Program-made: the position numbers and the translations under genes
The notes under the pieces: model-generated
Told to the model about the DNA's origin: nothing
The model's input: the letters and a program-made list of their open reading frames with translations, nothing else
Databases searched by the model: none
IMG/VR virus record: IMGVR_UViG_3300045988_020086
Length of the DNA stretch: 50,115 bases
Strand: one strand, 5' to 3'
Origin: a virus
Shown: piece after piece, positions 1-50,115 of the stretch
How the letters are laid out: each line of letters begins with the position of its first letter
How positions within the stretch are numbered: position 1 is the first letter of the stretch

Positions 1-141
1 ATTTCCGAACGTCCATCTTGTAAGCCAGTTTACCACAGATCGGGGGTGATAGTCAAGCGGATACCCCAGCGGGGCCGCACCGCTCAAAGCGGCCCCGCCC
101 CACTACCCCGGCAGCCCGCCGGGGCAAACCTGAAAAGCAAA
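1..141. repeat. Direct terminal repeat (assembly overlap of a circular or terminally redundant genome)
   Basis: nt 1-141 are identical to 49975-50115, giving a unit length of 49,974 bp. Confidence 0.95.
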
Positions 142-155
142 AGGAGATTTGAACC
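57..155 (+). repeat. Early-operon intergenic module, copy 0 (continues from 49951 across the junction)
   Basis: Hairpin GGGGCCGC(71-78)/GCGGCCCC(89-96), then hairpin CCCCGGC(106-112)/GCCGGGG(118-124), then AAAAGGAG-N9-ATG. This copy lacks CACGAAA. Confidence 0.8.
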
Positions 156-503
156 ATGAGAATTTCAAAGAAGATCGCAACCGCCGCCGCTGCTCTGGCA
201 CTTGCCGCCGGGCTGCTGGCCCCCACCGCTGCAGCCGCCTGCCCCTACACCGTCGGCCCTTTGGGGCGGTACATCGCCCCGGCCATTGTGAAAGGCATGA
301 CCGCCACCGATGAAAACCAGATTGAAGTCTGGTGCAGTGACGCGCTGGACGGCGACGACTGGTATTTTCTGGTGGATGCCGAAACCGATCTGCGCATCTT
401 CGACCGGGTCCAGCTGGTTGTGAACGCCAACGGCACCCCGGACGATTTCAGCGACGACACCGTGGAAGATGCCTTTTGGAGCTGCTGCTCCATCGACGAT
501 TGA
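156..503 (+). CDS. Small secreted or lipoprotein-like early protein (115 aa)
   Basis: ATG lies 9 nt after AAAAGGAG. N-terminal signal peptide MRISKKIATAAAALALAAGLLAPTAAAAC with a possible lipobox Cys. Confidence 0.7.
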   Translation: MRISKKIATAAAALALAAGLLAPTAAAACPYTVGPLGRYIAPAIVKGMTATDENQIEVWCSDALDGDDWYFLVDAETDLRIFDRVQLVVNANGTPDDFSDDTVEDAFWSCCSIDD

Positions 504-618
504 CCCCCGCCGGACACCTTAGCAGGGCCGCACCGTAAAGCGACCCCGCCCCACTACCCCGGCAGCCGCCGGGAGATCATCCCGAACACCAACCACAACA
601 CGAAAAGGAGCAAGTACC
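504..618 (+). repeat. Early-operon intergenic module, copy 1
   Basis: CGGACAC..AGCAGGGCCGCACCG-AAAGCG.CCCC hairpin, CCCGGCAGCCGCCGGG hairpin, CACGAAA at 599, AAAAGGAG-N8-ATG. Confidence 0.85.
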
Positions 619-1662
619 ATGAAAGGCATGAGCAATAATCAGATCATCCTCAGCGAGGCCGAGAAGCTGGCCCCCGCCACCCTGCACGCCATCGCCACCG
701 CACACCACACCGCCGCCCAGATCGAAGCCCTGGCCGCTCAGATCACCGTGACTGAGGACGACGGCACCCAGCACCCCGGCACCACCCACGACGCGGAGAT
801 CATGTTGGCAGCCAGCGAGCTGCACACCTTCGACTACTGGAAGAAGGAAGGCAAGAGCGTCAAGCTCCACGAAAAGGCACTGATTGAATGCTACTTGTGG
901 AAGTACACCACGAAACCCAGCAAGGCCCAGCGGGAAGCGGCAGAGGCCGAAGGCAAGGAAGCTGCCCCCGATCCGCATTACTACCCGACAAAATCCCACC
1001 TGTTCAGCTGCCTGCAGGTGCAGGACAGCAAGCCCGCCCCCGCTGGCCGGTTCAGCTCCACCGCTGAGATCATCGCCTATAACAAGAAGCTGGCAGCCGA
1101 ACGCAAGGCCGCCGCAAAAGCAGCAGCAGAGCAGGCCGACACAAAAAACGCGCTGGACGTTCTCAAGCAGACGGAATGCAAGGCAAAGGCCGCTTTTCTG
1201 GCCGTGCCTGAAACCGACCGCAAAGCGCAGGCCGAAGCCCTCAGCGCGTGGCGCAAAGCCCGGCAGGATATAGCAGCCGCCGAGAAGCCCGCAGAGCCCA
1301 CCACGAAACCCGCCCCGGAGATCATCCCCGCCGGCGTGACGGACAAGAAGCCGGGCGGCTGGAAGAAGTGCAGCTTTTACGCTATCTGCACCACTCCGCA
1401 GAATCCCACCAACCACGCGGAGAAGCGGGACGGCTACACCGACGGCGTTTTCAACTACTACGCGCTCCACCTTGGCAAAGCCACGATCTGGTACGCCGTT
1501 CACCCTGCCTACGGTGTCAGCATCGGCCCCGGCCAGAACAGCCGGAGCGCAGCCAAAACCGCAGCGTTTGAACTTCTCGAATCCGTCGCAAAGATGGAGA
1601 AAACCCCCAGCGAACGCCTGAAGAACTGCGCCGCAATGGTCGCCGCCGCACAGAATGCGTGA
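619..1662 (+). CDS. Early protein of unknown function (347 aa)
   Basis: Strong RBS, long ORF, Ala/Lys-rich linker. The segment TFDYWKKEGKSVKLHEKA weakly recalls ArdC-N/DUF1738-type ssDNA-binding domains (unverified). Confidence 0.75.
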   Translation: MKGMSNNQIILSEAEKLAPATLHAIATAHHTAAQIEALAAQITVTEDDGTQHPGTTHDAEIMLAASELHTFDYWKKEGKSVKLHEKALIECYLWKYTTKPSKAQREAAEAEGKEAAPDPHYYPTKSHLFSCLQVQDSKPAPAGRFSSTAEIIAYNKKLAAERKAAAKAAAEQADTKNALDVLKQTECKAKAAFLAVPETDRKAQAEALSAWRKARQDIAAAEKPAEPTTKPAPEIIPAGVTDKKPGGWKKCSFYAICTTPQNPTNHAEKRDGYTDGVFNYYALHLGKATIWYAVHPAYGVSIGPGQNSRSAAKTAAFELLESVAKMEKTPSERLKNCAAMVAAAQNA

Positions 1663-1773
1663 ACACAACCCCGGACATCCCAGCAGGGCCGCACCGCCCA
1701 AAGCGGCCCCACCCCACTTCCCACCGGCAGCCCGCCGGGGGCATATCACGAAACATGAAAAGGAGTAAATACC
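1663..1773 (+). repeat. Early-operon intergenic module, copy 2
   Basis: Same two hairpins as copy 1, CACGAAA at 1747, AAAAGGAG-N8-ATG. Confidence 0.85.
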
Positions 1774-1956
1774 ATGAAAAAGTTTAACAACATCTTCGAG
1801 CAGATCAACGTGGAACTCCCCGCACTGTGGAAGATCCAGACCCTGCGCACCGAAATTCGGCTCAGCCCCTGCAAGGCCGCGGAACTTCAACCGCAGATCG
1901 ACGCGGCCCGGCTTACCGTCATCTGTGCCCGCCGCGGCTACCTGTACACCGCCTGA
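1774..1956 (+). CDS. Small early protein (60 aa)
   Basis: RBS AAAAGGAG-N8-ATG; flanked by modules on both sides. Confidence 0.6.
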   Translation: MKKFNNIFEQINVELPALWKIQTLRTEIRLSPCKAAELQPQIDAARLTVICARRGYLYTA

Positions 1957-2064
1957 CCCACCGCCGGACACTCTAGCAGGGTTGCACCGCCCAAAGCAGC
2001 CCCGCCCCATCGCCCCGGCAGCCCGCCGGGGAGCATACCACGAAACGAAAAGGAGATGCACACC
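1957..2064 (+). repeat. Early-operon intergenic module, copy 3
   Basis: Hairpin 1 is GGGTTGC(1979-1985)/GCAGCCC(1996-2002), i.e. changes on both arms that keep pairing. CACGAAA at 2039. Confidence 0.85.
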
Positions 2065-2637
2065 ATGACAGCATATCAACAGACCCACCAGCGCACCGCA
2101 TGGCTCCACTACGAGGGCAGCGACTACAACGGGCGGCAGATCGTCGTGGACGTGGCCGAGATCACCCCGGGCCGCTTCACCGTCGCCGCACTGGATGCCG
2201 AAGGGAACGAGATCGAGAGCGACGAGGTGGAAGACCTGGACACCGCCCGCCGCCTGTATGGGGAACTGTTCCGCCGCCTCACCGAGAAGCCCGCCACGAA
2301 ACCGCTTTCCGGCAAATACGCCAAGCTGCGGGATGACCTGCGGGCCGCGCTGGAAGCCGGACGCAACGCCGAACACGAAAACCCGGAAGACGGCGGCACC
2401 TGTAACTTTGATTCCGTCGCCCTCAGTCTTCCCCGCTGGCAGGCGGCAAAGGTGGAGCAGGCCGCCAAGGAAGCGGGCACGAGCTGCTTTTCTTGGGACC
2501 TGTTCGGGGGCCGTCGGTGGGTCTTCGGGCCGGACACCAGAGCGCAGGGCAACGCCCGCACACGAAACGCCGAAGCAATGACCCGGGCACTTGCCGGGAT
2601 GGGCTATCAGGCCATGGACTATTGCCAGATGGATTAA
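2065..2637 (+). CDS. Early protein of unknown function (190 aa)
   Basis: The start was moved to the second ATG (MTAYQQ), 9 nt after AAAAGGAG, because the track start at 2056 abuts the RBS. Acidic N-terminal half; C-terminal GTCNFDS..QGNARTRNAEAM segment. Confidence 0.7.
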   Translation: MTAYQQTHQRTAWLHYEGSDYNGRQIVVDVAEITPGRFTVAALDAEGNEIESDEVEDLDTARRLYGELFRRLTEKPATKPLSGKYAKLRDDLRAALEAGRNAEHENPEDGGTCNFDSVALSLPRWQAAKVEQAAKEAGTSCFSWDLFGGRRWVFGPDTRAQGNARTRNAEAMTRALAGMGYQAMDYCQMD

Positions 2638-2739
2638 ACGGACACCTTGACGGGCCGCACCGCAAAGCGACCCGATCCCACCGCCCCGGCAGCCCGCCGG
2701 GAGTATCACGAAATCCAACACGAAAAGGAGATACACGAA
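2638..2739 (+). repeat. Early-operon intergenic module, copy 4
   Basis: Same two hairpins; three CACGAAA copies (2707, 2719, 2734); AAAAGGAG-N9-ATG. Confidence 0.85.
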
Positions 2740-3675
2740 ATGCGTACTTACACCATCAACGAATCTGCCGCCCGCCTCTCTCACGAAATGCGGTCCTTCG
2801 ACGACTACGAGAAGGGCAGCGCAACCGCTGGCTACAATGCCGACGTTGCCGAGGCTGCCGCCATCCTGGAACGGGTCAAAGCCCTGTGCAGCACCGAGGC
2901 CCAGAAGGAACACGCCGAGTTTCTGTTTGACCGCTACGCCAAGACGCTGGCCGAAGCCATCAACCGAGACAACGAGATCGGCACCCGCTGCCCCAGCGTG
3001 ATGATCTGCGGGGCTGGCAACTTCCCGACCCGGAAGAAGGAGAAGCAGGTCAAAGCATGGGAAGCCAATCACGAAACCTTCCGCAAGGCGGAACACTATC
3101 TTGATCTGCTCAAGACCGCCCACACCCTCACCGTCAAGAGCAATGACCCCGAGGTGCTGGACTATCTCCGGGAGAAGCTGGCCGGGCTGGAAGCCGGGCA
3201 CGAAATGATGGTTTCCGCCAATGCCTATTACCGCAAAAACAAAACGCTGGACGGTTTCGATGGCATCCCCGCCGACACTATGGCATGGATCACGAAACCG
3301 AAGGTCTACCCCGCAGGCGGGCGGAACGGCGACGGGTCCCCGCTGCAGTTCCACGGCAAGCCCTTCCCGACCTACGCCCTCAGCAACAGCAACGCCAACA
3401 TCAAGCGGGTAAAGGAGCGGATCACGAAATTGGAAGCCGCCAAAGCCGCCGCCCCGGTGGAAGAAGAGCGCAGCGGCTACACCTACCGGGAAGACACCGA
3501 AGCCATGCGGGTGCAGCTGATCTTCGACGGCAAGCCCGATGACGAGACCCGCGAACTGTTGAAACGGAACGGTTTCCGCTGGTCTCCCCGCAACAGCGCA
3601 TGGCAGCGGCAGCTCACCGCAAACGGAAAGTATGCCGCACATCAGGTGATGGACGTTCTCGACGGCAACGTATAA
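2740..3675 (+). CDS. Early protein with a C-terminal GFRWSP module (311 aa)
   Basis: ATG lies after the RBS (the track start at 2647 is a TTG inside the module). The C-terminal segment LKRNGFRWSPRNSAWQRQL resembles the GF(R/K)W(S/A)P module of DUF3560-type proteins from mobile elements (recollection, unverified). Confidence 0.7.
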   Translation: MRTYTINESAARLSHEMRSFDDYEKGSATAGYNADVAEAAAILERVKALCSTEAQKEHAEFLFDRYAKTLAEAINRDNEIGTRCPSVMICGAGNFPTRKKEKQVKAWEANHETFRKAEHYLDLLKTAHTLTVKSNDPEVLDYLREKLAGLEAGHEMMVSANAYYRKNKTLDGFDGIPADTMAWITKPKVYPAGGRNGDGSPLQFHGKPFPTYALSNSNANIKRVKERITKLEAAKAAAPVEEERSGYTYREDTEAMRVQLIFDGKPDDETRELLKRNGFRWSPRNSAWQRQLTANGKYAAHQVMDVLDGNV

Positions 3676-3794
3676 CACGAAATCGGACACTCTGGCAGGG
3701 CAAGCACCGTAAAGCAGCCCCGCCCCACTACCCCGGCAGCCGCCGGGAGATCATCCCGAACACCAACCATAACACGAAAAGGAGCTGTCACGAA
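3676..3794 (+). repeat. Early-operon intergenic module, copy 5
   Basis: Near-identical to copy 1 over its 3' half; CACGAAA at 3676, 3773 and 3789. Confidence 0.85.
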
Positions 3795-4064
3795 ATGAAA
3801 CTGAAAGAGACCCGCATTCTGGACGCTGAGGGCGCACGTTACGCCTGCATTGCCAATAACTACTGCACCCGGTGCGATTGTGAAGAATACGACCGCATCT
3901 TGAACGATGCAGCCGAGAGCAGCCGCAAGCCGGGCGGCATCACGGCGGACGATCTGGCCCGCATCGCCGAGGCCATCAAAGCCCGCAGCGAAACGGACGA
4001 CGATGTGCCCGCCATCGCCTTTGCGCTGTCCCGCCGCACCGTCTCCCACTTCACCGAAGCCTGA
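3795..4064 (+). CDS. Small early protein (89 aa)
   Basis: AAAAGGAG-N10-ATG; internal start of track ORF 3600..4064. Confidence 0.65.
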   Translation: MKLKETRILDAEGARYACIANNYCTRCDCEEYDRILNDAAESSRKPGGITADDLARIAEAIKARSETDDDVPAIAFALSRRTVSHFTEA

Positions 4065-4104
4065 GCCGCCGCCCAGCACGAAACACGAAAGGAAGGATTC
4101 GAGT

Positions 4105-4323
4105 ATGAAAACCTATACCCGCCACAGCATTGCAGGATGGGACGTTTACACGGACGATGAAACCGGGCGCGTCCACCATCTCGTTGACCCGGATTCCAAC
4201 GACCCGCGCACCCTGTATCCCTACATTCCCGCCGCCGGGGGTGGATGGGATAACGCCTGCGGCAGTCTGACGCTCTCCGCCCTGCGCGGCCGCATGGCAC
4301 GAAACACCATCCGCTTTGCCTGA
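4105..4323 (+). CDS. Small early protein (72 aa)
   Basis: RBS GAAAGGAAGG-N8-ATG; internal start of track ORF 3907..4323. Confidence 0.6.
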   Translation: MKTYTRHSIAGWDVYTDDETGRVHHLVDPDSNDPRTLYPYIPAAGGGWDNACGSLTLSALRGRMARNTIRFA

Positions 4324-4331
4324 TTTCTGCG

Positions 4332-4358
4332 CCCCGGCCACCCGCCGGGGATTTTGTG
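4332..4358 (+). terminator. Intrinsic-terminator-like hairpin inside the early block
   Basis: CCCCGGC-CACCC-GCCGGGG followed by ATTTTGT. Confidence 0.5.
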
Positions 4359-4389
4359 GGATTCCACACGAAATCTTTCTTGCGTTTTA

Positions 4390-4418
4390 TTGCTTTTCTT
4401 TGCGTTTTGCCCTATCAT
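4390..4418 (+). promoter_or_regulatory. Candidate sigma70-type promoter for the distal early genes
   Basis: TTGCTT(4390-4395)-17 nt-TATCAT(4413-4418) in an AT-rich gap after the hairpin. Confidence 0.4.
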
Positions 4419-4464
4419 GGTTGTAACGAAATCCAGTAACAAAAACAGACAAGGAGGTATTCTC

Positions 4465-5349
4465 ATGTATACGATTCCTGCATTTGGCCCTTGGCCTGAA
4501 CAGAACGCCGGACCCGACGAAGAAAAGCGGCTGAACAGTGCCCAGCAGAGCAAGATCAGCCCCACCAGCATTGACCGGGAACACGAAACCGGGGTTTTCT
4601 ACGGCTCCGGCAAGCTGCCCTATCAGACCAGCCTTGCCGCCTGCACCTGCAACGATTTTGTGAAACGGAAAAAGCCCTGCAAGCATATCTATCGCCTTGC
4701 TATGGAGCTTGGGATCATCCCTCTGGACTATAAGACGGGCAGGAGCAGCGGCGAACGGAACGAAGCACAGATCAGCTTTGAGGACAGCATTGCCCTTGTG
4801 GAGCAGCTTTCCGAGGCTGCGCAAAAGCACATCGAAAATATGCTGTACTACACCAGCGATCGGGTAGACGACCGCCAGCGGGCTGTTACCTGCTATGATC
4901 TCGATCTCGCCGATGAACTGCGCACGTCGCCCCTGCTGCACGAAAATCCTTACCCCCTGGCCGAACAGCTTTCTAAGCTCTCGAAACCAGCTTTGGTAAT
5001 GACCTTGGATGCCATCCACCGCGATGACAAGCCCCGCCGCAACGCCGCCAAAGACAAAATTGCGGCATGGATCGCCGAAAACGTGCCCATGCTGGCAAAC
5101 GAGCTGCCGCCATGTGTGTCCTTCTCCTTCGTGGAGGTGTTCGACAAGGCCCAGCGGGACGTTTACAAGTATCTGCGCCGCAAGTATGAGATGGAAACAG
5201 ACTGGTGCACCGGGCTTGAATATCCCGCCGGGGCAGGTCTCCCCAACGAAAACGAACTTGTGTTTTACTTCCCGGAAGATCGTGTGACTGCCGCTCTCAC
5301 GAAATACGGCTGCAATCGCTGCCTGCATGGGTACATCCCCACGAAATAA
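4465..5349 (+). CDS. SWIM-type zinc-finger protein (294 aa)
   Basis: RBS AAGGAGG-N7-ATG. CxC..CxH signature CTCNDFVKRKKPCKHIYRL. Confidence 0.7.
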   Translation: MYTIPAFGPWPEQNAGPDEEKRLNSAQQSKISPTSIDREHETGVFYGSGKLPYQTSLAACTCNDFVKRKKPCKHIYRLAMELGIIPLDYKTGRSSGERNEAQISFEDSIALVEQLSEAAQKHIENMLYYTSDRVDDRQRAVTCYDLDLADELRTSPLLHENPYPLAEQLSKLSKPALVMTLDAIHRDDKPRRNAAKDKIAAWIAENVPMLANELPPCVSFSFVEVFDKAQRDVYKYLRRKYEMETDWCTGLEYPAGAGLPNENELVFYFPEDRVTAALTKYGCNRCLHGYIPTK

Positions 5350-5352
5350 ACT

Positions 5353-5847
5353 GTGCAAAAATGCACATTGGCGGCTAAGAATGCCATTTCCGCATATTTA
5401 ACCCGCTTTTTTGATACAAAACCTACAATTTATGGACTTAACTGCCCAAAAGGAGGTATTTCTACGAACGACGCAGAGTTTTTCGCCCCGTGGCGGCTGG
5501 TTGCCGCCTTTGCAGACGGCTCCCGCCTGACCTTCGACGGATTGACCGAAGAACAGGCCAAGGACGCAATGGAGGCCGCCCAGGAAGAGCACGGCGATAT
5601 TGGCTACTGGAACCGGGTCACGGATCAGAACTACGAGGACGGCAGATACTACAAACTGATTCCCGAGCCGCCCGCCGTGCATATCGTGGACTTCACCGGG
5701 TACGATGGGTCACTTGACGAGAACGGTTTCCCCGTCGGGCTGCCGGACGAGATTGCCCGGTATGCACAGGAGCAGGGAGCCGCCCCGGATGCCCCGCAGA
5801 TCATCCTCAAGCGCAACGCGCCCAACGAAAAGGAGGACAAGCAATGA
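5353..5847 (+). CDS. Hypothetical early protein; start uncertain
   Basis: The track start is GTG inside the palindrome TGTGCAAAAATGCACA. A strong AAAGGAGG at about 5449 has no canonical in-frame start close behind it. Confidence 0.5.
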   Translation: MQKCTLAAKNAISAYLTRFFDTKPTIYGLNCPKGGISTNDAEFFAPWRLVAAFADGSRLTFDGLTEEQAKDAMEAAQEEHGDIGYWNRVTDQNYEDGRYYKLIPEPPAVHIVDFTGYDGSLDENGFPVGLPDEIARYAQEQGAAPDAPQIILKRNAPNEKEDKQ

Positions 5848-6122
5848 GCCACATTCTCCCGGAAGCTCAATCGGTTATTGACCAACTGAAGCACGACTTT
5901 GTAAAAAACTGCACCCCTGCCTTGGAGCAATTCCAGCTGGATCAGAACGTACAGCAGGCGGAAGCTGCCGTGAAGCTAAAATATTGCATGATGCACGGTC
6001 TTTCTCCCGATGAAGTCACCGTGTCCAGTAGCGAAGACGAACACGGTGTCCGCACCTTCACCATCACCGAAACCCCATCCACGCAAATGGTTGACATAAC
6101 CTTTACCGTCCCCACAGAGTAA
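5844..6122 (+). CDS. Small early protein (92 aa)
   Basis: ATGA overlap with the upstream stop; last gene before the terminator. Confidence 0.6.
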   Translation: MSHILPEAQSVIDQLKHDFVKNCTPALEQFQLDQNVQQAEAAVKLKYCMMHGLSPDEVTVSSSEDEHGVRTFTITETPSTQMVDITFTVPTE

Positions 6123-6125
6123 CGA

Positions 6126-6158
6126 AAAGCCCGCCGGGTCCATGACCTGACGGGCTTT
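6126..6158. terminator. Bidirectional terminator between the convergent blocks
   Basis: AAAGCCCG...CGGGCTTT stem with T-rich flanks on both strands. Confidence 0.6.
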
Positions 6159-6165
6159 CTCAATT

Positions 6166-6498
6166 TTATGCTTGTTCTCCCAAGATTATTTTCTGCATTT
6201 CCTTCTCGGTCTTCCAGGTCAGCGGGTATGCAACCTCTGTGCATTCCCACCCATCCGGCGTTCCCTCGTCCTCGTCAAACACGAACTGCAAATAAGCATG
6301 AGGGTTTTCATCGTCTTCATCCGGGATAAGTGCGCTTACGCTGTTAAAGCACGGCACCCCCTTGAAGCTGTACGTCGCAGGGTGTTCCTCGTCAGCCGGG
6401 CGCATCATGCTCTCTGCGATGCTTTGCAGAATCGGCCCACGTTCGAGAACCTGCTTTTTTGTGATCGTACACCTCGGATTGTCACACCATTTGCACAT
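6166..6498 (-). CDS. Hypothetical Cys-rich protein (110 aa)
   Basis: Start re-picked at MCKWC, 7 nt after GGAGGG. Confidence 0.55.
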   Translation of the reverse strand: MCKWCDNPRCTITKKQVLERGPILQSIAESMMRPADEEHPATYSFKGVPCFNSVSALIPDEDDENPHAYLQFVFDEDEGTPDGWECTEVAYPLTWKTEKEMQKIILGEQA

Positions 6499-6669
6499 AA
6501 ATTTGCCCTCCAAAATTTCAGATTTCACAAAACCCGGCAGGCCGCACAGCCCGCCGGGTATTTCTTGCCAACTTTTCCACATTTCCGGGTAGTCATGTTT
6601 GTTTTTCTGCGCCGGGTGGACACAATTTGCGGAAGCTCGTTTGCGTGAGGCTCTGACGGTCGATCTTCC

Positions 6670-7197
6670 CTATAAGAGAATATCACCTTCAACCCATGCG
6701 TCAGCCCGGGGCAGGGTCTCGCGCACGTTATACGCGCGTGATAGTAAGGCGGGGCACTCGGGCAGCCGTTCCATGCCCCGGCCAAAGGCCAGCAAAGCCA
6801 CGTTCCGAAGCCGTTTCAAATGCTGGATGCTGTATCCCGCATCGACCTGCACTTCTGCCCATTTTTTGTGGCCGATGTAGTATTCTGTCAGGATCAGATT
6901 GTGGACACTGTCCAGGCGGTCAATTTGTCCCCGAATCAAAGCCTCGTCGGACTTCAAAAGAGCCTGCTGACGTTCCAGACTGCGCAGCCTGTCGCCAATG
7001 CCCAGATCATCCATCTTGCAAGCCATCGCCGCGGTGCTGTCACCGGGCAGCCCGCCGCCGGGCATACCGTCCATGTTGATGCCTTTCAGCGTGTCTACTT
7101 CGTCGTCCAGAGTGGCACACTGGCGGCGGATGATCGTAAGCCGACGGGGAATATCTGCGCAGTATTTCAAAATTGCTTCCGCCTCGTGTGTCTTCAT
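6670..7197 (-). CDS. Sigma-70 region-4-like / DUF1492-ArpU-like transcription regulator (candidate late activator)
   Basis: INMDGMPGGG motif followed by the HTH-like segment ILTEYYIGHKKWAEVQVDAGYSIQHLKRLRNVALLAF. Confidence 0.6.
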   Translation of the reverse strand: MKTHEAEAILKYCADIPRRLTIIRRQCATLDDEVDTLKGINMDGMPGGGLPGDSTAAMACKMDDLGIGDRLRSLERQQALLKSDEALIRGQIDRLDSVHNLILTEYYIGHKKWAEVQVDAGYSIQHLKRLRNVALLAFGRGMERLPECPALLSRAYNVRETLPRADAWVEGDILL

Positions 7198-7215
7198 GCT
7201 CTGCCTCCCGAAAAA

Positions 7216-7839
7216 TTAAAACTCGCTGCCGAAGATGGGGCCTTGCCCGTTCACCCGCTCAACCATAGCCCCCACGCCGTAGATGTCCTCCACCACACGG
7301 CGCAGCTTCTCGTAAGCCACCATCTCGCCATCTTCGGACCACCCAAGGAACTGCTCGAAGTTTGAGCAGGTCTCCTGCATGACAGCGGCAATCTGCTCCA
7401 CGGTATAGCTCATGTCGTGCAGGGCTTCCACGCAATACCGGGCCACCATGTCGGCAGCATCCCGGCGTTCGGCAAGGATTTCCCGCTCATTGGCCGTCTT
7501 GCCCAGCTTGCCCGCCGGGAGTAAGAACCGCTCAACCATCAGCGGCGTGGTGCGGTCTTCCAGTGCAATGCGGGCTTTCCGTGCCCCCCGTTTGTCCCGG
7601 TCAAGGGTGTACCGTTCCGCTGCATTGTTCATCTTGACGGTCAGGACAGCGGCGTTTCCTGCGTCGAAGTTCAGAATGTCGCGCGCCGCTGCTACAAAGC
7701 AGTAGGACACGACCTGCCCAATAGCTTCCCGGTTCAGCGATGCCGCCGTTTTGGTTTTGCCCAGGTTGATTTGCCGATTCACGGCGTTCTGGATGCTCTG
7801 TCGGTAGTACGAGGGCACCCTTGCTCTGCTTTTGCCCAT
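7216..7839 (-). CDS. Hypothetical protein (207 aa)
   Basis: Start at MGKSRA after GGGAAAGGAA. Confidence 0.6.
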   Translation of the reverse strand: MGKSRARVPSYYRQSIQNAVNRQINLGKTKTAASLNREAIGQVVSYCFVAAARDILNFDAGNAAVLTVKMNNAAERYTLDRDKRGARKARIALEDRTTPLMVERFLLPAGKLGKTANEREILAERRDAADMVARYCVEALHDMSYTVEQIAAVMQETCSNFEQFLGWSEDGEMVAYEKLRRVVEDIYGVGAMVERVNGQGPIFGSEF

Positions 7840-8366
7840 GATGATTCCTTTCCCGCCTGGTCTGCCAGGCGTTTCCACTCCTTGATTTCAGTTTTCGTAT
7901 CGGTGGTGATGATTTCCCGGAACACATAGCCCCGCGGCTCTGCGATCAGGTCAATAAACAGCCTGCGACGGTAGATGTAATCCCTCTGCGCCCGCCGGGT
8001 GAATTTTGACTTAATTTCCACCACTTCCACCGTTCCGTCGGCATATTCCAGCACATAATCCGCCGTATACCTTGCCGCCGGGAGATGAACAGCGCAGAAA
8101 TCCTTTGCGGGCAGCAAAGGAAAGGCAACGTGCGGCGTTGCCTTGATGATCCTGCCGGACTGGATGCCCGGCAGTACCGTGCCAATGTAAAAATCATACT
8201 CGCCCTTGCTCTCGAAGGTTTTCCCGATCTCCCCGGCAGCCTTGGCCGCTGCTTCCAGCGATACCGCCCCTACCGGGGCTTTCCGTGCGCATCGAGCGGC
8301 TATTTGCTTCTCCGCCTGGGCACGATACCGGGGCGGCAGGTCTTCCAGTTCCAGTCTCGCACTCAC
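7779..8366 (-). CDS. DUF1064-like (putative PD-(D/E)XK nuclease / resolvase-like) protein
   Basis: GTG start 6 nt after AGGAGGAA, with a GTGA overlap on the Rep stop. Motif pattern ESKGEYDFY..YTADYVLEY..VEVVEIKS. Confidence 0.65.
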   Translation of the reverse strand: MSARLELEDLPPRYRAQAEKQIAARCARKAPVGAVSLEAAAKAAGEIGKTFESKGEYDFYIGTVLPGIQSGRIIKATPHVAFPLLPAKDFCAVHLPAARYTADYVLEYADGTVEVVEIKSKFTRRAQRDYIYRRRLFIDLIAEPRGYVFREIITTDTKTEIKEWKRLADQAGKESSWAKAEQGCPRTTDRASRTP

Positions 8367-9202
8367 GGCTGATTCCTCCTGTTCTTGTTCTTCGGTGGTT
8401 CCTTGCGGTATAGGCTCACGATCAGGTGACGGGTAGAGTTGCCCGTGATGGTGACTTCGCACCGATGCAGGGTATACCCCGGATACATCCGTTCCCAGTA
8501 CGCCCGGTCTTCCAGACAGTTTTCACACACGTCCTTGAGCTTCGATCGGCTCATTTTGTTGTCGTTCGGCCTGGGCATTTTTGGCGGCTGCAGGCCGTGG
8601 CTCTGCCGCCAGTGCCGTTTGCAGCGGCGGTTCTTCACGATATACCGGGCAAGGCTCTCCACGCTGTTGTGGTCGAAGTGCAGCGGCTCACACCGGGCCA
8701 TTCCCCGGCCATTCCACGCCTGTTCTACCATTTCCCGGGTCAGCCCCGCCGGGTGCGTCATAATGACATGGTGATGGTGCCGCCCCAAAACTTCACCTGT
8801 TACAGGGTCCACAGTGCAATACTCCGTCACCACGACCCACTTTGGACGCTGGATGCCCTGTTTGTCGCAAAGGCGGTACAGCTTCTTGATTGCATTGGAG
8901 AAATCCCGGTCAGCCCGGGCAAGGTCATTTGGGGCAGGGTGATGATCGTCGTCGTAGGTGTATGTAACCGAGAAATCACCGGGCCGGAAGTTCGTATTTA
9001 CCAGCAGAACCAGGTAGCGGCCAGATTTGCGGAGGTTGTAGGCTTCCTTCGCCAGACTGGTGGCGAGTTCTTTCTTCCGCCGGGTGCTGGCCTTATGCTC
9101 TTTCTCGGAGACCTCGAAAAACTCCGCCTGCATGGTTGGCGCAGTGGCATAATCTTTGCCGCAGATGTATTTCTGTTCTCTGACATAAAAGCCGCTGCCC
9201 AT
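8363..9202 (-). CDS. HUH-superfamily rolling-circle replication initiator (Rep_1/pC194-like motif set)
   Basis: ATG lies 10 nt after GGAAGGAGGA. Motif 1 FSVTYTY, motif 2 GRHHHHVIM, motif 3 LARYIVKN (YxxK). Confidence 0.7.
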   Translation of the reverse strand: MGSGFYVREQKYICGKDYATAPTMQAEFFEVSEKEHKASTRRKKELATSLAKEAYNLRKSGRYLVLLVNTNFRPGDFSVTYTYDDDHHPAPNDLARADRDFSNAIKKLYRLCDKQGIQRPKWVVVTEYCTVDPVTGEVLGRHHHHVIMTHPAGLTREMVEQAWNGRGMARCEPLHFDHNSVESLARYIVKNRRCKRHWRQSHGLQPPKMPRPNDNKMSRSKLKDVCENCLEDRAYWERMYPGYTLHRCEVTITGNSTRHLIVSLYRKEPPKNKNRRNQP

Positions 9203-9339
9203 ACCCACTACGTCCTCCTTCCCGTAAACGTCCAATTTGCTGAATAAAGGCCAAGCCGCCAGCCGCCCGGGAACTTTTATGCTTGCCCCCGCCCCCGCTC
9301 CGGCAAGCTCTGCTGTCCGTTACGCCCTACTACCGCGGG

Positions 9340-9437
9340 GAGACAATACAGGGGGTTCCCCCTGTACCCCCGTCACGGGAACGGCTGCTTCTAATCAAGC
9401 TCTAAGCAAACTTTAAGCAAGCCGCTGCTCCCGTGTC
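9340..9437 (-). promoter_or_regulatory. Candidate double-strand origin (nick-site hairpin region)
   Basis: 9-bp hairpin TACAGGGGG-TT-CCCCCTGTA. Next to it, an imperfect 17-bp inverted repeat (9362-9378 / 9411-9427) flanks an AT-rich loop. On the - strand the loop carries CTTGATTA (9389..9382). Confidence 0.5.
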
Positions 9438-9536
9438 CCTTAGTTTATCCTCGGTATACAAGCCCCTTGCCGCCTCGTCAGGGCGGCAATTTTACGACGG
9501 GCTTGCTTATTCTCTGGAAACGACTTCAACCTGTAG

Positions 9537-9746
9537 TCACTTCAAAACGAAGCTGTTGAGATAGGGCAGCACCTCGCCGCCGCAGTTGGACACAATCAGA
9601 TAGAAGTTCTTTTGGAAGACGTGGAAGTAAAGAGCGTTGCTCACGTCCTTCGATCCTTCGGTGCGCTGCTCCTGAATCATCCGGGTTGCCTGGTTCCGGG
9701 ACAGCCCCATGCCCATCAGGAGCTTTTTCATTCTCTTGGTTGTCAT
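9537..9746 (-). CDS. Small hypothetical protein (69 aa)
   Basis: ORF with ATG start, co-oriented in the gene train. Confidence 0.5.
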   Translation of the reverse strand: MTTKRMKKLLMGMGLSRNQATRMIQEQRTEGSKDVSNALYFHVFQKNFYLIVSNCGGEVLPYLNSFVLK

Positions 9747-9747
9747 T

Positions 9748-9930
9748 TCAGTTTACCTCGTAGTCTTCAATGCCGTTTTTGTCCGTCCGCTTTTCCCAGT
9801 GTTCGCAGCTGTCCTCAACGTCGGTGACATCGGTGCAGTTCAGCGACAGGCCATTGAAGCAGACCCATGTATACTCCTCATGCCAGCGGCAGTTACAGCA
9901 AATTTTTTCAGGTCCCATGTTTTCCACCAT
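9748..9930 (-). CDS. Small Cys-rich protein; start uncertain
   Basis: Internal start MVENMGPEKICCNCRW. Confidence 0.4.
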   Translation of the reverse strand: MVENMGPEKICCNCRWHEEYTWVCFNGLSLNCTDVTDVEDSCEHWEKRTDKNGIEDYEVN

Positions 9931-10123
9931 TCCAGAATCCATCCATTGCCTCCCGGTACGCTTTGAAGCAGTCCGGGCACAGATCGCCAACGCCACAGAT
10001 TCTTTCGCAATCAAGTGCCCATCCGTCCAGCTGTTTGCTGTCATACTTTCCGTCGTCGAACCGCTCTGCAAATACCTGCTTGCGGCAGCGGTTGCAGATG
10101 AACATTGCGCCGTTCTTTCTCAT
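9908..10123 (-). CDS. Zinc-ribbon small protein (71 aa)
   Basis: CNRC...CPDC pairs; GAGG RBS. Confidence 0.55.
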   Translation of the reverse strand: MRKNGAMFICNRCRKQVFAERFDDGKYDSKQLDGWALDCERICGVGDLCPDCFKAYREAMDGFWNGGKHGT

Positions 10124-10132
10124 GTAAATACC

Positions 10133-10378
10133 TCACACATGATGCTGTATTTTTCCTCCGACCCCGAGCGGCCTTTTCCCGTACATTGCACGGCATTGCG
10201 GGCAAAGGTCAATTACTCTTGGATACTTCAAAGGGAATCCGTTGAAATCGGTGGTCACTTCCCAATCAGTCACCCAGTCCTGCGTTGTCAGCATATCCTG
10301 AAACCCACCCTCAAGCTGTTCCTGAAATGCAACTCTCCTGCATATATCGCAAAATATAGCCTTGAACATCTTTTGCAT
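10133..10378 (-). CDS. Zinc-ribbon small protein, paralog-like (81 aa)
   Basis: Start MQKMFKAIFCDIC after GGGAGGTG; CDIC...CPQC pairs. Confidence 0.55.
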   Translation of the reverse strand: MQKMFKAIFCDICRRVAFQEQLEGGFQDMLTTQDWVTDWEVTTDFNGFPLKYPRVIDLCPQCRAMYGKRPLGVGGKIQHHV

Positions 10379-10379
10379 A

Positions 10380-10895
10380 TCAGCACCTCCCGCACTTTGC
10401 GCACTTGCCATCACAGGTATGCTTTCCCTCGGTGGGTGCCTCGTACAGCTGCACCATCGGCTGCGGCTGGTCCGAACGGTTGAGCGGCTTGTCATACTGA
10501 ACCGTGTAGTCGCCCTTCGGGTTATCGTGCCATGCCAGAGCGTGACGGATCGCAAGCCAGATCTGTTCTGCCCGGTACGGGATTCTCATGCAGTAATCAA
10601 GCGGAGCGGAAAGGACGTATCTCTTGTACAGCTTGTCCACTTCCTCCTGCATGATGTTTCGGCGGTCAATCGAGATATGGAAGATTTCATCCCGTTCCTC
10701 TTTGCCGTCAAATGAATCATTTTCCAGCGCAGCATAGAACTTTGCCATGCAAAGCTCGTCAATCAGGTCTTCAAATTGCCCCAGATGCAGACGGAGGTAC
10801 ATCTCGCAGGCTTTTGCCACTGCCTCAGCCACCGGGCGGCTCATGGTGATGGTGACGGTTTCGATTTCTGCCGGCGCACTCTTTTTCTCGTCCAT
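10380..10895 (-). CDS. Hypothetical protein (171 aa)
   Basis: Start MDEKKS just after the upstream stop; C-terminal CDGKCAKCGRC. Confidence 0.55.
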   Translation of the reverse strand: MDEKKSAPAEIETVTITMSRPVAEAVAKACEMYLRLHLGQFEDLIDELCMAKFYAALENDSFDGKEERDEIFHISIDRRNIMQEEVDKLYKRYVLSAPLDYCMRIPYRAEQIWLAIRHALAWHDNPKGDYTVQYDKPLNRSDQPQPMVQLYEAPTEGKHTCDGKCAKCGRC

Positions 10896-10899
10896 GTCG

Positions 10900-11295
10900 T
10901 TACCCCCACAGCTTGACAGCCGGTGCGCCATAGCCATCGCGTACCATAATGCCGTCTTTTTCCGTAAGAAACATCGTTGTCTTAAACGGGAAGTTTGCGG
11001 TACTGATTCCCGCTTCATTGGCAGCATCGGCCAGCATCCCGCGCGGACCATAATCGCTCATAATGGAGAAGTGGCTAAACCTCCCACTTTCTGCGTATTC
11101 CGCCATGCGTTTTGCCAAGGTTTTTTTGAACGTATCCGCCTGATTTGGCGTTATGTTCTGCCGCCCAATGTCAGCAAGGAGACACGCAGTAACGGAAGTG
11201 AAGCTGTTATCTCCATTGCTGTGTGGCCGATCTTCGAGTATTCTTTCCGCCCACCAGTCGGCGGCTTTCTCGATTGCCTCTTTTGCTAAAATCAT
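10900..11295 (-). CDS. Hypothetical protein (131 aa)
   Basis: ORF in the co-oriented train; 4-nt overlap with its upstream neighbour. Confidence 0.55.
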   Translation of the reverse strand: MILAKEAIEKAADWWAERILEDRPHSNGDNSFTSVTACLLADIGRQNITPNQADTFKKTLAKRMAEYAESGRFSHFSIMSDYGPRGMLADAANEAGISTANFPFKTTMFLTEKDGIMVRDGYGAPAVKLWG

Positions 11296-11903
11296 TCTGC
11301 CTCTTTATCCTCCGTCTTGCACAGTCGCGCTGTTTCCCGCGCCATGTTCACCATCTTCTGCAGCGTTTCCAGCAAATTGCCGGACAGGTTGACGGGCAGA
11401 AGTGCTGCTCGCACGATCATGCCATCCCGGATAACGTAGTACCGGGAACCACTCGCCGTATGGCGCAAGCAGTAATTGATATAGTCACTTTTCTTGATTT
11501 CGTCCATAACGGGAACCAGCCTGCTTGCGGCGATGAAGTCAATGGTCTTTTCGTCCGGGTCTGTCAGCCCCATAAGAAGTGCCCCGCCGATGTTCAGGTT
11601 GATATAGCTGGTTTTGCACTCAACCTCATTCTGAACAGCATCTTCGAGGTTCAGACCACAGACATCCGTAATGTTGTTGCAGTCGTATGCGGTGTATATC
11701 ACATCTTCCCATTTCTTTTTCTCGATCCCGAGCATCGTCATAACTTCTGCTTCGCTCCACGGCTTAGGGAACCCTTCCAGCGAGTAAATTTCAGAATTTG
11801 TGCCGATGTAGAACTTCGTTTCAAGATCGTCCGATCCATGTACCCTATACAGGCGGCAGGAGCCACGGTCTTTAATTACTTTGGCAATCGCTGCAATTTT
11901 CAT
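11292..11903 (-). CDS. Hypothetical protein (203 aa)
   Basis: ORF in the co-oriented train. Confidence 0.6.
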   Translation of the reverse strand: MKIAAIAKVIKDRGSCRLYRVHGSDDLETKFYIGTNSEIYSLEGFPKPWSEAEVMTMLGIEKKKWEDVIYTAYDCNNITDVCGLNLEDAVQNEVECKTSYINLNIGGALLMGLTDPDEKTIDFIAASRLVPVMDEIKKSDYINYCLRHTASGSRYYVIRDGMIVRAALLPVNLSGNLLETLQKMVNMARETARLCKTEDKEAE

Positions 11904-12079
11904 GTGCGCACTTCTCCTATGGATTGAACATCAAACAGTTCAAATTCTGTATAGTGTTCTGCAGCTTGCTTCTTCGCCTCGCAAGCTGCTTCCTCTGTAT
12001 TGATAGCATCCAACGTATACTGCAGGCACTCTTTTGTTCCGCGTCTGTCGGATGCTCTCAGTAAGACACAGTACCTCAT
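11900..12079 (-). CDS. Small hypothetical protein (59 aa)
   Basis: Start MRYCV has an ATGA overlap with the upstream peptide stop. Confidence 0.4.
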   Translation of the reverse strand: MRYCVLLRASDRRGTKECLQYTLDAINTEEAACEAKKQAAEHYTEFELFDVQSIGEVRT

Positions 12080-12201
12080 ACAAACAGATACCCCCAGCAG
12101 AACTTCACCAGCGCAGCAGGCACCAGCAGCAAAACCGCCGCCCAAATTGCCGCGGCCAGCAGAAGCAGAACCGTACCGAGAGTTTTAACCAGTCCATCCA
12201 T
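12076..12201 (-). CDS. Small membrane peptide (41 aa)
   Basis: MDGLVKTLGTVLLLLAAAIWAAVLLLVPAALV, one TM helix; GAGG RBS. Confidence 0.35.
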   Translation of the reverse strand: MDGLVKTLGTVLLLLAAAIWAAVLLLVPAALVKFCWGYLFV

Positions 12202-12211
12202 GCTTTTTACC

Positions 12212-12832
12212 TCAACCTTCCTGCTCGTCTTCATCGTTCCGCACCTGACAGGCAGGTGCGGATATGGGATTTTTGATCTTGGCGACGGGGCGGACACCAG
12301 CCTCACCCGAGGCGTTGTCGTAGGTGCAATCCCCGTTGCCGGTCGCGTGGGCGAAATAGGCTGCCGAGTTCGGCACCCGATTCTGGAGCCAGTACCATTC
12401 CCATCCGCCGTTCAAGCCCTGGGAAGCAATGCGATTCTTCCTCTGCTTCATCGGCTTCCATTGGCTCACGCTTTCGGGTTCATCTTCACCACACGGGTTT
12501 GAGCCGAAGATTTCCTTTTCCGTCGGCAGGCGCAGCAGGTCGCCGTTTTCAAAAGGCAACAACAGCTTCCTGATTTTCTGGGGGAAGCGGTCAAGGATTT
12601 CACCGTTCAGCTTCTTCCGCAGGTCGGAGGCATCCCAGCCGCCCGCATTGGTGTTCTGTGCGTTCATGCTGTATTCCTTTGCCAGGCAGTCCGCAAAACA
12701 GAAGATCATACCGTCGTTTTCTTCCTTGACGGCCAGCATCTCTACCTTTTCACCATCGGACAGCTTAAAGCGAATGACATCGCCTACCCGGAACAGGTCA
12801 ACCTTGATTTTCTCGGTTCTTCTTACTTTCAT
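12212..12832 (-). CDS. Second DGR target protein with a C-type-lectin-fold-like variable C-terminus (206 aa)
   Basis: C-terminus WYWLQNRVPNSAAYFAHATGNGDCTYDNASGEAGVRPVA aligns to the TR-encoded peptide. N-terminal part has W..S.LRKKLN-type motifs seen in Firmicutes DGR targets. No signal peptide. Confidence 0.85.
   Translation of the reverse strand: MKVRRTEKIKVDLFRVGDVIRFKLSDGEKVEMLAVKEENDGMIFCFADCLAKEYSMNAQNTNAGGWDASDLRKKLNGEILDRFPQKIRKLLLPFENGDLLRLPTEKEIFGSNPCGEDEPESVSQWKPMKQRKNRIASQGLNGGWEWYWLQNRVPNSAAYFAHATGNGDCTYDNASGEAGVRPVAKIKNPISAPACQVRNDEDEQEG
12239..12261 (-). promoter_or_regulatory. Hairpin downstream of VR2 (DGR target-recognition element candidate)
   Basis: CCGCACCTG-5 nt-CAGGTGCGG, 19 nt 3' of the GC-rich VR end. 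Confidence 0.6.
12281..12368 (-). repeat. DGR variable repeat 2 (VR2)
   Basis: 88 nt align to TR. All 9 mismatches fall at TR adenines on the coding strand. Confidence 0.9.
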
Positions 12833-12844
12833 GTCGATTCCTTT

Positions 12845-13400
12845 CTATTCTAATTCATTGCCCCACGCATCCCAACCAGGAGTACGCTTTCGGGCGAACA
12901 ATTCAATACGAGGAACATCTCCCAGCAATTCTACAATTCGCTTACGCGTTTCGTCCGGCTTTGCACTATGTTCTTGTATCGGTGTTTCAATCACTTGATG
13001 TACAGCATGGCTCTTGACCCGATCAGCGGCCTTGAATCCAGGCGTTACACCAAGCAAACAGATTTCCGCATTTGCCCTCGTGTAAGCCCCCATGCCCCAA
13101 AAATTTGTATCGCTCTTGCGGTTTTTCTTGATCCAAACAAAGGCGCAGGTCTTGTACTCAAAACCCCACGCCTCCATAACTCGCAGAGCATCGGCAATTT
13201 GTGGAAACGTAGCCCACATGAAGCAGGCCGTGCCCCCCCCCCGCCAGGTCATTGACCGGCAATGCGCAGATGTCATCCGTCGTCATTGTGTGATAGTGCT
13301 GAGCCGCATTGCCCCGGCTTTTAGGTCCTGTTCCACACTGACGGTAGCTCCACGGCGGATCAGCATAGATTACGGAATACTTTTTATCCGGGAAATCCAT
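12845..13400 (-). CDS. MT-A70-family N6-adenine DNA methyltransferase, frame broken at a G10 tract as assembled
   Basis: N-terminal part carries DPPW (YADPPWSY). The C-terminal part CFMWATFPQ..AWGFEY..VWIKK..SAKPDE continues in the +1 frame. G9 would fuse the two parts (..LAGGGTACFMW..). Confidence 0.85.
13233..13242 (-). repeat. Homopolymer G10 (C10 on the + strand) inside the MT-A70 gene
   Basis: Read directly from the sequence; encodes a Gly run. Confidence 0.95.
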
Positions 13401-13402
13401 GT

Positions 13403-13915
13403 TTATCTCACCGCCTTTACCATCTGTTCAACCGTTCTTCTCCGCAGCCTACGCCAAGATTCACCGGGTTCGCGTTCTACTCCAACTGTCTTTGCCAATT
13501 TCTCAAGAACATCTTCTCCGATTTCCATGACCGCCACTGCCTCGGATTCGTCCGCCACGTCCAATCCAGAGTATTTGCTTAAATTCTCTGGATGCTCAAA
13601 ACGTCCATTCCGTACCCGAACGGAGCGATCATCCCAATATTCGGATGCTCCAACTTTCCGCGGGTTATTTCCATATTCTTTTTTCCAAGACGGCAGGCTT
13701 TCATTTACCGCATCGAAGTGTAATTCCCACTCCTCGCAGGCTTTCAAAGCGGCATCCAGCATTTCACCCTCTCGACAGGTCCAGAGGATCAGCCCTGCGC
13801 CATTTGCCTGTTCCATCTTCGCTTCTGCTATGATTTCCCAGTTCGGCTCTCCGATATTGGGATAATCATTTGTGCAAAGCGTTCCATCGAAATCAATGGC
13901 AATCGCTTTTTGCAT
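13403..13915 (-). CDS. HAD-superfamily hydrolase-like protein
   Basis: Start MQKAIAIDFDGTLC (DxDGT motif I). Confidence 0.6.
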   Translation of the reverse strand: MQKAIAIDFDGTLCTNDYPNIGEPNWEIIAEAKMEQANGAGLILWTCREGEMLDAALKACEEWELHFDAVNESLPSWKKEYGNNPRKVGASEYWDDRSVRVRNGRFEHPENLSKYSGLDVADESEAVAVMEIGEDVLEKLAKTVGVEREPGESWRRLRRRTVEQMVKAVR

Positions 13916-13916
13916 A

Positions 13917-14474
13917 TCAGCCGTCCTCCTTGATGATCCAGACCTGGTGTTCGCCGTATCCATCCCAGTTCAAAGCGTCTTCATGGCTGCCAGAAACAGC
14001 AACGTCCAGGTGATTGCCCTGCACCGCATTGCCCCTGTCCTGAACAATGCGGATTCCTACATCTTCGATGTAGATCACTGTGCCATAGGGTAGGAGCGTT
14101 TGGTCTGCCGCCACGGTCACGCCCGCCTGAATCGGCTGACCGCTGGCCGTGATCCCGGTTCCAGTGCCGCAAATGTGCGACCATTTCTCGGTGCAGTAGG
14201 CAGTGCATTTGAAAATCCCGGCATACTCGACATCTAATTTTTCGTCCAGTTTGCTCATGATTTTCAGTTCGTCCGCCAGATCGTCAGCGTACTGGGCGAC
14301 GATTCCAGCGGTGCCCTCCCAGTCCTCGGCGCGGGATTTGTAAATATCCCGCTGCATCTCCAAGTCATTGATCCGGCCGTTTGCCATGCCAACGGCAATT
14401 CCGCTGGCGACCGTTGCGCAAATCGCGGCAGTTACAGCCAGCTTCGACAGGGTATCAGGTCTCATTTTCTTCAT
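13917..14474 (-). CDS. Membrane-anchored 3D-domain (MltA/RlpA-like) protein
   Basis: N-terminal TM LSKLAVTAAICATVASGIAV. C-terminal FKCTAYC..GITASG..VAAD..LPYGT..IEDVG. Confidence 0.6.
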   Translation of the reverse strand: MKKMRPDTLSKLAVTAAICATVASGIAVGMANGRINDLEMQRDIYKSRAEDWEGTAGIVAQYADDLADELKIMSKLDEKLDVEYAGIFKCTAYCTEKWSHICGTGTGITASGQPIQAGVTVAADQTLLPYGTVIYIEDVGIRIVQDRGNAVQGNHLDVAVSGSHEDALNWDGYGEHQVWIIKEDG

Positions 14475-16398
14475 CCTCCGATTTTTGGAACACAACAGGC
14501 AGGTGCCCATGTGTTTGTGCGCGGAGTGTTCCTGTTACATTCACAGAAACGTCCATATTCTTCCCGCCTTGGTCGTTCAGCACCAGCGATTCCATCAGCC
14601 TTTGATCCTGTACGACGGCGGTTTTATTTCCGCCTGCCCCAGTCATCAGGGTCGGGCTGCATTCTTCTGAATAGCCGATTCCGCCAGAATTTCCAAGGTC
14701 AAACCCGGCAGCACGTTGGATCAGGCTTTGGTCTTGGCGTGTCGCCAGCGTCGCGGAAAGTTCCGTCTGCACCAGCGGACCTTTGCCGCCGCCCTCACAG
14801 CCTTGCCGGATTTTCAGGGTGTAGGCTCGTTCTGCCCCCCCCCCCTCGGAGCTTTCCTGCTTCCACCATGCGATCATGCCATGAATAGCAGTCAGGAGCA
14901 AGGCAGGCAACGGTCTGCCCCCCCTCCTGGAGGCGCGGTCTAAAATGCCATTCAGTGCCGTCATGCTCAAAAGCGACCATCGTGGCGGATTCTCCACGAG
15001 TATCGCAGACAGCATATATTCTTCGGCGACGGTGGGGGATTCCCCAATATTGAGCGTTGACAATTCGATAGGCAACAGCTCCGTAGGACACAGCCTTTGC
15101 CCATTTTCCATGCTGGCAAATAGGCTTATCTGTTCCACCTCCGGCAAAATCTCGGAGGTGCAAAAGCTCGTTGAGAACAATTTCAAAATCCTTTCCGCCA
15201 TGCGACGACAGCGCACCCGGCACATTTTCCCAAATGACAAAGCGCGGATACCTTCCGCCTGTAGCAGACAGCATTTCCCGGATGACCCGGATTGCTTCAT
15301 AGAACAGGCAGCTTCGGTCGCCGCCCAGTCCTTTGCGCTTTCCCGCAATGCTCAGGTCTTGGCAAGGAGAGCCGAAAGTGATGATGTCCACCGGCTCGAT
15401 CTGACCGCCTTTGATGTCCGTTATGCTGCCGAGGTGTTGCATCTCCGGCAGGTGTGTTTTGGTAACGGCAATAGGGTAAGGCTCCACTTCGCTTGCCCAT
15501 ACAGCCCGCCCGCCGCACATCACAGCACACAGTGGCATGGTCCCGCTTCCATCGAACAGGCTACCCAGCTTTACCTCCGCCGCAGGCTTCCCCAATTCCC
15601 GGAAAGCATTTTGGACGAAGAACAGGGCATTCGGCAAGGCCATTCCGTTGCCCCACATGGAATACTCCGCCGACGGACTGTGCAGCTCGTCGTGCCATCT
15701 CTTCACTGCGGCATCGCTTCTGGCTCCATCCGCCCGGGCAATAATCTTCTTCGGTTTCTGCCCTTTGATCTTGCAATTTCTCAGGTACACTTCCCGCCAG
15801 AACTTGGTTTCTTCTGCGTCCGTCAGCGGTGCGATTTCTCCCCAGCCATCTGGAAAACCCTGTAGCCGCCCGCATTCCATCGGCAACAGGCGGCGCACGA
15901 TCCATTCCGGCAGGCGCGGCACATCCGGCTGAATGACCGGGTTGATGTAATTCAAACTCCATCCCCCTGATTCTTTCGCTTGGAGCGTTCCGCTCACTGT
16001 ACCGTTCAGGCGGCTGTTTCTGGCATCGTAGGCCACCGCATGACGATCTTGTGTGTTCAGCGTGAACGAAGCATTCTCTCGGACACCACTTCCATTTTGG
16101 TTTGTGTTTCGGTCAACGAAGTTCCCAGCAAGGCAGAACGAGTTGTAGCCTACAATGGTTCTGTCCCTGTCCCGGCTCAGTGTCGGTGCGGTGTTCATCA
16201 GGCGTTCGGCGTTGGTCTGGGTGGATGCAATGCAGCACACGTCTTTCTCACCGTTCACGCCGCTGCCCCCCCCCCTCGAACCAGAATGGCCTGCGACCGC
16301 ATGGTGCTGGCGGTGTGCATCAGCGAAGGAGCTACGCCGTCCGCATCGTATACCCGTTTTCCCTGCGGGAAGTCCTGGGTCAAGCATTTAATCTCCAT
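14455..16398 (-). CDS. C5-cytosine DNA methyltransferase with permuted motif order, interrupted at two G tracts as assembled
   Basis: ATG at 16398 after AGAGGA. Motifs in this order: ECGRLQGFPDGW (IX), GNGMALP (X), LFDGSG (I), GSPCQDLS (IV), ENV (VI), QYWGIPHRRRRIY (VIII), then TL-type target-recognition segments. Total span is 1944 nt (a multiple of 3). Confidence 0.8.
14835..14845 (-). repeat. Homopolymer G11 in the C5-MTase (core / C-terminal module junction)
   Basis: Read directly from the sequence; G10 would join ..KLRGGG to AERAYTLKIRQ.. Confidence 0.95.
16266..16275 (-). repeat. Homopolymer G10 in the C5-MTase (after codon 44)
   Basis: Read directly from the sequence; G11 would join ..ILVRGGG to GSGVNGEKD.. 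Confidence 0.95.
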
Positions 16399-16416
16399 GG
16401 TTTTCCTCTTTTCTTG

Positions 16417-16490
16417 TGCGAACGGTCGGCATCGAACCGACCCGTCTGTTGATGATGGGGAATCGGAAACAGGCGGCACCTTGCGCTCGC
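16417..16490 (-). ncRNA. tRNA-like element (acceptor-like stem plus canonical T-arm; no full cloverleaf)
   Basis: 5' GCGAGCG pairs with 3' CGTTCGC (one G-U pair). T-arm GTCGG-TTCGATG-CCGAC. 74 nt long. The 3' end lies 18 nt upstream of the MTase ATG. Confidence 0.35.
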
Positions 16491-16828
16491 ATATCAGACC
16501 CGCTCCGTAAGAGAGGTACAGAGCGGGGCGGCCACTACAATGGCCTGTTGCTTTTGGCCTGAGCAAGTTGAACAGGGTGTTTCTACGCTCACACTGCGGC
16601 GCACCCGTTCCCGTCATATCCATGCGGGTGCGGCTTCGGCAAGAACGGCAGCCCGGTTTTGCATCGGGCTTGAACGGAAAGGAGGACGCTGCTGTACAGC
16701 ACCGCTCCGCCGTGCCGGGTGGCTGACTTCATGGCCGTGCTCGGCTTTCATGGAAAGCATTAAGCAGGCGCAGGCGGGGTCCGGCCCCGCTCACGGTGTC
16801 CCTGTACCAGAAAGGCACCCCGCGCCAC

Positions 16829-16864
16829 ATAAAAAGCAGCCCCGCTTCTGCGGGCAGGGCTGCC
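16829..16864 (-). terminator. Intrinsic terminator
   Basis: GCAGCCCTGCCCGC-AGAA-GCGGGGCTGC followed by TTTTTAT on the - strand. Confidence 0.7.
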
Positions 16865-16943
16865 TATCGTTCTACCGGGGACAATGCTTTGTATCAGCAG
16901 CATCGTTTCCCTCATAGTGCTTGCACTCCACGTCGTAACCACT

Positions 16944-17381
16944 TCACGGGGCGCAGTGAGCGGCAGTGATTTTGAATGTATGCTTGCACTGTTCTACGTC
17001 ATTCTTCTTCGTGCCCCTGTGCGGGGCGATTCCGATATGTGCGCTCCTCGCCAAACTCTTGACCCTCCTTGCTTTATGTAGGTAACTGCACCGTCCAAGT
17101 GGGGACGTGTTGCAGCGTTTGTCCTGCACCACTTCCCAGTGCTCCGGCGGGTTGAAGTTTATCCGCCGCCGAGGTTTCAACCACCCTTCGAGGAAGTAAG
17201 GATCGCTGCCCCATTCTATAGCTGTTTCATCCGCCCATTCCATCAGCTTTTTCACCGATTCCGGCAGTTCAAAGCTCCCGTCCCATAGGGTTCCGTCAGC
17301 TTCTGTGACATCCGGCATCTCCGCAGGTATCTCTATTCGCTCACCGCTCGGAAGTTCAAGATAGGCGGCACACCCGCTCAC
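16944..17381 (-). CDS. Hypothetical protein (145 aa)
   Basis: GTG start 7 nt after GGAGG, with a GTGA overlap on the HD-protein stop. Confidence 0.5.
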   Translation of the reverse strand: MSGCAAYLELPSGERIEIPAEMPDVTEADGTLWDGSFELPESVKKLMEWADETAIEWGSDPYFLEGWLKPRRRINFNPPEHWEVVQDKRCNTSPLGRCSYLHKARRVKSLARSAHIGIAPHRGTKKNDVEQCKHTFKITAAHCAP

Positions 17382-17950
17382 TTTTCTACCTCCATAATGT
17401 GCGTGGCAATCATATCCGCCATGTGAACGCACAGAGCCTCTGGGCAGCTGTCATATACTTTGCTCAGGGTATCCCAGTCCTGCTGCCCGGTGTAGGCACC
17501 CATGTGCCAGCGGATCGCCAGCGTCTCTTTTTCCGTGAGATACATCCAGTGCTGAATCAGGATGACCGATTCTTCACCATGCCCCAGCATCCGGGTGTCT
17601 CTGTACCGATACCCTCCCTCCGGCTTTGCAATGTACTTCCCAGCCTTGCAGACATCGTGCAGCAGGGCGGCAGTCAGCACAGCGTTCTTATCGCACTGTG
17701 CGAACCGTTCCGCCTCGCACAGTTCCATTGCAGCTTTCGCCACATTGAGGGAGTGGATCAGCAGACCGCCCGGTACATTCAGGTGATGATTTGCGCTGGC
17801 CGGGCTGTTGAAAAAGCCAATTTCGTCAAGCACTCGCCACATCACCATGCTACCAGGTCTCTTCCCGACCGCCTCAATAAACATCTGCTTGTACTGTTCT
17901 TTCGGGGAATATACGCCTTGTCCTTCCATGCCGTGTTCCTCCGAAATCAA
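17378..17950 (-). CDS. HD-domain phosphohydrolase
   Basis: HHLNVPGGLLIHS...LLHDVCK...GHGE motifs; ATGA overlap at the start. Confidence 0.75.
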   Translation of the reverse strand: MISEEHGMEGQGVYSPKEQYKQMFIEAVGKRPGSMVMWRVLDEIGFFNSPASANHHLNVPGGLLIHSLNVAKAAMELCEAERFAQCDKNAVLTAALLHDVCKAGKYIAKPEGGYRYRDTRMLGHGEESVILIQHWMYLTEKETLAIRWHMGAYTGQQDWDTLSKVYDSCPEALCVHMADMIATHIMEVEK

Positions 17951-18246
17951 GCCTTGCCCAGAGGTGTGGCAGGCAGATCAGCGGGACCAATAGCCTTGAA
18001 GTCTTCCGGGTTGATTTCCTGGGTAGGATGCTCCAACGCCTGATCGAGTGCTGCATCCAGCCCGATCTTCACATCCTGCAGCAGCTTTTCGGCCTCCTTC
18101 ACGTCATTGCCGCAAGCCGCAGCAACAATGTTCGCTGTCGCTGCAACGGCAAGGTTCACCAGCGTTTCATCGTCACCATGCGCCCACAGGTCAACATGGT
18201 TGTTTTCCAGTTCTACGGAAAAGCCAATTTTCTTTTCGTCGTTCAT
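17947..18246 (-). CDS. Hypothetical acidic protein (99 aa)
   Basis: Start MNDEKK after AAAGGA; the track ORF extends into a non-coding GC-rich leader. Confidence 0.55.
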   Translation of the reverse strand: MNDEKKIGFSVELENNHVDLWAHGDDETLVNLAVAATANIVAAACGNDVKEAEKLLQDVKIGLDAALDQALEHPTQEINPEDFKAIGPADLPATPLGKA

Positions 18247-18515
18247 ATCGTAGTCCTTTCTTTGGTGGGTGGATGTTCGGTCTTTGGCGGTACGCCCCGG
18301 GGTTAGTACCGGGCGGAAGGGAATGCACCCCTCCTGCACTGGCCGTACCAGATAAAAAGGCGGCATCGGACAGGTAGCCGTCACCCATGCGGGCTGCCCC
18401 GCTGTATTCTTTCTGCCCCCAGCAGGTAGGGCCCCGGCCTTGCGGTAGCCGGGCGGCCGCCCCCTAGATAGACTAGCCGCATGGTGGGCGGGTAGGTCTG
18501 CCCATGCCCGGAAGC

Positions 18516-18686
18516 TCACTCTTTAACGTGTTCTTCCTGTTTCATCTTGTCTATGTACTTCTGCGCCAGATCGTGAATCTGCTCTTTGAACACTGCCCGC
18601 TTACGGCGTTCCAGCAGCTCAAAGATTCCGGCGCAGGCAATCACCGTAATAATCCCAGCCATCACGATTTCCTTGATCCATGCCAT
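18516..18686 (-). CDS. Small membrane protein (56 aa), absent from the ORF track
   Basis: MAWIKEIVMAGIITVIACAGIFELLERRKR..., translated by hand from the - strand. Confidence 0.4.
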   Translation of the reverse strand: MAWIKEIVMAGIITVIACAGIFELLERRKRAVFKEQIHDLAQKYIDKMKQEEHVKE

Positions 18687-18916
18687 TTGTATAAATTCTC
18701 CCGGGTCTTATCCAACATATCCCGTCTGTGATTCGCCACCATCTTCCAGTAATGCGCCTCCTTGGACACCTCAAGAAATGCTTCCTCAGCTTCCTTTTTG
18801 GCGTAGTGGTTCAGGATGCCCCACAAAAGAAAAAGAGCCGTCGCCACATCTGTCGCAATCCTCACCGCCAGATCAGGGGTGCCGATGTGATATAGCCAGA
18901 TTGCAAGTTCAAGCAT
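18662..18916 (-). CDS. Small membrane protein (84 aa)
   Basis: Two hydrophobic segments; ATG start. Confidence 0.5.
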   Translation of the reverse strand: MLELAIWLYHIGTPDLAVRIATDVATALFLLWGILNHYAKKEAEEAFLEVSKEAHYWKMVANHRRDMLDKTRENLYKWHGSRKS

Positions 18917-18920
18917 TTTT

Positions 18921-19625
18921 CTACCTCATGTGAAATAAGCTGGTTTGGTTCGTGTAATTCGCAAAGCGTTCTTCCTGCGTCTTGAAATAGAACGGGTCGA
19001 TTTCAAAGCCGATAAAGTCAACACCCGCTTCATAGGCGGCAATTCTGCTGTTGCCACTTCCGAGGTGAGTATCAAGAACTTTCTGTCCAGGCTTTGCGAA
19101 ATTCTGAAAAATCCAGTCATACAGAACAATCGGCTTCTGCGTTGGGTGAACTCGTACTTCATTCAGGCTTTTGTTTCCCTGCATGATATGCCCTTCGGAA
19201 ATGCTCTTGCCCTGCATCATCCCGCTCCACATATAGCGGAATAGTCTGACCGTCTTGAGTAGGTCTGTTGCCGCAATCTCGCAGTCGGAAAAACTTGTTG
19301 CTTGGTTGCACTTATCCCATACGATACGCCCCGGAGCAAAGCCATAGCTGAAATAGTTGCAGCCCCATATAATATAGTGTCGGCTCACTCGCATCAGTTC
19401 GTCGAAATACTCTTTTCCCGGCACTTCCCATGCGGGAGATACTGGGTAATCCCGATGCACTCCGATCCGGCTGACCTTTGATCCATAGAAGCCGCGACGT
19501 TCTGGTCCGCTGAAATAAGGCGGGTCTACCACAGCGAGATCAAAATAGTCATTCGGAAATGCAGCCATTGCTTCCATGCAGTCCATGTTGTAGCAATGAT
19601 TCAATTCAAACGTCTGCGCCGTCAT
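18921..19625 (-). CDS. Beta-class N6-adenine/N4-cytosine DNA methyltransferase (N6_N4_Mtase-like)
   Basis: DPPY motif (VVDPPYF) precedes the C-terminal SAM motif LDTHLGSGNS. Confidence 0.8.
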   Translation of the reverse strand: MTAQTFELNHCYNMDCMEAMAAFPNDYFDLAVVDPPYFSGPERRGFYGSKVSRIGVHRDYPVSPAWEVPGKEYFDELMRVSRHYIIWGCNYFSYGFAPGRIVWDKCNQATSFSDCEIAATDLLKTVRLFRYMWSGMMQGKSISEGHIMQGNKSLNEVRVHPTQKPIVLYDWIFQNFAKPGQKVLDTHLGSGNSRIAAYEAGVDFIGFEIDPFYFKTQEERFANYTNQTSLFHMR

Positions 19626-19879
19626 TCTTTCAGCCCTCCGGGGTATTCCGCCCGATACCGTAACCGCTGCTTTGCATTGTAGAGCCGCATCTGCCCCAGT
19701 TCTGCGCTGTAGCCCGCACGTCCGTTGCTGTCAATCTCGCCGGTGTCGCCACGCTGCAGCTCTCTGTAAATAGTGGACCAGTTAAACGACATGGCACGGG
19801 CGATTCCCGTGATGCTCTGGCCGTTGTTATATCTGGCTTCCAAAACCTTGCGGTCTTCCAGCGTCATGTGCCTTGCCAC
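19622..19879 (-). CDS. Stand-alone IS30-N-terminal-like HTH protein; start uncertain
   Basis: LEDRKVLEARYNNGQSITGIARAMSFNWSTIYRELQRG parallels the HTH of IS30 transposases. GTG start after AGGGAG. The stop overlaps the MTase start. Confidence 0.5.
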   Translation of the reverse strand: MARHMTLEDRKVLEARYNNGQSITGIARAMSFNWSTIYRELQRGDTGEIDSNGRAGYSAELGQMRLYNAKQRLRYRAEYPGGLKE

Positions 19880-19910
19880 TTCTTTCTCCCTCTCTTCCTG
19901 AAAAATGCGC

Positions 19911-19952
19911 AAAAAAATAACGCAAGAGAATCCGCTTGATTTCTCTTGCGTT
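19911..19952 (-). terminator. Strong intrinsic terminator
   Basis: 12-bp stem AACGCAAGAGAA/TTCTCTTGCGTT followed by ATTTTTTT on the - strand. Confidence 0.7.
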
Positions 19953-20019
19953 TTCTCTTGCGTTTATTTTACAATCTCAGTTCCGATAAATCAATCACTA
20001 AGTTCAACAAATTTTCGCC

Positions 20020-21310
20020 TGATTTTTTGTGTATTTTAGCGCAACACAAACAGGCCGTCAAGTTTTGCTTCCTTGCAGCCTCTTTCATTCGTTCAGTTTT
20101 ACCAATCCTTTCTTCCCACCCCGCCTTTCCAGCTATGCGCTCGCTCTCTTATATAATGGTTACTTTACTTTTCGTTATGCGGTCAGCCCCAGTTCCCGCA
20201 GGCATTGGCGGAACATGGTCGCCGCACTCTTATACCCGTGAATCTTCCGGGGGTAGTTGTTGATCCAGTTCTCCGTAGCTGCGATTTCTTCCTGGGTCAC
20301 ATTGGCAAAGTTCGTTCCTTTGGGATGACGTCTGCGAATCATGCCATTCACATTCTCATTGCTGCCCCGCTCCCAAGAGGAATACGGGTGGCAGTAGTAC
20401 ACCTTCGTCCGCTGGCCGTCGATCAGGCAGGAACGCTCGATCTCGTCCGCCATTGCGAACTCGGTTCCGTTGTCCACAGTGATGCTCTTATATATAGTGC
20501 CGAACTTCTCTGCGCCAAGCTTCCGTTCTATGGCATCCAGTGCCCGCACGGTCGTTTCCGCACGGCGGTTCGGAACAAGGATGATCTTCTCATTCCTGGT
20601 CTTGCGCTCGGTCAGTACCAGCAATGCCGCGGTGCTTTTCTTTTTGCCGGAGTATACCGTGTCCATTTCCCAGTGTCCAAATTCTTCCCGGCTCTGGATT
20701 TCTTCCGGGCGTTTATCAATGCTTTCTCCTGCCGGCGCACGGGCAGGTTCCTTCTTCTTCACCTTTTTATATTCGTTCTTATGTACGCCATGCCTGGGCA
20801 AAGCTACCTGTGTCAGGTTCAGAAACACGCCTTTCTTGATGTAGCTGTAAATGGTAGGAACGGAGATGTGGGTCTTGAATGTCCGTCCTTCTTCCATTGC
20901 ATAGCCATACACTGCCGCCGGGGAGCAGTCTTTCTCTATAATAGTCTGTTCGATATAAGCTGCCAACTCATGGTCCTTTCCGATTTTAAGGTCCGGTCCT
21001 TTTTCTCGGAGGTTTGCTTGATACCTCTGTTCCGCTATATCTGGGCTGTACGTCGGGATTATCTCCCATGTTTTGCCGTCCAGCCTGTCATAGCTGCCCC
21101 GTTTTAGTTCCCGGTATACCGTCGAAGGATCAACACGCAACTTTTCCGCTATCTCTCGTGTCCTCATTCCTTCCTTTTTCCACTTCTCAATGCGAAGACG
21201 GTCCGTAAAGTTTAGGTGTTTGAACACTCTCACGCCCTGTTCCTCCTTTCAATTCTGGCGTTTCTTTGCATTTCAAGCGTAAAAGATACGATGTGCTGTT
21301 GTCAATATGC
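20020..21310 (-). mobile_element. IS30-family insertion sequence (ends approximate)
   Basis: Single transposase ORF in a lower-GC segment lying between two terminators. Terminal inverted repeats are only tentatively seen (near 20028-20045 and 21285-21300). Confidence 0.6.
20175..21233 (-). CDS. IS30-family transposase
   Basis: N-terminal HTH (REIAEKLRVDPSTVYRELKRG) plus DDE core (WEMDTV...VDNGTEF...NENVNGMIRR). Confidence 0.9.
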   Translation of the reverse strand: MRVFKHLNFTDRLRIEKWKKEGMRTREIAEKLRVDPSTVYRELKRGSYDRLDGKTWEIIPTYSPDIAEQRYQANLREKGPDLKIGKDHELAAYIEQTIIEKDCSPAAVYGYAMEEGRTFKTHISVPTIYSYIKKGVFLNLTQVALPRHGVHKNEYKKVKKKEPARAPAGESIDKRPEEIQSREEFGHWEMDTVYSGKKKSTAALLVLTERKTRNEKIILVPNRRAETTVRALDAIERKLGAEKFGTIYKSITVDNGTEFAMADEIERSCLIDGQRTKVYYCHPYSSWERGSNENVNGMIRRRHPKGTNFANVTQEEIAATENWINNYPRKIHGYKSAATMFRQCLRELGLTA

Positions 21311-21354
21311 AGACTTTCCACATTTTTCACTGTTCCTTTGTGCAAAACTTCCAG

Positions 21355-21406
21355 GCAAAGAAAAAAGCCCCCGCCAGCAACCCTAAAACAGGCTGCCAGC
21401 GGGGGC
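21355..21406 (-). terminator. Late-operon terminator after the lysis genes
   Basis: 12-bp GC stem GCCCCCGCTGGC.../...GCTGGCGGGGGC followed by TTTTTTCTTTG on the - strand. Confidence 0.75.
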
Positions 21407-21481
21407 AGATTGCCCCGCTTTTCCTACATCAATACCCCGCGTGGAACGCAGGGCTTCAGGAAAAGCAGAGCCGTGGTCTTA

Positions 21482-21745
21482 TTACAGCTGGTTCTTGTAC
21501 CGCTTCAAATCCTCGTCGGCTTTCAGTGCCGCTTTGGTGAAGCTGTTATTGAACCAAAAGCCGGGGATCGCCGCGGCGATGGTGAATCCAGCGGACACCA
21601 GCTGTTCAATGGTGCTGTTCTCAATGGGCAGGATGGGCTTTCCCATCGCAGAGAGCAGCTGGTTTGCCAGTGCCACCGCGAGGCAGATGGTGCGGGTAAC
21701 AGTGCCGGCGGAAACAGTCTTCTCGGTGTAGATATGAGCGTTCAT
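21482..21745 (-). CDS. Holin, SPP1/XhlB family
   Basis: TRTICLAVALANQLL...FWFNNSFTKAALKAD signature. Confidence 0.8.
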   Translation of the reverse strand: MNAHIYTEKTVSAGTVTRTICLAVALANQLLSAMGKPILPIENSTIEQLVSAGFTIAAAIPGFWFNNSFTKAALKADEDLKRYKNQL

Positions 21746-21748
21746 AAT

Positions 21749-22189
21749 TCAGTTCTCCTTACTGTCCTGTTCGGACTTCTGCTTCAAAATTTCAATAGCC
21801 CCGGTCAACGCCTTTGGGATGGGAATACCCATCAGACCAGCGTTTTCGATGATCGACAAGGTTTCGTTTGCGATAAAGGCAATGACAACGGCGTCCCTGA
21901 TAAAATTCGATCCCATCACCGTATCGAGGTGGCAAGCCACCAACACGATCAGCAGGGTCACACCTTTACGGCACAGCCCTTTCCATCCTGCCCGAGATTC
22001 CAACGCACCGTTTTTGCTCTTGGGGCTGGCATGAAACACACCGGCGACCACCAGCCCCGTGACATAATCCACGGCCATAAAAAGAACCAGCGTGGAAAGT
22101 GCTGCATCCCATCCGCCGAACTGACTTGCGATCAGGCTTCCAACCAGTCCAATCATCCCGCACACTCCATTCTTTACTGCGTCACCCAT
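21749..22189 (-). CDS. Holin, phage_holin_4_1 (TcdE-like) family
   Basis: GGWDAAL..LFMAVDYVTG...IANETLSIIENAGLMGIPIP. Confidence 0.85.
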   Translation of the reverse strand: MGDAVKNGVCGMIGLVGSLIASQFGGWDAALSTLVLFMAVDYVTGLVVAGVFHASPKSKNGALESRAGWKGLCRKGVTLLIVLVACHLDTVMGSNFIRDAVVIAFIANETLSIIENAGLMGIPIPKALTGAIEILKQKSEQDSKEN

Positions 22190-22578
22190 CTGGATTTCAC
22201 CTCCCGTACATCAACGTGAACGAAACCGTCCGTGTAGTACCGACCAATGCCGCCCTTGCCGGGCAGCAGAGTTTCGGCATAAGCGGCCAGTGCGTCAACC
22301 GAAACACCAGCGATCCAGATGTCAGCCGCTTTGCCATAAAGGTGCTGGCTGTGCTTGGATGCTTTCTTCTGCCTTGCGTTGTGGCTGGCGGTGCGGAAAG
22401 CACTATTGATATTCACCGCCTTACCGAAGTGATCCCGGATTTTCTGCAGCAGGGTCACAAGCTCGTCGTCGATAAAGATCGGGTCGCTGTGGTCCTTACA
22501 CTGAAACTCCCGGACGTGAAAGTTCTTGCTCAGAGCTTTGCTCCCGTCCTTTGCATAGGAATAGGCTTTAATCGCCAT
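22174..22578 (-). CDS. Endolysin, peptidase M15A-like (zinc D-Ala-D-Ala carboxypeptidase fold)
   Basis: SAFRT..HN...SQHLYGKAADI...FVHVD motifs; start MAIKAY after GGAAGGAG. Confidence 0.8.
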   Translation of the reverse strand: MAIKAYSYAKDGSKALSKNFHVREFQCKDHSDPIFIDDELVTLLQKIRDHFGKAVNINSAFRTASHNARQKKASKHSQHLYGKAADIWIAGVSVDALAAYAETLLPGKGGIGRYYTDGFVHVDVREVKSRWVTQ

Positions 22579-22741
22579 CTTCAACATCTCCTTCCGGGCG
22601 CAGGTCTGCCCCGCACCCTCTCATGCAGCAGCCCACCATCAGTACGCCAAACTCGGCCCGCTCGGTGGCGGTGTCCGCTCCCATCGTTTCCAGCCTGTCC
22701 AGCAGGCTTTCGCAGAGAGCAGGCCAGCTTTTATGCTGCAT
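22568..22741 (-). CDS. Possible small protein (57 aa)
   Basis: ATG overlaps the XkdX-like stop; no recognisable motif. Confidence 0.3.
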   Translation of the reverse strand: MQHKSWPALCESLLDRLETMGADTATERAEFGVLMVGCCMRGCGADLRPEGDVEDGD

Positions 22742-22886
22742 ACGGTTCACCAACGATCTCCGCATACTCTTCGGCTGTGATCCAGCCCTTCTTGACGGAC
22801 TTTGCCACAGTAGCCTTGCTCCAAATACGGTGATCGTAGTAGCTTTTGACATCGTGGAACTTCTTGCTATGTTCAGTCATATTCAT
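22731..22886 (-). CDS. XkdX-family small protein (51 aa), absent from the ORF track
   Basis: Hand translation MNMTEHSKKFHDVKSYYDHRIWSKATVAKSVKKGWITAEEYAEIVGEPYAA matches the XkdX pattern (YY..LW....V...V.KGWIT.EEY.EITG). Confidence 0.7.
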   Translation of the reverse strand: MNMTEHSKKFHDVKSYYDHRIWSKATVAKSVKKGWITAEEYAEIVGEPYAA

Positions 22887-22887
22887 A

Positions 22888-23241
22888 TTACATATCCTCC
22901 AGGTCAATATCGCTGTTCATGGCGAGGTAATCAAGCTGTGCCCGTACCCGCATTTTGAACAGTTCATCTTCGGACAGTTCCCGCAGGATGAACCACCACT
23001 TGCCATCCGGGTTATCCTCGGGCGGGGTAATCTGCACAAGCTCCGCGTTGTGCAGGGTGTCCGAGTAGGCGCACCCGGTCATATCGCCGTCACTGGCAGA
23101 AATATGCACCTCCGATAAATTGCCGTCGAAAATATCCGCCGTGATCTCAGTCTCCGACTGGAAGTTATTGCCGCCCAGCGTCAGGTTTTCAATCAGTGTG
23201 CCATCAGCCAGCGCAACCGTCCATGTCCGTGTTTCTTCCAT
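22888..23241 (-). CDS. Hypothetical tail-fiber-associated protein (117 aa)
   Basis: GGAAGGAG RBS. Sits in the position equivalent to XkdW, ahead of XkdX. Confidence 0.55.
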   Translation of the reverse strand: MEETRTWTVALADGTLIENLTLGGNNFQSETEITADIFDGNLSEVHISASDGDMTGCAYSDTLHNAELVQITPPEDNPDGKWWFILRELSEDELFKMRVRAQLDYLAMNSDIDLEDM

Positions 23242-24443
23242 GTTGGCTCCTTCCCGAACAAGTCCTTAAACAAGTTCGTCATATTGTGAATTTGCTTCCT
23301 GCTCATGTACTTGTAATTGGCGCAAATCCATGATTTGTAAGAATTTTCGATTTCCTCATAGGTCATTACTCCGGCATCCATTTTCCGCTTGTACGCTTTG
23401 AGCTTCCGTCGTTCTCTCGTGATGGCTTTTGGGTTGATCTTTCGGATAATCCGCCCATCTTCCTGCAAAGAATAAAGCACTTGCAAGTGGCGATACTGGC
23501 CGGACAATTTACAGATGTGGGTTTTCTTTTCGTTGATGATGATTCCCAACTTTTCTGCCCACTGCCTGACCCCGGCCATTACCTCTTGCAAATGCTCTTT
23601 GCTTTTGTCGATGATGTAGAAATCGTCCGAATATCTTCCATAGCCCTTCACTGCGCACACGATCTTGACGTAGTTATCAATGGGCACCGGGAGAAATATT
23701 CCTGTATTTTGTGAAACTTGGTTGCCTATATCTGCGCCCTTCCGCAGCATTTTCTCGCCCGTCAGGGCGGATGATGGAACGCCAATATTGAGCGTTGAAC
23801 GCACCTTTTCATGGTACATTTTCTCGATTTCCTCATCTGCGAAACGGGAAACATCCAATTCAAAAGTGCGGAATGCCAACCGCAGTTTGTCCATAACATC
23901 CGCCAGTTCTTCCGGGTCTTTGATTTCCCGCGCAAGATACTGGCTGAACTGGGCCAATGCGACTTCATGCACAATGTTGTCGTAGTAGCCGGAGAAGTCC
24001 GAGAATCCGATGTAACCTTCATTCGTGCCCTCCCGCTCATAGTATTTTCGCAGCTGGATTTCAAAGCGATGCCGATGAAACGCAACACCTTTTCCAACCT
24101 GTGAAGACGAATTGTCGTACTGCAAATATTTTTGAAGCAGCGGTGTGAGGTATTCGTCGCAGGTAATGTGGTTCACCGCCTTGTCTGCGGTTGCTGCACT
24201 CGTGATATACCGTGCGTGACCTCTTTCCTTGATGCCAAATTTCAAGCCCGGCTCAGGCTTATATGTGCCGTCCTCCATGGCTTTCTGAATATGCGCAGTT
24301 TCGAGCAGATGATTTATCTCGTATAACTGCGTTTTATATTTGAACATCGACGCTTTCATTGCTTTGGTTCCTGCTTCATGGATATAATTTGCATCTGTGT
24401 ATTTACTCATATTTCCCTGAAATAAACTGTACAATAGCTCCAT
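23193..24443 (-). CDS. DGR reverse transcriptase
   Basis: RT motifs include the DGR-typical IGNQVSQ (I/LGxxxSQ) and YSDD (GRYSDDFYII). Lies immediately 3' of TR. Confidence 0.95.
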   Translation of the reverse strand: MELLYSLFQGNMSKYTDANYIHEAGTKAMKASMFKYKTQLYEINHLLETAHIQKAMEDGTYKPEPGLKFGIKERGHARYITSAATADKAVNHITCDEYLTPLLQKYLQYDNSSSQVGKGVAFHRHRFEIQLRKYYEREGTNEGYIGFSDFSGYYDNIVHEVALAQFSQYLAREIKDPEELADVMDKLRLAFRTFELDVSRFADEEIEKMYHEKVRSTLNIGVPSSALTGEKMLRKGADIGNQVSQNTGIFLPVPIDNYVKIVCAVKGYGRYSDDFYIIDKSKEHLQEVMAGVRQWAEKLGIIINEKKTHICKLSGQYRHLQVLYSLQEDGRIIRKINPKAITRERRKLKAYKRKMDAGVMTYEEIENSYKSWICANYKYMSRKQIHNMTNLFKDLFGKEPTWKKHGHGRLRWLMAH

Positions 24444-24560
24444 CGGTCGTAACCGGGAACGTCACAGTTAGTATTTATCGCAGATTTCCTACGAAAGGAT
24501 GACCTTTCCTTTCACAGAGCCGCACCGGGTCTTGCCCTTTGTGTGGTTGTGAAATCCAAA

Positions 24561-24660
24561 AGCCCGGCGACGGGGCGGACACCAGCCTCATTCGAGGCGT
24601 TGTTGTAGTTGCAATTCCCGTTGTTGTTCGCGTTGGCGAAATAGGCTGCCGAGACAACGT
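24561..24660 (-). repeat. DGR template repeat (TR)
   Basis: 100 nt homologous to VR1 and VR2. The coding strand is rich in AAC/AAT codons (NVVSAAYFANANNNGNCNYNNASNEAGVRPVAG). Confidence 0.95.
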
Positions 24661-24683
24661 ACAAAAGTCACCCTATTGTGTTG

Positions 24684-25070
24684 TTATTTTCCTTCCATCT
24701 GTTTGAAACGCTTTGCATCTGATTTCCGCAGAGCTTTAATTTTGTTCACCAGTTCCTCAATTTTCAGAGCCAGCTTTGTGAATTTGTTAAAATCTGCGGG
24801 CAATGTTTCCGCAACATATTGCAGCTCATCCATCAGCATCCAGCAGGCGGCAATGGCCTTGTCGAGTTCCAGCCGTCGCGCGTCCAATTCCAGCTGGCAG
24901 CTCGGCCAGATGGAGTTTGCCGCACGGAGGTGGAGCGGAATGTCGCGGGAAAGATCGTGCATCCGCTTCCGCTCCTGCTCGATCAGCCAAAGGTTGAAGT
25001 CTTGCTCCTGCTCCCGGATTTGTGCGACTGCCTTTTCTCGCTCCGGGCCTGCAGGGATGTACTTCGTCAT
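24684..25070 (-). CDS. Avd-like DGR accessory protein (128 aa, helical)
   Basis: Called on size, predicted helical character and its position between VR1 and TR (the mtd-avd-TR-rt order of BPP-1). Confidence 0.65.
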   Translation of the reverse strand: MTKYIPAGPEREKAVAQIREQEQDFNLWLIEQERKRMHDLSRDIPLHLRAANSIWPSCQLELDARRLELDKAIAACWMLMDELQYVAETLPADFNKFTKLALKIEELVNKIKALRKSDAKRFKQMEGK

Positions 25071-25238
25071 GGCTTCGAGGTGTTTTTCAAACTTTGTCCT
25101 GCTATACCCAAAGGTGCGGGCAAGTTCCGTCGTAACCTCTTTGCTGATCTCAAGCGCAAGGTGGTGCGCTTCCAGTCTGGAAGGTGTTCGTTTGTGTACT
25201 GGTACAGACGTTTTCTTTCACTTCCTGTCCTGCTCTCA

Positions 25239-25263
25239 ATCCCACGGTACAAGCCCGTGGGAT
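25239..25263 (-). promoter_or_regulatory. Hairpin downstream of VR1 (DGR target-recognition element candidate)
   Basis: ATCCCACGG-7 nt-CCGTGGGAT, 21 nt 3' of the GC-rich VR end. Confidence 0.6.
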
Positions 25264-25269
25264 GTTCGA

Positions 25270-26598
25270 TCAGCCGATCAGCCCGGCGACGGGGCGGACA
25301 CCAGCCTCATACGAGGCGTAGTAGTAGTAGCAACGCCCGCCGCCGCCCGCGTCGGCGAAATAGGCTGCCGAGACAACGTCTCGCAGCCAGCACCAATAAC
25401 TACTGGTGAAGCTCAACCACGGTGCCAGCCGGAACAACGGCAGTTGGGATTTGGAGATCGTGTAGTTGTTCGGGATGTTGGTGCCGTCAGAAGCGGGTGC
25501 AAAAATGTGGCTGCCATACATCATGTTCTCATTGGGAAGTTCCACCGTGCTGTCGTACCAGGTACCGCCGGACGGTCTGCCGTTGGACACGGCGTTCGTC
25601 AGATGCTCACGGTGGTTCAGGATATGGGCAGAGCCAAATGCAGCATTGAAGGTTGTTTTTGCCTGCGTCAGGCCATTCTTGTACATATCGCTGCCGACAT
25701 AGCCGCCCTCGGTCGTGTTGCTGGCGTTCATGTGGTAGGTATACAGGTGGTTGCGAGGGATGATGACAACATGGTGCGTGGTGCAGGCTGTGTCGCCGCA
25801 CTGATACCAGTAGTCAAAGCCAGCAACGAGGTAGTCTACGCCGCCGATCTGCCAGTAATCGCCGAGGTAAATGTCCTTGAACGTACCAGCTTTGATAGCC
25901 GCGGCCTGCTCTGCGGTCAGGCTGCTGCCAAGGTTCTTGCCGCGATAGATCATGTTGTGAGTGGCAGCATTGTCCATGATGCTGACAGTCTCACCGCCGC
26001 CGGGCATAACCAGCGGGCCAGTCAGCGTACCGCCGGACAGAGGCAGGTAGGTTTCCTGTGTTTCCTTTTGCAAATCCTCTTTGGCTTTGTCGATTTTGGT
26101 ATTGACCTGTGCGATCTGCTGGTTCACCATCTTCACGGACGCAACAGCGTTCGGGTCAACGGTCACGCTGATGTTGGCAAGGTTCGAGATTGCCATAATT
26201 CCGTACAATTCGATGGAAAAATCGCTGTTCTCCGTGTGGGACGGAATCTCCACGCCGCGGTCGTCCTGCATAATAATCAGCAGGGTTTCCTCGCCGTCTG
26301 CCAGCTTCGCATAGATACCGACCTGATGCAGGATGTACCCGGTTTCCAGATCGCCATTGGTGATCTGGATTTTGATGCGCTTGCCCACGTCGTCGTCGCT
26401 GCTGTCGGTTGCATCCTCGATGCCAAGGATTTTAAGGGTCTGCTTCTGCTCTTTCACGTCGGTCAGAGCTGCCAGCGATTCCGCCGCCGTGGTGCCAGAG
26501 CCGCCCACGGCTTTGGTGATCGTCATAGTCGCGCCGGAAAGCACTTCGGACATCATTTTCGTGCCGACGTTGGTGTACAGACTGTTGTTCCAACTCAT
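25270..26598 (-). CDS. Tail fiber / receptor-binding protein with DGR-diversified C-terminus
   Basis: Follows gpI. C-terminus WCWLRDVVSAAYFADAGGGGRCYYYYASYEAGVRPVAGLIG contains VR1. Confidence 0.9.
   Translation of the reverse strand: MSWNNSLYTNVGTKMMSEVLSGATMTITKAVGGSGTTAAESLAALTDVKEQKQTLKILGIEDATDSSDDDVGKRIKIQITNGDLETGYILHQVGIYAKLADGEETLLIIMQDDRGVEIPSHTENSDFSIELYGIMAISNLANISVTVDPNAVASVKMVNQQIAQVNTKIDKAKEDLQKETQETYLPLSGGTLTGPLVMPGGGETVSIMDNAATHNMIYRGKNLGSSLTAEQAAAIKAGTFKDIYLGDYWQIGGVDYLVAGFDYWYQCGDTACTTHHVVIIPRNHLYTYHMNASNTTEGGYVGSDMYKNGLTQAKTTFNAAFGSAHILNHREHLTNAVSNGRPSGGTWYDSTVELPNENMMYGSHIFAPASDGTNIPNNYTISKSQLPLFRLAPWLSFTSSYWCWLRDVVSAAYFADAGGGGRCYYYYASYEAGVRPVAGLIG
25280..25379 (-). repeat. 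DGR variable repeat 1 (VR1)
   Basis: 100 nt align to TR. All 13 mismatches fall at TR adenines. Confidence 0.95.
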
Positions 26599-27452
26599 GT
26601 GTTCATACCTCCAATTTTGATTTCAATCTGCTGTCGATATGCCGCCACGCCCACCGGGTCGGTTGCTGTTACCGTATGGTCTGCCGGGCGAATATCGCCC
26701 TTGATGCGGGCTGCCATCTGCATACGGTACGCAGCACAGCCCACCGGGGCGTATGTGGTGGCTTTGTGATCTTTCGGCCGCAGAGTGCCAGCGATGCGGG
26801 CGGCTTCCTGCTGCCGGATGCCCCACAGCCCAGCTTTCGCATAGGTGGTGGAAAGCAGCTCGCGGGGGCGCAGCTTGCCCACGATGGGCACGGCCACGCG
26901 CTGGGCCGTGCCGTGGTAGCCAGCTCCGACGTAGGCTGTGGTCGTATCGTTGAAGATCAGGTAGCTGATTCCTTCCAGGTGCGCCGTACAGCGGCGGGCA
27001 TATCCCAGCAGGTCTTCCATTCTCTTGATGGTGTAGTAGGAGATGTCGGCGTTCTCCGTGATGTTGACACGAAGCCGCCAGTGTCCTGGCGTTCCGCCGT
27101 AGTCGTACCACTCCATGATCTCCGAGTTGGGGTAGATTGCTGAGATTGCCTGCTTCACCGCCCATTCAGTTCCGCAGTACCGCCGCACCTCCATGGCCGT
27201 CTTGATTACCCGGCGTTTTGTTTCCACCGGGTAATCATCCCGATACCAGTCCACCTTGAACTGAACCGCCAGAACATCCAGCAGGTCTTCCGGCAAAGAA
27301 TCTATTGCGGTGTAGACGTGGATGCGCTCGATGACTTTCAGTTCTTTTTTCAGCCGCTCCCGATATACTGCGTCAACGACCTTAACCCAGTGCTGCTCTG
27401 CAATGCCGGGCGGCAGACCTTCCAAAAGGCCGGTATCACCGATCTTAATCAT
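26595..27452 (-). CDS. Tail protein I (P2 gpI-like) with C-terminal tandem repeats
   Basis: LPEDLLDVLAVQFKVDWY..ETKRRVIK..RYCGTEWAV pattern. The C-terminus has about 3.5 repeats of roughly 30 aa. Confidence 0.8.
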   Translation of the reverse strand: MIKIGDTGLLEGLPPGIAEQHWVKVVDAVYRERLKKELKVIERIHVYTAIDSLPEDLLDVLAVQFKVDWYRDDYPVETKRRVIKTAMEVRRYCGTEWAVKQAISAIYPNSEIMEWYDYGGTPGHWRLRVNITENADISYYTIKRMEDLLGYARRCTAHLEGISYLIFNDTTTAYVGAGYHGTAQRVAVPIVGKLRPRELLSTTYAKAGLWGIRQQEAARIAGTLRPKDHKATTYAPVGCAAYRMQMAARIKGDIRPADHTVTATDPVGVAAYRQQIEIKIGGMNT

Positions 27453-28593
27453 CTTCGATACCTCCGTAGGTGATTTTGCACTCCGTCACCTTCGACACCT
27501 GGATTTTGGACACTACGGTATCAACCGGGGCAGTCAGCCGCGGGCGTTTCGCCCCGGCCTCCCGCACCCGCATGATGAGTTCCGCCGGGTCGATGTCCAA
27601 GCCGATTTTTCTTTGCCAGGTCTTATATTCCTCCACGGCTTTCTCTACGTTCTTCTGGATCAGTCCTGCATTTTTGACATTGCTGGATGCGATGTAATAG
27701 GTCAGGTTGATGCTGTACGGCACTTCCTCCGGGGGAACGCCGACCACAAGATCACCCATCGGCTTCTTTATGTCTGCAAAGTAGCGTTCCAGCTCTCGGC
27801 ATTCTTCCTCCGTCGGAAGCCGGCCGTCTTTCAGCAGGAAATAGATATAGACCGTGTACCCATCCTCGCAGATAGGCTTTGCGGCGGTGACGTCGCTGCG
27901 CCAGCTTCGGGCAAAGTATTCATACAGATCGACCGGGCCAGCCACGGACACATTGGACGGCGCAATGTAGGCACGTTCTGTCAGGGAATCGTCGTCCTCT
28001 TTTCCCACGCCGCCGCTGGTTACGGAGGTATTCTCCACCGATGCCACATACGGGATCGGGTCAACCAGCACGTTGATCTCGCCAATGGCAATTCCCGTGC
28101 TGTCTGCGCCGGCATCTACCGCCACCGCCGGAACATCCACGGTCAACTTACCAGCCGGAATCTCCGCATACTCGCTCGTGATGAAATACCGTTTGTCTGC
28201 CGTCCGGGTTTGCGTTCCTTCCGGGATGATCGTTGCACTCGTCCGGGCAGCGGCCAGCGTGAACCGCAACACCGTGGTGGCATATCCAGCCTGCAGGCGT
28301 TCCGTTCCCACGAAAGGAACGAGGTTGTCCAGGTTTGCCCCGGTGCTTGTGGGCAGAAGTTCCGCTTTCAGAGCGTTCGTGGCATACTCGATTGTGTGAT
28401 GGGATCGGTGCGCCAGTGTAAGCAGGACAAGCCGCGCCTCATTGCACCGTGCCAACGGGGTGCTTTCTGTTCCGTCAAGCTCCTTATCGAACTTCGCATA
28501 CAGAGCCTTGCAGTCTTCAATGGCTTCTTCCAGCGTTTCAGCACCTTCAACTTCAATGTCGGGGAGATTTTCAAAAGCCTTGATCTTAGACAA
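27445..28593 (-). CDS. Baseplate protein J
   Basis: Called on size, position and Baseplate_J-like sequence pattern. Confidence 0.85.
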   Translation of the reverse strand: MSKIKAFENLPDIEVEGAETLEEAIEDCKALYAKFDKELDGTESTPLARCNEARLVLLTLAHRSHHTIEYATNALKAELLPTSTGANLDNLVPFVGTERLQAGYATTVLRFTLAAARTSATIIPEGTQTRTADKRYFITSEYAEIPAGKLTVDVPAVAVDAGADSTGIAIGEINVLVDPIPYVASVENTSVTSGGVGKEDDDSLTERAYIAPSNVSVAGPVDLYEYFARSWRSDVTAAKPICEDGYTVYIYFLLKDGRLPTEEECRELERYFADIKKPMGDLVVGVPPEEVPYSINLTYYIASSNVKNAGLIQKNVEKAVEEYKTWQRKIGLDIDPAELIMRVREAGAKRPRLTAPVDTVVSKIQVSKVTECKITYGGIEDD

Positions 28594-28903
28594 GTTCGTA
28601 CACCACCTTCGGGATCACTTCGCCGCGGACGACGTCGCTTTCCTGCCAGTCAACCCGCACCACCCGTGCCCGCGGCTCAAACTCTGCCGTCTTCTCGGTC
28701 ACTTCCCGGACATACAGAGCCTTTGCCACTTCGATGGGCTTATCAAGAAAAACGCCCTGGTCGATACCAAGGCTGCGGTCACCCTCCTGGCTTCCAAGAG
28801 GGGTGGAGTACAGTGTGCGCAGGCACCGCGCAACATCCTGTATTTCCTCCTGCGTTGCGCTGTCTTCGGACAGGGCAAGCATCGTGTTGCTGATGTCGAT
28901 CAT
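28586..28903 (-). CDS. Baseplate protein W (gp25-like)
   Basis: LRTLYSTPLGSQEGDRSLGID pattern; ATGA overlap at the start. Confidence 0.8.
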   Translation of the reverse strand: MIDISNTMLALSEDSATQEEIQDVARCLRTLYSTPLGSQEGDRSLGIDQGVFLDKPIEVAKALYVREVTEKTAEFEPRARVVRVDWQESDVVRGEVIPKVVYELV

Positions 28904-29292
28904 ACATACTCCTTTATTGTCAGGCTCACCTTGCACTGTACCAGCAGGCCGTGTTTTATCACGGCATCCCAGCTTTCACTTACATCGGTGATTCTGAATC
29001 GGTTTTCTGACAGCGGGGCAAAGCCGATGATGAAGTAGTGAACCTCACCGTCTTCCGCCATCTGCGTCAAGCGTTTCAGCATCTTGCGCGGATTCACGCC
29101 ATGGGCGGCATCCAGCAGAATATCGCAGGTGTACTCCTTGAGCTTCGGGCCGACGTACTCCGGCTTCGCCTTGCCGTTGATGACCTTATGCTCAACCCAC
29201 TCTGCGCCGGTTCTACCCTTGAAGTTGGAGAGGGTCAGCGTCCGCAGGTGCCCCACGGAGAAAATCACATCTCCGAAAATGCCAACATACAT
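28900..29292 (-). CDS. Tail protein, P2 gpU-like
   Basis: 130 aa; sequence pattern similar to the GpU family (recollection). Confidence 0.55.
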   Translation of the reverse strand: MYVGIFGDVIFSVGHLRTLTLSNFKGRTGAEWVEHKVINGKAKPEYVGPKLKEYTCDILLDAAHGVNPRKMLKRLTQMAEDGEVHYFIIGFAPLSENRFRITDVSESWDAVIKHGLLVQCKVSLTIKEYV

Positions 29293-29304
29293 TTCCGCGC
29301 CTCC

Positions 29305-29910
29305 TTACGTCGGTGGGCTGGTCTGATTGCCCAGGTTGCCCGTGTGCGTGTGGTTCACCAAAGACTTGCCAGACACTACCACGTCGCCACCGCCGCCGGT
29401 GATGTTCACCGTTCCGGCACTGGCCGTGATCGTGCTGGCGGACAGTTCCAGCGTTCCGGCAGCCTTGATGGTGATTCCCGCCGGGGAGTTTACCGTCACG
29501 GCTCCGCTTTCGCTGATCGTAACGGTTGCGCCGCCCACCTTGATTTCCAGGCTCTTTGCTTCGAGAATGTGCTTCCCGTCCACATGGTCCGTCAGTTCTT
29601 TTGCGTTTGCATCAAACTTTCGGTATGCTTGTCCATCCTTGTTGGAGAACTCCTTGCGGTAGATGCCCTTCTTGCCCTCCGCCGGTTTGATTTTCTCGTT
29701 CCAGATCGTGCCCACCACCACCGCATCTTCCGGGCTATCCCCGGGGTGCAGCACAAGCACCATATCTTCCACTTCCGGCGTTCGATACTCCCGGTTGGAG
29801 AGAAACGGCACCATCTCGGTCACGGTATCGTCACGATCCGGGTAGTGAATCTCGCAAAGGCCGTTTTCGTAGTCGATGGAACTCACATAGCCCACTCTAA
29901 CTTCGCTCAT
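29305..29910 (-). CDS. Baseplate spike / assembly protein V
   Basis: N-terminal OB-like VGYVSSIDYENGLCEIHY...VLVLHPGD; C-terminal beta-helical repeats. Confidence 0.85.
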   Translation of the reverse strand: MSEVRVGYVSSIDYENGLCEIHYPDRDDTVTEMVPFLSNREYRTPEVEDMVLVLHPGDSPEDAVVVGTIWNEKIKPAEGKKGIYRKEFSNKDGQAYRKFDANAKELTDHVDGKHILEAKSLEIKVGGATVTISESGAVTVNSPAGITIKAAGTLELSASTITASAGTVNITGGGGDVVVSGKSLVNHTHTGNLGNQTSPPT

Positions 29911-30977
29911 GCAAATTCCTCCTGTTCCACCTTGCTGGCCTTGACCTGGGTTTTATATCCGCCGGATGGCGAATAGCTATGTTCCATCTCGTCAATGAAG
30001 TATTTCCCGGCCATTTTCCCGAAGCCCACCACGTTGATGCACTGCGCCGATGCTCCCACCGGGTAGCCCGGAATCGTGAAGCTGATGGTCGTTGCGCCGT
30101 GGTTGGCGTTTTTGAGCTTGGCGATCAGCCGGGCTTTTGCGTCTGCCTCACTGCTCACCTTGCCGGAAAGTTTCAGCTGCCGTTCCTCGGTGCCCACCTT
30201 GACGTTGATATTGATTTTCTTGGTCTTGTTGGTATAGGTGTACACGCCGCCGGTGTAGGTGCCCGTCAACTTGGTACTCCACTTGAAGCTGCCCCGCTCC
30301 ACGCACAGCGCGGTCGGATTCCCGGGCGGAGCCGCCTCGTATACCGTCCAGACCGCATCCTTCGCTTTGTACTTCTCCCGGTCATAGACCCACAGCTTTG
30401 CAGCGTAGACCTTGATAACCAGGGCGTAGGTGTCGCAGAGGTCCTGCAGGAATGAACTGTCGGTGGCATCCTGTTCCTTGGCGTCAATGTCGTGGTCGTC
30501 GCCGTCGAACTCAAAATCCAGCCCGTACCGCCCGGCAATGGTTTCCGCAATTTTCTTCACGCTGGTCTTTTTCCAGGTGAAGGTGCGGTTCCGTTCACTG
30601 AAACTGGTATCGTTCGGCTTTGCCACGCCGCCCATTGTCAGGGTGTCCGGGGTGCTGGAAAAGCTCATGTCGTCCAGCACAAATGCGCCGCATTCGGCAC
30701 TGTAATCCCGGTAGCCGCTGCTCACCCCTCCAATGTTCCAGTCCTTGACTACGATGGTCGGGTAGAGTTTCACGCCCTTTTCCGGCATCCAGTCATTCTT
30801 CCACTTGTCGGCTTTGGCATTCACCGTAATACTCACGCTGTCGCTCTGCGATGCTGCGGCATCTGTATACCGAAAACTTTCAATGTCAGGTGCGATCTCT
30901 GCCGAAACGTCTTTGTTTTCATATTTCAGCAGGATCGTTGCCTGACGGCCTTTGGGTCTCGCTATTGCAAACACCAT
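29907..30977 (-). CDS. Late control protein D-like baseplate hub
   Basis: gpD-family pattern (..SQSDSVSITV..LYPTIVV..FVLDDMSF..IAETIAGRYGL). Confidence 0.8.
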   Translation of the reverse strand: MVFAIARPKGRQATILLKYENKDVSAEIAPDIESFRYTDAAASQSDSVSITVNAKADKWKNDWMPEKGVKLYPTIVVKDWNIGGVSSGYRDYSAECGAFVLDDMSFSSTPDTLTMGGVAKPNDTSFSERNRTFTWKKTSVKKIAETIAGRYGLDFEFDGDDHDIDAKEQDATDSSFLQDLCDTYALVIKVYAAKLWVYDREKYKAKDAVWTVYEAAPPGNPTALCVERGSFKWSTKLTGTYTGGVYTYTNKTKKININVKVGTEERQLKLSGKVSSEADAKARLIAKLKNANHGATTISFTIPGYPVGASAQCINVVGFGKMAGKYFIDEMEHSYSPSGGYKTQVKASKVEQEEFA

Positions 30978-30979
30978 GC

Positions 30980-31189
30980 TTATGCCCCCGCTTTCCACGG
31001 CGGCAGGGTGCCGCTCTTTTCAGCCGGGAGAGTCGGTGTTGACAACACCAGCCCGGAATCGAACCGGGTAAATTCGATATACTCAGGATTGGCCTGCATC
31101 AGCCAGTCAGCTTTCAACTCGCTGCCGTACACGTTGTAGGCGATTTGGTCCCAGGTGTCACCAGACTTCGTTGTGTACTCAAGTGCCAT
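30980..31189 (-). CDS. Tail protein X (LysM-like)
   Basis: YTTKSGDTWDQIAYNVYG...ANP pattern. Confidence 0.75.
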   Translation of the reverse strand: MALEYTTKSGDTWDQIAYNVYGSELKADWLMQANPEYIEFTRFDSGLVLSTPTLPAEKSGTLPPWKAGA

Positions 31190-34100
31190 AATCCATACGC
31201 TTCCTTTCCCGCTCGTACTTCTCCACATACTCACAGAACCGCTCGTACCCGTCATCCATGAGAGAACGCAGGTCTTCCGGGTTCATGCTTCCGTAGATGA
31301 TGAAGTTCGGAGCGTAAACGTAGGTGTTTCCGCTGGAACTGGTATAGCTTCGCTGATAGCCTCCCGTTCCGCCGGGCTGCCCGGAGCCGGAGTTTGTGCC
31401 ATTGTCGCCCGTGATGGACGGCACTTCCACCTCCTGCTGGTGATCCCGCAGGTTTTCCAGCATGGCAAGGTTCTGCCGCGTCAAGGCCGCATCGCCCGCC
31501 GTCGGGAAGAAGGTGAGGTTGCTCAAATCGTAACCGTCCAAATCAGACAGCCGCTCAAGCTGCGCCTGCGCCACATCTGCCCTTCGAGCAAAGCTCAATG
31601 CCTGCTGCACTCTGGAATTATCCAGCACCTTCTGCGCCGTTGCGTTGCCCGATGCCGCTGCACCTTCCAGTGCATCCGCCGCATAGTTGGCAAGTTCCGT
31701 CGTGCGCCGGAACGCCACACCGAAGTCAGAGCCTTGGATCATAGCCGACGCAATGGGAACGCCCAGCATCTTGCCAGCCTGCATCCATGTGTCGATGTTC
31801 TGCTCACGCTGAGAGCGGCGGAAACTGATGATTGCTTCGGTGCCTGCTTCGCCAGCCAGAGACGGCCCATTGGTAAAGCCGCCGTCCGCAAACTTCGGCA
31901 GGGTCACTTCGGTCAGGTTGAAGCCGAACTGCTTTCCGCCCAGAGCGGGCACCCAATCGGGAACCGTGAAGTTGATCTTGTTCAGTGTGCGGATAATGGC
32001 GTTCACCACGTTCACCACAACGCCGACAATGCCCTTCACCAGCCCGATGATGCCCAGTACCACAGGCTCCGCCACCGGCAGCAGCTTACCGATCACGTCA
32101 ATTACCGTCTTGATGGCATTCACAAGAACTGTGCCCACCAGACTGACGACGGTAGAAAGCAGCGGCATGACCGCCGGGATGCCCTGGTTCACAACAAAGC
32201 CGAACACCTCAACCAACAGCGGTTTGATGTGGTTCACGCCGAGGTCTACGATCTGGCTGAATACCCCCGCAAAGGACTGGATCAGCGGCATGACCGTCTG
32301 GATGGCAGGCATTGCCGCCGAGAACACGTCGCCCAGATTCAGGCCGCCGATGTTGAAGCCAGACAATTTCTGCTGGATGCTCTGTAGCCCTTCTGGGGTG
32401 GTGAGCTGGCCGAAGATCTGTTTGATTGTGTCTCCAATGCCAGAGATTTTCCCTGTGAACGCATCAAAAACGGCAAGACCACCCTCGCCAAATATCTGGC
32501 CGACGATGTTCCGCACATCTTCAAAATGGTCGCCCAGCAGGGAGACCACCGCAACCATGGTTCCAAGGCTCGTAATCGCCGGGCCGAAGGTTCCAAGCAG
32601 TGACATAAAGCCACCGCCCAGCTTTCCAGCCACAGCACCAATGCCGCCCGTCAGGTTCAAGCCACCTTTGCCAAAGATGGCCTTTGCGCCAGCACCAAGG
32701 ACATTTCCAATAGTTGCCGTCGCCGTACCCGCCGGGTTCGCCGCTGCGATCATGGCGTTCACCGCATTGGTCGGAATGTTCGCCACGTTGTTGATGTAGC
32801 CAGCCGCCCCGAAGATTTTCCCAGCAACAGCCTGCATCGGCTTCTTCTTCCCACTCGTCAACGCATCTGAGTTCAAAGCACCGATCACGCCGCCCGCCAA
32901 AGAACTCAGCCGTCCGGCAATGCCGCCCTGTCCAGAGCTGTTTGCCATCCATGCGCCAATTTTTGCAGATCGCAGGATATTTCCCCGGTTGCTCCACAGC
33001 CCCTTTCCGCCGGAAACAGTGTTCTGGAAAAGGCTGGTCGGACTGAGCAGCCCCATCAGGTTGCCGACGGTGATCCCGCCGAACTTTCCGCCCGGGGCAC
33101 CACTGGCCTTGCCGCCCAGCGTCAGGTTCTTCACTACGCTCAGCGCAGTGCTTCCCGCGCTGTATGCAGTAGGAGCCATGCTCATAGCGGCCAGCGTTGC
33201 CAGAATTGCACCGATTGCGCCTGCGGCTTCCGGGCCGTGGTCGGTCAGGTAGTCAATACCCTGCTGAATCCATGGCAATGCTCCCTGTACCGCCCCGCCG
33301 ATGCCTTCAACTGCCGTGCGCAGCAGGGGCAGGATGGAGTTTGCCAGATTGGACAGGTCGGGCAAACTCTCGTCGATTCCCTTGTAGATGTCCAGCTGTA
33401 AGCGGGTCAGTTCCTTTTGCGCTGGTAAGAGCTGCTCTCCAAGGTCTTGCATCAGCACAGTCTTGGCGTTATCCCGCATGGTGCGCAGGCTTTCTTCCGT
33501 TCCCGTGTTGATGGCAAACTCCCGCTCCATGCTGTTCGCATAAGCCGCCTCATCGCTGACTTCCGATAGGGTCTTCATCAGCAGATCAAGGTTGTTCGTT
33601 ACCTTTGCCGATCCTTCAACCGCCCACTGGTTAAACAGCGTATTCAGTGCGGCAATTTTCCGTTCGTCCGGCAGTTGGTTGATGGCTCCGAAGACCTTCA
33701 TCAAGGTTCCCGTTCCGTCTTTCTGCATGGAGGATGCAATGCCCGTGGCCGTGAATCCCAGTTCCTCCCACATTTCATGTTGTGCTTTGGTTGCGCTGCT
33801 TCCCTTGGAGATGTTTGTATAGATTCTGGAAATCGTGGTGCCGGTACGTTCCGTATCAACGCCTGTTGCCTGCATCGCCGTCGCAATGGCCGCCGTGGTC
33901 GAGGGATCAACACCGGCAAGCTGACCGATGGAAGCCGATTTGTTCACACTGGATGCAATTTCCGCCGCCGTGGTTGCGTTATTTGCGCCCAAATAGTTAA
34001 TCTGATTCATCAGCCGCATAACATCGTCGTGGGAGTAGTTGACCTTATTGCCGTCAGCATCTCTCTTTGTGAAAGACGCTTCCCACTTCGCCATGTAGTC

Positions 34101-34649
34101 ACCGGCGGTCTGATCGTCCAAATCCATTGCCGTGGCTGCCACAGCGGTATCGCGGAGGATGCCAGTCTTGGTTTGCTCAGTCACGTCCTTGCCAGACTGA
34201 CCCAGCGCAGCACTCATAGTCGTAAGCTGCTCTGTGGTGCGGGGGATGTCCATACTAAGCCGCTGGATGTAGTTCTCCATATCGGAGTAGTTCTGCTTGA
34301 ACGTCTTTCCGTTGTCAGCTATCGCATCGGACACCTTGCCGCTTGCATCTGCCAGACCATTCACATAGCGCACGACCGGGGCCATCTGCGCTTCCAGCTT
34401 GGATGCCTCGTTCGTCACCCGCTTCATGCCTACCAACACACTGCCTGTCAGCGTAGCGGCCAGCCCAAGTCCTGCCTTGCCGATGACACCTATCGTGTTG
34501 GCTACCGTACTCGCAAGAGAGTTGGTTGTCCGTAGCCCGCCCGTCAGGGAGTTTGTCAGCCCCTTCACCTGGCTTATGCTTTTCGCCAGAGAAGGATCGA
34601 CCTTGCCCATAATGCGGATGCTGAGGTCTAACGCGCCATTTCCTGCCAT
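31179..34649 (-). CDS. Tail tape measure protein
   Basis: 1156 aa, Gly/Ala-rich and helical; positioned after the chaperone. Confidence 0.95.
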   Translation of the reverse strand: MAGNGALDLSIRIMGKVDPSLAKSISQVKGLTNSLTGGLRTTNSLASTVANTIGVIGKAGLGLAATLTGSVLVGMKRVTNEASKLEAQMAPVVRYVNGLADASGKVSDAIADNGKTFKQNYSDMENYIQRLSMDIPRTTEQLTTMSAALGQSGKDVTEQTKTGILRDTAVAATAMDLDDQTAGDYMAKWEASFTKRDADGNKVNYSHDDVMRLMNQINYLGANNATTAAEIASSVNKSASIGQLAGVDPSTTAAIATAMQATGVDTERTGTTISRIYTNISKGSSATKAQHEMWEELGFTATGIASSMQKDGTGTLMKVFGAINQLPDERKIAALNTLFNQWAVEGSAKVTNNLDLLMKTLSEVSDEAAYANSMEREFAINTGTEESLRTMRDNAKTVLMQDLGEQLLPAQKELTRLQLDIYKGIDESLPDLSNLANSILPLLRTAVEGIGGAVQGALPWIQQGIDYLTDHGPEAAGAIGAILATLAAMSMAPTAYSAGSTALSVVKNLTLGGKASGAPGGKFGGITVGNLMGLLSPTSLFQNTVSGGKGLWSNRGNILRSAKIGAWMANSSGQGGIAGRLSSLAGGVIGALNSDALTSGKKKPMQAVAGKIFGAAGYINNVANIPTNAVNAMIAAANPAGTATATIGNVLGAGAKAIFGKGGLNLTGGIGAVAGKLGGGFMSLLGTFGPAITSLGTMVAVVSLLGDHFEDVRNIVGQIFGEGGLAVFDAFTGKISGIGDTIKQIFGQLTTPEGLQSIQQKLSGFNIGGLNLGDVFSAAMPAIQTVMPLIQSFAGVFSQIVDLGVNHIKPLLVEVFGFVVNQGIPAVMPLLSTVVSLVGTVLVNAIKTVIDVIGKLLPVAEPVVLGIIGLVKGIVGVVVNVVNAIIRTLNKINFTVPDWVPALGGKQFGFNLTEVTLPKFADGGFTNGPSLAGEAGTEAIISFRRSQREQNIDTWMQAGKMLGVPIASAMIQGSDFGVAFRRTTELANYAADALEGAAASGNATAQKVLDNSRVQQALSFARRADVAQAQLERLSDLDGYDLSNLTFFPTAGDAALTRQNLAMLENLRDHQQEVEVPSITGDNGTNSGSGQPGGTGGYQRSYTSSSGNTYVYAPNFIIYGSMNPEDLRSLMDDGYERFCEYVEKYERERKRMDYGT

Positions 34650-35385
34650 ACCTCGGACACCTCCTCACACAGCTGGATCAATTCTTTCCGCGGCATGGAA
34701 AGATAGTCGGTCATGTTAGAGTGCGTGGCAATAGACAGCCGAATTGCCGCCCGGCGCAGAGCCTTGGCTCCACCCTTTACTCGAAAAAATCCGCATCCAC
34801 GGCGTCACGCAGTTTTGCCGCCTCGCACAGGGGCAGACCCGTGAAATAGTCCACCGGGTAGCCGGTGCCCATGCTTGCGATGATGCACACATAGGCATAG
34901 TTGTGCCCGGTGTTCACCGGGGTAAAGCCATAACCCGCCAGGCGATTCTCCGCCATGGATTCACTCATGGTGTTCAGTTCACCTACGCCGGACAGATCGA
35001 CGCTCTCAAAGGTTTTGCCTTTGATGTCGGCTTTTTCCTCACCGTTGTATGTGTAGGGCGCGTCGAACTTGACGATATGCTTGGCGGGGTCGCTCTTGGT
35101 CTTGGCGTTCAGGCTCAGCAGGATCGCCGTCTGCACCTGCTTGATCTTGGCGCGTGGCATGAGCTTGAAGAACTCAACGGGCTTGCCGCTGGCCTTGGTC
35201 GCCATCTCCTGTGCAAAGGACGTGGTTGCTTCCAGTGCAGCCAGAGAAGCAAGCTCGTTGGCGAGGCTCTTCTGGATGTCGATCATATCCTGGATCGTCA
35301 GCTTATCCATGCCGGAGAGGTCAACCTCGGTGTACTCGGTGCCCTCGAAGCTGTACGGTTTTGCGAACTTAACGATATTGCCCAT
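34628..35385 (-). CDS. Tail assembly chaperone, predicted -1 frameshift extension product
   Basis: Slippery T-TTT-TTC (34789..34783) lies two codons before the stop. The -1 frame stays open for 51 codons (RVKGGAKALRRAAIRLSIATHSNMTDYLSMPRKELIQLCEEVSEVWQEMAR). Confidence 0.6.
34777..35385 (-). CDS. Tail assembly chaperone (short form)
   Basis: Lies between the tube and tape measure genes; internal duplicated FAKPYSFEG / FDAPYTYNG halves; start MGNIVKF after AAAGGA. Confidence 0.75.
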   Translation of the reverse strand: MGNIVKFAKPYSFEGTEYTEVDLSGMDKLTIQDMIDIQKSLANELASLAALEATTSFAQEMATKASGKPVEFFKLMPRAKIKQVQTAILLSLNAKTKSDPAKHIVKFDAPYTYNGEEKADIKGKTFESVDLSGVGELNTMSESMAENRLAGYGFTPVNTGHNYAYVCIIASMGTGYPVDYFTGLPLCEAAKLRDAVDADFFE

Positions 35386-35450
35386 CTTGATATTCCTTTC
35401 TCTAAAAAGAATCAGCCGCCCCACAGTGGAGCGGCTGAATTTCCAACTTA

Positions 35451-35984
35451 TCAGATCAGCGCGTTTACTTCGGCGAGGATGTCCTCACCATCAACATAGT
35501 AGCGACCAGCGTACTTGTCGATGTCGATGACGGTCACGCCGTCGATCTCGACAAGATAGCGGGTCACTTCCAGCGTAGTGGAACTGTCCATGGTGGATGC
35601 CCGCTTCAGCTTGCCGGGGTCAAGCTCTTTCGGCTTGCCGCCCAGCACAATGCGCAGGCCCTTGTAAGTATAGCCGCCGTCTTTGTCTTCGTTCTGCATA
35701 GCAGCACGAAGGGTAATCTGCACAGAGCGGCCGGGATGCAGCATCTTGGTGGCATAGCTGTACAGCGTGTTCCAGGTCAGGGTGGCTTCCATGCTCTCAA
35801 ACTGACCCGGCACAGGGCTGTCAACATCGCCGCCGATACCCATACCGTTCACGGTGGTGGTTTTGTTTTTGATCTTGGGCAGCGTAACTTCATCTGCCAG
35901 ACCGATCATCTTGTCATCCCCGGTATAGGCATTGTAATTATTGACAACCTGGGGAACAAGATTGCTCGAAATAGTCAGGCTCAT
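35451..35984 (-). CDS. Tail tube protein (P2 FII-like)
   Basis: Called on sequence pattern and its position after the sheath gene. Confidence 0.85.
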   Translation of the reverse strand: MSLTISSNLVPQVVNNYNAYTGDDKMIGLADEVTLPKIKNKTTTVNGMGIGGDVDSPVPGQFESMEATLTWNTLYSYATKMLHPGRSVQITLRAAMQNEDKDGGYTYKGLRIVLGGKPKELDPGKLKRASTMDSSTTLEVTRYLVEIDGVTVIDIDKYAGRYYVDGEDILAEVNALI

Positions 35985-36000
35985 TGCTCATATCCTCCTA

Positions 36001-37461
36001 TCACAGATTCAGGGCAGTAACCAGCGAGGATGCCTCATACTCCATCGTGACGTTCATCTGCTTCAAGGGCGGGAACGGGGTGCAGTAGAGGTAGAAGTGG
36101 TAGTGACCCGCCACCAGTTCAGCGGCGGTGTTCTTCTCGGTGTCGGCCACTATGCGGTAGCTGGCGCAGGCTTCCTCCGAGACATACTTGCTGCCCTTCA
36201 TGTTCTCGCTGTCAATGATGGACTGCAGCCGCTTGGGATTCATGGGCTTGTCCAGCTTGCTCATGTTATCCAGAACAAAGCTGGTCCATGCGTAGTTGAA
36301 GAAGCGGCGGATGCACAGGAACGCATCCTTCGGGTCGGTGTTTTTCGGGTAGGCAGCAGTTTCATTGCCCCAAATCACAAAGTCGGTGCCGGAGCGGATG
36401 AAGGTTGCGATGCCCTGATCGTTCAGGAAGGTGCCCTGCTCCTGATCCATCAGGACTTCCGTGCCGTCTTCCAAACAGGCGGCAGAGATGGGAACGGTGA
36501 CGTTGGAAGGGCTTGCAACGGGGCGGTCACCGTTCTGGCTGTCGTTGTACACGGTTGCCGCTGCCGCCATGGAGCTGCCGCTGTACACTGTTTCGCCAAC
36601 CTTGACGTACAGCCACAGGGCGTATGCCTCACGGGAGGTTGCCGTCTGTTTTGCTTTCTGCTTTGCGACATCAGTGTACTTCTGTGCGCCGTCTGCACTG
36701 CAGTCCAGGTCAACAAAGCACACAGCGTTGAACAGACCGTTGTTCTTGCGGCACTTGGCCTGCAGCGCAGCGCACACCTGCGCATTTTTCGAGAAACGCG
36801 GGGCCAGCAGGATACCGGGTGCCTTGCTCAGTTTGGGGTAGACCTGACGGACCACCTCAAGGCCGGTCTCTGCGCCAGTGGCAGCATTCACGCCACCAAC
36901 AATATCATCAGCGGTAACTTTGGACGCATCCAGGATGGAGCCGGAAACGGTCAGCGTGGTTGCTCCATCGCCTGCACCGCCGATGATAAGCGCAAGGCTC
37001 ACAGTGCCGTCATCGTTGAAGCTGGCGATGTAGTCCACATCCGCCGTCAGCGTGGTGGTGTCTTTCTTCACCACCAGCTTTTCCAGCAGAATGCCCACTT
37101 TGTCGATCTCAGCAACGCCATCATTGACCTGCACAGAGGTTTCGTCCAGGGCGGTGATGTGCTTCTTATTTTTCGGATCAAGAACATTGATTACGACGAT
37201 AGGTGCAGTGCCAACCACCTGGAAGTTGGCGGAGATTGCCTCGCAAAGGGTGTACTTTGCAAAATCGCTGGACCAGCCCACCGCTGCCACAGCCTCCTTG
37301 TAGGTGCTGACGTACAGCGGGGTGTTTACTGCCGCCGCCGGGTTTGCCAGCTGGTTGACAGGGGCAGTGCCAACGATGATCTGTAAGCCAGAGCTGACCT
37401 GTACCGGCGCGGAAACGCTGGTGGTCGCTTCGGTCAGATTAAAGCCATGAGAAACAGCCAT
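36001..37461 (-). CDS. Contractile tail sheath protein
   Basis: 486 aa; sheath-family pattern. Confidence 0.9.
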   Translation of the reverse strand: MAVSHGFNLTEATTSVSAPVQVSSGLQIIVGTAPVNQLANPAAAVNTPLYVSTYKEAVAAVGWSSDFAKYTLCEAISANFQVVGTAPIVVINVLDPKNKKHITALDETSVQVNDGVAEIDKVGILLEKLVVKKDTTTLTADVDYIASFNDDGTVSLALIIGGAGDGATTLTVSGSILDASKVTADDIVGGVNAATGAETGLEVVRQVYPKLSKAPGILLAPRFSKNAQVCAALQAKCRKNNGLFNAVCFVDLDCSADGAQKYTDVAKQKAKQTATSREAYALWLYVKVGETVYSGSSMAAAATVYNDSQNGDRPVASPSNVTVPISAACLEDGTEVLMDQEQGTFLNDQGIATFIRSGTDFVIWGNETAAYPKNTDPKDAFLCIRRFFNYAWTSFVLDNMSKLDKPMNPKRLQSIIDSENMKGSKYVSEEACASYRIVADTEKNTAAELVAGHYHFYLYCTPFPPLKQMNVTMEYEASSLVTALNL

Positions 37462-37475
37462 AGTTCACATCCTCC

Positions 37476-37787
37476 TTACTCTGCTGCCGCAGTGTTCGTG
37501 ACGGCATCTTTCAGCAGAGCATCCGCCCGCTGATAGAGGGTGTTCTCCCTGGTGCCGTCCTGCTCGACCTTCACCCGCATCTCTGCGAACTTCTCACGGG
37601 GAACCGTCAAGGCTTTCAGCACAGGGATTGCCTCCATCTTCTCCGCCAGCTTCGCGGGCACACCGCCCACAAAAACGGTGTACTGCGGAGCCAGACCTTT
37701 GATGGTCGGGCCACAGTACACCACAGCTTCCTCCTGCACCTCCGCGGCTTTCTTTGCCGCCGCAGTGGTTTTCTTTTCGTCACTCAT
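37476..37787 (-). CDS. Hypothetical structural protein (103 aa)
   Basis: ORF in the structural gene train. Confidence 0.55.
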   Translation of the reverse strand: MSDEKKTTAAAKKAAEVQEEAVVYCGPTIKGLAPQYTVFVGGVPAKLAEKMEAIPVLKALTVPREKFAEMRVKVEQDGTRENTLYQRADALLKDAVTNTAAAE

Positions 37788-38290
37788 ATCAGAGCCTCCA
37801 CTTCTTCATTTTTCAAACCATTCGGGGTTTTGCAAATGAGGTTCACGATTCCCCAATAGTAGTAATCCGCGTCATCGTCCGAAAGCTCCCATTTCCTGGG
37901 GTATGACACTTCAAAAGCACCGCCGAAAATCGGCTTCCGCTTGAAGTGCTGCATAATAGTTTCTTTCACGTTCACGGTGTCTACATACCCTTGTCGGTCA
38001 ATTCCGCGGTCATAGCAGCAGATCACAAGCTGCAACAGGACAAGTTGCGGGTCATCCTCGTTGTCCTGTTCGCCGCTGCTCTCGATTACGATGATGCAGG
38101 GGTAATGGGAATCGTTTGTATCCGCCTCATCATCGTCGGTCGTCTGGATCGGCAGGAACTGCTTGAAGATTTGCAGGGGTTTGGGGCTTTCCTGCCCGCC
38201 AAACGTCATTCCCCGGAAAAGTTCAGTCAATTCGTCGATCATGGCCTGCTGGCACATCTCGCTGGTATATCCAGCGATTTTCTCCGCCAT
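37784..38290 (-). CDS. Hypothetical neck / tail-completion protein (168 aa)
   Basis: Called on position only. Confidence 0.5.
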   Translation of the reverse strand: MAEKIAGYTSEMCQQAMIDELTELFRGMTFGGQESPKPLQIFKQFLPIQTTDDDEADTNDSHYPCIIVIESSGEQDNEDDPQLVLLQLVICCYDRGIDRQGYVDTVNVKETIMQHFKRKPIFGGAFEVSYPRKWELSDDDADYYYWGIVNLICKTPNGLKNEEVEALI

Positions 38291-38291
38291 A

Positions 38292-38996
38292 TCAGATCAC
38301 GCCCTTTCGCTTCGCATTGGCAATCAACTGCCGAACGCGCCGTTCGGTGTTGTCCTGCAACATCTGCTCCACTGTCTGTTCCTGCATCTCCCACACAGTA
38401 TGGTGCATGGCAGAGCCAGAAGGGCTGGGCATCGTCACAAGTTTCTCATTGGGCTTCCAGCGTTTCTTGCCGCTGGCGGTATAGTCTTTGTCAGCCGGTA
38501 CGCCAAGCTGCCGCTGAACCATACCGATATGCCCAGACTGGAATTTCACAAGGAAGCCCTTGCTCTTGCTGCTCGTGCCGCCAAGGTCAATCATCGGGCT
38601 GCCTTTCAGGACGTGTGCCTGGAAAAATGGCGGCGCATTGCGGACAGATGGACCCATATAGGGTTTTGTGGGGCTGGTTCGGAAATAGCCCAGGTCTGCC
38701 CGGAATGCGCCGGGGTCGTTTTTCATAATGGCAAGGATTGCCGCCGGGCGGCGGTTTGTGGCTTTCTGCCTTTGGCGCAGGTCTTCGATCATGCGCTTTC
38801 CGGCAGCATTGAGATCATACCGTTCCTTCACTTCCTGCAGCATCACCTTTCGGGTCTGCCGCGCCGTGGTGTTGATCGCCACTTTCAGTGCCGCCGGGGT
38901 TTTGTCCGCCAGCACTCCGAGGGCACGGGCAACCTGTTCATCGTCGATAGACAGCGTGGTGCTGGAAGCATCGTAGCTGGTTTTGAAGTAGGCCAC
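38292..38996 (-). CDS. Lambda gpZ-like tail completion protein
   Basis: ALKVAINTTARQTRKVMLQEV... and ..GHIGMVQRQ resemble gpZ (recollection). Confidence 0.5.
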   Translation of the reverse strand: MAYFKTSYDASSTTLSIDDEQVARALGVLADKTPAALKVAINTTARQTRKVMLQEVKERYDLNAAGKRMIEDLRQRQKATNRRPAAILAIMKNDPGAFRADLGYFRTSPTKPYMGPSVRNAPPFFQAHVLKGSPMIDLGGTSSKSKGFLVKFQSGHIGMVQRQLGVPADKDYTASGKKRWKPNEKLVTMPSPSGSAMHHTVWEMQEQTVEQMLQDNTERRVRQLIANAKRKGVI

Positions 38997-39001
38997 TTAT
39001 C

Positions 39002-39394
39002 TCACCCTCTCACGCGCTCAAGCTCCATGCGGTATACGCCGGCTTTCAGAGAGCAGGATTTGATCTTGTAATCCCGCTTCTTGTCCAGCGTTATGAGCTT
39101 ATCGTTCTTCGGCATAGGACCGTAGTCCTCCTTCTTGACATACAAGAGCAGGTCAGCCTTGTACATTCCCTGGTCGAAGCTCTGCTTTGCGCCGCCTTCC
39201 CAGTGTGCTGCACGTTCGGTCACGCCGGGGTGCTGGGTAATGCAGGCCATTTCTTTCCCGTCGATGTAGCGTTTCTCGGCGAACTCGTCCAGATTAAAGA
39301 AAACGGTCTGCACATCCTGCGCCACAAAGTCCTTGAACGTGGGCAGCTGCAATGGGGTGTCGGGTGTGCCGTACTTGTCATCCACGTCCAGCAT
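39002..39394 (-). CDS. Head-tail connector / head completion protein
   Basis: Lies directly after the capsid gene; start MLDVDD. Confidence 0.5.
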   Translation of the reverse strand: MLDVDDKYGTPDTPLQLPTFKDFVAQDVQTVFFNLDEFAEKRYIDGKEMACITQHPGVTERAAHWEGGAKQSFDQGMYKADLLLYVKKEDYGPMPKNDKLITLDKKRDYKIKSCSLKAGVYRMELERVRG

Positions 39395-39398
39395 GGCC

Positions 39399-40448
39399 TT
39401 AGCAGACCTCCGCAACGAGCCAGCTGTCCACCTTGTCAGGAATCGTCAGCGGGCGGGTCTGCAGTTCGAGAATCATACGGTCAGGCCCGTGCTTCACATA
39501 GGTACGCAGCAGGCGCGGGGTCTGTGCGGTGATGGTGCGCTTGGTGTCGTCGATGTACGAGGTCAGCGCATAAGCCCGCATAAAGCCCGGATTAGACGGC
39601 AGCAGAGCGACCTTGTTGTCGTCCACCAGCCGCTTGGTGACGGGGTTGGCCGGATCAGTCCAGTTGTCCAGATAGACTTCGCCGTAGCTGTAGATGTCCA
39701 GGTTGGGCTTGTTCAGGTGACCGATGTAACGCACACCGTTGGGCAGGTCCTTGGGGTCAATCTTACCCAGTTCGATGCGACGGTTGTCCAGCATCTTCTG
39801 CACCTCGGTATCTGCCAGGAAGTTCCGCAGGGCAGTCTTGCCCATGACGGCGTGATCCACATTGGCAAAGCCGTTCGTCAGCACCTGATCCACCCAGTCT
39901 TCCAGATCGTCCAGCGGCTTTGCGGCAGACTTGCCCCACTGCTTGGTTCCTTCCAGCTTTACCTTGTTGGTGAAGCCGAAGTCGATGACCTTACTCACAC
40001 CGTTGCCGATAATGGGAATCTGGCCGTCCATGATGGTCTTGACGGCCATCCACTCCTCGCGGCGGGTAGCAGCATCGTCCAGACGCTTATAGTCCTCGAT
40101 CAGCTGCTGTGCGGCGCGTTCCTCCGGGGTCTTGCCGGAGTACAGGTCTTCGCCGGGTGCGCGCTCCAGAGCATCATTGGCGGTGGTGATCGTCAGCGGG
40201 TTGATGAGGGGCGGGGTAAAGCTCTCGGTCTTGTAGCCCTGATCGCGGAGTACCTGACCGCCCACCAGCGGATGCACGAAAGATGCCATCTGGCGGTCAC
40301 CCTTCACGATGTCGATGTCCACACCCTTGGTCGGGAAGGTCTTGATGTTGCTGAAATAGGTATCAAGGAAGAAGGTATGCACCGGGGGAGTGGTGCGCAC
40401 GACCTCTGCCAGATACCGGGGATCGTAAATGCTTACTTCGTTAGCCAT
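39399..40448 (-). CDS. Major capsid protein, lambda gpE family
   Basis: 349 aa; gpE-like pattern (YDPRYLAEVV..FFLDTYF..). Confidence 0.85.
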   Translation of the reverse strand: MANEVSIYDPRYLAEVVRTTPPVHTFFLDTYFSNIKTFPTKGVDIDIVKGDRQMASFVHPLVGGQVLRDQGYKTESFTPPLINPLTITTANDALERAPGEDLYSGKTPEERAAQQLIEDYKRLDDAATRREEWMAVKTIMDGQIPIIGNGVSKVIDFGFTNKVKLEGTKQWGKSAAKPLDDLEDWVDQVLTNGFANVDHAVMGKTALRNFLADTEVQKMLDNRRIELGKIDPKDLPNGVRYIGHLNKPNLDIYSYGEVYLDNWTDPANPVTKRLVDDNKVALLPSNPGFMRAYALTSYIDDTKRTITAQTPRLLRTYVKHGPDRMILELQTRPLTIPDKVDSWLVAEVC

Positions 40449-40465
40449 AGCTTTTTATCCTCCTA

Positions 40466-40816
40466 TCACTTCAGGAAAATGCCCAGGTTGCGCAGGGCAA
40501 CTTCGATGTCCGCTGCTTTCACGCCCTCGGGCAGCACCAGCGCATCGGCGAAGAACTCACCCGTCAGATAAACAGGAACTTCCTCACCCGCTTCGGCACT
40601 GTCTGCGGTAATGCCGTACAGCCCGGTAACGGACAGAGGATTGCTGCCGTCCACCTTTGCGATGGGCTTCACCTCGTCACTGTCCAGCAGAACCGGGGCG
40701 TGTGCTGCAACTGCTGCGCTTGCCTTTTTGGTGGCCTTGGCAATGCCAATGGTCGCGCCGGCAAGGAAATGCTCCGGCGCAGTGCTGAACGTCTTCTTTT
40801 CCAGATCCATGCTCAT
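40466..40816 (-). CDS. Head decoration protein, lambda gpD-like
   Basis: 116 aa, between the protease and capsid genes; VYLTGEFFADAL pattern. Confidence 0.75.
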   Translation of the reverse strand: MSMDLEKKTFSTAPEHFLAGATIGIAKATKKASAAVAAHAPVLLDSDEVKPIAKVDGSNPLSVTGLYGITADSAEAGEEVPVYLTGEFFADALVLPEGVKAADIEVALRNLGIFLK

Positions 40817-40829
40817 AGCCTTGTCCTCC

Positions 40830-41987
40830 TTACTTCACGCCGTTCACCTTGTGGATGGCATCCAGCAGGGCGTTGCCCTTTGCGTTCTCCGGCTCAACAT
40901 CTGCGGGCGGCGGGTTGCCGATGGCGTTTGCGCCAGAGTTCTGTGCTGCGGCCTGCGCCTGTGCCAGGTAGGTCTTGCTCTGCGTCTGCTGCTTGGCCTT
41001 CATGTTGGCGATGACGGTCTTGGCATAGGATGCAGAATCCACCGGCTTGGTGAACTTGGCTTCCTCCGCCTGATCCTCGGTGCCCGGGATCGTGATAGCC
41101 TCGATTTCTTGAATGCGGGTGCGCTCTGCAACGGCGGCGTCATTCTCGATCTGCGCCACCATATCAGGGTACGCCTTGCGGAGATCATCCGTGGTCTTGA
41201 TTTCCATGTCTTTTACCTCCCCATGGTCGTTGTGTTCCGGCGGTTCCGCCGGGTGGTTATTTTCAGGCCGGACGGCGGGCGGTTTAGCCTTTGCCCGGTT
41301 TCTGACAAATTCGGGTGCCTCGTTGAAAGGCAGGTGGGTGCCGACGCTGTTGACGAACAGGATGCCGTTGCGGTTCTCCACCACAGCGTCTTCCTCAGCG
41401 TCGTCCACCTCGTCCACAAAGCCGTTTTCCTTGGCTTCGTCTGCCGTCCACCAGTTTGTTTCATCCATCCACTTTGCGCACTCATCCGCATCATGGCCGG
41501 TCTTTTTGGCATACAGAGATACAATGCTCTCCCTGGTAGCATCCAGAGCTTTCAGGTAGTTCCGCATCTCGTCCGCCGTCAGATACCCGCACAGCCCCAT
41601 GCTGACCGGGTGGACCATGTAGGTGCTGTCCGCTGCTGCCACCACCTTGTCGGCGTGGCAGGCAACAATGGTGGCGGCACTGGCGCACAGGCCGTCGATG
41701 TGGGCGGTCACAGTGGCAGCATTGCGGGCCAACTGATTGCCAATGGCCTGAGCTGCAAAAACATCACCTCCGCCGGAGTTGATGTACACGGTGATTTCGG
41801 TCACATCGCCCAGAGCGGCGAGATCGTCCGCAAACTGTTTCGGGGTAACTTCATCACCCCACCAGCTCGTTTCAGAAATATCGCCGTAAAGAAAAAGCTC
41901 CGCTTTCTGGCTGCCAGCCAGATTGCAGAACTTCCAGAACTTGTTATTTGTCATCTTCGGGGCCGTCTTGGAACTGGTTTTGCCCAT
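40830..41987 (-). CDS. ClpP-like prohead protease / scaffold fusion
   Basis: YINSGGGDVFAAQAI...DGLCASAATIV motifs with a helical C-terminus; AAGGAGG RBS. Confidence 0.85.
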   Translation of the reverse strand: MGKTSSKTAPKMTNNKFWKFCNLAGSQKAELFLYGDISETSWWGDEVTPKQFADDLAALGDVTEITVYINSGGGDVFAAQAIGNQLARNAATVTAHIDGLCASAATIVACHADKVVAAADSTYMVHPVSMGLCGYLTADEMRNYLKALDATRESIVSLYAKKTGHDADECAKWMDETNWWTADEAKENGFVDEVDDAEEDAVVENRNGILFVNSVGTHLPFNEAPEFVRNRAKAKPPAVRPENNHPAEPPEHNDHGEVKDMEIKTTDDLRKAYPDMVAQIENDAAVAERTRIQEIEAITIPGTEDQAEEAKFTKPVDSASYAKTVIANMKAKQQTQSKTYLAQAQAAAQNSGANAIGNPPPADVEPENAKGNALLDAIHKVNGVK

Positions 41988-43551
41988 CGCACCCTACCTC
42001 CTTTATTTTCTCCATTTCGGACTTGCGCTGGCGCATATTTGCCCGCCAGCTTCCGCCGGTCATCTGCGCAGTTTCCTGCTCGGCAGTGCTGATTCCCTTG
42101 TCCATGCGCAGGATCGCCGCCTCGATTTCCTTCTTGGCATCAAGGTTCGTCCGAGCAGGTCCGTTCCAGATGCAGCCCGTATAGGCTTTTGCAATGGCCG
42201 GGTCATCAAAAAAGTCCGGGGCATTGATACGCCCACGGGCTACCGCCTCGGCAAACCACTTCTCGTAAGTTGGTTGGCAGAAATCGTCTGCAAAGCTATC
42301 CCGCATCACCCCGCACGTCCTCCAAAATTCATTGAGGGAGCCTCTGGATGCAGAATAGTTGGAGCTGAATTTCTTGTACAGCACTTCACTTGGCACTTCG
42401 ATTCCCGTTGCAACCTGATTCGACATTGCCGACATAAAGCCGTCGTATGTCGTGGTCGGGTGCTTCGGGTCGATCAGGTTCGCCTTTTCGCCCGGGGCGA
42501 GATCAAACACCGCCGCCGGGCCAAGGTTGATTGCCAGTTCATCGGGAGGGGTATTCGGATCAGCAGCTTTATCCTGCGGTTCTTCGCCAAACGGTGCCTG
42601 GTTCGTTTCTGCATCTCGCTGGATGAACAGCGTTGCAGACGACGAAACAATGGCCGCCGCCAGTTCCGCTTCCGTGTACCGCCCCATCTGTTTCAGAGTG
42701 GGCAATACCGGGGCAAGGATCGGAACGCCCCGCCGCTGCCCGGCGCGTTCTCTCTGCGTGATGCACAGGATGTTCGGTGCGCCAGTTGCCGGGTCGTGGG
42801 CTTCTACTCGGTTCCATGCCAGCGGCACCGGGTTGTCATATTCCAGCGGGTGCCGATTGGCGACCCAGTAAGCGATTATTTCTCCGGCCTCATTTGTTTC
42901 CACGCCCTGTACGATCTGGAACACATCTTCGCCGCCCACCTTGCAGGGTGCCAGTCGGTCCGAACGCCCAGGGCTGCACACCTGGTCCGCTTCGATCAAG
43001 CGCAGCTGCAAAGCATACGGCCAGTTCGGGCGTTCTCTGTACTGGACTGCGGCAAAAGCGTCACCGTTCATCAGAAAACTGGTGAACGCCAATGTCTGCA
43101 TCCGCCAGAAATTGTCCATGCCGCTTGCATCGCAAGCCGTGCTGTCCGCCCAGAGATTAAATTCCCGGGTGATCTGCGCTTGCAGCTTGTCTGCCTGTTC
43201 TTCGGTCAGATGCAGATAATCTGCATCGACCTGCGGCGTTGGCACAAGACCAGACCCCACTACGTTGGTGCGCAAAGTCTTCAATGCGCCAGCCGCCAGA
43301 GGGATACCCATGTAAGCATCCCGGCTCCGCTTGCGCAGGGTATCAAGGTTGTCCTCGATGTCCTCTTTTGACGATCCGCCGCCGACGTGCCAGCTGCGCA
43401 TGGCTCTGGACGTATGGGATGCGCCATAGTTTCCATAGCCCGTGCCGTTGTTCAGGATGGACAGGGCTGCTCTGGCCGTGGCGCGTCGATAGCCCGCAAT
43501 GGGGGAAACCGCCGCGATTGCCTTATCCAGAATATTTACCATGGTTCCCAC
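41944..43551 (-). CDS. Portal protein, lambda family
   Basis: 535 aa; Phage_portal_2-like N-terminus. Confidence 0.9.
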   Translation of the reverse strand: MGTMVNILDKAIAAVSPIAGYRRATARAALSILNNGTGYGNYGASHTSRAMRSWHVGGGSSKEDIEDNLDTLRKRSRDAYMGIPLAAGALKTLRTNVVGSGLVPTPQVDADYLHLTEEQADKLQAQITREFNLWADSTACDASGMDNFWRMQTLAFTSFLMNGDAFAAVQYRERPNWPYALQLRLIEADQVCSPGRSDRLAPCKVGGEDVFQIVQGVETNEAGEIIAYWVANRHPLEYDNPVPLAWNRVEAHDPATGAPNILCITQRERAGQRRGVPILAPVLPTLKQMGRYTEAELAAAIVSSSATLFIQRDAETNQAPFGEEPQDKAADPNTPPDELAINLGPAAVFDLAPGEKANLIDPKHPTTTYDGFMSAMSNQVATGIEVPSEVLYKKFSSNYSASRGSLNEFWRTCGVMRDSFADDFCQPTYEKWFAEAVARGRINAPDFFDDPAIAKAYTGCIWNGPARTNLDAKKEIEAAILRMDKGISTAEQETAQMTGGSWRANMRQRKSEMEKIKEVGCDGQNQFQDGPEDDK

Positions 43552-43556
43552 CGTCC

Positions 43557-43793
43557 TTACACATCATGCGGGGCGAAATGGTAGATACGGTTTCTGCCCC
43601 GCCCCTGTTCCTCCCGCTCGGCTTCTGCCACCTTGCCCTCCCAAAAGGAAATGCTTTCCCGGATTTGTTTCAGGCTTGCGCGGGTAAGCTGCATCTGCTC
43701 GATCTGGTAGCTCTGGCCGGTAGAAACTGCTTCCTCCGCCTTGAGCCACATCTCCAAATGCTGCTTTGCGATTTCTTTTGATATGATCGACAT
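43557..43793 (-). CDS. gpW-like head-tail joining protein
   Basis: 78 aa, located between TerL and the portal as in lambda. Confidence 0.6.
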   Translation of the reverse strand: MSIISKEIAKQHLEMWLKAEEAVSTGQSYQIEQMQLTRASLKQIRESISFWEGKVAEAEREEQGRGRNRIYHFAPHDV

Positions 43794-43796
43794 CGG

Positions 43797-45638
43797 TTAA
43801 ATTCCTCCCGATCTTCTTCTGCGGTACTGGTGCTGCGGCTTTGCCGGGCGTGGTGCATCCTCGCCCGGGATTTCCAGGCCGGGGGGATTGCTGATTTCCA
43901 GCGCGGCGGTGGCATAGTTTCTGATGTCAAAAGCCTCATTGCGCTTCTGCGCCGGGTCTTTCAGCTCCCACCGTTCCACCTTGCGCCCGCCTTTCCAGCG
44001 GGTCACTTTATGCTCTGCGGTCAGCATCTTGAAATAAGCCTCGTCATAGCCTGCATCCTCTGCCGCCGGGAAGTGGCAGTAGTTCGGACCCTTGATAAGC
44101 ACTTTCAACCGGGCAAGCACCGCATTTTTGCCGGTGTCAACACCCAACACGAAAAGCTCACCGCCGACGCGGTTGTTCTTGGTCGGGTTTCGGATGTAGG
44201 GCACATCCATACCGCCGCGGCCTTTGATTGCCCAAATGTGGCGGTCTTCCCGCTCTTTGCAGAATCGAATGACCTGATCCGGGAAATGTCCGCCGCTGTC
44301 CATACAGGCCGCACGGATGGAAAGCTCTGTGCCATCCCGCTTCTTCCATGTGGTGGAAAGAAAAGCGTCAAGGTCAGCCCATACCTGGCCCCGTTTCAGG
44401 TCGCCGTAAATGCGCTGGTAACGAATGCCCCAGCTTTCCTTGCCGACGCCCCAGCCCACAACTTCCGCCTCGAAACGGTTATCTTGGGTGTCAATGCCGC
44501 AGGTCAGGTAGAGAACGCCGTCGGGCACCTCGGCCTCGTAGAACTCGCGGCGGTCGATCAGGGCGGTGGTTTCTACCGTTTCGCCCGGTTCCTCCCACGG
44601 CAAGCCCAGGTTCGTGTTCACGAAGACCTGCATCTTCTCGTAGTCGCCCCGGGAAGCGTCCAGATCGGCCGCAATGAATTTCTCGACGATCTCATTCCAG
44701 CCGCAGAGCGTTGACCCCATTTTGTTCATGTGGAAGCCCCGGACTTTCCGTTCAGGGTGTGCCGCCACCCACTTGCCGTGGATGCTGTTTTTCTTCCACC
44801 TGAACTCATTATCCAGGCACCCACATTCAGCGCAGCGGTATTGTACGCCGCCCTCCGGCCACTTCTCCTTGTCGAACACCATCCCATCCCACACAAAAGG
44901 CTGGTACTTGCCGCAGTTTGGGCAAGGGATGTTCCATTCCTCTTGTGTGGAAGCGTTGAACTCGTCCAGGATACGGCTGCTGGCTTTGGTGGTCGGGGTG
45001 GAAACCAGCACCGTTTTGTGATCCCAGTAGGTGGTCTGGCGTTCCTCGGCCAGCATGATCGGGTCGCCTTCTTTGCCAGCACTGGCTTTGTAGGCATCTA
45101 CCTCGTCCGCCAGCAGCACCTTGATGGGGCGGCCACGGAGATCGGTCGGCGAGTTTGCGCCGATGATCGTCAGCTGTCCGCCGGGGAAATTTTTCTTGGT
45201 GATAGTGTTGCCGGAGTAGCGGCTTTTGTTGTCCACCAGCCCCCGGAGAATCGGCGTATCCCGGATCATGGTTGCCAGACGGTCTTTTGAAAAGCTCTCG
45301 CCCAGGTTCACGGTTGGCTGCACGATCATAATGGGAGCCGGGTAGTAACTCATGTAGAAGCCGACGGTGTTGAGGATCAGCCCCTCCGTTTTCCCGGCCT
45401 GGGCGCACATCATCGCCACCACCTTGCGGATATGGACATCGCCGATTGCGTCCATGATTTCCCTCTGAAAGGGGGCGTTGTCGGTGTTCCACTGGCCTTT
45501 TGCCGAAGACGCTTCGGCGGACAGGCGGCGGTATTTATCCGCCCACTGGCTCAGTGTCAGGTTCGGGGGCGGTTTCAGCGTTCCCAGGACCCGCTCGAAC
45601 AGCTGCAGCGTCTGCGGTTCCATGTGGATCATCGCCAT
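43797..45638 (-). CDS. terL: Terminase large subunit, GpA family
   Basis: Clear colinearity with lambda gpA: PFQREIMDA, Walker-A-like AQAGKTE, zinc-finger-like CPNCG...CAECG. Confidence 0.92.
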   Translation of the reverse strand: MAMIHMEPQTLQLFERVLGTLKPPPNLTLSQWADKYRRLSAEASSAKGQWNTDNAPFQREIMDAIGDVHIRKVVAMMCAQAGKTEGLILNTVGFYMSYYPAPIMIVQPTVNLGESFSKDRLATMIRDTPILRGLVDNKSRYSGNTITKKNFPGGQLTIIGANSPTDLRGRPIKVLLADEVDAYKASAGKEGDPIMLAEERQTTYWDHKTVLVSTPTTKASSRILDEFNASTQEEWNIPCPNCGKYQPFVWDGMVFDKEKWPEGGVQYRCAECGCLDNEFRWKKNSIHGKWVAAHPERKVRGFHMNKMGSTLCGWNEIVEKFIAADLDASRGDYEKMQVFVNTNLGLPWEEPGETVETTALIDRREFYEAEVPDGVLYLTCGIDTQDNRFEAEVVGWGVGKESWGIRYQRIYGDLKRGQVWADLDAFLSTTWKKRDGTELSIRAACMDSGGHFPDQVIRFCKEREDRHIWAIKGRGGMDVPYIRNPTKNNRVGGELFVLGVDTGKNAVLARLKVLIKGPNYCHFPAAEDAGYDEAYFKMLTAEHKVTRWKGGRKVERWELKDPAQKRNEAFDIRNYATAALEISNPPGLEIPGEDAPRPAKPQHQYRRRRSGGI

Positions 45639-45727
45639 TGCCGCTGCCTCCCTTTTTGACGCACTGCCGGAACGGGCAGAACGCCGTGATCTCGTTCAGC
45701 CGGGTGCCCCATACACAGCCCCGGCAT

Positions 45728-46222
45728 TTATTCTTCCTGCTCATCTTCGGCAGCCTCCCCCTCGGGTGCTTGCAGGGCAATATCGGGATCAGACAGTTCC
45801 ACCAGTGCCTCTTGGATGGCCTTGCGTAGGATGTCGCTTGCATCCGCCGGGTCGGTCAGCTGGGCCATGGTGTCCGCATACTTGGTCGGGATGGCTTCCA
45901 GCCTGTCCTTGAAATTTGCAAAGGCGGTCTTCAAGCCGTTCTCGATGTCCTCCGTGCGGTGGAGGTTTCCCTTGGCTTCCTCCATCTTCATCTTCTCGAT
46001 CTTGCCCCGGGTTTCCTCCCGGTCCGCCCGGGCAGCGGCCAACCGGGATTGGTCGTCCTTGGTGCCGCCGGTCTTGTAGGCGACGTACTGCCGCACCACT
46101 GTTTTCAGGTTGAAAATGCCCGGGCGTTCCTCGGTCAGCACGCCTTCATCCCGCAGTTCCCTCACGCGGCGTTCTGTCAGGTTCAGGCAATCCGCGATTC
46201 CCTTAGTCGTGAACAAGGCCAT
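45728..46222 (-). CDS. Nu1-like terminase small subunit (HTH)
   Basis: Start MALFTTKGIADCLNLTERRVRELRDEGVL...; coiled-coil C-terminus. Confidence 0.6.
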   Translation of the reverse strand: MALFTTKGIADCLNLTERRVRELRDEGVLTEERPGIFNLKTVVRQYVAYKTGGTKDDQSRLAAARADREETRGKIEKMKMEEAKGNLHRTEDIENGLKTAFANFKDRLEAIPTKYADTMAQLTDPADASDILRKAIQEALVELSDPDIALQAPEGEAAEDEQEE

Positions 46223-46940
46223 CTTTGTCACCGTCCTCCGGCACTTCGCCCGTTGCTCTGATCCGCAGCAGTTCCAACCGTTGCTTTTCCAGTTCCATGC
46301 GGCGGTCGGATTCCTCCGCTGCCCGTAGCGCACCGGCAACAGCAGCAATGCGCCCCTGGGTCTTGTACAAGGCATCCTGCAATTTCAGAATGCGGGCAAA
46401 GGGAGTATCACGGCTGTACATTCCCATGGTCTGCACATTGCCGTCTTCCTTCTTGCCACCCTTCCCGGTCTTGCCCGGAACACGCATATCCAGTACGCTG
46501 GATGTTATCAGCGTGTCCGGGTCCATGTCCTCGTACTCTTTGATCTTTTCCAGAATCTTCAACTCCCGCAGTTTGAGAAGACCCATCTCATGCTGCAGGG
46601 CTTCCACGCCGTTCCGGGGTGCATCGTCAAAGGCTCCCTGTTCCGCCGGGGTGAGCTTATCAAAGAAGATTCGGGAATAGGCACCGTCCTTCTCGGCGTT
46701 CAGGTTGCCCGCCGGTGCCCCGCCGCCGGAGTTGCCCGCGGCGTTCTGGTTTCCCGGCTGTCCGCCGGGCTTCCTGCCGGTGGGAGTATCCCACCCGTCT
46801 TTCGACTTCCACCGCCGGACAGTATCGTACTTGAGGTGCAGATCATCCGCCAGCTGCCGGAGATTGACTTCGCCGCCCTTTTTCTTCCGGGCCATGTACT
46901 CAGCGCGGGCGGCTTCTCGCTCATCGCTTCGCCTTGCCAT
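46203..46940 (-). CDS. Terminase small-subunit-like protein
   Basis: N-terminal HTH plus GNQNAAGNSGGGAPAGNLNAEKDGAYS, the repeat typical of a TerS family. Confidence 0.7.
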   Translation of the reverse strand: MARRSDEREAARAEYMARKKKGGEVNLRQLADDLHLKYDTVRRWKSKDGWDTPTGRKPGGQPGNQNAAGNSGGGAPAGNLNAEKDGAYSRIFFDKLTPAEQGAFDDAPRNGVEALQHEMGLLKLRELKILEKIKEYEDMDPDTLITSSVLDMRVPGKTGKGGKKEDGNVQTMGMYSRDTPFARILKLQDALYKTQGRIAAVAGALRAAEESDRRMELEKQRLELLRIRATGEVPEDGDKDGLVHD

Positions 46941-46964
46941 TTATGACCCCTCCGTTTTCGAGCA

Positions 46965-46999
46965 ATAAAAAATGCCCTGCCAGACAAAAAGTCTGACAG
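46965..46999 (-). terminator. Terminator-like hairpin 2 in the late-operon leader
   Basis: CTGTCAGAC-TTTTT-GTCTGGCAG followed by GGCATTTTTTATT. Confidence 0.5.
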
Positions 47000-47043
47000 A
47001 GCATCTATGTGGTGCCGCCGGTCCTGCGGCACACCCGGATATG

Positions 47044-47078
47044 AGAAAAGCCCCTCGGTGCTTCCACCGTGGGGCTTC
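47044..47078 (-). terminator. Terminator-like hairpin 1 in the late-operon leader
   Basis: AAGCCCCACGGTG-GAAG-CACCGAGGGGCTT followed by TTCTCAT. Confidence 0.5.
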
Positions 47079-47099
47079 TTCCATAAATCCACTGTACCA

Positions 47100-47133
47100 A
47101 TTATACCACTAAAAACGTCTCATAGTGTCTCAT
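47100..47133 (-). promoter_or_regulatory. Candidate late promoter (extended -10) with tandem ATGAGAC repeats
   Basis: TGGTATAAT on the - strand (-10 at 47105..47100). ATGAGAC occurs twice, 10 bp apart (47123..47117 and 47133..47127), in place of a -35. Confidence 0.5.
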
Positions 47134-47377
47134 CTTTTTCCACAAAGGGCGGTTTTTAGGGGGATATTTGTAAACATTTTATGAACAGGCACTACTTGCC
47201 ACCACTTCAACAAGCTGTCCTTCTGCTCCGGGCGTTCCATGCACCATCTGCAAAACGTACAGGATCACCAGCACTGCAATGGCAAAGAAGTGGAAACAGT
47301 AAACGTATGGATACCGATGCCAAGAGCGGCAAGATGGTTTTTAAGGCGATTCTGTTAATCTCAACAAAATCGAAACA

Positions 47378-48444
47378 TCATTCTGTACAGTCATACAGCA
47401 GCGCACCCATCGCCGCTGTACACAAAACATAGTCGTGATCCACATCGTTCAGGATGTTTATTACCGATACATAGTCGCCATACCCGTTTTCTACTAATTT
47501 ATCCTGTATGGTCTTGGACGCTTCAACTGTTGTCGATACAATATTCTTCCACGCGTTTTTCTGTGCCGCATTTCCCGACTTCGCCAGCGTAGCGCACATT
47601 GCATTGCCATCCGACCAGATATAGATTGTATACCCCGAATCGTCCTTTTCCAGTTGATAGTCAGAGCCAAAACCACGCTCTAAAGCATTTTCAAGCAATG
47701 CGGTCATCTCATTCTCTGAAATTTGATGGGAAGATTCGTTTTCTTCACTTACGGCTGTGTATGGATATTCCAGATAAACATACTGCGCATTTGAATCGTC
47801 TTTTTTTCTGACCAGTTCTCCTGTAAGGCATTCACCCTCAATTCCAACTTCGTTAGATACGCCGTTCCAAAGCTGGTCTTTCATGTCCATTGTGACGGTG
47901 AAAACGTATTCTCCCTGCAATGGCCTGCTTCCATGAAATGCGTCATTGCTTTCTGCTGTTCCATTTTGCACTTTAACCGTTTCGCTTTTCTCAAAGTCAT
48001 TTCCTACTAAGCTAAATCGCAGTGTCGCACCCTCCGGCAAATTGGTATGAACAACAAATATAGGGGCATCGCTTTCTCCATTTGTCTCCACATTCATTTC
48101 CACGGGGAACTGCTTTAGCTTGTACGAAGTGATTTCAACTGGAACATTGCTCTCCCACGCCTGATCCTTTTTATAATTATCCTCGCCGTCAATGGTAATG
48201 CTTTCCACCTTGTCATTTTTAGACAACGAGACCGTTTCAACTTCTTCCGTTGTTATTTCAGTAAAGCCAGCAGTCTGCAATTCAGAGATGGCATCTTCCA
48301 AAGACAGCTTTTTACAATCCGTGCTGCTGAATGGTGCCTTTGCTGGATTTTTCAACCCGCAGCCCACCATAAAGGCACAACAAGCAACTGTGGCGGCAAG
48401 AGCTACGAATCTCTTACCCCCCCCCCGGGTATTTTGAACATCAT
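47378..48444 (-). CDS. Lipoprotein moron with PASTA-like segment, frame broken at a G10 tract as assembled
   Basis: GAAAGGAG-N9-ATGATG start. With G11 the N-terminus would read MMFKIPGGGGKRFVALAATVACCAFMVGC (signal peptide plus lipobox). The region is AT-rich relative to the genome. Confidence 0.7.
48417..48426 (-). repeat. Homopolymer G10 at codons 7-10 of the lipoprotein gene
   Basis: Read directly from the sequence. Confidence 0.95.
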
Positions 48445-48478
48445 TTATAAACGCTCCTTTCAATTTTGCGTTATTTTT

Positions 48479-48507
48479 ATTATGGCATAGTATCCATGTG
48501 CCGTCAA
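48479..48507 (-). promoter_or_regulatory. Moron promoter
   Basis: TTGACG-17 nt-CATAAT on the - strand. It lies inside the 5' extension of the track ORF, which argues against that extension. Confidence 0.55.
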
Positions 48508-48791
48508 TGCACATAATCGCCTGTGTTCATCAGGCTTTTTTGTGATTTTTGACCCCCACCCTTATTTTTCGGGCCGGAGGGGGGAAGCCCTTCAAAAAAA
48601 TTGACACCTAGAAAACTTTTGGGGCTTCGGAACCCGCATTCGCCCCGCCCCCGGGGGGCAGTACCTTGCTCATCGGGGCGGCCGCGGTGCCGGAGAGGGC
48701 CGAGGCCGGGCCGGAGAAGGAAGGGGGCAGGGGGGATAGATAAGGCGAGTTCTAGCCCTCTAGGTCTAAGCCCTAAGCCTAAAGCTCTATC

Positions 48792-48819
48792 CCGTTAGGT
48801 GGAGAATCTGACCCCTCCG
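48792..48819. repeat. Left arm of 28-bp inverted repeat
   Basis: CCGTTAGGTGGAGAATCTGACCCCTCCG matches the reverse complement of 49330-49357 at 25 of 28 positions. Confidence 0.8.
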
Positions 48820-49041
48820 GCGTTGGGCTGGCGGCGGGGTGCTGGCGGGATGGCGGCTGGCGTTGTCGGCAGGTCTGGCAGGGGTGCGGGCAGCAGGGCG
48901 GCGGGGTCATCAGGGCGGCGGCGTGGTCCGGCTGGAAGGAGTAGGCCGGGCAGATGATCGGGCGGGCGGTCCGCTGCTCATCGGGTAGGCCGACACCACC
49001 TAGGCCGGGCAGATCGGGCAGGCCGTCACCGTGGGCGGCGC

Positions 49042-49066
49042 GGTCCTTCCCGGTGCTGATCGGGGC
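49042..49066 (+). repeat. Iteron-like direct repeat, copy a
   Basis: GGTCCTTCCCGGTGCTGATCGGGGC is identical to 49176-49200. Shorter TGCT(G/C)ATCG(G/A)GG variants lie near 48667, 48975, 49073 and 49153. Confidence 0.8.
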
Positions 49067-49175
49067 GGCGGCGGTGCTGATCGGGGCGGGCCGTGAGCAG
49101 AAGAAAAGCCAGGGCGGGCGGCGTTGGCCGTTCGCTCTGGCTTTTTCGTTTCTGCTGCTGATCGAGGCAGGGGCG

Positions 49176-49200
49176 GGTCCTTCCCGGTGCTGATCGGGGC
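49176..49200 (+). repeat. Iteron-like direct repeat, copy b
   Basis: Identical 25-mer. Confidence 0.8.
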
Positions 49201-49329
49201 CGGGGCCGTCTGGCACTGGTTCCGGCTGCACCTGATCCACCCGCACGGGGCACCGGGCACGGGTCCCGCTGGCACCGTTCCAGGGCAGCACAGTTTCGCC
49301 GCCGGATGATCCGGCAAAATGCCGCCGGG

Positions 49330-49357
49330 CGAAGGGGTCAGATTCTTCACTTAACGG
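49330..49357. repeat. Right arm of 28-bp inverted repeat
   Basis: See the left-arm entry; the arms are separated by 510 bp of about 70% GC DNA. Confidence 0.8.
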
Positions 49358-49413
49358 CATATCGCCCCATCGGTAACGGTGAACTAGGTTCTATGCCGCC
49401 CTATTATCCCCCC

Positions 49414-49629
49414 TTAGCCCCCTTCTTCCCCGGATTCCGCCGGGGTGAATCCATCACGGGCCATTCTTTCGGCGCAAGCCTGCAAGATATAGGCCTGCAC
49501 ACTCTGTCCAGCCGCCGCCGCTGCTGCCCGGATTTCTCCGCCCCGATCTTTCGAGGGTCGAATCTGGATTGAATCGCATTTTGCAATATATCGGCTATTT
49601 GTGATTTTCTTTTTCTCCGAGATTGGCAT
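49414..49629 (-). CDS. Ribbon-helix-helix (CopG/Arc-like) DNA-binding protein, candidate early-operon repressor
   Basis: IQIRPSKDRGGEIRAAAAAAGQSVQAYILQACAERM fits a beta-alpha-alpha RHH. RBS AGAGGTG. Divergent from the early promoter. Confidence 0.65.
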   Translation of the reverse strand: MPISEKKKITNSRYIAKCDSIQIRPSKDRGGEIRAAAAAAGQSVQAYILQACAERMARDGFTPAESGEEGG

Positions 49630-49662
49630 TATATCACCTCTTTTCGCGCCTGCGTTTATTAT

Positions 49663-49671
49663 ATTATAGCA
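49663..49671 (-). promoter_or_regulatory. Extended -10 (TGCTATAAT) for the RHH gene
   Basis: Read on the - strand. Operator repeat R1 lies where the -35 would be. Confidence 0.45.
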
Positions 49672-49680
49672 AATTCAGCG

Positions 49681-49776
49681 GCATTCCGCCATGCAAAAAT
49701 CAACAAGCATTCCGTCATGTTTTTGTGCAAAACGTAGAAAGCATTCCGTCATGCTTGACAGTGGCATTCCGTCATG
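49681..49776 (+). promoter_or_regulatory. Four direct operator-like repeats GCATTCCG(C/T)CATG
   Basis: Copies at 49681, 49707, 49741 and 49764. The last two bracket the -35 and fill the spacer of the early promoter. Confidence 0.75.
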
Positions 49777-49783
49777 CTAAGAT
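49755..49783 (+). promoter_or_regulatory. Early promoter
   Basis: TTGACA(49755-49760)-17 nt-TAAGAT(49778-49783). Confidence 0.7.
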
Positions 49784-49851
49784 TAGGCCACAGCAAGCGA
49801 GCCGGACGACAAGCCGGAGCGGTTGCGAGTAAGCCGAAAGGAGTGAACCGC

Positions 49852-49950
49852 ATGAGCAAAGAGTTTTTCCAGCTCCCCGAATCCGTCAAGCGGCGGATTT
49901 GGGCGGAACTGCTCGAACAGTGGGCAAAAAGAAAGCCCGCCACCCACTGA
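49852..49950 (+). CDS. First small early ORF (32 aa), absent from the ORF track
   Basis: AAAGGAG-N8-ATG; MSKEFFQLPESVKRRIWAELLEQWAKRKPATH. Confidence 0.45.
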   Translation: MSKEFFQLPESVKRRIWAELLEQWAKRKPATH

Positions 49951-49974
49951 GCAGGTGACAGGCTTGCAAGATGA

Positions 49975-50115
49975 ATTTCCGAACGTCCATCTTGTAAGCC
50001 AGTTTACCACAGATCGGGGGTGATAGTCAAGCGGATACCCCAGCGGGGCCGCACCGCTCAAAGCGGCCCCGCCCCACTACCCCGGCAGCCCGCCGGGGCA
50101 AACCTGAAAAGCAAA
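49975..50115. repeat. Direct terminal repeat (second copy)
   Basis: Identical to nt 1-141. Confidence 0.95.

What the first reader, a model, noticed from the sequence alone, without database searches (positions are those of the whole stretch)
57..3794. Six copies of a conserved ~95-nt two-hairpin module punctuate the early operon
Every gap between the first six early genes (57-155, 504-618, 1663-1773, 1957-2064, 2638-2739, 3676-3794) carries the same module, in this order:
- CGGACAC..AGCAGGG
- hairpin 1 (GGGCCGC-ACCGnnAAA-GCGGCCC)
- CCCCAC
- hairpin 2 (CCCCGGC-AGCCC-GCCGGGG)
- a spacer with CACGAAA
- AAAAGGAG-N8-10-ATG

Copy 3 has GGGTTGC/GCAGCCC in hairpin 1. Changes on both arms keep the pairing (C-G to U-A and U-G), which argues for selection on structure. 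No U-tract follows the hairpins, so they are not canonical terminators. No -35/-10 is visible, so they are not sigma70 promoters.

Possible roles are RNA processing sites like the RNase III sites between T7 early genes, mRNA stabilisers, put/nut-like antitermination RNAs, or ssDNA hairpins (sso or primosome-like) used during rolling-circle replication.
Basis: partly seen in the sequence, partly recalled or inferred. Interest (0 to 1): 0.8.

Follow-up and report, generated by a model that had tools for sequence, protein, structure and literature searches.

The report
Known RAGATH-5 RNA between phage genes
The six repeated two-hairpin modules are copies of a catalogued structured RNA of unknown function (RAGATH-5). 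They lie between the genes of one operon of a Faecalibacterium phage, in the same slots that self-cleaving ribozymes fill in sister phages, so they most likely cut or insulate the long messenger RNA between genes.

Summary
Six + strand copies sit in the stated gaps; a seventh hit is the contig's 141-bp terminal overlap. The first 53 nt of each copy match Rfam RF02685 (RAGATH-5) at 63-72 bits, against a threshold of 50. This is a rediscovery of a known orphan RNA motif, not a new class.

The window is a 49,974-bp circular or terminally redundant Faecalibacterium phage related to Toutatis and Lelie. All copies lie in one + strand operon with one promoter-like site and one terminator.

New points:
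- Hairpin 2 lies outside the Rfam structure but is kept in 203 of 208 unique copies, with 76 different sequences.
- Two 5'-tail pyrimidines covary with two purines of hairpin 1's 3' arm in parallel register. This is the signature of base triples. A 3-bp loop pairing would make the core an H-type pseudoknot that ends in an invariant CCA.
- In related phages the element alternates with twister-sister and hammerhead ribozymes and replaces them at orthologous gene junctions.
- ACGAAA is enriched about 8-fold on the operon's sense strand.

Best reading: an intercistronic RNA processing or insulation element. It could be an RNase P substrate, but that is untested.

The parts
57..155 (+). Module 1, upstream of g1 (156-503). 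RAGATH-5 core 57-109. Hairpin 1 stem 69-98. CCA 100-102. Hairpin 2 106-124. Then spacer, AAAAGGAG and ATG at 156.
   Evidence: Rfam 69.9 bits; fold; alignment
504..618 (+). Module 2, upstream of g2 (619-1662). Core 510-560. Proposed pseudoknot stem 511-513 with 533-535. Proposed triples C518.G542 and U519.A543. CCA 551-553. Hairpin 2 558-573. CACGAAA at 599.
   Evidence: Rfam 72.0 bits; covariation mapped from alignment A4
1663..1773 (+). Module 3, upstream of g3 (1774-1956). Core 1671-1723. Hairpin 2 1720-1741. CACGAAA at 1747.
   Evidence: Rfam 63.2 bits; fold
1957..2064 (+). Module 4, upstream of g4 (2065-2637). Core 1964-2016 with the GGGTTGC/GCAGCCC variant of hairpin 1. Tail U1972, C1973 against A1998, G1999. 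Hairpin 2 2013-2031.
   Evidence: Rfam 68.7 bits
2638..2739 (+). Module 5, upstream of g5 (2740-3675). Core 2638-2687. Hairpin 2 2683-2704. Three CACGAAA copies (2707, 2719, 2734).
   Evidence: Rfam 67.8 bits
3676..3794 (+). Module 6, upstream of g6 (3795-4064). Core 3683-3734. Hairpin 2 3732-3747. The 3' half is nearly identical to module 2.
   Evidence: Rfam 64.3 bits; alignment
50031..50083 (+). Second reading of module 1, caused by the 141-bp terminal overlap of the contig. It is not a seventh copy.
49755..49783 (+). Promoter-like site TTGACA-17-TAAGAT with TG. It is overlapped by four GCATTCCGYCATG direct repeats (49681-49776). Likely start of the operon that carries the modules.
   Evidence: consensus matches only
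49852..49950 (+). g0, the first gene of the operon. It encodes a conserved 32-aa basic peptide, MSKEFFQLPESVKRRIWAELLEQWAKRKPATH.
4332..4360 (+). The strongest + strand hairpin-plus-U-tract site in 1-6500 (CCCCGGC-CACCC-GCCGGGG then ATTTTGT); a weaker one overlaps it at 4347-4378. Likely end of the module-bearing transcript, after g7 (4105-4323).
599..5346 (+). Cluster of 28 CACGAAA heptamers, all on the + strand. They occur in spacers and inside coding sequence in all three reading frames.

Best explanation
Each module is a sense-strand, cis-acting structured RNA of the RAGATH-5 class, followed in the same unit by a variable stable stem-loop (hairpin 2), an A/C-rich spacer and the Shine-Dalgarno site of the next gene.

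Six modules punctuate one polycistronic transcript of a Faecalibacterium phage: promoter near 49755, then g0, then six module-plus-gene units, then g7, then the terminator near 4332.

The 53-nt core probably folds as a compact H-type pseudoknot:
- 5' CGG pairs with CCG in the loop of hairpin 1.
- The pyrimidine tail lies in the major groove of hairpin 1 and forms two base triples.
- The stem is followed at once by an invariant N-CCA.

The element occupies the slot that self-cleaving twister-sister and hammerhead ribozymes occupy in sister phages, and swaps with them at orthologous junctions. I therefore infer that it does the same job, which is to separate or insulate cistrons at the RNA level. 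That would mean a site-specific break 5' of each cistron, or an exonuclease barrier, leaving a structured 5' end on the downstream message.

The most specific mechanism I can propose is cleavage by host RNase P at the loop-1/stem junction: 68|69, 521|522, 1682|1683, 1975|1976, 2649|2650 and 3694|3695. It would be guided by the pseudoknot plus CCA. I give this sub-mechanism about 0.2.

Shown: family identity, strand, operon context, hairpin 2, the covariations, and slot equivalence. Inferred: the fold as a whole, any cleavage, and RNase P.
For: - Identity: six hits to RF02685 at 63-72 bits against a gathering score of 50, with no other family at E<=1 in 1-4600.
- Conservation: 7 copies each in phages Toutatis and Lelie. 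There are 308 covariance-model hits in 100 sources. A pattern search finds 319 copies in 90 loci, 1-8 per locus, never on both strands, at a median spacing of 905 nt. The element occurs in prophages of Faecalibacterium, Oscillibacter, Gemmiger, Dysosmobacter and Flavonifractor.
- Placement: the upstream stop codon lies a median 7 nt before CGGA (10-90%: 4-11), and the core end lies a median 52 nt before the start codon.
- One transcript: one promoter-like site, one strong + strand terminator-like site after g7, and neither kind of site inside the modules.
- Hairpin 2: present in 203 of 208 unique copies, with 76 distinct sequences and 22 G-U pairs. Mean z = -2.4 against shuffles.
- Triples: A4 columns 15-48 read UA 78, CG 57, UG 2, other 1. 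Columns 14-47 read CG 88, UA 46, UG 2, other 2. Both are in parallel register, and 0 of 500 shuffles reach the observed covariation score. In 42 new cores from bacterial genomes, 41 obey the rule. Cores identical at all other positions carry different consistent haplotypes.
- Pseudoknot pair 7-32: CG 127, UG 2, GC 1, UA 1, plus one further UA and one GC in the independent set.
- CCA is invariant in 74 of 74 unique covariance-model hits, and the next base is variable.
- Slot equivalence: RAGATH-5 is interleaved on the same strand with twister-sister or hammerhead-II in 6 of 15 scanned loci, with the same spacing to stop codon and SD. Five downstream gene families are preceded by RAGATH-5 in one phage and twister-sister in another, including an identical 72-aa protein.
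- Literature: bacterial RNase P cleaves an H-type pseudoknot in loop 1 if a 3' RCCA is present. The T4 gene 32 mRNA pseudoknot is also followed by ACCA (PMC12710915).
Against: - No transcript-end, structure-probing or cleavage data exist for any copy.
- The literature says the RAGATH candidates other than twister-sister, pistol and hatchet did not self-cleave and have unknown function (PMC6765202). That RAGATH-5 is one of those candidates is my own recollection; I could not read the 2015 paper.
- The biological role of the ribozymes in these operons is itself unknown. 'Same job as the ribozymes' therefore does not yet name a job.
- The pseudoknot stem is only 3 bp. Two of its pairs never vary, and 7 copies have a C.A at the third.
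- The two 'triples' rest on four haplotypes in related, possibly recombining repeats.
- Against RNase P: the base before CCA is C rather than a purine. The CCA is internal, not at a 3' end. The leader is engaged with the stem. ARAGORN calls nothing tRNA-like.
- Some junctions (g6-g7) have no element, and a few copies lack hairpin 2.
Confidence: 0.5

Rival explanations
1. RAGATH-5 plus hairpin 2 is itself a self-cleaving ribozyme of a new class. In vitro tests missed the activity because the construct, pH or cofactor was wrong. For example, the motif as modelled stops inside the 5' arm of hairpin 2, and C+ triples depend on pH.
For: It has the same slot, strand and spacing as twister-sister and hammerhead, and exchanges with them at orthologous junctions. 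It shows high sequence conservation in formally unpaired regions and a compact pseudoknot-like fold, as small ribozymes do. The review allows that inactive candidates may need other conditions.
Against: RAGATH candidates other than the three new classes reportedly did not cleave. No match to any ribozyme model other than RF02685 itself. No cleavage-site evidence.
Confidence: 0.12
2. The module is a binding site for a trans-acting protein, either phage-encoded (for example the g0 basic peptide) or host. The protein would regulate translation or elongation of each cistron, as with the T4 gene 32 or RegA operators or N/nut. The ACGAAA repeats would serve as extra, cooperative binding sites along the mRNA.
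For: - The loop and tail sequences are invariant.
- ACGAAA is enriched about 8-fold on the sense strand of RAGATH-5 operons. Its positions turn over between orthologues while its number per gene is kept.
- The hairpin-1 loop CACCG..AAA resembles CACGAAA and sometimes contains it.
- g0-like peptides occur in 62 of 156 RAGATH-5 loci against 4 of 70 twister-sister-only loci.
- T4 gene 32 mRNA also combines a pseudoknot with a repeat-rich unstructured leader (my own knowledge).
Against: A protein operator would not be expected to be replaceable by a self-cleaving ribozyme at the same junction. g0 has no family match, and its association may only reflect shared lineage and truncated loci. ACGAAA is also somewhat enriched in ribozyme-only operons.
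Confidence: 0.15
3. The repeats are mainly recombination linkers, that is, mobile cassette boundaries like the PeSL elements of T4-type phages. They persist because they shuffle small early genes, with no RNA function of their own.
For: Gene content differs on either side of conserved modules. The same upstream gene is followed by different downstream genes. BLAST similarity to Toutatis and Lelie is patchy. Modules 2 and 6 share a near-identical 3' half, which suggests gene conversion.
Against: Compensatory and parallel covariation, G-U pairs, strict sense orientation and fixed spacing to stop codon and SD all point to selection on an RNA fold. Recombination may be a by-product.
Confidence: 0.07
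4. The element works at the DNA level: ssDNA hairpins for replication or priming, promoters for a non-sigma-70 polymerase, or attenuating terminators.
For: The stems are G+C-rich. A Rep ORF2/G2P-like gene lies at 8363-9235. The operon terminator hairpin resembles hairpin 2.
Against: This is a tailed dsDNA phage. There is no U tract and no promoter-like site in the modules. G-U pairs would be A.C mismatches on the other strand. The parallel-register covariation cannot be a DNA hairpin. The element is exchangeable with ribozymes.
Confidence: 0.03

Closest known systems
RAGATH-5 RNA motif (Rfam RF02685; from the 2015 search for RNAs near genes associated with twister and hammerhead ribozymes)
   Same: All six cores match the full 53-position model at 63-72 bits. 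The hairpin, the conserved flanks and the genomic neighbourhood (ribozyme-associated phage genes) are the same.
   Different: Nothing differs in the core. The structure line that cmscan shows for the model has hairpin 1 only. Outside that line are hairpin 2 (its 5' arm is the last four model positions), the tail/arm parallel covariation, the loop pseudoknot and the ACGAAA-rich spacer. I could not read the original paper, so some of this may already have been drawn there.
Twister-sister (RF02681) and type II hammerhead (RF02276) ribozymes in phage operons
   Same: Same strand and same slot: stop codon, about 7 nt, element, A/C-rich spacer, SD. They are interleaved with RAGATH-5 in one operon and swapped at orthologous junctions.
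   Different: No sequence or fold similarity. Self-cleavage of RAGATH-5 is not shown. The ribozyme slots lack hairpin 2.
H-type pseudoknot substrates of RNase P (TYMV tRNA-like structure, biotin-aptamer pseudoknot with 3' RCCA, T4 gene 32 mRNA pseudoknot with ACCA)
   Same: Proposed topology: a 5' strand paired to the hairpin loop, loop 1 crossing the deep groove, and the 3' strand of stem 2 running straight into N-CCA (PMC12710915).
   Different: The CCA is internal and is preceded by C. Loop 1 is 8 nt and seems to form triples. No cleavage data.
RNase III processing sites between T7 early genes
   Same: Intercistronic hairpins in a phage operon with neither terminator nor promoter features.
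   Different: T7 sites are long irregular duplexes. Here the stems are 6-10 bp and the conserved part is largely single-stranded or pseudoknotted.
PeSL mobile regulatory cassettes of T4-type phages (my own knowledge)
   Same: Short repeated cassettes with a stem-loop in front of many small genes, located at mosaic junctions.
   Different: PeSLs carry an early promoter. No promoter-like site is found here, and covariation points to an RNA fold.

Membership tests
RAGATH-5 (RF02685) | Covariance-model score at or above the curated gathering score (50 bits) over the full model | tested here: met
   Six copies score 63.2-72.0 bits over model positions 1-53
RAGATH-5 (RF02685) | Hairpin with the GCACCG..AAAGC loop and conserved CGGAYACC and CCCCAC flanks | tested here: met
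   Alignments. Pairs 18-54 and 26-47 covary
RAGATH-5 (RF02685) | Occurs near genes and elements associated with twister and hammerhead ribozymes | tested here: met
   Twister-sister or hammerhead-II lies in the same operon in 6 of 15 related loci. 37 of 107 new twister-sister loci also carry RAGATH-5
Self-cleaving ribozyme | Site-specific self-scission giving 2',3'-cyclic phosphate and 5'-OH ends | not testable with these tools
   The literature reports no cleavage for the remaining RAGATH candidates (PMC6765202)
Self-cleaving ribozyme | Match to a known ribozyme class model | tested here: not met
   Only RF02685 is found in 1-4600 at E<=1
Intrinsic terminator | G+C-rich hairpin followed by a U tract | tested here: not met
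   No terminator-like site inside any module. On the + strand of 1-6500 the only such sites are at 4332-4350 and an overlapping weaker one at 4347-4378, after g7
Sigma-70 promoter / PeSL-type promoter cassette | -35 and -10 hexamers at 16-18 nt spacing | tested here: not met
   No + strand promoter-like site in 1-6500. One lies upstream at 49755-49783
RNase III site (T7 early type) | Extended duplex of about two helical turns | tested here: not met
   Hairpin 1 has about 10 layers with mismatches. Hairpin 2 has a median of 6 bp
H-type pseudoknot with major-groove triples (structural class) | Loop-to-5'-strand pairing supported by covariation | tested here: inconclusive
   3 bp, of which 2 never vary. 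The third reads CG 127, UG 2, GC 1, UA 1, other 7, plus one UA and one GC in the independent set
H-type pseudoknot with major-groove triples (structural class) | Loop-1 pyrimidines covary with stem-2 purines in parallel register (U with A, C with G) | tested here: met
   Columns 15-48 pair in 99.3% and columns 14-47 in 98.6% of 138 cores, with 57 and 46 double changes and 0 of 500 shuffles reaching the covariation score. 41 of 42 independent cores obey the rule
RNase P substrate (pseudoknot or minihelix plus CCA) | Helical stack followed directly by N-CCA | tested here: met
   CCA is invariant in 74 of 74 hits, preceded by C 70, T 3, G 1, with the next base variable
RNase P substrate (pseudoknot or minihelix plus CCA) | Cleavage by RNase P 5' of the first stem pair | not testable with these tools
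   ARAGORN finds no tRNA or tmRNA-like gene in the window
put/nut antitermination RNA | One or two sites just downstream of early promoters that act on RNA polymerase | not testable with these tools
   Six sites spread over 3.7 kb, each tied to a stop codon and an SD. They are interchangeable with ribozymes, which argues against this role

The most novel reading that the evidence does not exclude
RAGATH-5 is a natural, mRNA-embedded H-type pseudoknot-triplex ending in N-CCA that recruits the host ribozyme RNase P to cut between cistrons. It would be a 'borrowed-ribozyme' equivalent of the self-cleaving ribozymes that replace it in sister phages. That would explain why it failed self-cleavage assays. 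It would also give the first family-wide in vivo case of RNase P targeting mRNA pseudoknots. The strand-specific, positionally fluid ACGAAA signal would be a second, still unexplained layer on the same transcripts.
Probability: 0.2. Interest if true: 0.85.

Novelty: new member of a known kind. Interest (0 to 1): 0.5.

Why it matters
RAGATH-5 and the ribozymes that share its genomic niche are abundant in phages of major human gut Firmicutes (Faecalibacterium and other Oscillospirales). Neither has a known biological role.

This analysis shows that RAGATH-5 swaps with twister-sister at orthologous junctions, is followed by a structurally conserved hairpin, and carries a triplex-type covariation and an invariant CCA. 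Together these turn an orphan motif into a specific hypothesis, cleavage by RNase P or an exonuclease barrier, that can be tested at the bench. Cultured phage-host pairs (Toutatis and Lelie on Faecalibacterium) are available for such tests.

The result would also bear on two open questions: why phage operons are punctuated by ribozymes, and whether RNase P targets mRNA pseudoknots in vivo.

Tried and rejected
- Literature: 'RAGATH-5' has no hit in the searchable library, and the 2015 discovery paper is not held. A search for CACGAAA returned only primer noise.
- MAFFT could not align hairpin 2 across relatives. I therefore analysed it by per-copy folding rather than with a covariance model.
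- Comparing sense and antisense folding energies of the hairpin 2 region did not discriminate the strand. The antisense strand is as stable or more so, so the strand assignment rests on other evidence.
- Single-linkage clustering to count independent co-substitutions collapsed at distance 1 or more. Only the identical-background cases are informative.
- An antiparallel reading of the tail/arm covariation was rejected, because the CT/GA and TC/AG haplotypes fit only a parallel register.
- Pfam finds no domain in g1-g7. PHROGs gives mostly 'unknown function', and g0 has no family. No nuclease or RNA-binding partner could be named.
- ACGAAA as a coding artefact was rejected, because it occurs in all three frames. 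ACGAAA as fixed sites was rejected, because its positions are not conserved between orthologues. ACGAAA is not depleted outside the operon.

Full report
**What is there.** A core pattern gives 7 matches where none is expected from shuffles. The seventh match is copy 1 read twice, because the first 141 bases recur at 49975. The contig is therefore a 49,974-bp circular or terminally redundant genome. There are three minor corrections. The GGGTTGC/GCAGCCC variant is in copy 4, not copy 3. Copies 2 and 6 have a shorter hairpin 2. Copy 1 has no CACGAAA.

**Identity.** A scan of the whole window against Rfam places the first 53 nt of each module in RF02685, RAGATH-5, at 63-72 bits against a gathering score of 50. 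No other family matches 1-4600 even at E<=1. RAGATH motifs come from a search of intergenic regions near genes associated with twister and hammerhead ribozymes. A review states that the candidates other than twister-sister, pistol and hatchet did not cleave and have unknown function. It also states that the reason for the ribozyme-gene association is unknown (PMC6765202). I could not obtain the discovery paper. That RAGATH-5 is one of the non-cleaving candidates is my own recollection.

**Context.** PHROG matches identify terminase, portal, major head, tape measure and tail fibre genes on the - strand. BLAST links the region to Faecalibacterium phages Toutatis and Lelie. The A/T skew flips after about 5 kb. 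The modules lie in a short + strand operon. It starts at a promoter-like TTGACA-17-TAAGAT site at 49755-49783, overlapped by four GCATTCCGYCATG repeats. It continues through g0 (a 32-aa basic peptide, 49852-49950), six module-plus-gene units (g1-g6) and g7 without a module. It ends at the strongest + strand hairpin-plus-U-tract site in 1-6500, at 4332-4360. No promoter-like or terminator-like site lies inside a module. The genes g1-g7 have no Pfam domain and mostly 'unknown function' PHROGs.

**Conservation.** Toutatis and Lelie carry 7 copies each. A pattern scan of viral contigs followed by my own covariance model found 308 hits in 100 sources. A regular expression recovered 319 copies in 90 loci, with 1-8 per locus, never on both strands of a locus, and a median spacing of 905 nt. 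In bacterial genomes the element sits in Faecalibacterium, Oscillibacter, Gemmiger, Dysosmobacter, Flavonifractor and other Oscillospirales contigs. The copies are therefore not recent local duplications.

**Anatomy beyond the Rfam model.**

1. *Hairpin 2.* A stable stem-loop begins 0-5 nt after the conserved CCCA in 203 of 208 unique copies. It has 76 different sequences, for example CCCCGGCAGCCCGCCGGGG, CACCCCGCCGGGGUG, UUCCCGGCAUAAAUGUCGGGAA and GNRA minihairpins such as GCCGAAAGGC, and 22 G-U pairs. Its mean z-score against shuffles is -2.4. So hairpin 2 is conserved in structure and free in sequence. The cmscan structure line shows only hairpin 1.
2. *A parallel covariation.* In an alignment of 138 unique cores (A4), two pyrimidines of the 5' tail track two purines of the 3' arm of hairpin 1. 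Columns 15-48 read UA 78, CG 57, UG 2, other 1. Columns 14-47 read CG 88, UA 46, UG 2, other 2. The register is parallel (i with j, i+1 with j+1). The four haplotypes CT/GA, CC/GG, TC/AG and TT/AA exclude an ordinary antiparallel helix. U with A and C with G, parallel to the purine strand, is the signature of major-groove U.A-U and C+.G-C triples. The rule holds better than the canonical pair 26-47, which has 8 exceptions. No shuffle in 500 reaches the observed covariation score. The rule is met by 41 of 42 new cores taken from bacterial genomes by the covariance model. Cores identical at all other positions carry different consistent haplotypes. All six window copies obey it.
3. *A possible pseudoknot.* The invariant 5' CGG can pair with CCG in the hairpin loop. 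The one variable pair reads CG 127, UG 2, GC 1, UA 1, other 7, with one more UA and one more GC in the independent set. This would make the core an H-type pseudoknot. Its loop 1 (AYACYYYR) would cross the deep groove of stem 2, which is where the triples fall, and its loop 3 would end in AAA. The support for this stem is thin.
4. *The CCA.* The stem is followed directly by N-CCA. CCA is invariant in 74 of 74 unique model hits, the preceding base is C 70, T 3, G 1, and the next base is variable.

**The functional clue.** An Rfam scan of 15 non-redundant related loci shows RAGATH-5 interleaved on the same strand with twister-sister ribozymes (L096, L018, L009, L045, L108) or a type II hammerhead (L094). 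The ribozymes sit in the same slot: stop codon, about 7 nt, element, A/C-rich spacer, SD. After clustering the downstream proteins, five gene families have members preceded by RAGATH-5 in one phage and by twister-sister in another. One family has hammerhead against twister-sister. In the clearest case an identical 72-aa protein and near-identical leader follow RAGATH-5 in L039 and twister-sister in L020. Ribozyme slots lack hairpin 2, so hairpin 2 belongs to the RAGATH-5 unit. This interchangeability argues for a sense-strand RNA whose job self-cleavage can also do. That job would be to separate or insulate cistrons.

**Mechanism.** No data show cleavage. I rank three ways of doing a ribozyme-equivalent job: a host nuclease guided by the fold, an exonuclease barrier, and undetected self-cleavage. 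For the first there is a concrete precedent. Bacterial RNase P cleaves an H-type pseudoknot in loop 1 provided a 3' RCCA follows. The T4 gene 32 mRNA pseudoknot is followed by ACCA. Whether RNase P targets mRNA pseudoknots in vivo is called an open question (PMC12710915). RAGATH-5 has this topology plus an invariant CCA. The predicted cuts are at 68|69, 521|522, 1682|1683, 1975|1976, 2649|2650 and 3694|3695. Against this idea, the discriminator-like base is C, the CCA is internal, the leader is engaged with the stem, and ARAGORN sees nothing tRNA-like. I give the RNase P reading about 0.2.

**A second signal.** CACGAAA occurs 32 times in the window against 7.9 expected. Of these, 28 lie on the + strand within 599-5346. 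It is also the top or near-top strand-specific heptamer in the homologous operons of Toutatis and Lelie. Over 20 non-redundant operons with modules masked, ACGAAA counts 234 sense against 11 antisense in 78.9 kb. Outside the operons it counts 57 and 53 in 148.8 kb. The context is A-N-(C/A)-ACGAAA. It lies in spacers and in coding sequence in all three frames. Its positions are not conserved between orthologues, but its number per gene is. It is weaker in twister-sister-only operons, at 0.8 per kb against 3.0 per kb. I have no tested explanation for it.

**Verdict.** The finding is real but is a rediscovery of a known orphan family. What this analysis adds is hairpin 2, the triplex-type covariation, the CCA and the junction-level exchange with ribozymes. 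Any of these may already appear in supplementary material I could not read.

Noticed in passing
window 599-5346 (+ strand): CACGAAA/ACGAAA is massively enriched on the sense strand of the module-bearing operon: 28 of the window's 32 copies, and 234 sense against 11 antisense across 20 related operons. It occurs in all three reading frames. Its positions turn over between orthologues while its density is kept. The function is unknown. Ideas not tested: protein-binding sites on the mRNA, or a Chi-like DNA signal near a genome end.
   Followed up: partly
window 49852-49950 (+): g0 is a conserved 32-aa basic, Trp-containing peptide (MSKEFFQLPESVKRRIWAELLEQWAKRKPATH). It is usually the first gene of these operons, 81-120 nt before the first RAGATH-5 copy. 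It is found in 62 of 156 RAGATH-5 loci against 4 of 70 twister-sister-only loci, and has no family match. It is a possible RNA-binding partner, or just a lineage marker.
   Followed up: partly
window 49681-49776 (+): Four direct repeats of GCATTCCGYCATG overlap the TTGACA-17-TAAGAT promoter-like site of the operon. They look like operator sites for a repressor. One further copy with a single mismatch lies at 11095.
   Followed up: partly
window 1-141 and 49975-50115: The first 141 bases are repeated exactly at the end of the window. The contig is therefore a circular or terminally redundant 49,974-bp genome, and Rfam counts module 1 twice.
   Followed up: yes
window 21409-21474 (-): A DUF3800-VIII RNA (RF03075, 67.6 bits) lies next to an IS30-like transposase gene (20175-21233, HTH_38 plus rve domains). 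The same RNA family also occurs in related locus L096.
   Followed up: no
window 23193-24443 (-) and 25270-26598 (-): A reverse transcriptase gene (RVT_1; PHROG 'Reverse transcriptase') lies close to a tail fibre gene. This suggests a diversity-generating retroelement. Template and variable repeats were not looked for.
   Followed up: no
window 4332-4360 (+): The hairpin of the operon's terminator (CCCCGGC-CACCC-GCCGGGG) is almost the same as hairpin 2 of the modules, but it is followed by a U tract. Hairpin 2 looks like a terminator stem without its tail.
   Followed up: no
window 504-618 versus 3676-3794: Modules 2 and 6 share a nearly identical 3' half (GGCAGCCGCCGGGAGATCATCCCGAACACCAACCAYAACACGAAAAGGAGC). 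This suggests recent duplication or gene conversion between modules within the genome.
   Followed up: no
window 8363-9235 (-) and 14795-16387 (-): A Rep ORF2/G2P-like replication protein gene and a C-5 cytosine DNA methylase gene lie in the - strand gene block.
   Followed up: no
loci L096 and L094: The same upstream gene end (...YYFRVA, stop codon) is followed by a twister-sister ribozyme in one phage and by a type II hammerhead in another. Ribozyme classes therefore also swap with each other at one junction.
   Followed up: partly

What the first reader, a model, noticed from the sequence alone, without database searches (positions are those of the whole stretch)
599..5346. Strand-specific heptamer CACGAAA occurs 27 times in 4.7 kb of the early operon, in all three codon phases
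By eye I count CACGAAA on the + strand at 599, 909, 1302, 1747, 2039, 2295, 2374, 2561, 2707, 2719, 2734, 2782, 3070, 3199, 3291, 3423, 3676, 3773, 3789, 4077, 4084, 4298, 4367, 4582, 4939, 5298 and 5340. I found only three more in the other ~44 kb (28309, 40275, 44148), and I saw no TTTCGTG on the + strand of this block. A given 7-mer is expected less than once in 4.7 kb.

Twelve copies lie in intergenic DNA close to ribosome-binding sites. The other fifteen lie inside five different CDSs in all three phases: CAC-GAA (His-Glu) six times, xxC-ACG-AAA (Thr-Lys) seven times, and xCA-CGA-AAx (Arg-Asn) twice. The constraint therefore acts on the nucleic acid, not on the proteins.

If packaging starts near the terminase genes and proceeds through them, this block would be packaged last and injected first. 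Candidate roles are:
- a Chi-like anti-exonuclease signal
- an array of binding sites for an early regulator or an RNA-binding / antitermination factor
- priming signals on ssDNA displaced during rolling-circle replication
- a modification motif

I know of no described phage element with this signature.
Basis: partly seen in the sequence, partly recalled or inferred. Interest (0 to 1): 0.85.

Follow-up and report, generated by a model that had tools for sequence, protein, structure and literature searches.

The report
Oriented heptamer array in phage operon
A gut-bacterium (Faecalibacterium) phage carries 28 same-strand copies of CACGAAA in a 4.7 kb early operon, a signal conserved across a whole phage clade and created partly by changing protein sequences; it is not the host's recombination hotspot, and what reads it is still unknown.

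Summary
Local background models expect 0.4-3 copies. The 16 copies inside genes exceed synonymous-codon shuffles (4.0±1.4).

The window is a circular Faecalibacterium phage genome related to FP_Toutatis and Lelie. About 48 related viral loci carry the same one-strand enrichment (9-32 copies). About 24 sister loci have a homologous operon but only background counts. In the enriched lineage, amino-acid replacements created motif sites.

The spacers between genes are Rfam RAGATH-5 RNAs; relatives also carry twister-sister and pistol ribozymes. In nearly every spacer the heptamer lies between RAGATH-5 and the ribosome-binding site.

The Chi idea fails: the motif is at expectation in 1.1 Mb of host DNA.

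My best reading (about 0.45) is an RNA-level leader signal of a ribozyme-segmented early anti-defence operon that has spread into coding sequence. The factor that reads it is unidentified. Single-stranded-DNA, replication and protein-array readings are not excluded. I found no published description.

The parts
49414..49629 (-). Divergently transcribed 71-aa ribbon-helix-helix-like gene, the probable repressor of the operon
   Evidence: ORF and translation. Weak NikA-like (RHH) Pfam hit. Homologues in both the motif-rich and motif-free phage groups.
49681..49776 (+). Four operator-like repeats GCATTCCGYCATG (49681, 49707, 49741, 49764) overlapping promoter P1
   Evidence: Read from the sequence. 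GCATTCCG is also repeated in sister-group loci.
49755..49783 (+). P1, sigma-70-type promoter-like site TTGACA-17-TAAGAT with TG, the start of the + strand operon
   Evidence: Promoter scan, 10/12 match.
57..109 (+). RAGATH-5 RNA motif (RF02685), copy 1; no heptamer follows it
   Evidence: 69.9 bits, gathering score 50.
156..503 (+). g1, a 115-aa secreted/lipoprotein-like protein; its CDS carries the motif in only 1 of ~55 relatives checked
510..560 (+). RAGATH-5 RNA motif, copy 2
   Evidence: 72 bits.
599..605 (+). CACGAAA, intergenic, fused to the ribosome-binding site (CACGAAAAGGAG)
619..1662 (+). g2, 347 aa, phrog_34979, function unknown
868..874 (+).
909..915 (+). CACGAAA in g2, phase 2 (Thr-Lys)
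1302..1308 (+). CACGAAA in g2, phase 2
1671..1723 (+). RAGATH-5 RNA motif, copy 3
   Evidence: 63.2 bits.
1747..1753 (+). CACGAAA, intergenic, 24 nt after RAGATH-5 and upstream of the ribosome-binding site
1774..1956 (+). g3, 60 aa; found only in the motif-rich group (group A)
1964..2016 (+). RAGATH-5 RNA motif, copy 4
   Evidence: 68.7 bits.
2039..2045 (+). CACGAAA, intergenic leader
2065..2637 (+). g4, 190 aa, function unknown
2295..2301 (+). CACGAAA in g4, phase 2
2374..2380 (+). CACGAAA in g4, phase 0
2561..2567 (+). CACGAAA in g4, phase 1 (Arg-Asn)
2638..2687 (+). RAGATH-5 RNA motif, copy 5
   Evidence: 67.8 bits.
2707..2740 (+). Three CACGAAA copies (2707, 2719, 2734) in the g5 leader; the last overlaps the start codon (CACGAAATG)
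2740..3675 (+). g5, 311 aa. Its C-terminal part resembles plasmid genes annotated DUF3560; Pfam scan of g5 itself found no family. PHROG label 'primase' is unverified
2782..2788 (+). CACGAAA in g5, phase 0; made by an amino-acid change relative to sister-group orthologues (AKQMR to SHEMR)
3070..3076 (+). CACGAAA in g5, phase 0 (NMENF to NHETF)
3199..3205 (+). CACGAAA in g5, phase 0 (AHALM to GHEMM)
3291..3297 (+). CACGAAA in g5, phase 2 (WITRP to WITKP)
3423..3429 (+). CACGAAA in g5, phase 2 (RIETL to RITKL)
3676..3682 (+). CACGAAA immediately after the g5 stop codon
3683..3734 (+). RAGATH-5 RNA motif, copy 6
   Evidence: 64.3 bits.
3773..3795 (+). Two CACGAAA copies (3773 fused to the ribosome-binding site; 3789 overlapping the g6 start codon)
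3795..4064 (+). g6, 89 aa
4077..4090 (+). Two abutting CACGAAA copies (4077, 4084) in a 40-nt spacer that has no RAGATH-5
4105..4323 (+). g7, 72 aa, with CACGAAA at 4298 (phase 1)
4332..4350 (+). Terminator-like hairpin CCCCGGCCACCCGCCGGGG followed by ATTTTGT; probable end of the first transcription unit
4367..4373 (+). CACGAAA between that hairpin and candidate promoter P2; conserved in relatives
4390..4418 (+). Candidate promoter P2, TTGCTT-17-TATCAT, with a weak -35
   Evidence: Read by eye only. It is below the scan's threshold, so this is an inference.
4465..5349 (+). g8, a 294-aa SWIM zinc-finger protein with a SAP/FAN1-like fold; carries CACGAAA at 4582, 4939, 5298 and 5340
   Evidence: Pfam SWIM. 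AlphaFold2 pLDDT 91.7. Foldseek FAN1 probability 1.0, E 7e-3. In these loci the SWIM signature was found only in phages with 19 or more exact copies. Its CDS motif sites are conserved at 67-72% amino-acid identity.
5353..6122 (+). g9 and g10, the last genes of the operon; no heptamer here
6124..6165 (.). Hairpin plus T-run at the convergent junction; probable end of the operon
   Evidence: Read from the sequence. Not flagged by the scan, so this is an inference.
7216..7878 (-). 207-220-aa all-helical protein (phrog_24484), present in 42 of 48 motif-rich loci and 0 of 24 motif-free loci; a candidate partner by co-occurrence only
   Evidence: No PDB fold or sequence match.
8363..9235 (-). HUH rolling-circle replication initiator (PF23343, REP_ORF2-G2P), with palindromes upstream at about 9300-9470
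   Evidence: The sister group has a 24%-identical homologue.

Best explanation
CACGAAA is most likely a cis-acting signal read on the sense transcript of the phage's repressor-controlled early operon.

The operon's cistrons are separated by RAGATH-5 RNAs, and in relatives by twister-sister and pistol self-cleaving ribozymes. Its genes include families typical of plasmid leading regions, which suggests an anti-restriction role (inferred).

In the ancestral state the heptamer is a leader element. It sits as one to three copies between the RAGATH-5/hairpin module and the ribosome-binding site, sometimes overlapping the start codon. In the lineage of this window it has multiplied by point mutation into coding sequence, including through amino-acid replacements. 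Each processed mRNA from g2 to g8 therefore carries several exposed copies, while the g1, g9 and g10 coding sequences carry none.

I infer that a sequence-specific RNA-binding or RNA-cleaving factor recognises the single-stranded heptamer. The number of copies per mRNA would then set the translation, stability or timed shut-off of these early messages, in the way T4 RegB uses GGAG in early mRNAs.

Shown: the enrichment, its strand specificity, its conservation across a clade, its position relative to known RNA motifs, selection for the motif, and that it is not over-represented in the host.

Inferred: that the level of action is RNA, the direction of the effect, and that a dedicated reader exists.
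For: 1. All 28 copies are on the coding strand of the operon. Twenty-seven lie in the probable transcribed span from promoter P1 (49755-49783) to the end near 6160; one (4367) sits between a terminator-like hairpin and a candidate internal promoter.
2. Leader position. In the window, Toutatis, Lelie and locus L014, the first [A/C]ACGAAA lies 12-39 nt after a RAGATH-5 hit and just 5' of, fused to, or 3' of the Shine-Dalgarno sequence. Two copies read CACGAAATG at real start codons.
3. In the Toutatis/Lelie subclade most copies are in 5' UTRs: in Toutatis, 12 of 17 copies are intergenic when motif positions are compared with its annotation.
4. The six motif-free sister loci aligned keep exactly one invariant CACGAAAAY, in a conserved leader element upstream of the g5 homologue. 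They use a different conserved leader, TTTGARAAYTGAATA, before other genes. The heptamer is therefore an old UTR element whose copy number expanded.
5. The operon context is RNA-centred: six RAGATH-5 hits at 63-72 bits here. Twister-sister was found in 7 and pistol in the 8th of 8 sister loci scanned, and twister-sister in one enriched locus.
6. Predicted accessibility. The mean probability that the 7-mer is unpaired is 0.31, against 0.16 for composition-matched 7-mers (P = 3e-5) and 0.08 for all windows.
7. Selection acts on the nucleic acid. CDS copies number 16 against 4.0±1.4 under synonymous shuffles. Five sites in g5 were created by amino-acid replacements. Four g8 sites are conserved where only 22-28% of 7-mer windows are identical. 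Site positions turn over in g2.
8. Exemption is gene-specific: g1 and g9 coding sequences almost never carry the motif in any relative. That fits per-mRNA control after processing better than a regional DNA signal.
Against: - No reader was identified. The only genes that track the motif are an all-helical protein with no fold match and a SWIM/SAP-like protein whose fold suggests DNA binding rather than RNA binding.
- No RNA 5'/3'-end or expression data exist.
- RAGATH-5 has no demonstrated activity that I could find, so 'ribozyme-segmented' is shown only for relatives that carry twister-sister or pistol.
- Copy 4367 lies between a terminator-like hairpin and a candidate promoter, and is predicted to be fully paired.
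- The accessibility result partly follows from the absence of the complementary word on that strand.
- Other phage transcripts do not avoid the motif (21 observed against 20.2 expected), so a strongly destructive reader is not indicated.
- The strand bias fits a single-stranded-DNA or replication-coupled process equally well.
Confidence: 0.45

Rival explanations
1. Replication-coupled single-stranded-DNA signal. The phage starts rolling-circle replication with an HUH Rep. The heptamer array, or its complement TTTCGTG on the displaced strand, serves as priming or loading sites for complementary-strand synthesis, or as binding sites for a single-stranded-DNA protein, in the first kilobases displaced.
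For: - Rep is a PF23343 (ORF2/G2P) HUH initiator with an HHHHV motif.
- Palindromes upstream of rep, at about 9300-9470 on the - strand, are a plausible double-strand origin.
- If the - strand is nicked there, the fork runs leftwards and reaches the block about 4 kb later. The displaced strand then carries 28 copies of TTTCGTG, whose copy would begin 5'-ACGAAA (inference).
- The motif-rich group has its own Rep type, 24% identical to the sister group's.
- Strand specificity and predicted single-strandedness fit.
Against: - The sister group also has an HUH Rep but no array.
- Nothing explains why priming sites would be confined to 4.7 kb of a 50 kb genome, tied to ribosome-binding-site leaders, or absent from the g1 and g9 coding sequences.
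- The nick site and nicked strand are unknown.
- The only 'primase' label (g5) is an unverified PHROG name, and Lelie lacks g5 yet has 14 copies.
Confidence: 0.14
2. Oriented protein-binding array on DNA. A phage protein would coat or mark the early region on DNA. The candidate is the SWIM/SAP-like g8, which has a possible promoter of its own. The purpose could be silencing in lysogeny, protection from nucleases, or acting as a polar barrier.
For: - Across the related loci the g8 SWIM signature was found only in those with 19 or more exact copies that include CDS sites. Motif-rich subclades without it have 9-17 copies, mostly in UTRs.
- The g8 model is confident (pLDDT 91.7), and its best structural matches are FAN1 and SAP-domain proteins, which bind DNA.
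- A heptamer sits just upstream of g8's candidate promoter.
Against: - Double-stranded-DNA binding does not need a single orientation, yet 0 of 28 copies are inverted.
- Spacing is irregular, from 7 to 445 bp, with no helical phasing.
- A 39%-identical SWIM homologue in other prophages, in a cI-SWIM-NYN RNase-integrase module, has no heptamer enrichment nearby.
- The co-occurrence is confounded by shared ancestry.
- The Toutatis/Lelie clade has the array without g8.
Confidence: 0.1
3. Chi-like anti-exonuclease array. The heptamer would be the host AddAB recognition sequence, clustered to protect the rolling-circle tail or the entering genome end.
For: - Orientation would be correct for an enzyme entering from the rep/origin side, where the + strand ends 3' at a break to the right of the block (inference).
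- From my own knowledge, correctly oriented Chi protects rolling-circle plasmid multimers, and phage P1 is rich in oriented Chi.
Against: - In 1.109 Mb of Faecalibacterium chromosome around thrS (80 metagenome contigs), CACGAAA occurs 50 times and TTTCGTG 34 times, against 35-83 expected. The two words rank 5369 and 10490 of 16233. That is 0.076 per kb for both strands together, against 5.9 per kb on one strand in the block.
- Other host flanks (the ksgA-ftsEX region and the trpS side) hold no or almost no copies.
- The motif is not enriched elsewhere in these phages or in sister phages of the same host genus.
- Caveat: the host sample is one orthologous ~20 kb region in many strains plus two smaller regions, not whole genomes.
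Confidence: 0.04
4. Modification or defence-related motif. The heptamer would be the target of a DNA or RNA modifying enzyme, or of a host defence nuclease, with the array acting as a preferred substrate or decoy.
For: - The block encodes leading-region-type anti-restriction functions in relatives, for example a 540-aa N6-adenine methyltransferase with DUF4942.
- The phage also has C5 and N6/N4 methyltransferases.
- Asymmetric 5-7 nt sites are typical of Type III, Type IIL and BREX-like systems (my own knowledge).
Against: - Phages usually avoid such sites rather than accumulate them.
- Nothing links any of these enzymes to this word.
- The window's own block lacks the DUF4942 methyltransferase yet has the densest array.
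- There are no methylome data.
Confidence: 0.07

Closest known systems
T4 RegB target sites (GGAG in early-mRNA translation initiation regions)
   Same: Both are short sequence words concentrated in the transcripts of a phage's early genes, largely at ribosome-binding regions with some intracistronic copies. In T4 the word lets a phage factor treat early messages as a class (my own knowledge of RegB). Here the word sits next to or over the Shine-Dalgarno sequence or start codon in nearly every leader.
   Different: Here the word is 7 nt, is not the Shine-Dalgarno sequence itself, and was created inside CDSs by amino-acid replacements. No RegB-like nuclease was found. Cleavage is not shown.
Chi sites (RecBCD/AddAB) and Chi clusters on phages and rolling-circle plasmids
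   Same: Both are strand-specific, orientation-dependent 5-8 nt words whose effect depends on direction of travel. Both can be clustered on mobile DNA.
   Different: A defining feature fails: there is no over-representation in the host chromosome sample. The density, one per 170 bp confined to 4.7 kb, and the tie to ribosome-binding-site leaders are unlike Chi.
Ribozyme-rich phage gene arrays (RAGATH motifs, twister-sister, pistol; Rfam RF02685, RF02681, RF02679)
   Same: The host operon of the heptamer is such an array. There are six RAGATH-5 hits here and twister-sister or pistol in relatives, all on the coding strand between small genes of unknown function.
   Different: The heptamer lies outside the RAGATH-5 model, 12-39 nt downstream. 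It also occurs in CDSs. It is absent, apart from one copy, from sister arrays that have the same RNA motifs. It is therefore an added layer and not part of the catalogued motifs.
Unidirectional asymmetric restriction sites (for example the EcoP15I CAGCAG sites of T7) and oriented translocase guides (KOPS, SRS)
   Same: All share complete strand polarity of a short asymmetric word.
   Different: Those are genome-wide orientation biases at or near chance density. This is a 30-70-fold local enrichment. No matching enzyme is known here.

Membership tests
Chi (AddAB/RecBCD hotspot) | The word is over-represented several-fold in the host core genome. | tested here: not met
   50 and 34 copies in 1.109 Mb of Faecalibacterium DNA against 35-83 expected; ranks 5369 and 10490 of 16233 7-mers. 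Other host flanks hold almost none.
Chi (AddAB/RecBCD hotspot) | Orientation matches nuclease entry from a DNA end. | tested here: inconclusive
   The orientation is compatible if a double-strand end arises on the rep/origin side. The genome ends and the nick site are unknown.
Chi (AddAB/RecBCD hotspot) | The word attenuates AddAB degradation. | not testable with these tools
   This needs a biochemical or plasmid-multimer assay.
RAGATH-5 RNA (RF02685) | The sequence and structure match the Rfam covariance model above the gathering score. | tested here: met
   This holds for the intergenic modules: six hits at 63.2-72 bits against a gathering score of 50. It does not hold for the heptamer, which lies outside the 53 model positions.
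RAGATH-5 RNA (RF02685) | The hairpin is maintained by compensatory changes. | tested here: inconclusive
   2 of 16 predicted pairs show double changes among the six copies; most pairs are invariant.
RegB-type early-mRNA target motif | The motif is concentrated in early transcripts at translation initiation regions. | tested here: met
   Leader position next to or over the Shine-Dalgarno sequence or start codon in the window and relatives. Only 3+1 copies lie outside the block. That the operon is 'early' is inferred from its repressor-controlled sigma-70-type promoter.
RegB-type early-mRNA target motif | A phage-encoded sequence-specific endoribonuclease is present. | tested here: not met
   No nuclease or RNA-binding family was found among the block proteins or the group-specific proteins that were scanned. 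Structure and sequence searches against solved structures were uninformative for phrog_24484. An unrecognised enzyme or a host enzyme remains possible.
RegB-type early-mRNA target motif | Cleavage or decay occurs at the motif. | not testable with these tools
   This needs RNA-end mapping.
Hammerhead ribozyme core (CUGANGA ... GAAA) | A CUGANGA box is paired with the C-GAAA-C element. | tested here: not met
   CTGANGA occurs at chance frequency (24 observed against 25 expected), with only 3 + strand copies in the block. There are no hammerhead Rfam hits.
Iteron, operator or centromere heptad arrays (for example omega-protein heptads) | Copies are contiguous or regularly spaced in a short non-coding region. 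| tested here: not met
   Spacings of 7-445 bp with no period; 16 of 28 copies lie in CDSs. Unrelated viral contigs with regularly spaced CACGAAA are tandem repeats or triplets.

The most novel reading that the evidence does not exclude
The most novel reading is a new kind of phage post-transcriptional code. A 7-nt word would mark the individual mRNAs released from a ribozyme/RAGATH-5-segmented anti-defence operon for a dedicated, still unknown reader. Selection for the number of copies would be strong enough to rewrite protein sequences. This would also give the first functional handle on what RAGATH-5, twister-sister and pistol arrays in gut phages are for.
Probability: 0.3. Interest if true: 0.85.

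Novelty: new variant of a known kind. Interest (0 to 1): 0.72.

Why it matters
Gene arrays in gut-phage genomes punctuated by twister-sister, pistol and RAGATH RNAs have been catalogued for about a decade. As far as I know and could find, they have no assigned biological role.

This clade offers a natural experiment. Sister phages have homologous operons and the same RNA motifs, but differ by a 10-30-fold expansion of one heptamer. That expansion is visibly under selection, to the point of changing amino acids.

If the word is an RNA-level signal, it gives a directly testable handle on how such operons are processed and timed: mutate the heptamers, map RNA ends, and pull down the binding factor. 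It may also reveal a new sequence-specific RNA-binding or RNA-cleaving protein. If instead it acts on single-stranded DNA, it would be a new replication or protection signal for rolling-circle tailed phages.

Either way it is a strong, clean, conserved signal in abundant phages of a key human gut commensal.

Tried and rejected
1. **Host Chi.** Rejected on 1.1 Mb of Faecalibacterium DNA. My first host sample turned out to be largely prophage DNA and was discarded.
2. **Hammerhead half-site (C-GAAA-C).** No CUGANGA partner and no Rfam hit.
3. **Peptide repeat in the 1037-codon antisense ORF.** The motif positions fall in all three residues modulo 3, by arithmetic on the coordinates.
4. **A complementary phage small RNA.** The only UUUCGUG-encoding site on the + strand, at 26557, is inside a tail gene. 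The DUF3800-VIII RNA has no complement.
Lelie has no g5 homologue yet has 14 copies. Other phages with g5 homologues show no enrichment.
6. **A SWIM protein as a sufficient reader.** Prophages with a 39%-identical homologue have no enrichment.
7. **Strict replacement of twister-sister or pistol by the heptamer.** One motif-rich locus, L040, has a twister-sister ribozyme.
8. **Avoidance of the motif in other phage mRNAs.** None was seen.
9. **Collection-wide scans for 2-3 clustered copies.** Only relatives of this phage showed dispersed arrays.
10. **Structure and sequence searches for phrog_24484.** Nothing was found. A defence-system scan of block proteins also found nothing.
11. **Literature.** No paper on RAGATH-5 function was held, and none mentioned the heptamer in the Toutatis or Faecalibacterium phage papers.

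Full report
**1. Observation**

An exact search finds CACGAAA 28 times on the + strand between 599 and 5346. There are three further + copies (28309, 40275, 44148) and one - strand copy (26557) in the rest of the window. The block has no TTTCGTG on its + strand.

Whole-window dinucleotide shuffles give 7.9±2.9 for both strands, against 32 observed. The block has an unusual composition (A 25%, C 33%, G 27%, T 15%; AT skew about +0.3), so I also used local models. Markov orders 0-3 fitted to 1-6122 expect 0.7-3.1 copies, or 0.3-0.8 when the motif is masked before fitting. Orders 4-5 approach the observed number only because the motif dominates their parameters.

CACGAAA is the commonest 7-mer in the block by twofold, and single-mismatch variants are rare. 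Sixteen copies lie inside CDSs: phase 0 seven times, phase 2 seven times, phase 1 twice. Ten are intergenic and two overlap start codons as CACGAAATG. Synonymous-codon shuffles of the ten genes give 4.0±1.4 CDS copies (maximum 8 in 1000) and codon-order shuffles give 0.7±0.8. Across 254 unique contexts from relatives, the flanks carry almost no information, apart from A at -2 in about half the sites and few G at +1.

**2. What the window is**

The last 141 bases repeat the first 141, so this is a circular contig of about 49,974 bp. It is a Faecalibacterium phage related to FP_Toutatis and Lelie. It has:
- myovirus-type tail genes, a reverse transcriptase gene, two DNA methyltransferases and an IS30-like DDE recombinase;
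- a rolling-circle HUH Rep, an endonuclease, a sigma-like late activator and terminase genes.

Almost everything is encoded on the - strand. The block is the exception. It is a + strand operon that starts at a sigma-70-type promoter (TTGACA-17-TAAGAT, 49755-49783). The promoter is embedded in four GCATTCCGYCATG repeats next to a divergent ribbon-helix-helix gene. The operon runs across the contig junction to a hairpin at about 6124-6165. A terminator-like hairpin at 4332-4350 and a weak candidate promoter at 4390-4418 (by eye) may split it into two transcription units.

The proteins are mostly orphans. The 2740-3675 gene has a C-terminal part resembling plasmid genes annotated DUF3560, next to ardC-labelled genes in some records. 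In relatives the same slot holds a 540-aa N6-methyltransferase with DUF4942. The 4465-5349 gene encodes a SWIM zinc finger. From my own knowledge, this gene content resembles the anti-restriction 'leading regions' of conjugative plasmids.

**3. The intergenic repeats are a catalogued RNA family**

Rfam finds six RAGATH-5 (RF02685) matches on the + strand at 63-72 bits against a gathering score of 50. They lie at 57-109, 510-560, 1671-1723, 1964-2016, 2638-2687 and 3683-3734. Each is followed by a second GC hairpin, then the heptamer or heptamers, then AAGGAG and the start codon.

Related loci carry RAGATH-5 at the same places. Twister-sister was found in 7 of 8 motif-free sister loci scanned and pistol in the eighth. 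One motif-rich locus also has twister-sister. The block is therefore one of the ribozyme-rich phage gene arrays from which the RAGATH motifs were originally defined (my own knowledge of the 2015 Breaker-laboratory survey; I could not retrieve the paper). The heptamer lies outside the RAGATH-5 model.

**4. Comparative evidence**

Two protein-seeded scans of IMG/VR returned 74 loci.
- **Group A.** About 48 loci carry 9-32 + strand copies against 0-3 on the other strand. As in Toutatis (17 against 1) and Lelie (14 against 2), the copies sit in the homologous block.
- **Group B.** About 24 loci have a homologous operon with only 0-4 copies and no alternative enriched word. They share the operator word, the RAGATH-5 modules, and homologues of g1, g2, g5 (62-76% amino-acid identity), g6 and g9.

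Within group A the picture is graded. The Toutatis/Lelie subclade has 9-17 copies, mostly in leaders, with AACGAAA and CACGAAT also raised. The subclade of this window has 19-32 exact copies, including many in CDSs.

Evidence for selection:
- At the five CDS sites in g5, group B orthologues encode different residues: AKQMR against SHEMR, NMENF against NHETF, AHALM against GHEMM, WITRP against WITKP, and RIETL against RITKL. Whichever way the change went, motif sites and protein sequence are coupled here. I read this as gain in group A, because B retains only the single leader copy.
- The four g8 sites are retained at 67-72% protein identity, where only 22-28% of 7-mer windows are identical (P about 2-6e-3 for the loci covering all four sites).
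- Sites in g2 turn over between lineages (868, 909, 987, 1110, 1137, 1259, 1302). Density is therefore maintained as well as position.
- g1 and g9 coding sequences almost never carry the motif.

Every group B locus examined keeps one invariant CACGAAAAY, in a conserved element in the leader of its g5 homologue. Group B uses a different conserved leader, TTTGARAAYTGAATA, before other genes. The heptamer therefore looks like an old leader element whose copy number exploded in one lineage.

**5. What tracks with the motif**

Genes present in group A and absent from B within the sampled ±10 kb are:
- a 207-220-aa protein, phrog_24484 (42 of 48 loci against 0 of 24);
- the A-type Rep (B has a 24%-identical HUH homologue);
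- the SWIM protein g8 (33 against 0);
- some small block genes.

The phrog_24484 model is all-helical (pLDDT 74.5) and has no PDB match by fold or by profile. The g8 model is confident (pLDDT 91.7). Its best matches are FAN1 (probability 1.0, E 7e-3, about 160 columns) and SAP-domain proteins. The g8 SWIM signature was found only in loci with 19 or more exact copies. But a 39%-identical homologue in other prophages, in a cI-SWIM-NYN RNase-integrase module, has no enrichment nearby.

**6. Tests of the candidate roles**

*Chi.* I fetched 80 metagenome contigs around Faecalibacterium thrS, 1.109 Mb in total. The seed was a host flank next to an integrated relative. CACGAAA occurs 50 times and TTTCGTG 34 times, against 35-83 expected under Markov orders 1-5. 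The ranks for over-representation are 5369 and 10490 of 16233. Other host flanks hold none or one. The sample is one orthologous region in many strains plus two smaller ones, but a Chi word would be expected several-fold above chance in any core region. Chi is therefore disfavoured.

*Hammerhead half-site.* There is no CUGANGA partner.

*Small-RNA seed.* I found no complementary RNA gene.

*RNA accessibility.* With a local folding model of the operon transcript, the heptamers have a mean unpaired probability of 0.31, against 0.16 for composition-matched words (P = 3e-5) and 0.08 overall.

*Avoidance elsewhere.* There is none: group A 21 observed against 20.2 expected, group B 12 against 13.3.

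Among the loci returned, only relatives of this phage had dispersed arrays; the rest were tandem repeats or regularly spaced triplets. Other phages with g5 homologues show nothing comparable.

**7. Interpretation**

The following points favour a signal read on the sense RNA:
- strict co-orientation with transcription;
- confinement to the operon;
- the stereotyped leader position between a catalogued RNA motif and the ribosome-binding site;
- the overlap with start codons;
- the conserved single leader copy in the sister group;
- gene-by-gene presence or absence;
- predicted single-strandedness.

Copy number per processed mRNA would set translation, stability or timed shut-off, in the manner of T4 RegB and GGAG (my own knowledge). 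I put this at about 0.45. It is not proven: no reader is identified, RAGATH-5 activity is unknown, and strand bias alone cannot separate RNA from single-stranded DNA.

A replication-coupled single-stranded-DNA role is geometrically possible (about 0.14). Palindromes upstream of rep at about 9300-9470 suggest an origin, and a - strand nick would send the fork leftwards through the block. This role does not explain the tie to leaders or why group B, which also has an HUH Rep, lacks the array.

The other readings rank lower: an oriented DNA-binding array involving g8 (about 0.10), a modification or defence-decoy motif (about 0.07), and Chi (about 0.04).

**8. Novelty and verdict**

The intergenic modules are known (RAGATH-5). 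The heptamer array is not described in the Faecalibacterium phage papers I could read or elsewhere in the held literature. It resembles known kinds of oriented or class-marking oligomers, namely RegB sites, Chi and unidirectional restriction sites. It fails the testable defining feature of Chi and lacks the RegB enzyme. I therefore file it as a new variant of a known kind, with a real chance of being something more distinctive.

It is a clean, conserved, selected and experimentally tractable signal in abundant gut phages. Interest: 0.72.

Noticed in passing
window 1-141 and 49975-50115: The two ends of the window are identical over 141 bases, so the window is a circularly closed contig of about 49,974 bp. 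The operon containing the finding runs across the junction.
   Followed up: yes
window 57-109, 510-560, 1671-1723, 1964-2016, 2638-2687, 3683-3734; loci L048, L058, L064, L066, L071, L073, L040: Six RAGATH-5 (RF02685) RNAs lie between the block genes. Related operons also carry twister-sister (RF02681) and pistol (RF02679) ribozymes. This is a ribozyme-rich phage gene array.
   Followed up: partly
window 48500-49450: A GC-rich non-coding region holds about six iteron-like GCTGATCGGGGCGG repeats, bracketed by a 32-nt inverted repeat (48788-48819 and 49330-49361). It lies between a low-GC lipoprotein-like gene and the RHH gene. It could be an origin, a pac or cos site, or a small inserted element. 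Within the sampled loci it appears only in the motif-rich group.
   Followed up: partly
window 577-3690, - strand: A 1037-codon antisense ORF spans four sense genes. g2, g3, g4 and g5 all start at coordinates equal to 1 modulo 3, and three spacers (111, 108 and 102 nt) are multiples of 3. The antisense ORF is therefore codon-aligned with all four genes. It is probably a shadow ORF of T-poor sense codons, but the shared frame is curious.
   Followed up: partly
window 20175-21233 (-) and about 19985; loci L078-L081: An IS30-like DDE recombinase is a fixed gene of this phage lineage. Homology between Faecalibacterium genome contigs and the window stops at 19985, next to host trpS/thrS in L080. 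It probably serves as the integrase, as reported for phage Lagaffe (PMC5883640).
   Followed up: partly
window about 46950-47140, - strand: An extended -10 (TGGTATAAT), seen by eye, is followed by strong hairpin/terminator-like structures just upstream of the small terminase gene. This looks like a late promoter that needs antitermination or the sigma-like activator encoded at 6670-7197.
   Followed up: no
window about 9300-9470, - strand: Large palindromes lie in the roughly 330-nt non-coding stretch upstream of the HUH rep gene, for example CACGGGAGCAGCGGCTTGCTT...AAGCAGCCGTTCCCGTG and TACAGGGGGAACCCCCTGTA. This is a candidate double-strand origin.
   Followed up: no
window 23193-24443 (-) and 21409-21474 (-): A reverse transcriptase (RVT_1) sits next to tail-fibre genes. 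It is probably a diversity-generating retroelement, as described for Toutatis-like phages. A DUF3800-VIII sRNA (RF03075, 67.6 bits) is also present.
   Followed up: no
loci L479-L484, about 9300-13200: Other Faecalibacterium-type prophages carry a conserved lysogeny-module cassette: cI-like repressor, SWIM protein (39% identical to g8), NYN-domain RNase, then tyrosine integrase. It may be a prophage-encoded defence or regulatory pair.
   Followed up: no
loci L048, L058, L064 and others (group B leaders); L048 9941-10022: Sister-group operons use a different conserved pre-RBS leader, TTTGARAAYTGAATA. They also have a conserved element, AGGGCnnCACGAAAAC...GCCCU...GCGAAACGC, upstream of the g5 homologue. 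That element matches no Rfam family.
   Followed up: partly
L040 15602-15758: One relative has six CACGAAA copies within about 160 nt of an intergenic region, the densest local cluster seen.
   Followed up: no
loci L294, L318, L351, L396 (unrelated high-GC viral contigs): Triplets of CACGAAA spaced exactly 9 nt apart recur at several places in each contig. They look like operator or iteron sites of an unrelated system.
   Followed up: no
L014 11944-13569; L001 4406-6028: In many relatives the block encodes a 540-aa N6-adenine methyltransferase fused to DUF4942. Together with the g5 C-terminal similarity to DUF3560-annotated plasmid genes and a weak, sub-threshold DUF1419 hit, this resembles the gene content of conjugative-plasmid leading regions.
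   Followed up: partly

What the first reader, a model, noticed from the sequence alone, without database searches (positions are those of the whole stretch)
12212..12832. Second, remote DGR target in a non-structural gene 12 kb from the template
An 88-nt segment (12281-12368) at the 3' end of a 206-aa ORF matches TR. All 9 mismatches are at TR adenines: AAC becomes CAC, ACC, GGC or GAC, and AAT becomes GAT or GGT. The segment has the same GC-rich 3' end as VR1 (GGCTGGTGTCCGCCCCGTCGCC on the coding strand).

The gene lies outside the virion module, between a methyltransferase gene and small membrane-peptide genes. It has no signal peptide. One RT/TR therefore diversifies two unrelated loci, and the function of the second ligand-binding protein is unknown. 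It could be an intracellular binder, a virion accessory protein, or an exclusion or defence-related protein.
Basis: partly seen in the sequence, partly recalled or inferred. Interest (0 to 1): 0.8.

Follow-up and report, generated by a model that had tools for sequence, protein, structure and literature searches.

The report
Active second DGR target, known kind
A gut-phage mutagenic retroelement rewrites its tail-fibre tip and also a small binding protein encoded 12 kb away among early genes; this is real and active, but the same arrangement is already published for related gut phages, and the small protein's function is still unknown.

Summary
VR2 (12281-12368, minus strand) matches TR (24566-24653) over 88 nt. 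All 9 mismatches fall at TR adenines (P~9e-7).

VR2 is an active target, not a relic:
- In 24 near-identical IMG/VR relatives, all 22 TR-adenine positions of VR2 are polymorphic (1.48 bits, against 0.05 at non-A sites).
- TR is invariant in 13 relatives.
- A rare TR C42T variant reappears in VR1 and VR2 of the same contig.
- A covarying hairpin lies 18 nt downstream of VR2. A similar one follows VR1; TR has none.

The 206-aa product is a stand-alone DUF6273 domain. It is homologous to the C-terminal domain of the VR1 tail fibre, so the two targets are not unrelated. It has no signal peptide and no tail-anchor domain. It sits in the methyltransferase/replication operon.

This is not new. Homologous or syntenic small distal DUF6273 targets are published for Roseburia phage Shimadzu (orf43, mutagenesis shown experimentally), Faecalibacterium phages Toutatis, Lelie and CP11, nd4/nd12, and four gut prophages with a distal VR near methyltransferases. 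I found one more in Acutalibacter phage Fontainebleau.

Function remains unknown. Verdict: a new member of a known kind, of modest interest.

The parts
12281..12368 (-). VR2, the variable repeat at codons ~155-184 of the small target gene
   Evidence: 88-nt match to TR with 9/9 mismatches at TR adenines. All 22 A positions are polymorphic in 24 relatives.
12281..12302 (-). A-free, GC-rich 3' end of VR2 (GGCTGGTGTCCGCCCCGTCGCC), resembling an IMH (initiation of mutagenic homing) element
   Evidence: Identical in TR, VR1 and VR2. Essentially invariant in relatives: one C-to-T in one locus.
12238..12262 (-). Hairpin TCCGCACCTG-CCTGT-CAGGTGCGGA, 18 nt downstream of VR2 and inside the ORF (it encodes SAPACQVR); putative target-recognition cruciform
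   Evidence: Fold. An equivalent hairpin sits at the same position in most of the 91 family loci, as roughly 20 distinct sequences. In an 18-hairpin subset plus VR1, 10/10 pairs show compensatory changes. Absent downstream of TR.
12212..12832 (-). Small DGR target gene: 206 aa, a single DUF6273 domain plus an acidic tail
   Evidence: Pfam PF19789 at 26.6 bits against a 23.5-bit cut-off, and phrog_21980 at E 2e-24. All 26 diverse relatives hit DUF6273. BFVD structural hits are DUF6273 proteins.
24566..24653 (-). TR, the template repeat (homology with VR1 extends over 24561-24660)
   Evidence: Invariant in 13 related contigs except one C42T variant, which is copied into both VRs.
23193..24443 (-). 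DGR reverse transcriptase
   Evidence: Pfam RVT_1 E 6e-11 and phrog_1423 E 2e-35. The IGNQVSQ motif is visible in the translation.
24684..25070 (-). Avd-like accessory gene, assigned by position only
   Evidence: 128-aa ORF between target 1 and TR. It has 39-44% identical counterparts in the same position in L035, L054, L076 and L086. No family hit. No similarity to Toutatis Avd.
25270..26598 (-). Primary target: tail fibre with VR1 (25285-25372) at its C-terminus
   Evidence: The N-terminal 170-200 aa match tail-fibre PHROGs (E 7e-47). VR1 has 13/13 mismatches at TR adenines.
25239..25263 (-). Hairpin downstream of VR1 (ATCCCACGG-GCTTGTA-CCGTGGGAT), 21 nt after VR1
   Evidence: It shares the CTTGT loop motif and the ATC 5' flank with the VR2-family hairpins.
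12076..12201 (-). 41-aa hydrophobic peptide ORF starting 10 nt after the target's stop codon (context only)
   Evidence: hydropathy 2.7. The sequence is conserved in relatives with 70-95% identical targets.
12845..13400 (-). MT-A70 DNA methyltransferase gene immediately upstream, split by a frameshift in this assembly (context only)
   Evidence: Pfam MT-A70 E 1.4e-16 and PADLOC MTase_II E 1e-46. The DPPW-bearing N-terminal part is in another frame.

Best explanation
VR2 is a genuine, currently active second target of the phage's single diversity-generating retroelement.

Mechanism, inferred by analogy with phage BPP-1 and with experimentally tested Shimadzu:
- The TR RNA (24653 to 24566) is reverse-transcribed by the adjacent RT, with misincorporation opposite adenines.
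- The cDNA replaces the homologous 88 nt in either of two recipient genes.
- Each recipient is marked by the same A-free, GC-rich 3' segment and by a downstream hairpin with a CTTGT-type loop. TR lacks the hairpin.

One recipient is the tail-fibre tip (VR1). The other is a 206-aa free-standing copy of the same kind of DUF6273 binding domain. It has no fibre shaft, no anchor domain and no signal peptide.

This second gene lies in the operon that carries the DNA methyltransferases, a 3D-domain hydrolase, the replication initiator and a resolvase. A strong terminator separates this region from the late structural-lysis operon.

Eleven codons of the protein are randomised: nine AAY, plus TAT and TAC. 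A GCA and a GAG codon also carry adenines but seldom vary. This variation is independent of VR1.

My best guess at function: it is a soluble, diversified ligand-binding module made from the early/accessory operon, not a built-in tail part. What it binds is unknown.
For: Shown here:
- The TR/VR2 match has A-only mismatches and a stop-free AAY codon design.
- Among 24 relatives whose target protein is >=90% identical, entropy is 1.48 bits at the 22 A sites, 0.046 at the other VR sites and 0.115 in the rest of the gene. There are 24 distinct VR2 alleles in 25 genomes. L019 and L020 are identical outside VR2 but differ at 8 sites inside it.
- TR is invariant in 13 contigs. The C42T TR variant in L097 is present in the VR1 of that locus and in the VR2 carried by L015, which is the same contig. 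This shows information flow from TR to VR2.
- A hairpin follows both VRs but not TR. It is conserved, with compensatory changes, across homologues 39-95% identical; Shimadzu (31%) has a comparable hairpin with a 6-nt loop.
- More distant homologues (53-62% identity: L035, L054, L076, L086) have a TR 6-9 kb upstream with A-dominated mismatches (7/8, 13/13, 8/11, 17/17).
- Fontainebleau's homologue has 15/15 mismatches at TR adenines.
- The protein is DUF6273 and is homologous to the tail-fibre C-terminal domain.
- Gene map. Terminator at 21406-21367 and promoter-like sites near 20 kb.
- The small target sits in a syntenic early/replication-module position in Toutatis (upstream of the replication initiator and antiterminator Q), in Shimadzu (between the methyltransferases and Erf/SSB) and in the siphovirus Fontainebleau (between DNA polymerase I and a helicase).

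From the literature: Shimadzu orf43 was mutagenised experimentally (10.1101/575076).
Against: - No read-level data for this genome, so activity is inferred from variation between genomes.
- The Avd assignment rests on position only.
- The structure model is only moderate (pLDDT 67.8; the VR region is below 50). It gave no significant match to solved C-type-lectin folds.
- The covariation test used hairpins that had been selected for being hairpins, which inflates the percentage of paired positions.
- 'Early operon' is inferred from synteny and consensus scans, not from expression data.
- Bacterial DUF6273 domains can be extracellular; the one example I read is the N-terminal domain of a secreted IgA protease (PMC12402451). 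This sits awkwardly with a protein that has no signal peptide.
Confidence: 0.88

Rival explanations
1. The small protein is a virion component. It would be an accessory adhesin or second receptor-binding protein that docks non-covalently on the fibre, baseplate or capsid. In that case the DGR simply diversifies two host- or mucus-binding surfaces of the particle. This is the reading favoured in the tentaclin and iLund4u papers.
For: It shares the DUF6273 binding domain with the tail-fibre tip. DUF6273 targets in other phages are tail or Hoc-like proteins. Published authors suggest an Mtd-like receptor-binding role.
Against: - It has no N-terminal shaft or anchor domain and no tail-category PHROG hit.
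- It is encoded 12 kb from the structural genes, beyond a strong terminator and the lysis genes.
- It holds the same early/replication-module position in myoviruses (this window, Toutatis, Shimadzu) and in a siphovirus (Fontainebleau), so it does not track one tail architecture.
- VR1 and VR2 alleles in the same genome are unrelated (window, L015/L097, L019/L105).
Confidence: 0.3
2. The protein acts inside the infected or lysogenic cell as a diversified binder in phage-host or phage-phage conflict. It could inhibit variable defence proteins or exclude competing phages. It would then belong with the neighbouring anti-restriction methyltransferases.
For: - No signal peptide or transmembrane segment.
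- It lies next to MT-A70 and near C5 and other methyltransferases.
- The methyltransferase/replication-module context is also seen in Shimadzu, Toutatis and Fontainebleau.
- The Nature 2025 survey noted distal second VRs next to counter-defence genes (PMC12629997).
Against: - No PADLOC hit for the protein or its unannotated neighbours.
- MT-A70 adjacency is not conserved even among close relatives: about half have the 3D-domain gene directly upstream instead.
- DUF6273/C-lec domains are otherwise known as extracellular binders.
- There is no precedent for an intracellular phage DGR target.
Confidence: 0.22
3. The protein is a lysogenic-conversion or released lectin. It would be expressed from the prophage, or released at lysis, and would bind carbohydrates on bacterial or host cells, as proposed for the Mushu Hoc-like DUF6273 protein.
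For: A 2026 preprint reports a prophage DGR-diversified DUF6273 protein expressed in lysogens and present in the secretome and vesicles (10.64898/2026.05.08.723808). A weak promoter-like site lies directly upstream of the gene (12875-12847).
Against: There is no secretion signal. The promoter-like match is no better than chance expectation. The Mushu protein is a large multi-Ig tentaclin, not this small type.
Confidence: 0.15
4. VR2 is a dead relic of an ancient homing event, or a chance or assembly-derived repeat.
For: None beyond the single-genome pattern, which on its own cannot tell an old event from a recent one.
Against: There are 24 distinct VR2 alleles in 25 near-identical genes, differing almost only at TR-adenine sites. 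A TR polymorphism is copied into VR2. The match has E 2e-29 and the A-only pattern has P 9e-7.
Confidence: 0.01

Closest known systems
Roseburia phage Shimadzu orf43 (VR2 target), Cornuault et al., bioRxiv 10.1101/575076
   Same: It is a homologue (31% identity over 93% of the query, tblastn E 5e-19). It is a small protein carrying a second VR far from the RT cassette. The context is the same: cell-wall hydrolase, C5 methyltransferase, methyltransferase, target, then recombination and replication genes. A hairpin follows the gene. Both VRs were shown to be mutagenised in virion reads and in evolved isolates.
   Different: The sequence is divergent. The C-terminus lacks the GVRP motif (it has YVPV). 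The hairpin loop is 6 nt. The target is followed by Erf/SSB, which are absent here.
Faecalibacterium phages FP_Toutatis / Lelie / CP11 'small DGR target' (PMC11792537; bioRxiv 10.1101/2024.10.15.618418)
   Same: These are the closest cultured relatives of the window phage (TerL 59.5% identity), and the genome is syntenic. Toutatis gp24 is a small DUF6273 protein with a VR 17,480 nt from TR. It is a core gene and sits in the same slot between the 3D-domain/methyltransferase genes and the replication initiator.
   Different: gp24 is not detectably similar to the window protein outside the VR (BLASTP E 0.8; hhalign 47%). The large target there is a Hoc-like tentaclin downstream of RT; here it is a tail fibre upstream of avd. 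I found no CTTGT-type hairpin when reading the ~130 nt after the GVRP codon in Toutatis.
Gut-virome phages nd4/nd12, target2 (tentaclin paper, PMC10743442)
   Same: One TR serves two DUF6273 targets. Target2 is a small single-domain protein with the VR at its C-terminus, modelled as a C-lec-like fold with a VR beta-hairpin.
   Different: I did not retrieve the genomic position of target2 in those phages, and those sequences were not compared here.
Four human-gut prophage species with a distal second VR near DNA methyltransferases (Nature 2025, PMC12629997)
   Same: [quoted passage not shown]
   Different: Those are mostly Bacteroidota prophages. Target-protein families are not given in the text I read.
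Bordetella phage BPP-1 DGR (mtd-avd-TR-brt), the archetype
   Same: The cassette order is the same (target, avd, TR, RT). Both show adenine-specific mutagenesis, AAY codons, a GC-rich 3' element and a downstream hairpin at the VR. The hairpin/IMH requirement is from my own knowledge of Guo et al. 2011 and was not checked here.
   Different: BPP-1 has a single adjacent target, Mtd, a trimeric tail-fibre tip protein with N-terminal attachment domains. Here a second target is remote and lacks such domains.
Acutalibacter phage Fontainebleau (ON453893), hypothetical protein WAK78934
   Same: It is a 39% identical homologue with a VR showing 15/15 mismatches at adenines of a TR next to the RT. It has a hairpin after the gene and is encoded in the replication module.
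   Different: It is a siphovirus. The target lies between DNA polymerase I and a helicase, about 25 kb from TR in the linear record. I did not find this DGR described in the papers searched.

Membership tests
Diversity-generating retroelement (DGR) variable repeat / target | A TR/VR repeat pair whose differences fall at TR adenines | tested here: met
   9/9 mismatches for VR2 and 13/13 for VR1 are at TR adenines (P 8.7e-7 and 4e-10).
Diversity-generating retroelement (DGR) variable repeat / target | A DGR-type reverse transcriptase encoded next to TR | tested here: met
   RVT_1 E 6e-11 and phrog_1423 E 2e-35. An IGNQVSQ ([I/L]GxxxSQ-type) motif is visible in the translation; that this motif is DGR-specific is from my own knowledge. 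RT starts 122 nt downstream of TR.
Diversity-generating retroelement (DGR) variable repeat / target | An Avd accessory protein | tested here: inconclusive
   A 128-aa ORF is in the canonical position and is conserved there in distant relatives. It has no Pfam, PHROG or NCBIfam hit and no similarity to Toutatis Avd.
Diversity-generating retroelement (DGR) variable repeat / target | VR in frame at the 3' end of an ORF, with an AAY-rich TR that cannot generate stop codons | tested here: met
   nine AAC/AAT codons, the same frame for both VRs, and no stop reachable.
Diversity-generating retroelement (DGR) variable repeat / target | Cis elements for homing: an invariant GC-rich 3' end and a downstream hairpin at VR but not at TR | tested here: met
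   A 22-nt A-free identical 3' end. Hairpins lie 18 and 21 nt after VR2 and VR1, with none after TR. The hairpin covaries across the family (with a selection caveat). Its function in homing is not testable here.
Diversity-generating retroelement (DGR) variable repeat / target | Ongoing diversification: VR hypervariable at A sites in populations, TR conserved | tested here: met
   (comparison between genomes). Variation within the sample could not be tested because no reads were available.
DUF6273 (Pfam PF19789) | A match to the Pfam model above its gathering score | tested here: met
   26.6 bits against a 23.5-bit cut-off. 26 of 26 diverse relatives match, best E 9e-13. All database homologues carry a precomputed PF19789 assignment.
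DUF6273 (Pfam PF19789) | Structural similarity to other DUF6273 proteins | tested here: met
   Foldseek against BFVD: E 5e-7 to 6e-4, TM 0.5-0.6; four of the six hits are unnamed or otherwise named, and two are annotated as DUF6273. The model is only moderate (pLDDT 67.8).
C-type-lectin-fold DGR variable proteins (Mtd / TvpA type) | Fold similarity to solved C-lec/FGE-type structures | tested here: inconclusive
Phage tail fibre / virion structural protein | Encoded in the structural module, or carrying a fibre or anchor domain | tested here: not met
   The gene is 12 kb from the tail genes, beyond lysis genes and a terminator. There is no tail-category PHROG hit. Only the C-terminal binding domain is shared with the fibre.
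Phage tail fibre / virion structural protein | Physically present in virions | not testable with these tools
   This needs virion proteomics. No such data were found for any homologue in the papers read.
Known anti-phage defence / counter-defence families (PADLOC) | A match to a defence-system protein model | tested here: not met
   No hit for the target. Only the neighbouring MT-A70 matches MTase_II.

The most novel reading that the evidence does not exclude
The small distal DUF6273 targets form a conserved class of early-expressed, non-virion, antibody-like phage proteins. On this reading they are cytoplasmic (or released at lysis) binders that the DGR keeps re-randomising. They would neutralise variable host defence proteins or exclude competing phages, rather than recognise receptors on the particle. 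The supporting facts are the conserved slot in the methyltransferase/replication operon across myo- and siphoviruses of Faecalibacterium, Roseburia and Acutalibacter, and the absence of any anchor or secretion signal.
Probability: 0.2. Interest if true: 0.8.

Novelty: new member of a known kind. Interest (0 to 1): 0.3.

Why it matters
On its own this window adds one more well-documented example to a published class, so it would not surprise a specialist.

It does bear on an open question. Gut-phage DGRs are assumed to serve host-range switching through tail proteins. Yet a recurrent second target is a tiny stand-alone binding domain encoded among early, DNA-modification and replication genes, and its function is unknown.

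This analysis adds three points to the published descriptions:
1. The slot in the early/replication module is conserved across at least four phage lineages and two tail morphotypes.
2. The target carries a conserved, covarying hairpin with a CTTGT-type loop. This is a candidate homing signal shared by both VRs of one element.
3. A natural TR polymorphism can be traced into both VRs.

These points give concrete handles for experiments on target recognition and on the protein's role.

Tried and rejected
- First AlphaFold run, using 42 homologues of at least 64% identity: pLDDT 46.5, unusable. A second run with 82 more diverse sequences improved only to 67.8, and the VR stayed unresolved.
- Foldseek against the PDB and HMM searches of PDB sequences with two family profiles gave no credible hit. 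The C-lec fold is therefore not confirmed here.
- NCBIfam gave nothing for the target, the fibre or Avd.
- PADLOC gave nothing for the target or its unannotated neighbours.
- The Avd candidate could not be confirmed against Toutatis Avd.
- Host assignment through the species-representative genome collection failed. Only 47-58% identical homologues were found, in assorted Clostridia (one contig labelled Bacteroidaceae). The Faecalibacterium-like assignment rests on TerL similarity to Toutatis and Lelie and on about 55% GC.
- Nucleotide search of GenBank phages with the locus found a single 67% hit, to the methyltransferase only.
- I considered that the window might be the published prophage CP11. 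I rejected this because CP11 is about 36 kb and this genome is about 50 kb.
- I considered a 'matched decoy of the tail-fibre tip'. This is disfavoured because VR1 and VR2 alleles in the same genome are unrelated (n=3).
- I considered the hairpin as a plain terminator. I rejected this because it has no T-run, lies inside the ORF here, and has a counterpart after VR1.
Full report
**1. The observation**

The window is a complete phage genome assembled as a circle: bases 1-141 equal 49975-50115. Searching 12231-12420 against the whole window finds exactly two other copies of the 88-nt core:
- 24566-24653, with 9 mismatches and E 2e-29.
- 25285-25372, with 13 mismatches.

All three copies are read on the minus strand. 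Every one of the 9 VR2 differences and 13 VR1 differences lies at an adenine of the 24566-24653 copy, which is therefore the template repeat (TR). TR has 22 A in 88 nt, so the chance of this pattern is 8.7e-7 for VR2 and 4e-10 for VR1.

Both variable repeats use the same frame of TR. TR carries nine AAC/AAT codons, and no stop codon can arise by adenine mutagenesis. The last 22 nt (GGCTGGTGTCCGCCCCGTCGCC) contain no A and are identical in all three copies.

The ORF 12212-12832 (minus) encodes 206 aa behind a good ribosome-binding site.

**2. The element**

On the minus strand the order is:
- tail fibre with VR1 (26598-25270; its N-terminal 170-200 aa match tail-fibre PHROGs, E 7e-47);
- a 128-aa ORF in the Avd position (25070-24684);
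- TR;
- a reverse transcriptase (24443-23193; RVT_1 E 6e-11, phrog_1423 E 2e-35, with an IGNQVSQ motif).

This is the BPP-1-type cassette. The Avd assignment is positional only. It has no family hit and does not resemble Toutatis Avd, but the ORF is conserved at that position in distant relatives.

**3. Is VR2 alive?**

A protein-guided scan of IMG/VR returned 79 loci encoding relatives, 24 of them at least 90% identical. The evidence for ongoing diversification is as follows.

- In those 24 loci plus the window, all 22 TR-adenine positions of VR2 are polymorphic, and 20 of them have three or four alleles.
- Mean entropy is 1.48 bits at the A sites, 0.046 at the 66 non-A sites of VR2, and 0.115 in the remaining 533 nt.
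- There are 24 distinct VR2 alleles among 25 genes.
- L019 and L020 are identical outside VR2 but differ at 8 positions inside it.
- An exact-pattern scan for the TR 3' junction recovered 13 related contigs. TR is identical in 11 of them and carries a single C42T change in the other two.
- One of those two (L097) is the same contig as L015. Its VR1 and its VR2 both carry T at position 42, as do six other VR2 alleles. A non-adenine template polymorphism has therefore been copied into VR2, which shows information flow from TR to VR2.

**4. Cis elements**

Folding the coding strand downstream of each repeat shows the following:
- VR2: a 10-bp hairpin (TCCGCACCTG-CCTGT-CAGGTGCGGA, 12262-12238) 18 nt after the repeat.
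- VR1: a 9-bp hairpin (ATCCCACGG-GCTTGTA-CCGTGGGAT) 21 nt after the repeat.
- TR: nothing comparable.

Most of the 91 family loci have a hairpin 17-28 nt after the conserved GVRP codon. Among these are roughly 20 distinct stem sequences with 5-nt loops, mostly CTTGT, TTTAT or CCTGT, usually preceded by AATC. In an alignment of 18 distinct VR2-family hairpins plus the window's VR1 hairpin, all 10 pairs show compensatory changes. 88% of cells pair, against 39-53% when the partner column is shifted. These sequences were chosen because they fold, so the paired fraction is inflated. The informative facts are the recurrence at a fixed position and the different stems.

In most relatives the hairpin lies just after the stop codon. 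In the window's lineage the ORF reads through it, and it encodes SAPACQVR. The position, the contrast between VR and TR, and the shared loop fit the hairpin/cruciform that marks DGR targets in BPP-1. That requirement is from my own knowledge of Guo et al. 2011 and was not verified here.

**5. The protein**

Family assignment:
- It passes the Pfam gathering score for DUF6273 (26.6 against 23.5 bits) and matches phrog_21980, a family of unknown function.
- All 26 diverse relatives match DUF6273. In a relative (L054) the VR-bearing C-terminal stretch aligns to profile positions 107-171 of 172.
- The public protein collection holds about 3,900 family members at E<=1e-5. Single 90%-identity clusters contain thousands of distinct sequences (6,521, 7,495 and 13,623), as expected for hypervariable genes.

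Sequence features:
- The protein has no hydrophobic segment.
- It has no defence-family hit.

Relationship to the tail fibre:
- A profile of the family aligns to residues 287-440 of the VR1 tail fibre at 96.8% probability (E 2.8e-10, 132 columns) (BLASTP).
- Outside the TR-derived part, the shared signature is YxMNxxNTxxGG(Y/W)xxSD.
- The second target is therefore a free-standing version of the fibre's binding domain. The two proteins are not unrelated.

Structure:
- AlphaFold with a shallow alignment failed (pLDDT 46.5).
- With 82 diverse sequences it reached pLDDT 67.8 and pTM 0.68. The core is confident but the VR is unresolved.
- Foldseek found no solved structure. It did match predicted viral proteins, two of them annotated as DUF6273 (E 5e-7 to 6e-4).

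**6. Context**

PHROG scans give a myovirus map on the minus strand:
- Terminase small and large subunits (46.9-43.8 kb), portal, major head protein, sheath, tape measure, baseplate.
- Fibre/VR1, the DGR cassette, endolysin and holin (22.6-21.7 kb).
- A strong terminator (21406-21367) and a transposase-like gene.
- From about 19.9 kb: an HTH protein, a methyltransferase, an HD phosphohydrolase, a C5 methyltransferase (16387-14795), a 3D-domain hydrolase, MT-A70, and the VR2 gene.
- Small ORFs, a regulator, a replication initiator (9235-8363), a resolvase and a late-activator-like regulator.

Promoter-like sites lie at 20061-19966.

The closest cultured phages by TerL are Faecalibacterium phages Toutatis and Lelie (59.5%). 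GC content is about 55%. Related phages compare as follows.

| Phage | Position of the small DUF6273 target |
|---|---|
| Toutatis (myovirus) | gp24 lies between the methyltransferase/3D-domain genes and the replication initiator, upstream of antiterminator Q |
| Shimadzu (myovirus) | orf43 follows cell-wall hydrolase, C5 methyltransferase and methyltransferase, and precedes Erf, SSB and the replication initiator |
| Fontainebleau (siphovirus) | the homologue lies between DNA polymerase I and a helicase |

In Fontainebleau the homologue's VR differs from the TR next to the RT at 15 positions, all at adenines. Several more distant IMG/VR relatives have the RT cassette 6-10 kb upstream on the same strand.

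Adjacency to MT-A70 itself is not conserved even among close relatives. What is conserved is the position in the early/accessory/replication module, across two tail morphotypes.

**7. Mechanism and function**

Shown here:
- Template-to-VR2 information flow.
- Adenine-specific diversification.
- The presence of shared cis elements.

Inferred by homology:
- The RT/Avd-mediated 'copy and replace' mechanism. The inference draws on BPP-1 and on Shimadzu, where both VRs were seen to mutate experimentally.

Function is unresolved. The published guess is a receptor-binding protein. The Nature 2025 survey suggests an arms-race role because distal VRs lie near methyltransferases.

My evidence leans against a built-in tail component:
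- There is no anchor domain.
- The gene is in an early-module slot.
- It is independent of tail type.
- VR1 and VR2 alleles are uncorrelated.

This evidence cannot exclude a loosely attached virion adhesin. My rough split is 0.3 for a virion accessory, 0.2 for an intracellular conflict protein, and 0.15 for a released or lysogeny-expressed lectin. The remainder is unknown.

**8. Novelty**

Remote second DGR targets in small DUF6273 proteins are already described for:
- Shimadzu (2019 preprint);
- nd4/nd12 (2023);
- Lelie and CP11 (2024);
- Toutatisvirus (2024 preprint; 17,480 nt from TR, a core gene);
- four gut prophage species with a distal VR near methyltransferases (2025).

The window is not CP11, which is about 36 kb. 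The window protein belongs to a different DUF6273 subfamily from Toutatis gp24.

It is a new member of a known kind. The interest is modest and lies mainly in the unanswered question of function.

Noticed in passing
window 57-109, 510-560, 1671-1723, 1964-2016, 2638-2687, 3683-3734 (+ strand; 50031-50083 is the terminal duplicate): There are six copies of the Rfam RAGATH-5 RNA motif (63-72 bits, gathering score 50). Each is followed by a second GC-rich hairpin and a ribosome-binding site, and they sit between the plus-strand genes of the primase block. The repeat finder had flagged them as a 61-82-nt repeat family. Such a dense array of a ribozyme-associated motif in one phage operon deserves its own look.
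   Followed up: partly
window 21409-21474 (- strand): An Rfam DUF3800-VIII sRNA motif (67.6 bits, gathering score 40.2) lies immediately upstream of the strong terminator at 21406-21367, between the holin gene and the transposase-like gene.
   Followed up: no
window 12845-13400 (- strand): The MT-A70 methyltransferase gene is split by a frameshift. The DPPW-containing N-terminal 80 aa (13400-13158) are in one frame and the C-terminal 143 aa (13276-12845) in another. This could be a sequencing error, a pseudogene or a phase-variable switch. About half of the close relatives lack this gene and the one before it altogether.
   Followed up: partly
window 12076-12201 (- strand): A 41-aa, very hydrophobic ORF (MDGLVKTLGTVLLLLAAAIWAAVLLLVPAALVKFCWGYLFV) starts 10 nt after the VR2 gene's stop codon. 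It is conserved in relatives with 70-95% identical targets. It could be a membrane partner of the soluble target; this was not tested.
   Followed up: no
window 20175-21233 and 19622-19912 (- strand): A transposase-like gene (phrog_4646, E 1e-124) follows the late-operon terminator. Its N-terminal HTH is homologous to the small HTH protein that heads the next operon. Its presence and position vary among close relatives. No integrase was identified in the window.
   Followed up: no
L097/L099 (TR) and L001, L003, L010, L011, L015, L016, L017 (VR2), position 42 of the repeat: A natural C-to-T polymorphism in TR is mirrored in VR1 and VR2 of the same lineage. It can be used as a built-in tracer of homing.
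   Followed up: yes
L042-L050, L059, L064, L075, L077-L079, L085, L088: Some homologues 47-57% identical, many of them on 40-170-kb contigs, lack the downstream hairpin. They also have no A-specific TR match within 10 kb. They may be non-diversified paralogues or may have lost the DGR, as reported for some Toutatisviruses.
   Followed up: partly
P0121, P0122: Proteins of about 380 aa appear to be tandem double versions of the small DUF6273 target (bit scores 465 and 375 against the family profile).
   Followed up: no
L092 49048-49200 (FP_Toutatis gp80): The RefSeq record annotates a 50-aa 'DUF6273 domain-containing protein' between Avd and RT. This is almost certainly the template repeat translated, that is, an annotation artefact.
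   Followed up: no
L091 7974-8543 and L106 17392-17499 / 18106-18193 (Acutalibacter phage Fontainebleau, ON453893): This cultured siphovirus has a two-target DGR. VR1 is at the end of a hypothetical protein upstream of TR and RT. A remote VR (15/15 mismatches at adenines) is in a small DUF6273 gene between DNA polymerase I and a helicase. The record annotates both target genes as hypothetical.
   Followed up: partly

What the first reader, a model, noticed from the sequence alone, without database searches (positions are those of the whole stretch)
12845..13400. G10 tract splits the MT-A70 adenine methyltransferase (candidate contingency locus)
The DPPW-containing N-terminal ORF (13158-13400) and the C-terminal catalytic ORF (12845-13276) overlap at a run of ten G (13233-13242, - strand). 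G9 would give one intact protein (..VNDLAGGGTACFMWATFPQ..).

The Gly run is encoded purely by GGG codons. Elsewhere in the genome, Gly runs use mixed codons; for example GGC GGC GGT GGC in gpV near 29384-29400. This is one of four tracts of 10 or more G in the genome. All four are on the coding strand, all lie in genes typical of phase variation, and all are out of frame as assembled. The explanation is either slipped-strand ON/OFF switching of phage self-methylation or a homopolymer sequencing error.
Basis: partly seen in the sequence, partly recalled or inferred. Interest (0 to 1): 0.7.

Follow-up and report, generated by a model that had tools for sequence, protein, structure and literature searches.

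The report
Hypermutable poly-G switch in phage methyltransferase
A run of ten Gs splits an adenine DNA-methyltransferase gene in a human-gut phage, and comparison with about 200 related sequences shows it is a conserved, fast-mutating length switch that turns the gene on and off, not a one-off sequencing error.

Summary
A G10 tract (13233-13242, - strand) splits an MT-A70 adenine methyltransferase, and G9 restores a 184-aa protein that matches the whole Pfam profile. The window is a complete circular ~50-kb contractile-tailed phage from a short-read metagenome assembly.

Relatives support the contingency-locus reading:
- The tract sits at the same codon position across a clade whose synonymous sites are saturated. 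Its length ranges from 5 to 14.
- Seven assemblies with one identical 491-bp flank haplotype carry G7, G8 or G10.
- All 106 tract-less homologues are in frame, but only 12 of 44 tract-bearing ones are (about 1/3, as random length predicts).
- Out-of-frame alleles remain under strong purifying selection (dN/dS 0.02-0.10).
- In-frame alleles encode GG, GGG or GGGG at a helix-strand junction.

Sibling tracts behave the same way: three in one circularly permuted C5-methyltransferase and one after the start codon of a lipoprotein gene.

Not shown: switching within a clone, the true tract length in this sample, and the methylation phenotype. The likely role is bet-hedging of phage DNA methylation against restriction systems, but that is inferred. 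The closest analogue is the T2 agt contingency locus. This is a new member of a known, recently recognised kind.

The parts
13233..13242 (-). G10 homopolymer tract, the switch itself. In this allele the in-frame lengths are 6, 9 and 12.
   Evidence: Same-allele assemblies carry G7, G8, G9, G10 and G11. A G12 allele occurs as protein P0001 and a G6 allele in L002.
12845..13400 (-). MT-A70 family N6-adenine DNA methyltransferase gene, interrupted as assembled (184 aa if G9).
   Evidence: PF05063 full-length hit. PDB sequence hits to MTA1 and METTL3. AF2 model with pLDDT 86.6. Foldseek TM 0.77-0.80 to METTL3 and MTA1.
13158..13400 (-). N-terminal ORF (80 aa) with the catalytic DPPW motif. It runs into an out-of-frame tail after the tract.
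12845..13232 (-). C-terminal coding part of the methyltransferase, downstream of the tract. The listed ORF 12845-13276 begins at an out-of-frame internal ATG.
   Evidence: There are no stop codons, and dN/dS is 0.02-0.10 between out-of-frame alleles.
14455..16398 (-). Single circularly permuted C5-cytosine methyltransferase gene (motif order IX-X-I-IV-VI-VIII-TRD) carrying three variable G tracts. It is out of frame at two of them as assembled.
   Evidence: Relatives have continuous 641-aa and 723-aa ORFs when the tracts are in frame (L016, L017).
16266..16275 (-). G10 tract near the 5' end of the C5-MTase gene (in frame at 8 or 11).
   Evidence: Relatives carry 5, 7, 8, 9 or 11.
14918..14924 (-). 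G7 tract in the C5-MTase gene, in frame here.
   Evidence: Relatives carry 7, 8, 9 or 10.
14835..14845 (-). G11 tract in the C5-MTase gene (in frame at 7 or 10).
   Evidence: Exact-flank relatives carry 7, 8, 10, 11 or the interrupted GGAGGGG.
48417..48426 (-). G10 tract six codons after the start of a putative lipoprotein gene (in frame at 8 or 11).
   Evidence: AAAGGAG RBS, then ATGATGTTCAAAATACCC-G10, then KRFVALAATVACCAFMVGC. Exact-flank relatives carry 7, 10, 11 or 12.
47378..48444 (-). Putative lipoprotein gene (signal peptide and lipobox read by eye; function unknown).
   Evidence: phrog_29396, unknown function; no Pfam hit; no NCBIfam hit.

Best explanation
The G tract is a simple-sequence-repeat contingency locus inside a phage-encoded orphan MT-A70 N6-adenine DNA methyltransferase.

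Proposed mechanism:
1. Slipped-strand mispairing during replication adds or removes Gs.
2. Lengths of 6, 9 or 12 encode GG, GGG or GGGG at a helix-to-strand junction and give a full-length enzyme (ON).
3. Other lengths terminate translation after the DPPW-containing N-terminal 80 aa (OFF).
4. The switch is reversible, so a phage population is a mixture of methylating and non-methylating genotypes.

The same design recurs in a permuted C5-cytosine methyltransferase (three tracts) and in a lipoprotein gene, giving several independently switching modules.

The most likely benefit is bet-hedging of the phage's DNA methylation pattern. Methylation protects against classical restriction-modification systems but exposes the DNA to methylation-dependent (Type IV) restriction, or is costly to the host.

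Shown: the tract, its frame effect, its positional conservation, its length hypervariability, and continued purifying selection on the gene.

Inferred: the slippage mechanism, reversibility within a lineage, enzyme activity and target, and the selective benefit.
For: - Non-random tract.
- Frame logic and an intact family fold.
- Positional conservation with length 5-14 across sub-lineages at 68-99% nucleotide identity; more distant homologues have mixed codons at the site.
- 17 independent assemblies of the same allele (0-6 mismatches in about 491 bp) carry G7-G11.
- One identical flank haplotype carries G7, G8 and G10.
- Tract-less homologues are in frame 106 of 106. Tract-bearing ones are in frame 12 of 44 (27%; not different from 1/3, p=0.43; Fisher p=4.6e-23 against tract-less).
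- Out-of-frame alleles of different sub-lineages give dN/dS 0.02-0.10 with pS 0.42-0.79 and no stop codons in either half.
- The site is the only internal indel hotspot among 49 intact homologues. In-frame GG, GGG, GGGG and GGGQG variants exist.
- Alleles with an interrupted tract (GGGGAGGGGG, GGGAGGGGG) are in frame in 4 of 5 loci.
- Sibling tracts vary in the same way.
- G versus C runs of 8 or more on the coding strand are 83 versus 2 in the clade, clustered in the MTase module.
- Independent case: Phage nd4 (OR777945.1) has its MT-A70 annotated as two CDSs split at a G7 tract near the same site.
- Functional analogue: the A9 tract in T2 agt switches DNA glucosylation reversibly, about 1000-fold faster than a SNP reverts, to escape TgvAB versus McrA/BC: PMC12633550.
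Against: - No reads were available, so heterogeneity within a single population, the hallmark of phase variation, is not shown. The G10 call for this contig could be off by one.
- All data are consensus sequences of short-read metagenome assemblies. Library PCR and Illumina chemistry add some length noise at long G runs, and two of the 17 contigs have only about 1x coverage.
- The samples may not be independent.
- In the window's own allele only 1 of 18 assemblies is in frame (p about 0.007 against 1/3). The enzyme seems to be mostly OFF, which fits a gene that is rarely needed but also fits one that is dispensable.
- P0001, the G12 in-frame allele, has DPPW mutated to DPLW.
- The methylation target, the activity and any restriction trade-off are untested.
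- The host and the phage lifestyle are unknown. No integrase was found.
Confidence: 0.8

Rival explanations
1. Homopolymer sequencing or assembly error: the true gene is intact (G9) everywhere, and the other lengths are artefacts of short-read sequencing or consensus calling at long G runs.
For: - Long G homopolymers are error-prone in library PCR and Illumina chemistry (general knowledge).
- The window is a k=141 short-read assembly.
- Two of the comparison contigs have about 1x coverage.
- The exact length in this contig cannot be checked without reads.
Against: - The consensus lengths span 5-14. Within one allele they are bimodal at 8 and 10, with 9 the rarest. Noise around a true G9 would peak at 9.
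- Assemblies made with different assemblers and in different studies agree on the phenomenon.
- Error cannot explain why a pure-G tract is conserved at one codon position while synonymous sites saturate.
- Error cannot explain why interrupted tracts are in frame, or why G runs outnumber C runs 83 to 2.
Confidence: 0.05
2. Non-adaptive mutational hazard: the tract really is hypermutable, but it is only a fragile site that keeps knocking out a dispensable accessory gene. There would be no selected switching function.
For: - Most tract-bearing alleles are out of frame (32 of 44), and 17 of 18 in the window's own allele.
- One in-frame allele has a mutated catalytic motif, and one allele carries a compensated frameshift that garbles 24 residues (P0001 and P0009).
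Against: - dN/dS is 0.02-0.10 between alleles that are both out of frame, with no secondary stops or frameshifts in either half. The gene has therefore spent most of its history being expressed and selected.
- A fragile site with no benefit should be erased by synonymous GGG to GGN changes, which are freely available. Instead the tract outlasts saturated synonymous divergence, while intact genes in this genome avoid long G runs.
- The same design recurs in a second methyltransferase and in a lipoprotein gene.
Confidence: 0.08
3. Programmed recoding: out-of-frame alleles are still expressed through transcriptional slippage or ribosomal frameshifting on the G run. The tract would then tune expression level rather than switch the gene off.
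For: - RNA polymerase slippage on long homopolymers is known in bacteria and phages, mainly at A/T runs (general knowledge).
- Out-of-frame alleles are common yet the gene stays under purifying selection.
Against: - +1 and -1 out-of-frame alleles (G10 and G8) and in-frame alleles coexist on the same haplotype. So there is no conserved frameshift direction or fixed recoding site.
- No downstream stimulatory structure was looked for or seen.
- Slippage would give at most leaky expression on top of the DNA-level switch, not replace it.
Confidence: 0.07

Closest known systems
Contingency locus in phage T2 agt (A9 tract in the alpha-glucosyltransferase gene; Gomez, Barrick & Waters 2025 preprint, PMC12633550)
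   Same: Both are intragenic mononucleotide repeats in a phage DNA-modification gene. Changes of +/-1 inactivate and restore the gene reversibly. The modification has opposing costs and benefits under different host restriction systems.
   Different: T2 has A9 in a lytic coliphage and a glucosyltransferase, with switching shown experimentally. Here the tracts are G7-G14 in orphan m6A and m5C methyltransferases of an uncultured gut phage, with comparative evidence only. Here the tracts are far longer than any other run in the genome and are conserved across a whole clade.
Hypermutable polyG tracts of Campylobacter Fletchervirus phages (Sorensen et al. 2021, Cell Rep 35:109214; cited in PMC12633550 and PMC12823448)
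   Same: Both have poly-G tracts of 7-11 in phage coding sequences that generate phenotypic subpopulations (as described).
   Different: The Campylobacter tracts are in receptor-binding proteins and alter host recognition. Here they are in DNA methyltransferases and a lipoprotein. The host is a high-GC gut Firmicute rather than Campylobacter, whose own genome uses polyG switches.
Bacterial phasevarions (phase-variable Type III mod, Type I hsdM/hsdS and Type IIG methyltransferases of Haemophilus, Neisseria, Helicobacter, Streptococcus suis; PMC5909438, PMC7383803, PMC6265453)
   Same: In both, a simple sequence repeat inside a DNA methyltransferase ORF toggles the reading frame and hence genome-wide methylation.
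   Different: The known cases are chromosomal, linked to restriction-modification systems, and belong to other MTase families. Their known output is a change in host gene expression. Here the enzymes are phage-borne orphans of the MT-A70 and C5 families, no partner nuclease gene was identified in the ORFs examined, and a regulon effect is untested.
Poly-G tract in a methylase gene of Bordetella phage BPP-1 (Liu et al. 2004, as summarised in PMC12633550)
   Same: Both have a poly-G tract in a phage methylase gene, and BPP-1 also carries a diversity-generating retroelement, as this phage does.
   Different: The BPP-1 tract was only noted in passing and not studied. The primary paper could not be read here, so the tract position, the enzyme family and any variability are unknown to me.

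Membership tests
MT-A70 family methyltransferase (PF05063) | Full-length match to the family profile above the curated cut-off | tested here: met
   The repaired 184-aa protein scores 90.4 bits (cut-off 23.9) over profile positions 1-172 of 172.
MT-A70 family methyltransferase (PF05063) | Catalytic DPPW motif (motif IV) near the N-terminus | tested here: met
   D14-P15-P16-W17 are present. D14, P15 and W17 are invariant and P16 nearly invariant in 49 homologues.
MT-A70 family methyltransferase (PF05063) | Fold of the METTL3/MTA1 catalytic domain | tested here: met
   AF2 model with pLDDT 86.6 and pTM 0.87. Foldseek gives 5il1_A TMq 0.77 (E 5e-17) and 9u9e_A (MTA1c) TMq 0.80.
MT-A70 family methyltransferase (PF05063) | N6-adenine methylation of DNA at a defined motif | not testable with these tools
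   This needs a methylome of a cloned G9 allele. Deposited phage homologues are annotated as adenine DNA methyltransferases, which is annotation only.
Simple-sequence-repeat contingency locus (phase variation) | A repeat tract within the ORF or promoter, much longer than chance or the genome background | tested here: met
   G10, against a maximum run of 6 in intact genes. Shuffles expect 0.37 matches against 5 observed.
Simple-sequence-repeat contingency locus (phase variation) | Tract length differs between otherwise near-identical genomes | tested here: met
   G7, G8 and G10 occur on one identical 491-bp haplotype. G7-G11 occur across 17 same-allele assemblies.
Simple-sequence-repeat contingency locus (phase variation) | Length changes toggle the reading frame between a full-length and a truncated product | tested here: met
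   In-frame lengths are 6, 9 and 12 and the rest are out of frame. 12 of 44 tract-bearing alleles are in frame, against 106 of 106 tract-less ones.
Simple-sequence-repeat contingency locus (phase variation) | The gene stays functional over time (OFF is transient) and the tract itself is maintained | tested here: met
   dN/dS is 0.02-0.10 between OFF alleles with no secondary lesions. The tract persists although pS is 0.42-0.79.
Simple-sequence-repeat contingency locus (phase variation) | High-frequency, reversible switching within a clonal population | not testable with these tools
   This needs raw reads or single-plaque lineages. Only consensus assemblies were available.
Phasevarion (phase-variable regulon) | ON/OFF switching of the methyltransferase changes expression of a set of genes | not testable with these tools
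   No expression or methylome data exist. I therefore do not file this as a phasevarion, only as a phase-variable methyltransferase candidate.
Phage DNA-modification contingency locus (T2 agt type) | ON and OFF states are each favoured by a different host defence (trade-off) | not testable with these tools
   The host is unknown. The closest homologues are in Clostridiales and Oscillospiraceae MAGs.
Sequencing/assembly artefact | Length differences are small, centred on the in-frame length, and not conserved in position across lineages | tested here: not met
   The range is 5-14 and bimodal at 8 and 10 with a dip at 9. The position is conserved across saturated divergence.

The most novel reading that the evidence does not exclude
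A whole clade of human-gut Clostridia phages runs a multi-locus 'epigenetic phasome'. An MT-A70 m6A methyltransferase, a circularly permuted m5C methyltransferase with three tracts and a lipoprotein each switch independently through poly-G slippage. A two-target diversity-generating retroelement sits alongside them. Each burst would then release virions with different methylation patterns and surface or exclusion states. This would hedge between hosts armed with classical restriction-modification systems and hosts armed with methylation-dependent restriction. The depletion of the ON length in sampled populations would reflect a real cost of methylation.
Probability: 0.35. Interest if true: 0.8.

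Novelty: new member of a known kind. Interest (0 to 1): 0.6.

Why it matters
Phase variation through repeat slippage is a classic bacterial strategy, and it has only just been recognised in phages (T2/T4 in 2025, Campylobacter phages in 2021). This case would extend it to the DNA methyltransferases of an abundant, uncultured clade of human-gut phages.

It would also give a concrete, testable model for how phages cope with the opposing threats of methylation-sensitive and methylation-dependent host defences.

There is a practical consequence too. 'Frameshifted' methyltransferase genes in viromes should not be auto-corrected or dismissed as pseudogenes or errors. Tract lengths read from long-read metagenomes could serve as a direct measure of phage population state.

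Tried and rejected
1. A near-identical deposited phage genome was sought with megablast of 12000-17000 against 50,697 phage records. There was no match. The closest deposited MT-A70 is 69% identical.
2. The dual-coding idea: both frames between motif VIII and the G tracts of the C5-MTase looked protein-like, which suggested the tracts might swap alternative peptide segments. Rejected. The frame-2 peptide has no tblastn hit in phages, while the frame-1 peptide matches annotated C5-MTases of Faecalibacterium, Ruminococcus and Acutalibacteraceae phages.
3. The idea that 16398-14455 is two MTase genes was rejected. Relatives with in-frame tracts have one continuous 641-723-aa ORF with permuted motif order.
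4. A lysogeny module was sought to decide whether switching acts in lysogens. Pfam and PHROGs on about 40 ORFs of both strands found no tyrosine or serine integrase and no recognisable repressor (only generic transcriptional-regulator hits), only an IS30-like transposase. The lifestyle is unresolved.
5. Host identification through genome contigs found only MAG contigs of phage size, from Clostridiales and Oscillospiraceae. There was no isolate.
6. The primary BPP-1 paper (Liu 2004) is not held, so that precedent rests on a secondary description.
7. NCBIfam gave no hit for the MT-A70 or the lipoprotein.
8. The exact-flank scan for tract 16266-75 found only one other contig. Variability at that tract therefore rests on the looser anchor-based comparison.
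9. The neighbourhood identity of the closest relatives is only 92-97% over 12 kb. A whole-genome 'identical but for the tracts' comparison was not possible, and the haplotype test within the gene was used instead.

Full report
**The observation**

The - strand of the window carries ten consecutive Gs at 13233-13242. An 80-aa ORF (13158-13400) begins MDFPDKKYSVIYADPPW and runs into the tract. A 143-aa ORF (12845-13276) leaves it in another frame. Deleting one G gives a 184-aa protein that matches the Pfam MT-A70 profile end to end (positions 1-172 of 172, E 1.7e-25).

The window has exactly four runs of 10 or more, all poly-G on the - strand. The run-length spectrum breaks sharply: 27 runs of 5, two of 6, one of 7, then three of 10 and one of 11. 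Dinucleotide-preserving shuffles expect 0.37 G10 matches against 5 observed.

GGG is the rarest Gly codon (14.5%). None of the 14 Gly runs in 25 intact genes is pure GGG. The longest coding-strand G run in those genes is 6, below the 7-8 typical of synonymous shuffles. The tracts are therefore real and non-random.

**Context**

The first and last 141 bp of the window are identical. It is therefore a circular contig of 49,974 unique bp with a k=141 overlap, which is typical of a short-read MEGAHIT assembly.

It encodes a complete contractile-tailed phage on the - strand: small and large terminase, portal, protease, capsid, sheath, tape measure, baseplate and tail fibre. No deposited phage is closely related. 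The nearest cellular hits are gut Clostridiales and Oscillospiraceae MAG contigs of phage size. No integrase was found, so the lifestyle and host are unresolved.

**What the relatives show**

A scan of IMG/VR with the repaired protein returned 80 loci. At the homologous codons, sub-lineages down to about 68-72% nucleotide identity keep an uninterrupted G run whose length ranges from 5 to 14. Some lineages carry interrupted versions (GGGGAGGGGG, GGGAGGGGG). Homologues below about 65% identity have ordinary mixed codons, for example GCC GCC AAG GAT TGC.

- **Frame status follows the tract.** All 28 tract-less viral homologues and all 78 tract-less genome/MAG homologues are in frame. Only 12 of 44 tract-bearing ones are, a fraction of 27% that does not differ from the 1/3 expected if length is free (p=0.43). 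The contrast with tract-less homologues gives Fisher p=4.6e-23. Four of the five interrupted-tract loci are in frame.
- **The tract mutates faster than the flanks.** A pattern search fixing this allele's exact flanks and leaving the tract free recovered 17 independent human-gut assemblies, with 0-6 mismatches in about 491 bp. They carry G7 (1), G8 (5), G9 (1), G10 (7), G11 (1) and two interrupted forms. Seven of them share one identical flank haplotype yet carry G7, G8 or G10. Tract length therefore changes faster than any point substitution accumulates in 500 bp.
- **Out-of-frame alleles are not decaying.** Pairs of alleles from different sub-lineages that are both out of frame give dN/dS of 0.02-0.10. 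Synonymous sites are near saturation (pS 0.42-0.79), and neither half contains a stop codon. The gene has been selected as a protein throughout, so OFF states are transient. The pure-G tract has also outlasted the turnover of ordinary synonymous sites, so it is itself maintained.

**Where the tract sits in the protein**

The closest solved structures are the Tetrahymena DNA m6A methyltransferase MTA1 and human METTL3. An AlphaFold model built on 49 homologues is confident (pLDDT 86.6) and superposes on both (TM 0.77-0.80).

Gly54-56 lie at the junction of a short helix (49-52) and the long central strand. In the alignment this is the only internal indel hotspot (AG-G-G, AGGGQG, GGGGQG, AK-E-G, CSPD-G). 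Natural in-frame alleles encode GG (G6/G7), GGG (G9/G10) or GGGG (G12, protein P0001). The site tolerates exactly the length changes that a slipping tract generates.

**The other tracts**

The region 16398-14455 is one circularly permuted C5-cytosine methyltransferase with motif order IX-X-I-IV-VI-VIII-TRD. It reads as a continuous 641-723-aa ORF in relatives whose tracts are in frame. It carries three variable tracts:

- 16266-75 is G10 here and 5-11 in relatives.
- 14918-24 is G7 here and 7-10 in relatives.
- 14835-45 is G11 here, and 7, 8, 10 or 11 in 15 exact-flank contigs.

The fourth long tract (48417-26) lies six codons after a well-placed start (AAAGGAG, then nine bases, then ATGATG) of a gene encoding a signal peptide with a lipobox. 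Exact-flank relatives carry 7, 10, 11 or 12.

Across 51 clade loci (513 kb) there are 83 G runs of 8 or more on the coding strand against 2 C runs. They cluster at the MT-A70 site and in the C5-MTase. A fourth methyltransferase (N6_N4 family, 18921-19625) has no tract and is intact.

**Mechanism**

The best-supported reading is a slipped-strand contingency locus. Replication slippage changes the G count. In-frame lengths give active enzyme, and other lengths truncate it after 80 aa. The tract, the frame logic, the hypervariability and the maintained selection are shown. Slippage as the cause, reversibility within a lineage, enzyme activity and the benefit are inferred.

The most plausible benefit is bet-hedging of phage DNA methylation between hosts with classical restriction-modification systems (methylation protects) and hosts with methylation-dependent restriction (methylation is lethal). 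This is the trade-off shown experimentally for the A9 tract in T2 agt, which toggles DNA glucosylation to escape TgvAB versus McrA/BC (PMC12633550).

One unexplained feature remains. In the window's own allele the in-frame length 9 is the rarest, lying between modes at 8 and 10. Only 1 of 18 assemblies is in frame (one-sided p about 0.007 against 1/3). This hints at a cost of the ON state in sampled populations, although the samples may not be independent.

**Rivals**

- **Pure sequencing error** is very unlikely for the phenomenon. The range is 5-14, the distribution is bimodal around the in-frame length rather than centred on it, the position is conserved, and interrupted alleles are in frame. 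Error still cannot be excluded for the exact G10 call in this one contig.
- **A non-adaptive fragile site** is hard to square with dN/dS of 0.02-0.10, with the tract persisting through saturated synonymous divergence, and with the same design recurring in three genes.
- **Programmed recoding** has no fixed direction, because G8, G9 and G10 occur on one haplotype. It could at most add leakiness.

**What is known**

Repeat-driven phase variation of methyltransferases is well established in bacteria for Type I, Type III and Type IIG enzymes (phasevarions). In phages, polyG tracts are known in Campylobacter phage receptor-binding proteins. Contingency loci were described in T2 and T4 in a 2025 preprint, which also mentions, without follow-up, a polyG tract in a methylase gene of Bordetella phage BPP-1. 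A 2026 review of prokaryotic methyltransferases treats phase-variable and phage-encoded enzymes separately and lists no phage-encoded phase-variable one.

I also found a deposited complete genome, Phage nd4 (OR777945.1), whose MT-A70 gene is annotated as two CDSs split at a G7 tract near the same site.

This case is therefore a new member of a known, recently recognised kind. What distinguishes it is the enzyme families, the gut-phage clade, the multi-locus arrangement and unusually strong comparative support.

**Verdict**

- The contingency-locus interpretation is supported.
- The functional story is inferred.
- Interest is 0.6.

Noticed in passing
window 23193-24443 (RT), 24561-24660 (TR), 25280-25379 (VR1), 12284-12368 (VR2): The phage has a diversity-generating retroelement with two targets. 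VR1 lies at the 3' end of the tail-fibre gene 25270-26598. VR2 lies at the 3' end of ORF 12212-12832 (DUF6273), the gene immediately downstream of the MT-A70 gene. All core mismatches fall at template adenines. The phage therefore combines two different targeted hypermutation systems, as Bordetella phage BPP-1 reportedly does.
   Followed up: partly
window 1-141 and 49975-50115: The two ends share an exact 141-bp repeat. The window is therefore a circular contig with a k=141 overlap (short-read MEGAHIT-style assembly) and a unique length of 49,974 bp.
   Followed up: yes
window 14455-16398 (- strand): The C5-cytosine methyltransferase is circularly permuted (TRD part, IX, X, I, IV, VI, VIII, TRD part) in this lineage. 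More distant relatives (L011, L037) have the standard motif order. Pfam and TIGR00675 recognise only the I-VIII part.
   Followed up: partly
same-allele loci L161-L176, L023 (MT-A70 tract): The tract-length distribution is bimodal at 8 and 10, with the in-frame 9 the rarest (1 of 18 including the window). This suggests selection against the ON state in sampled populations, or non-independent samples.
   Followed up: partly
51 clade loci (L001-L047 etc.), 513 kb: The strand asymmetry of long homopolymers is extreme: 83 G runs of 8 or more against 2 C runs on the coding strand, and only 2 A runs and 2 T runs. One possible reason is that Gly runs are tolerated where Pro runs are not. A replication-strand effect was not examined.
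   Followed up: no
L195 = OR777945.1 (Phage nd4) 39964-40606: In this deposited complete phage genome, the MT-A70 homologue (about 50% identical) is annotated as two CDSs, 'hypothetical protein' and 'MunI-like protein'. They are split at a G7 tract (CTGTGGGGGGGTATAG) a few codons upstream of the same beta strand. L064 has the same G7 in frame. This may be an independent origin of the same switch.
   Followed up: partly
proteins P0009 and P0001 (relatives of the MT-A70): P0009 carries a frameshift at the tract that is compensated about 24 codons downstream, garbling the conserved CFMWATFP strand. P0001 is a G12 in-frame allele with the catalytic DPPW changed to DPLW. These could be signs of occasional permanent inactivation, or assembly errors.
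   Followed up: no
window 18921-19625 (- strand): This is a fourth DNA methyltransferase (PF01555 N6_N4_Mtase, CcrM-like). It is intact and has no G tract. Not every methyltransferase of this phage is switchable.
   Followed up: partly
window 20175-21233 (- strand): This ORF is an IS30-like DDE transposase (HTH_38 + rve; phrog_4646) lying between the methyltransferase module and the DGR. It is the only recombinase found. Whether it is an insertion sequence or the phage's integration enzyme is unknown.
   Followed up: no
window 577-3690 (- strand): This 1037-aa ORF has no Pfam or PHROG hit. It is the second-largest gene of the phage and of unknown function. It contains six of the 14 mixed-codon Gly runs.
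   Followed up: no
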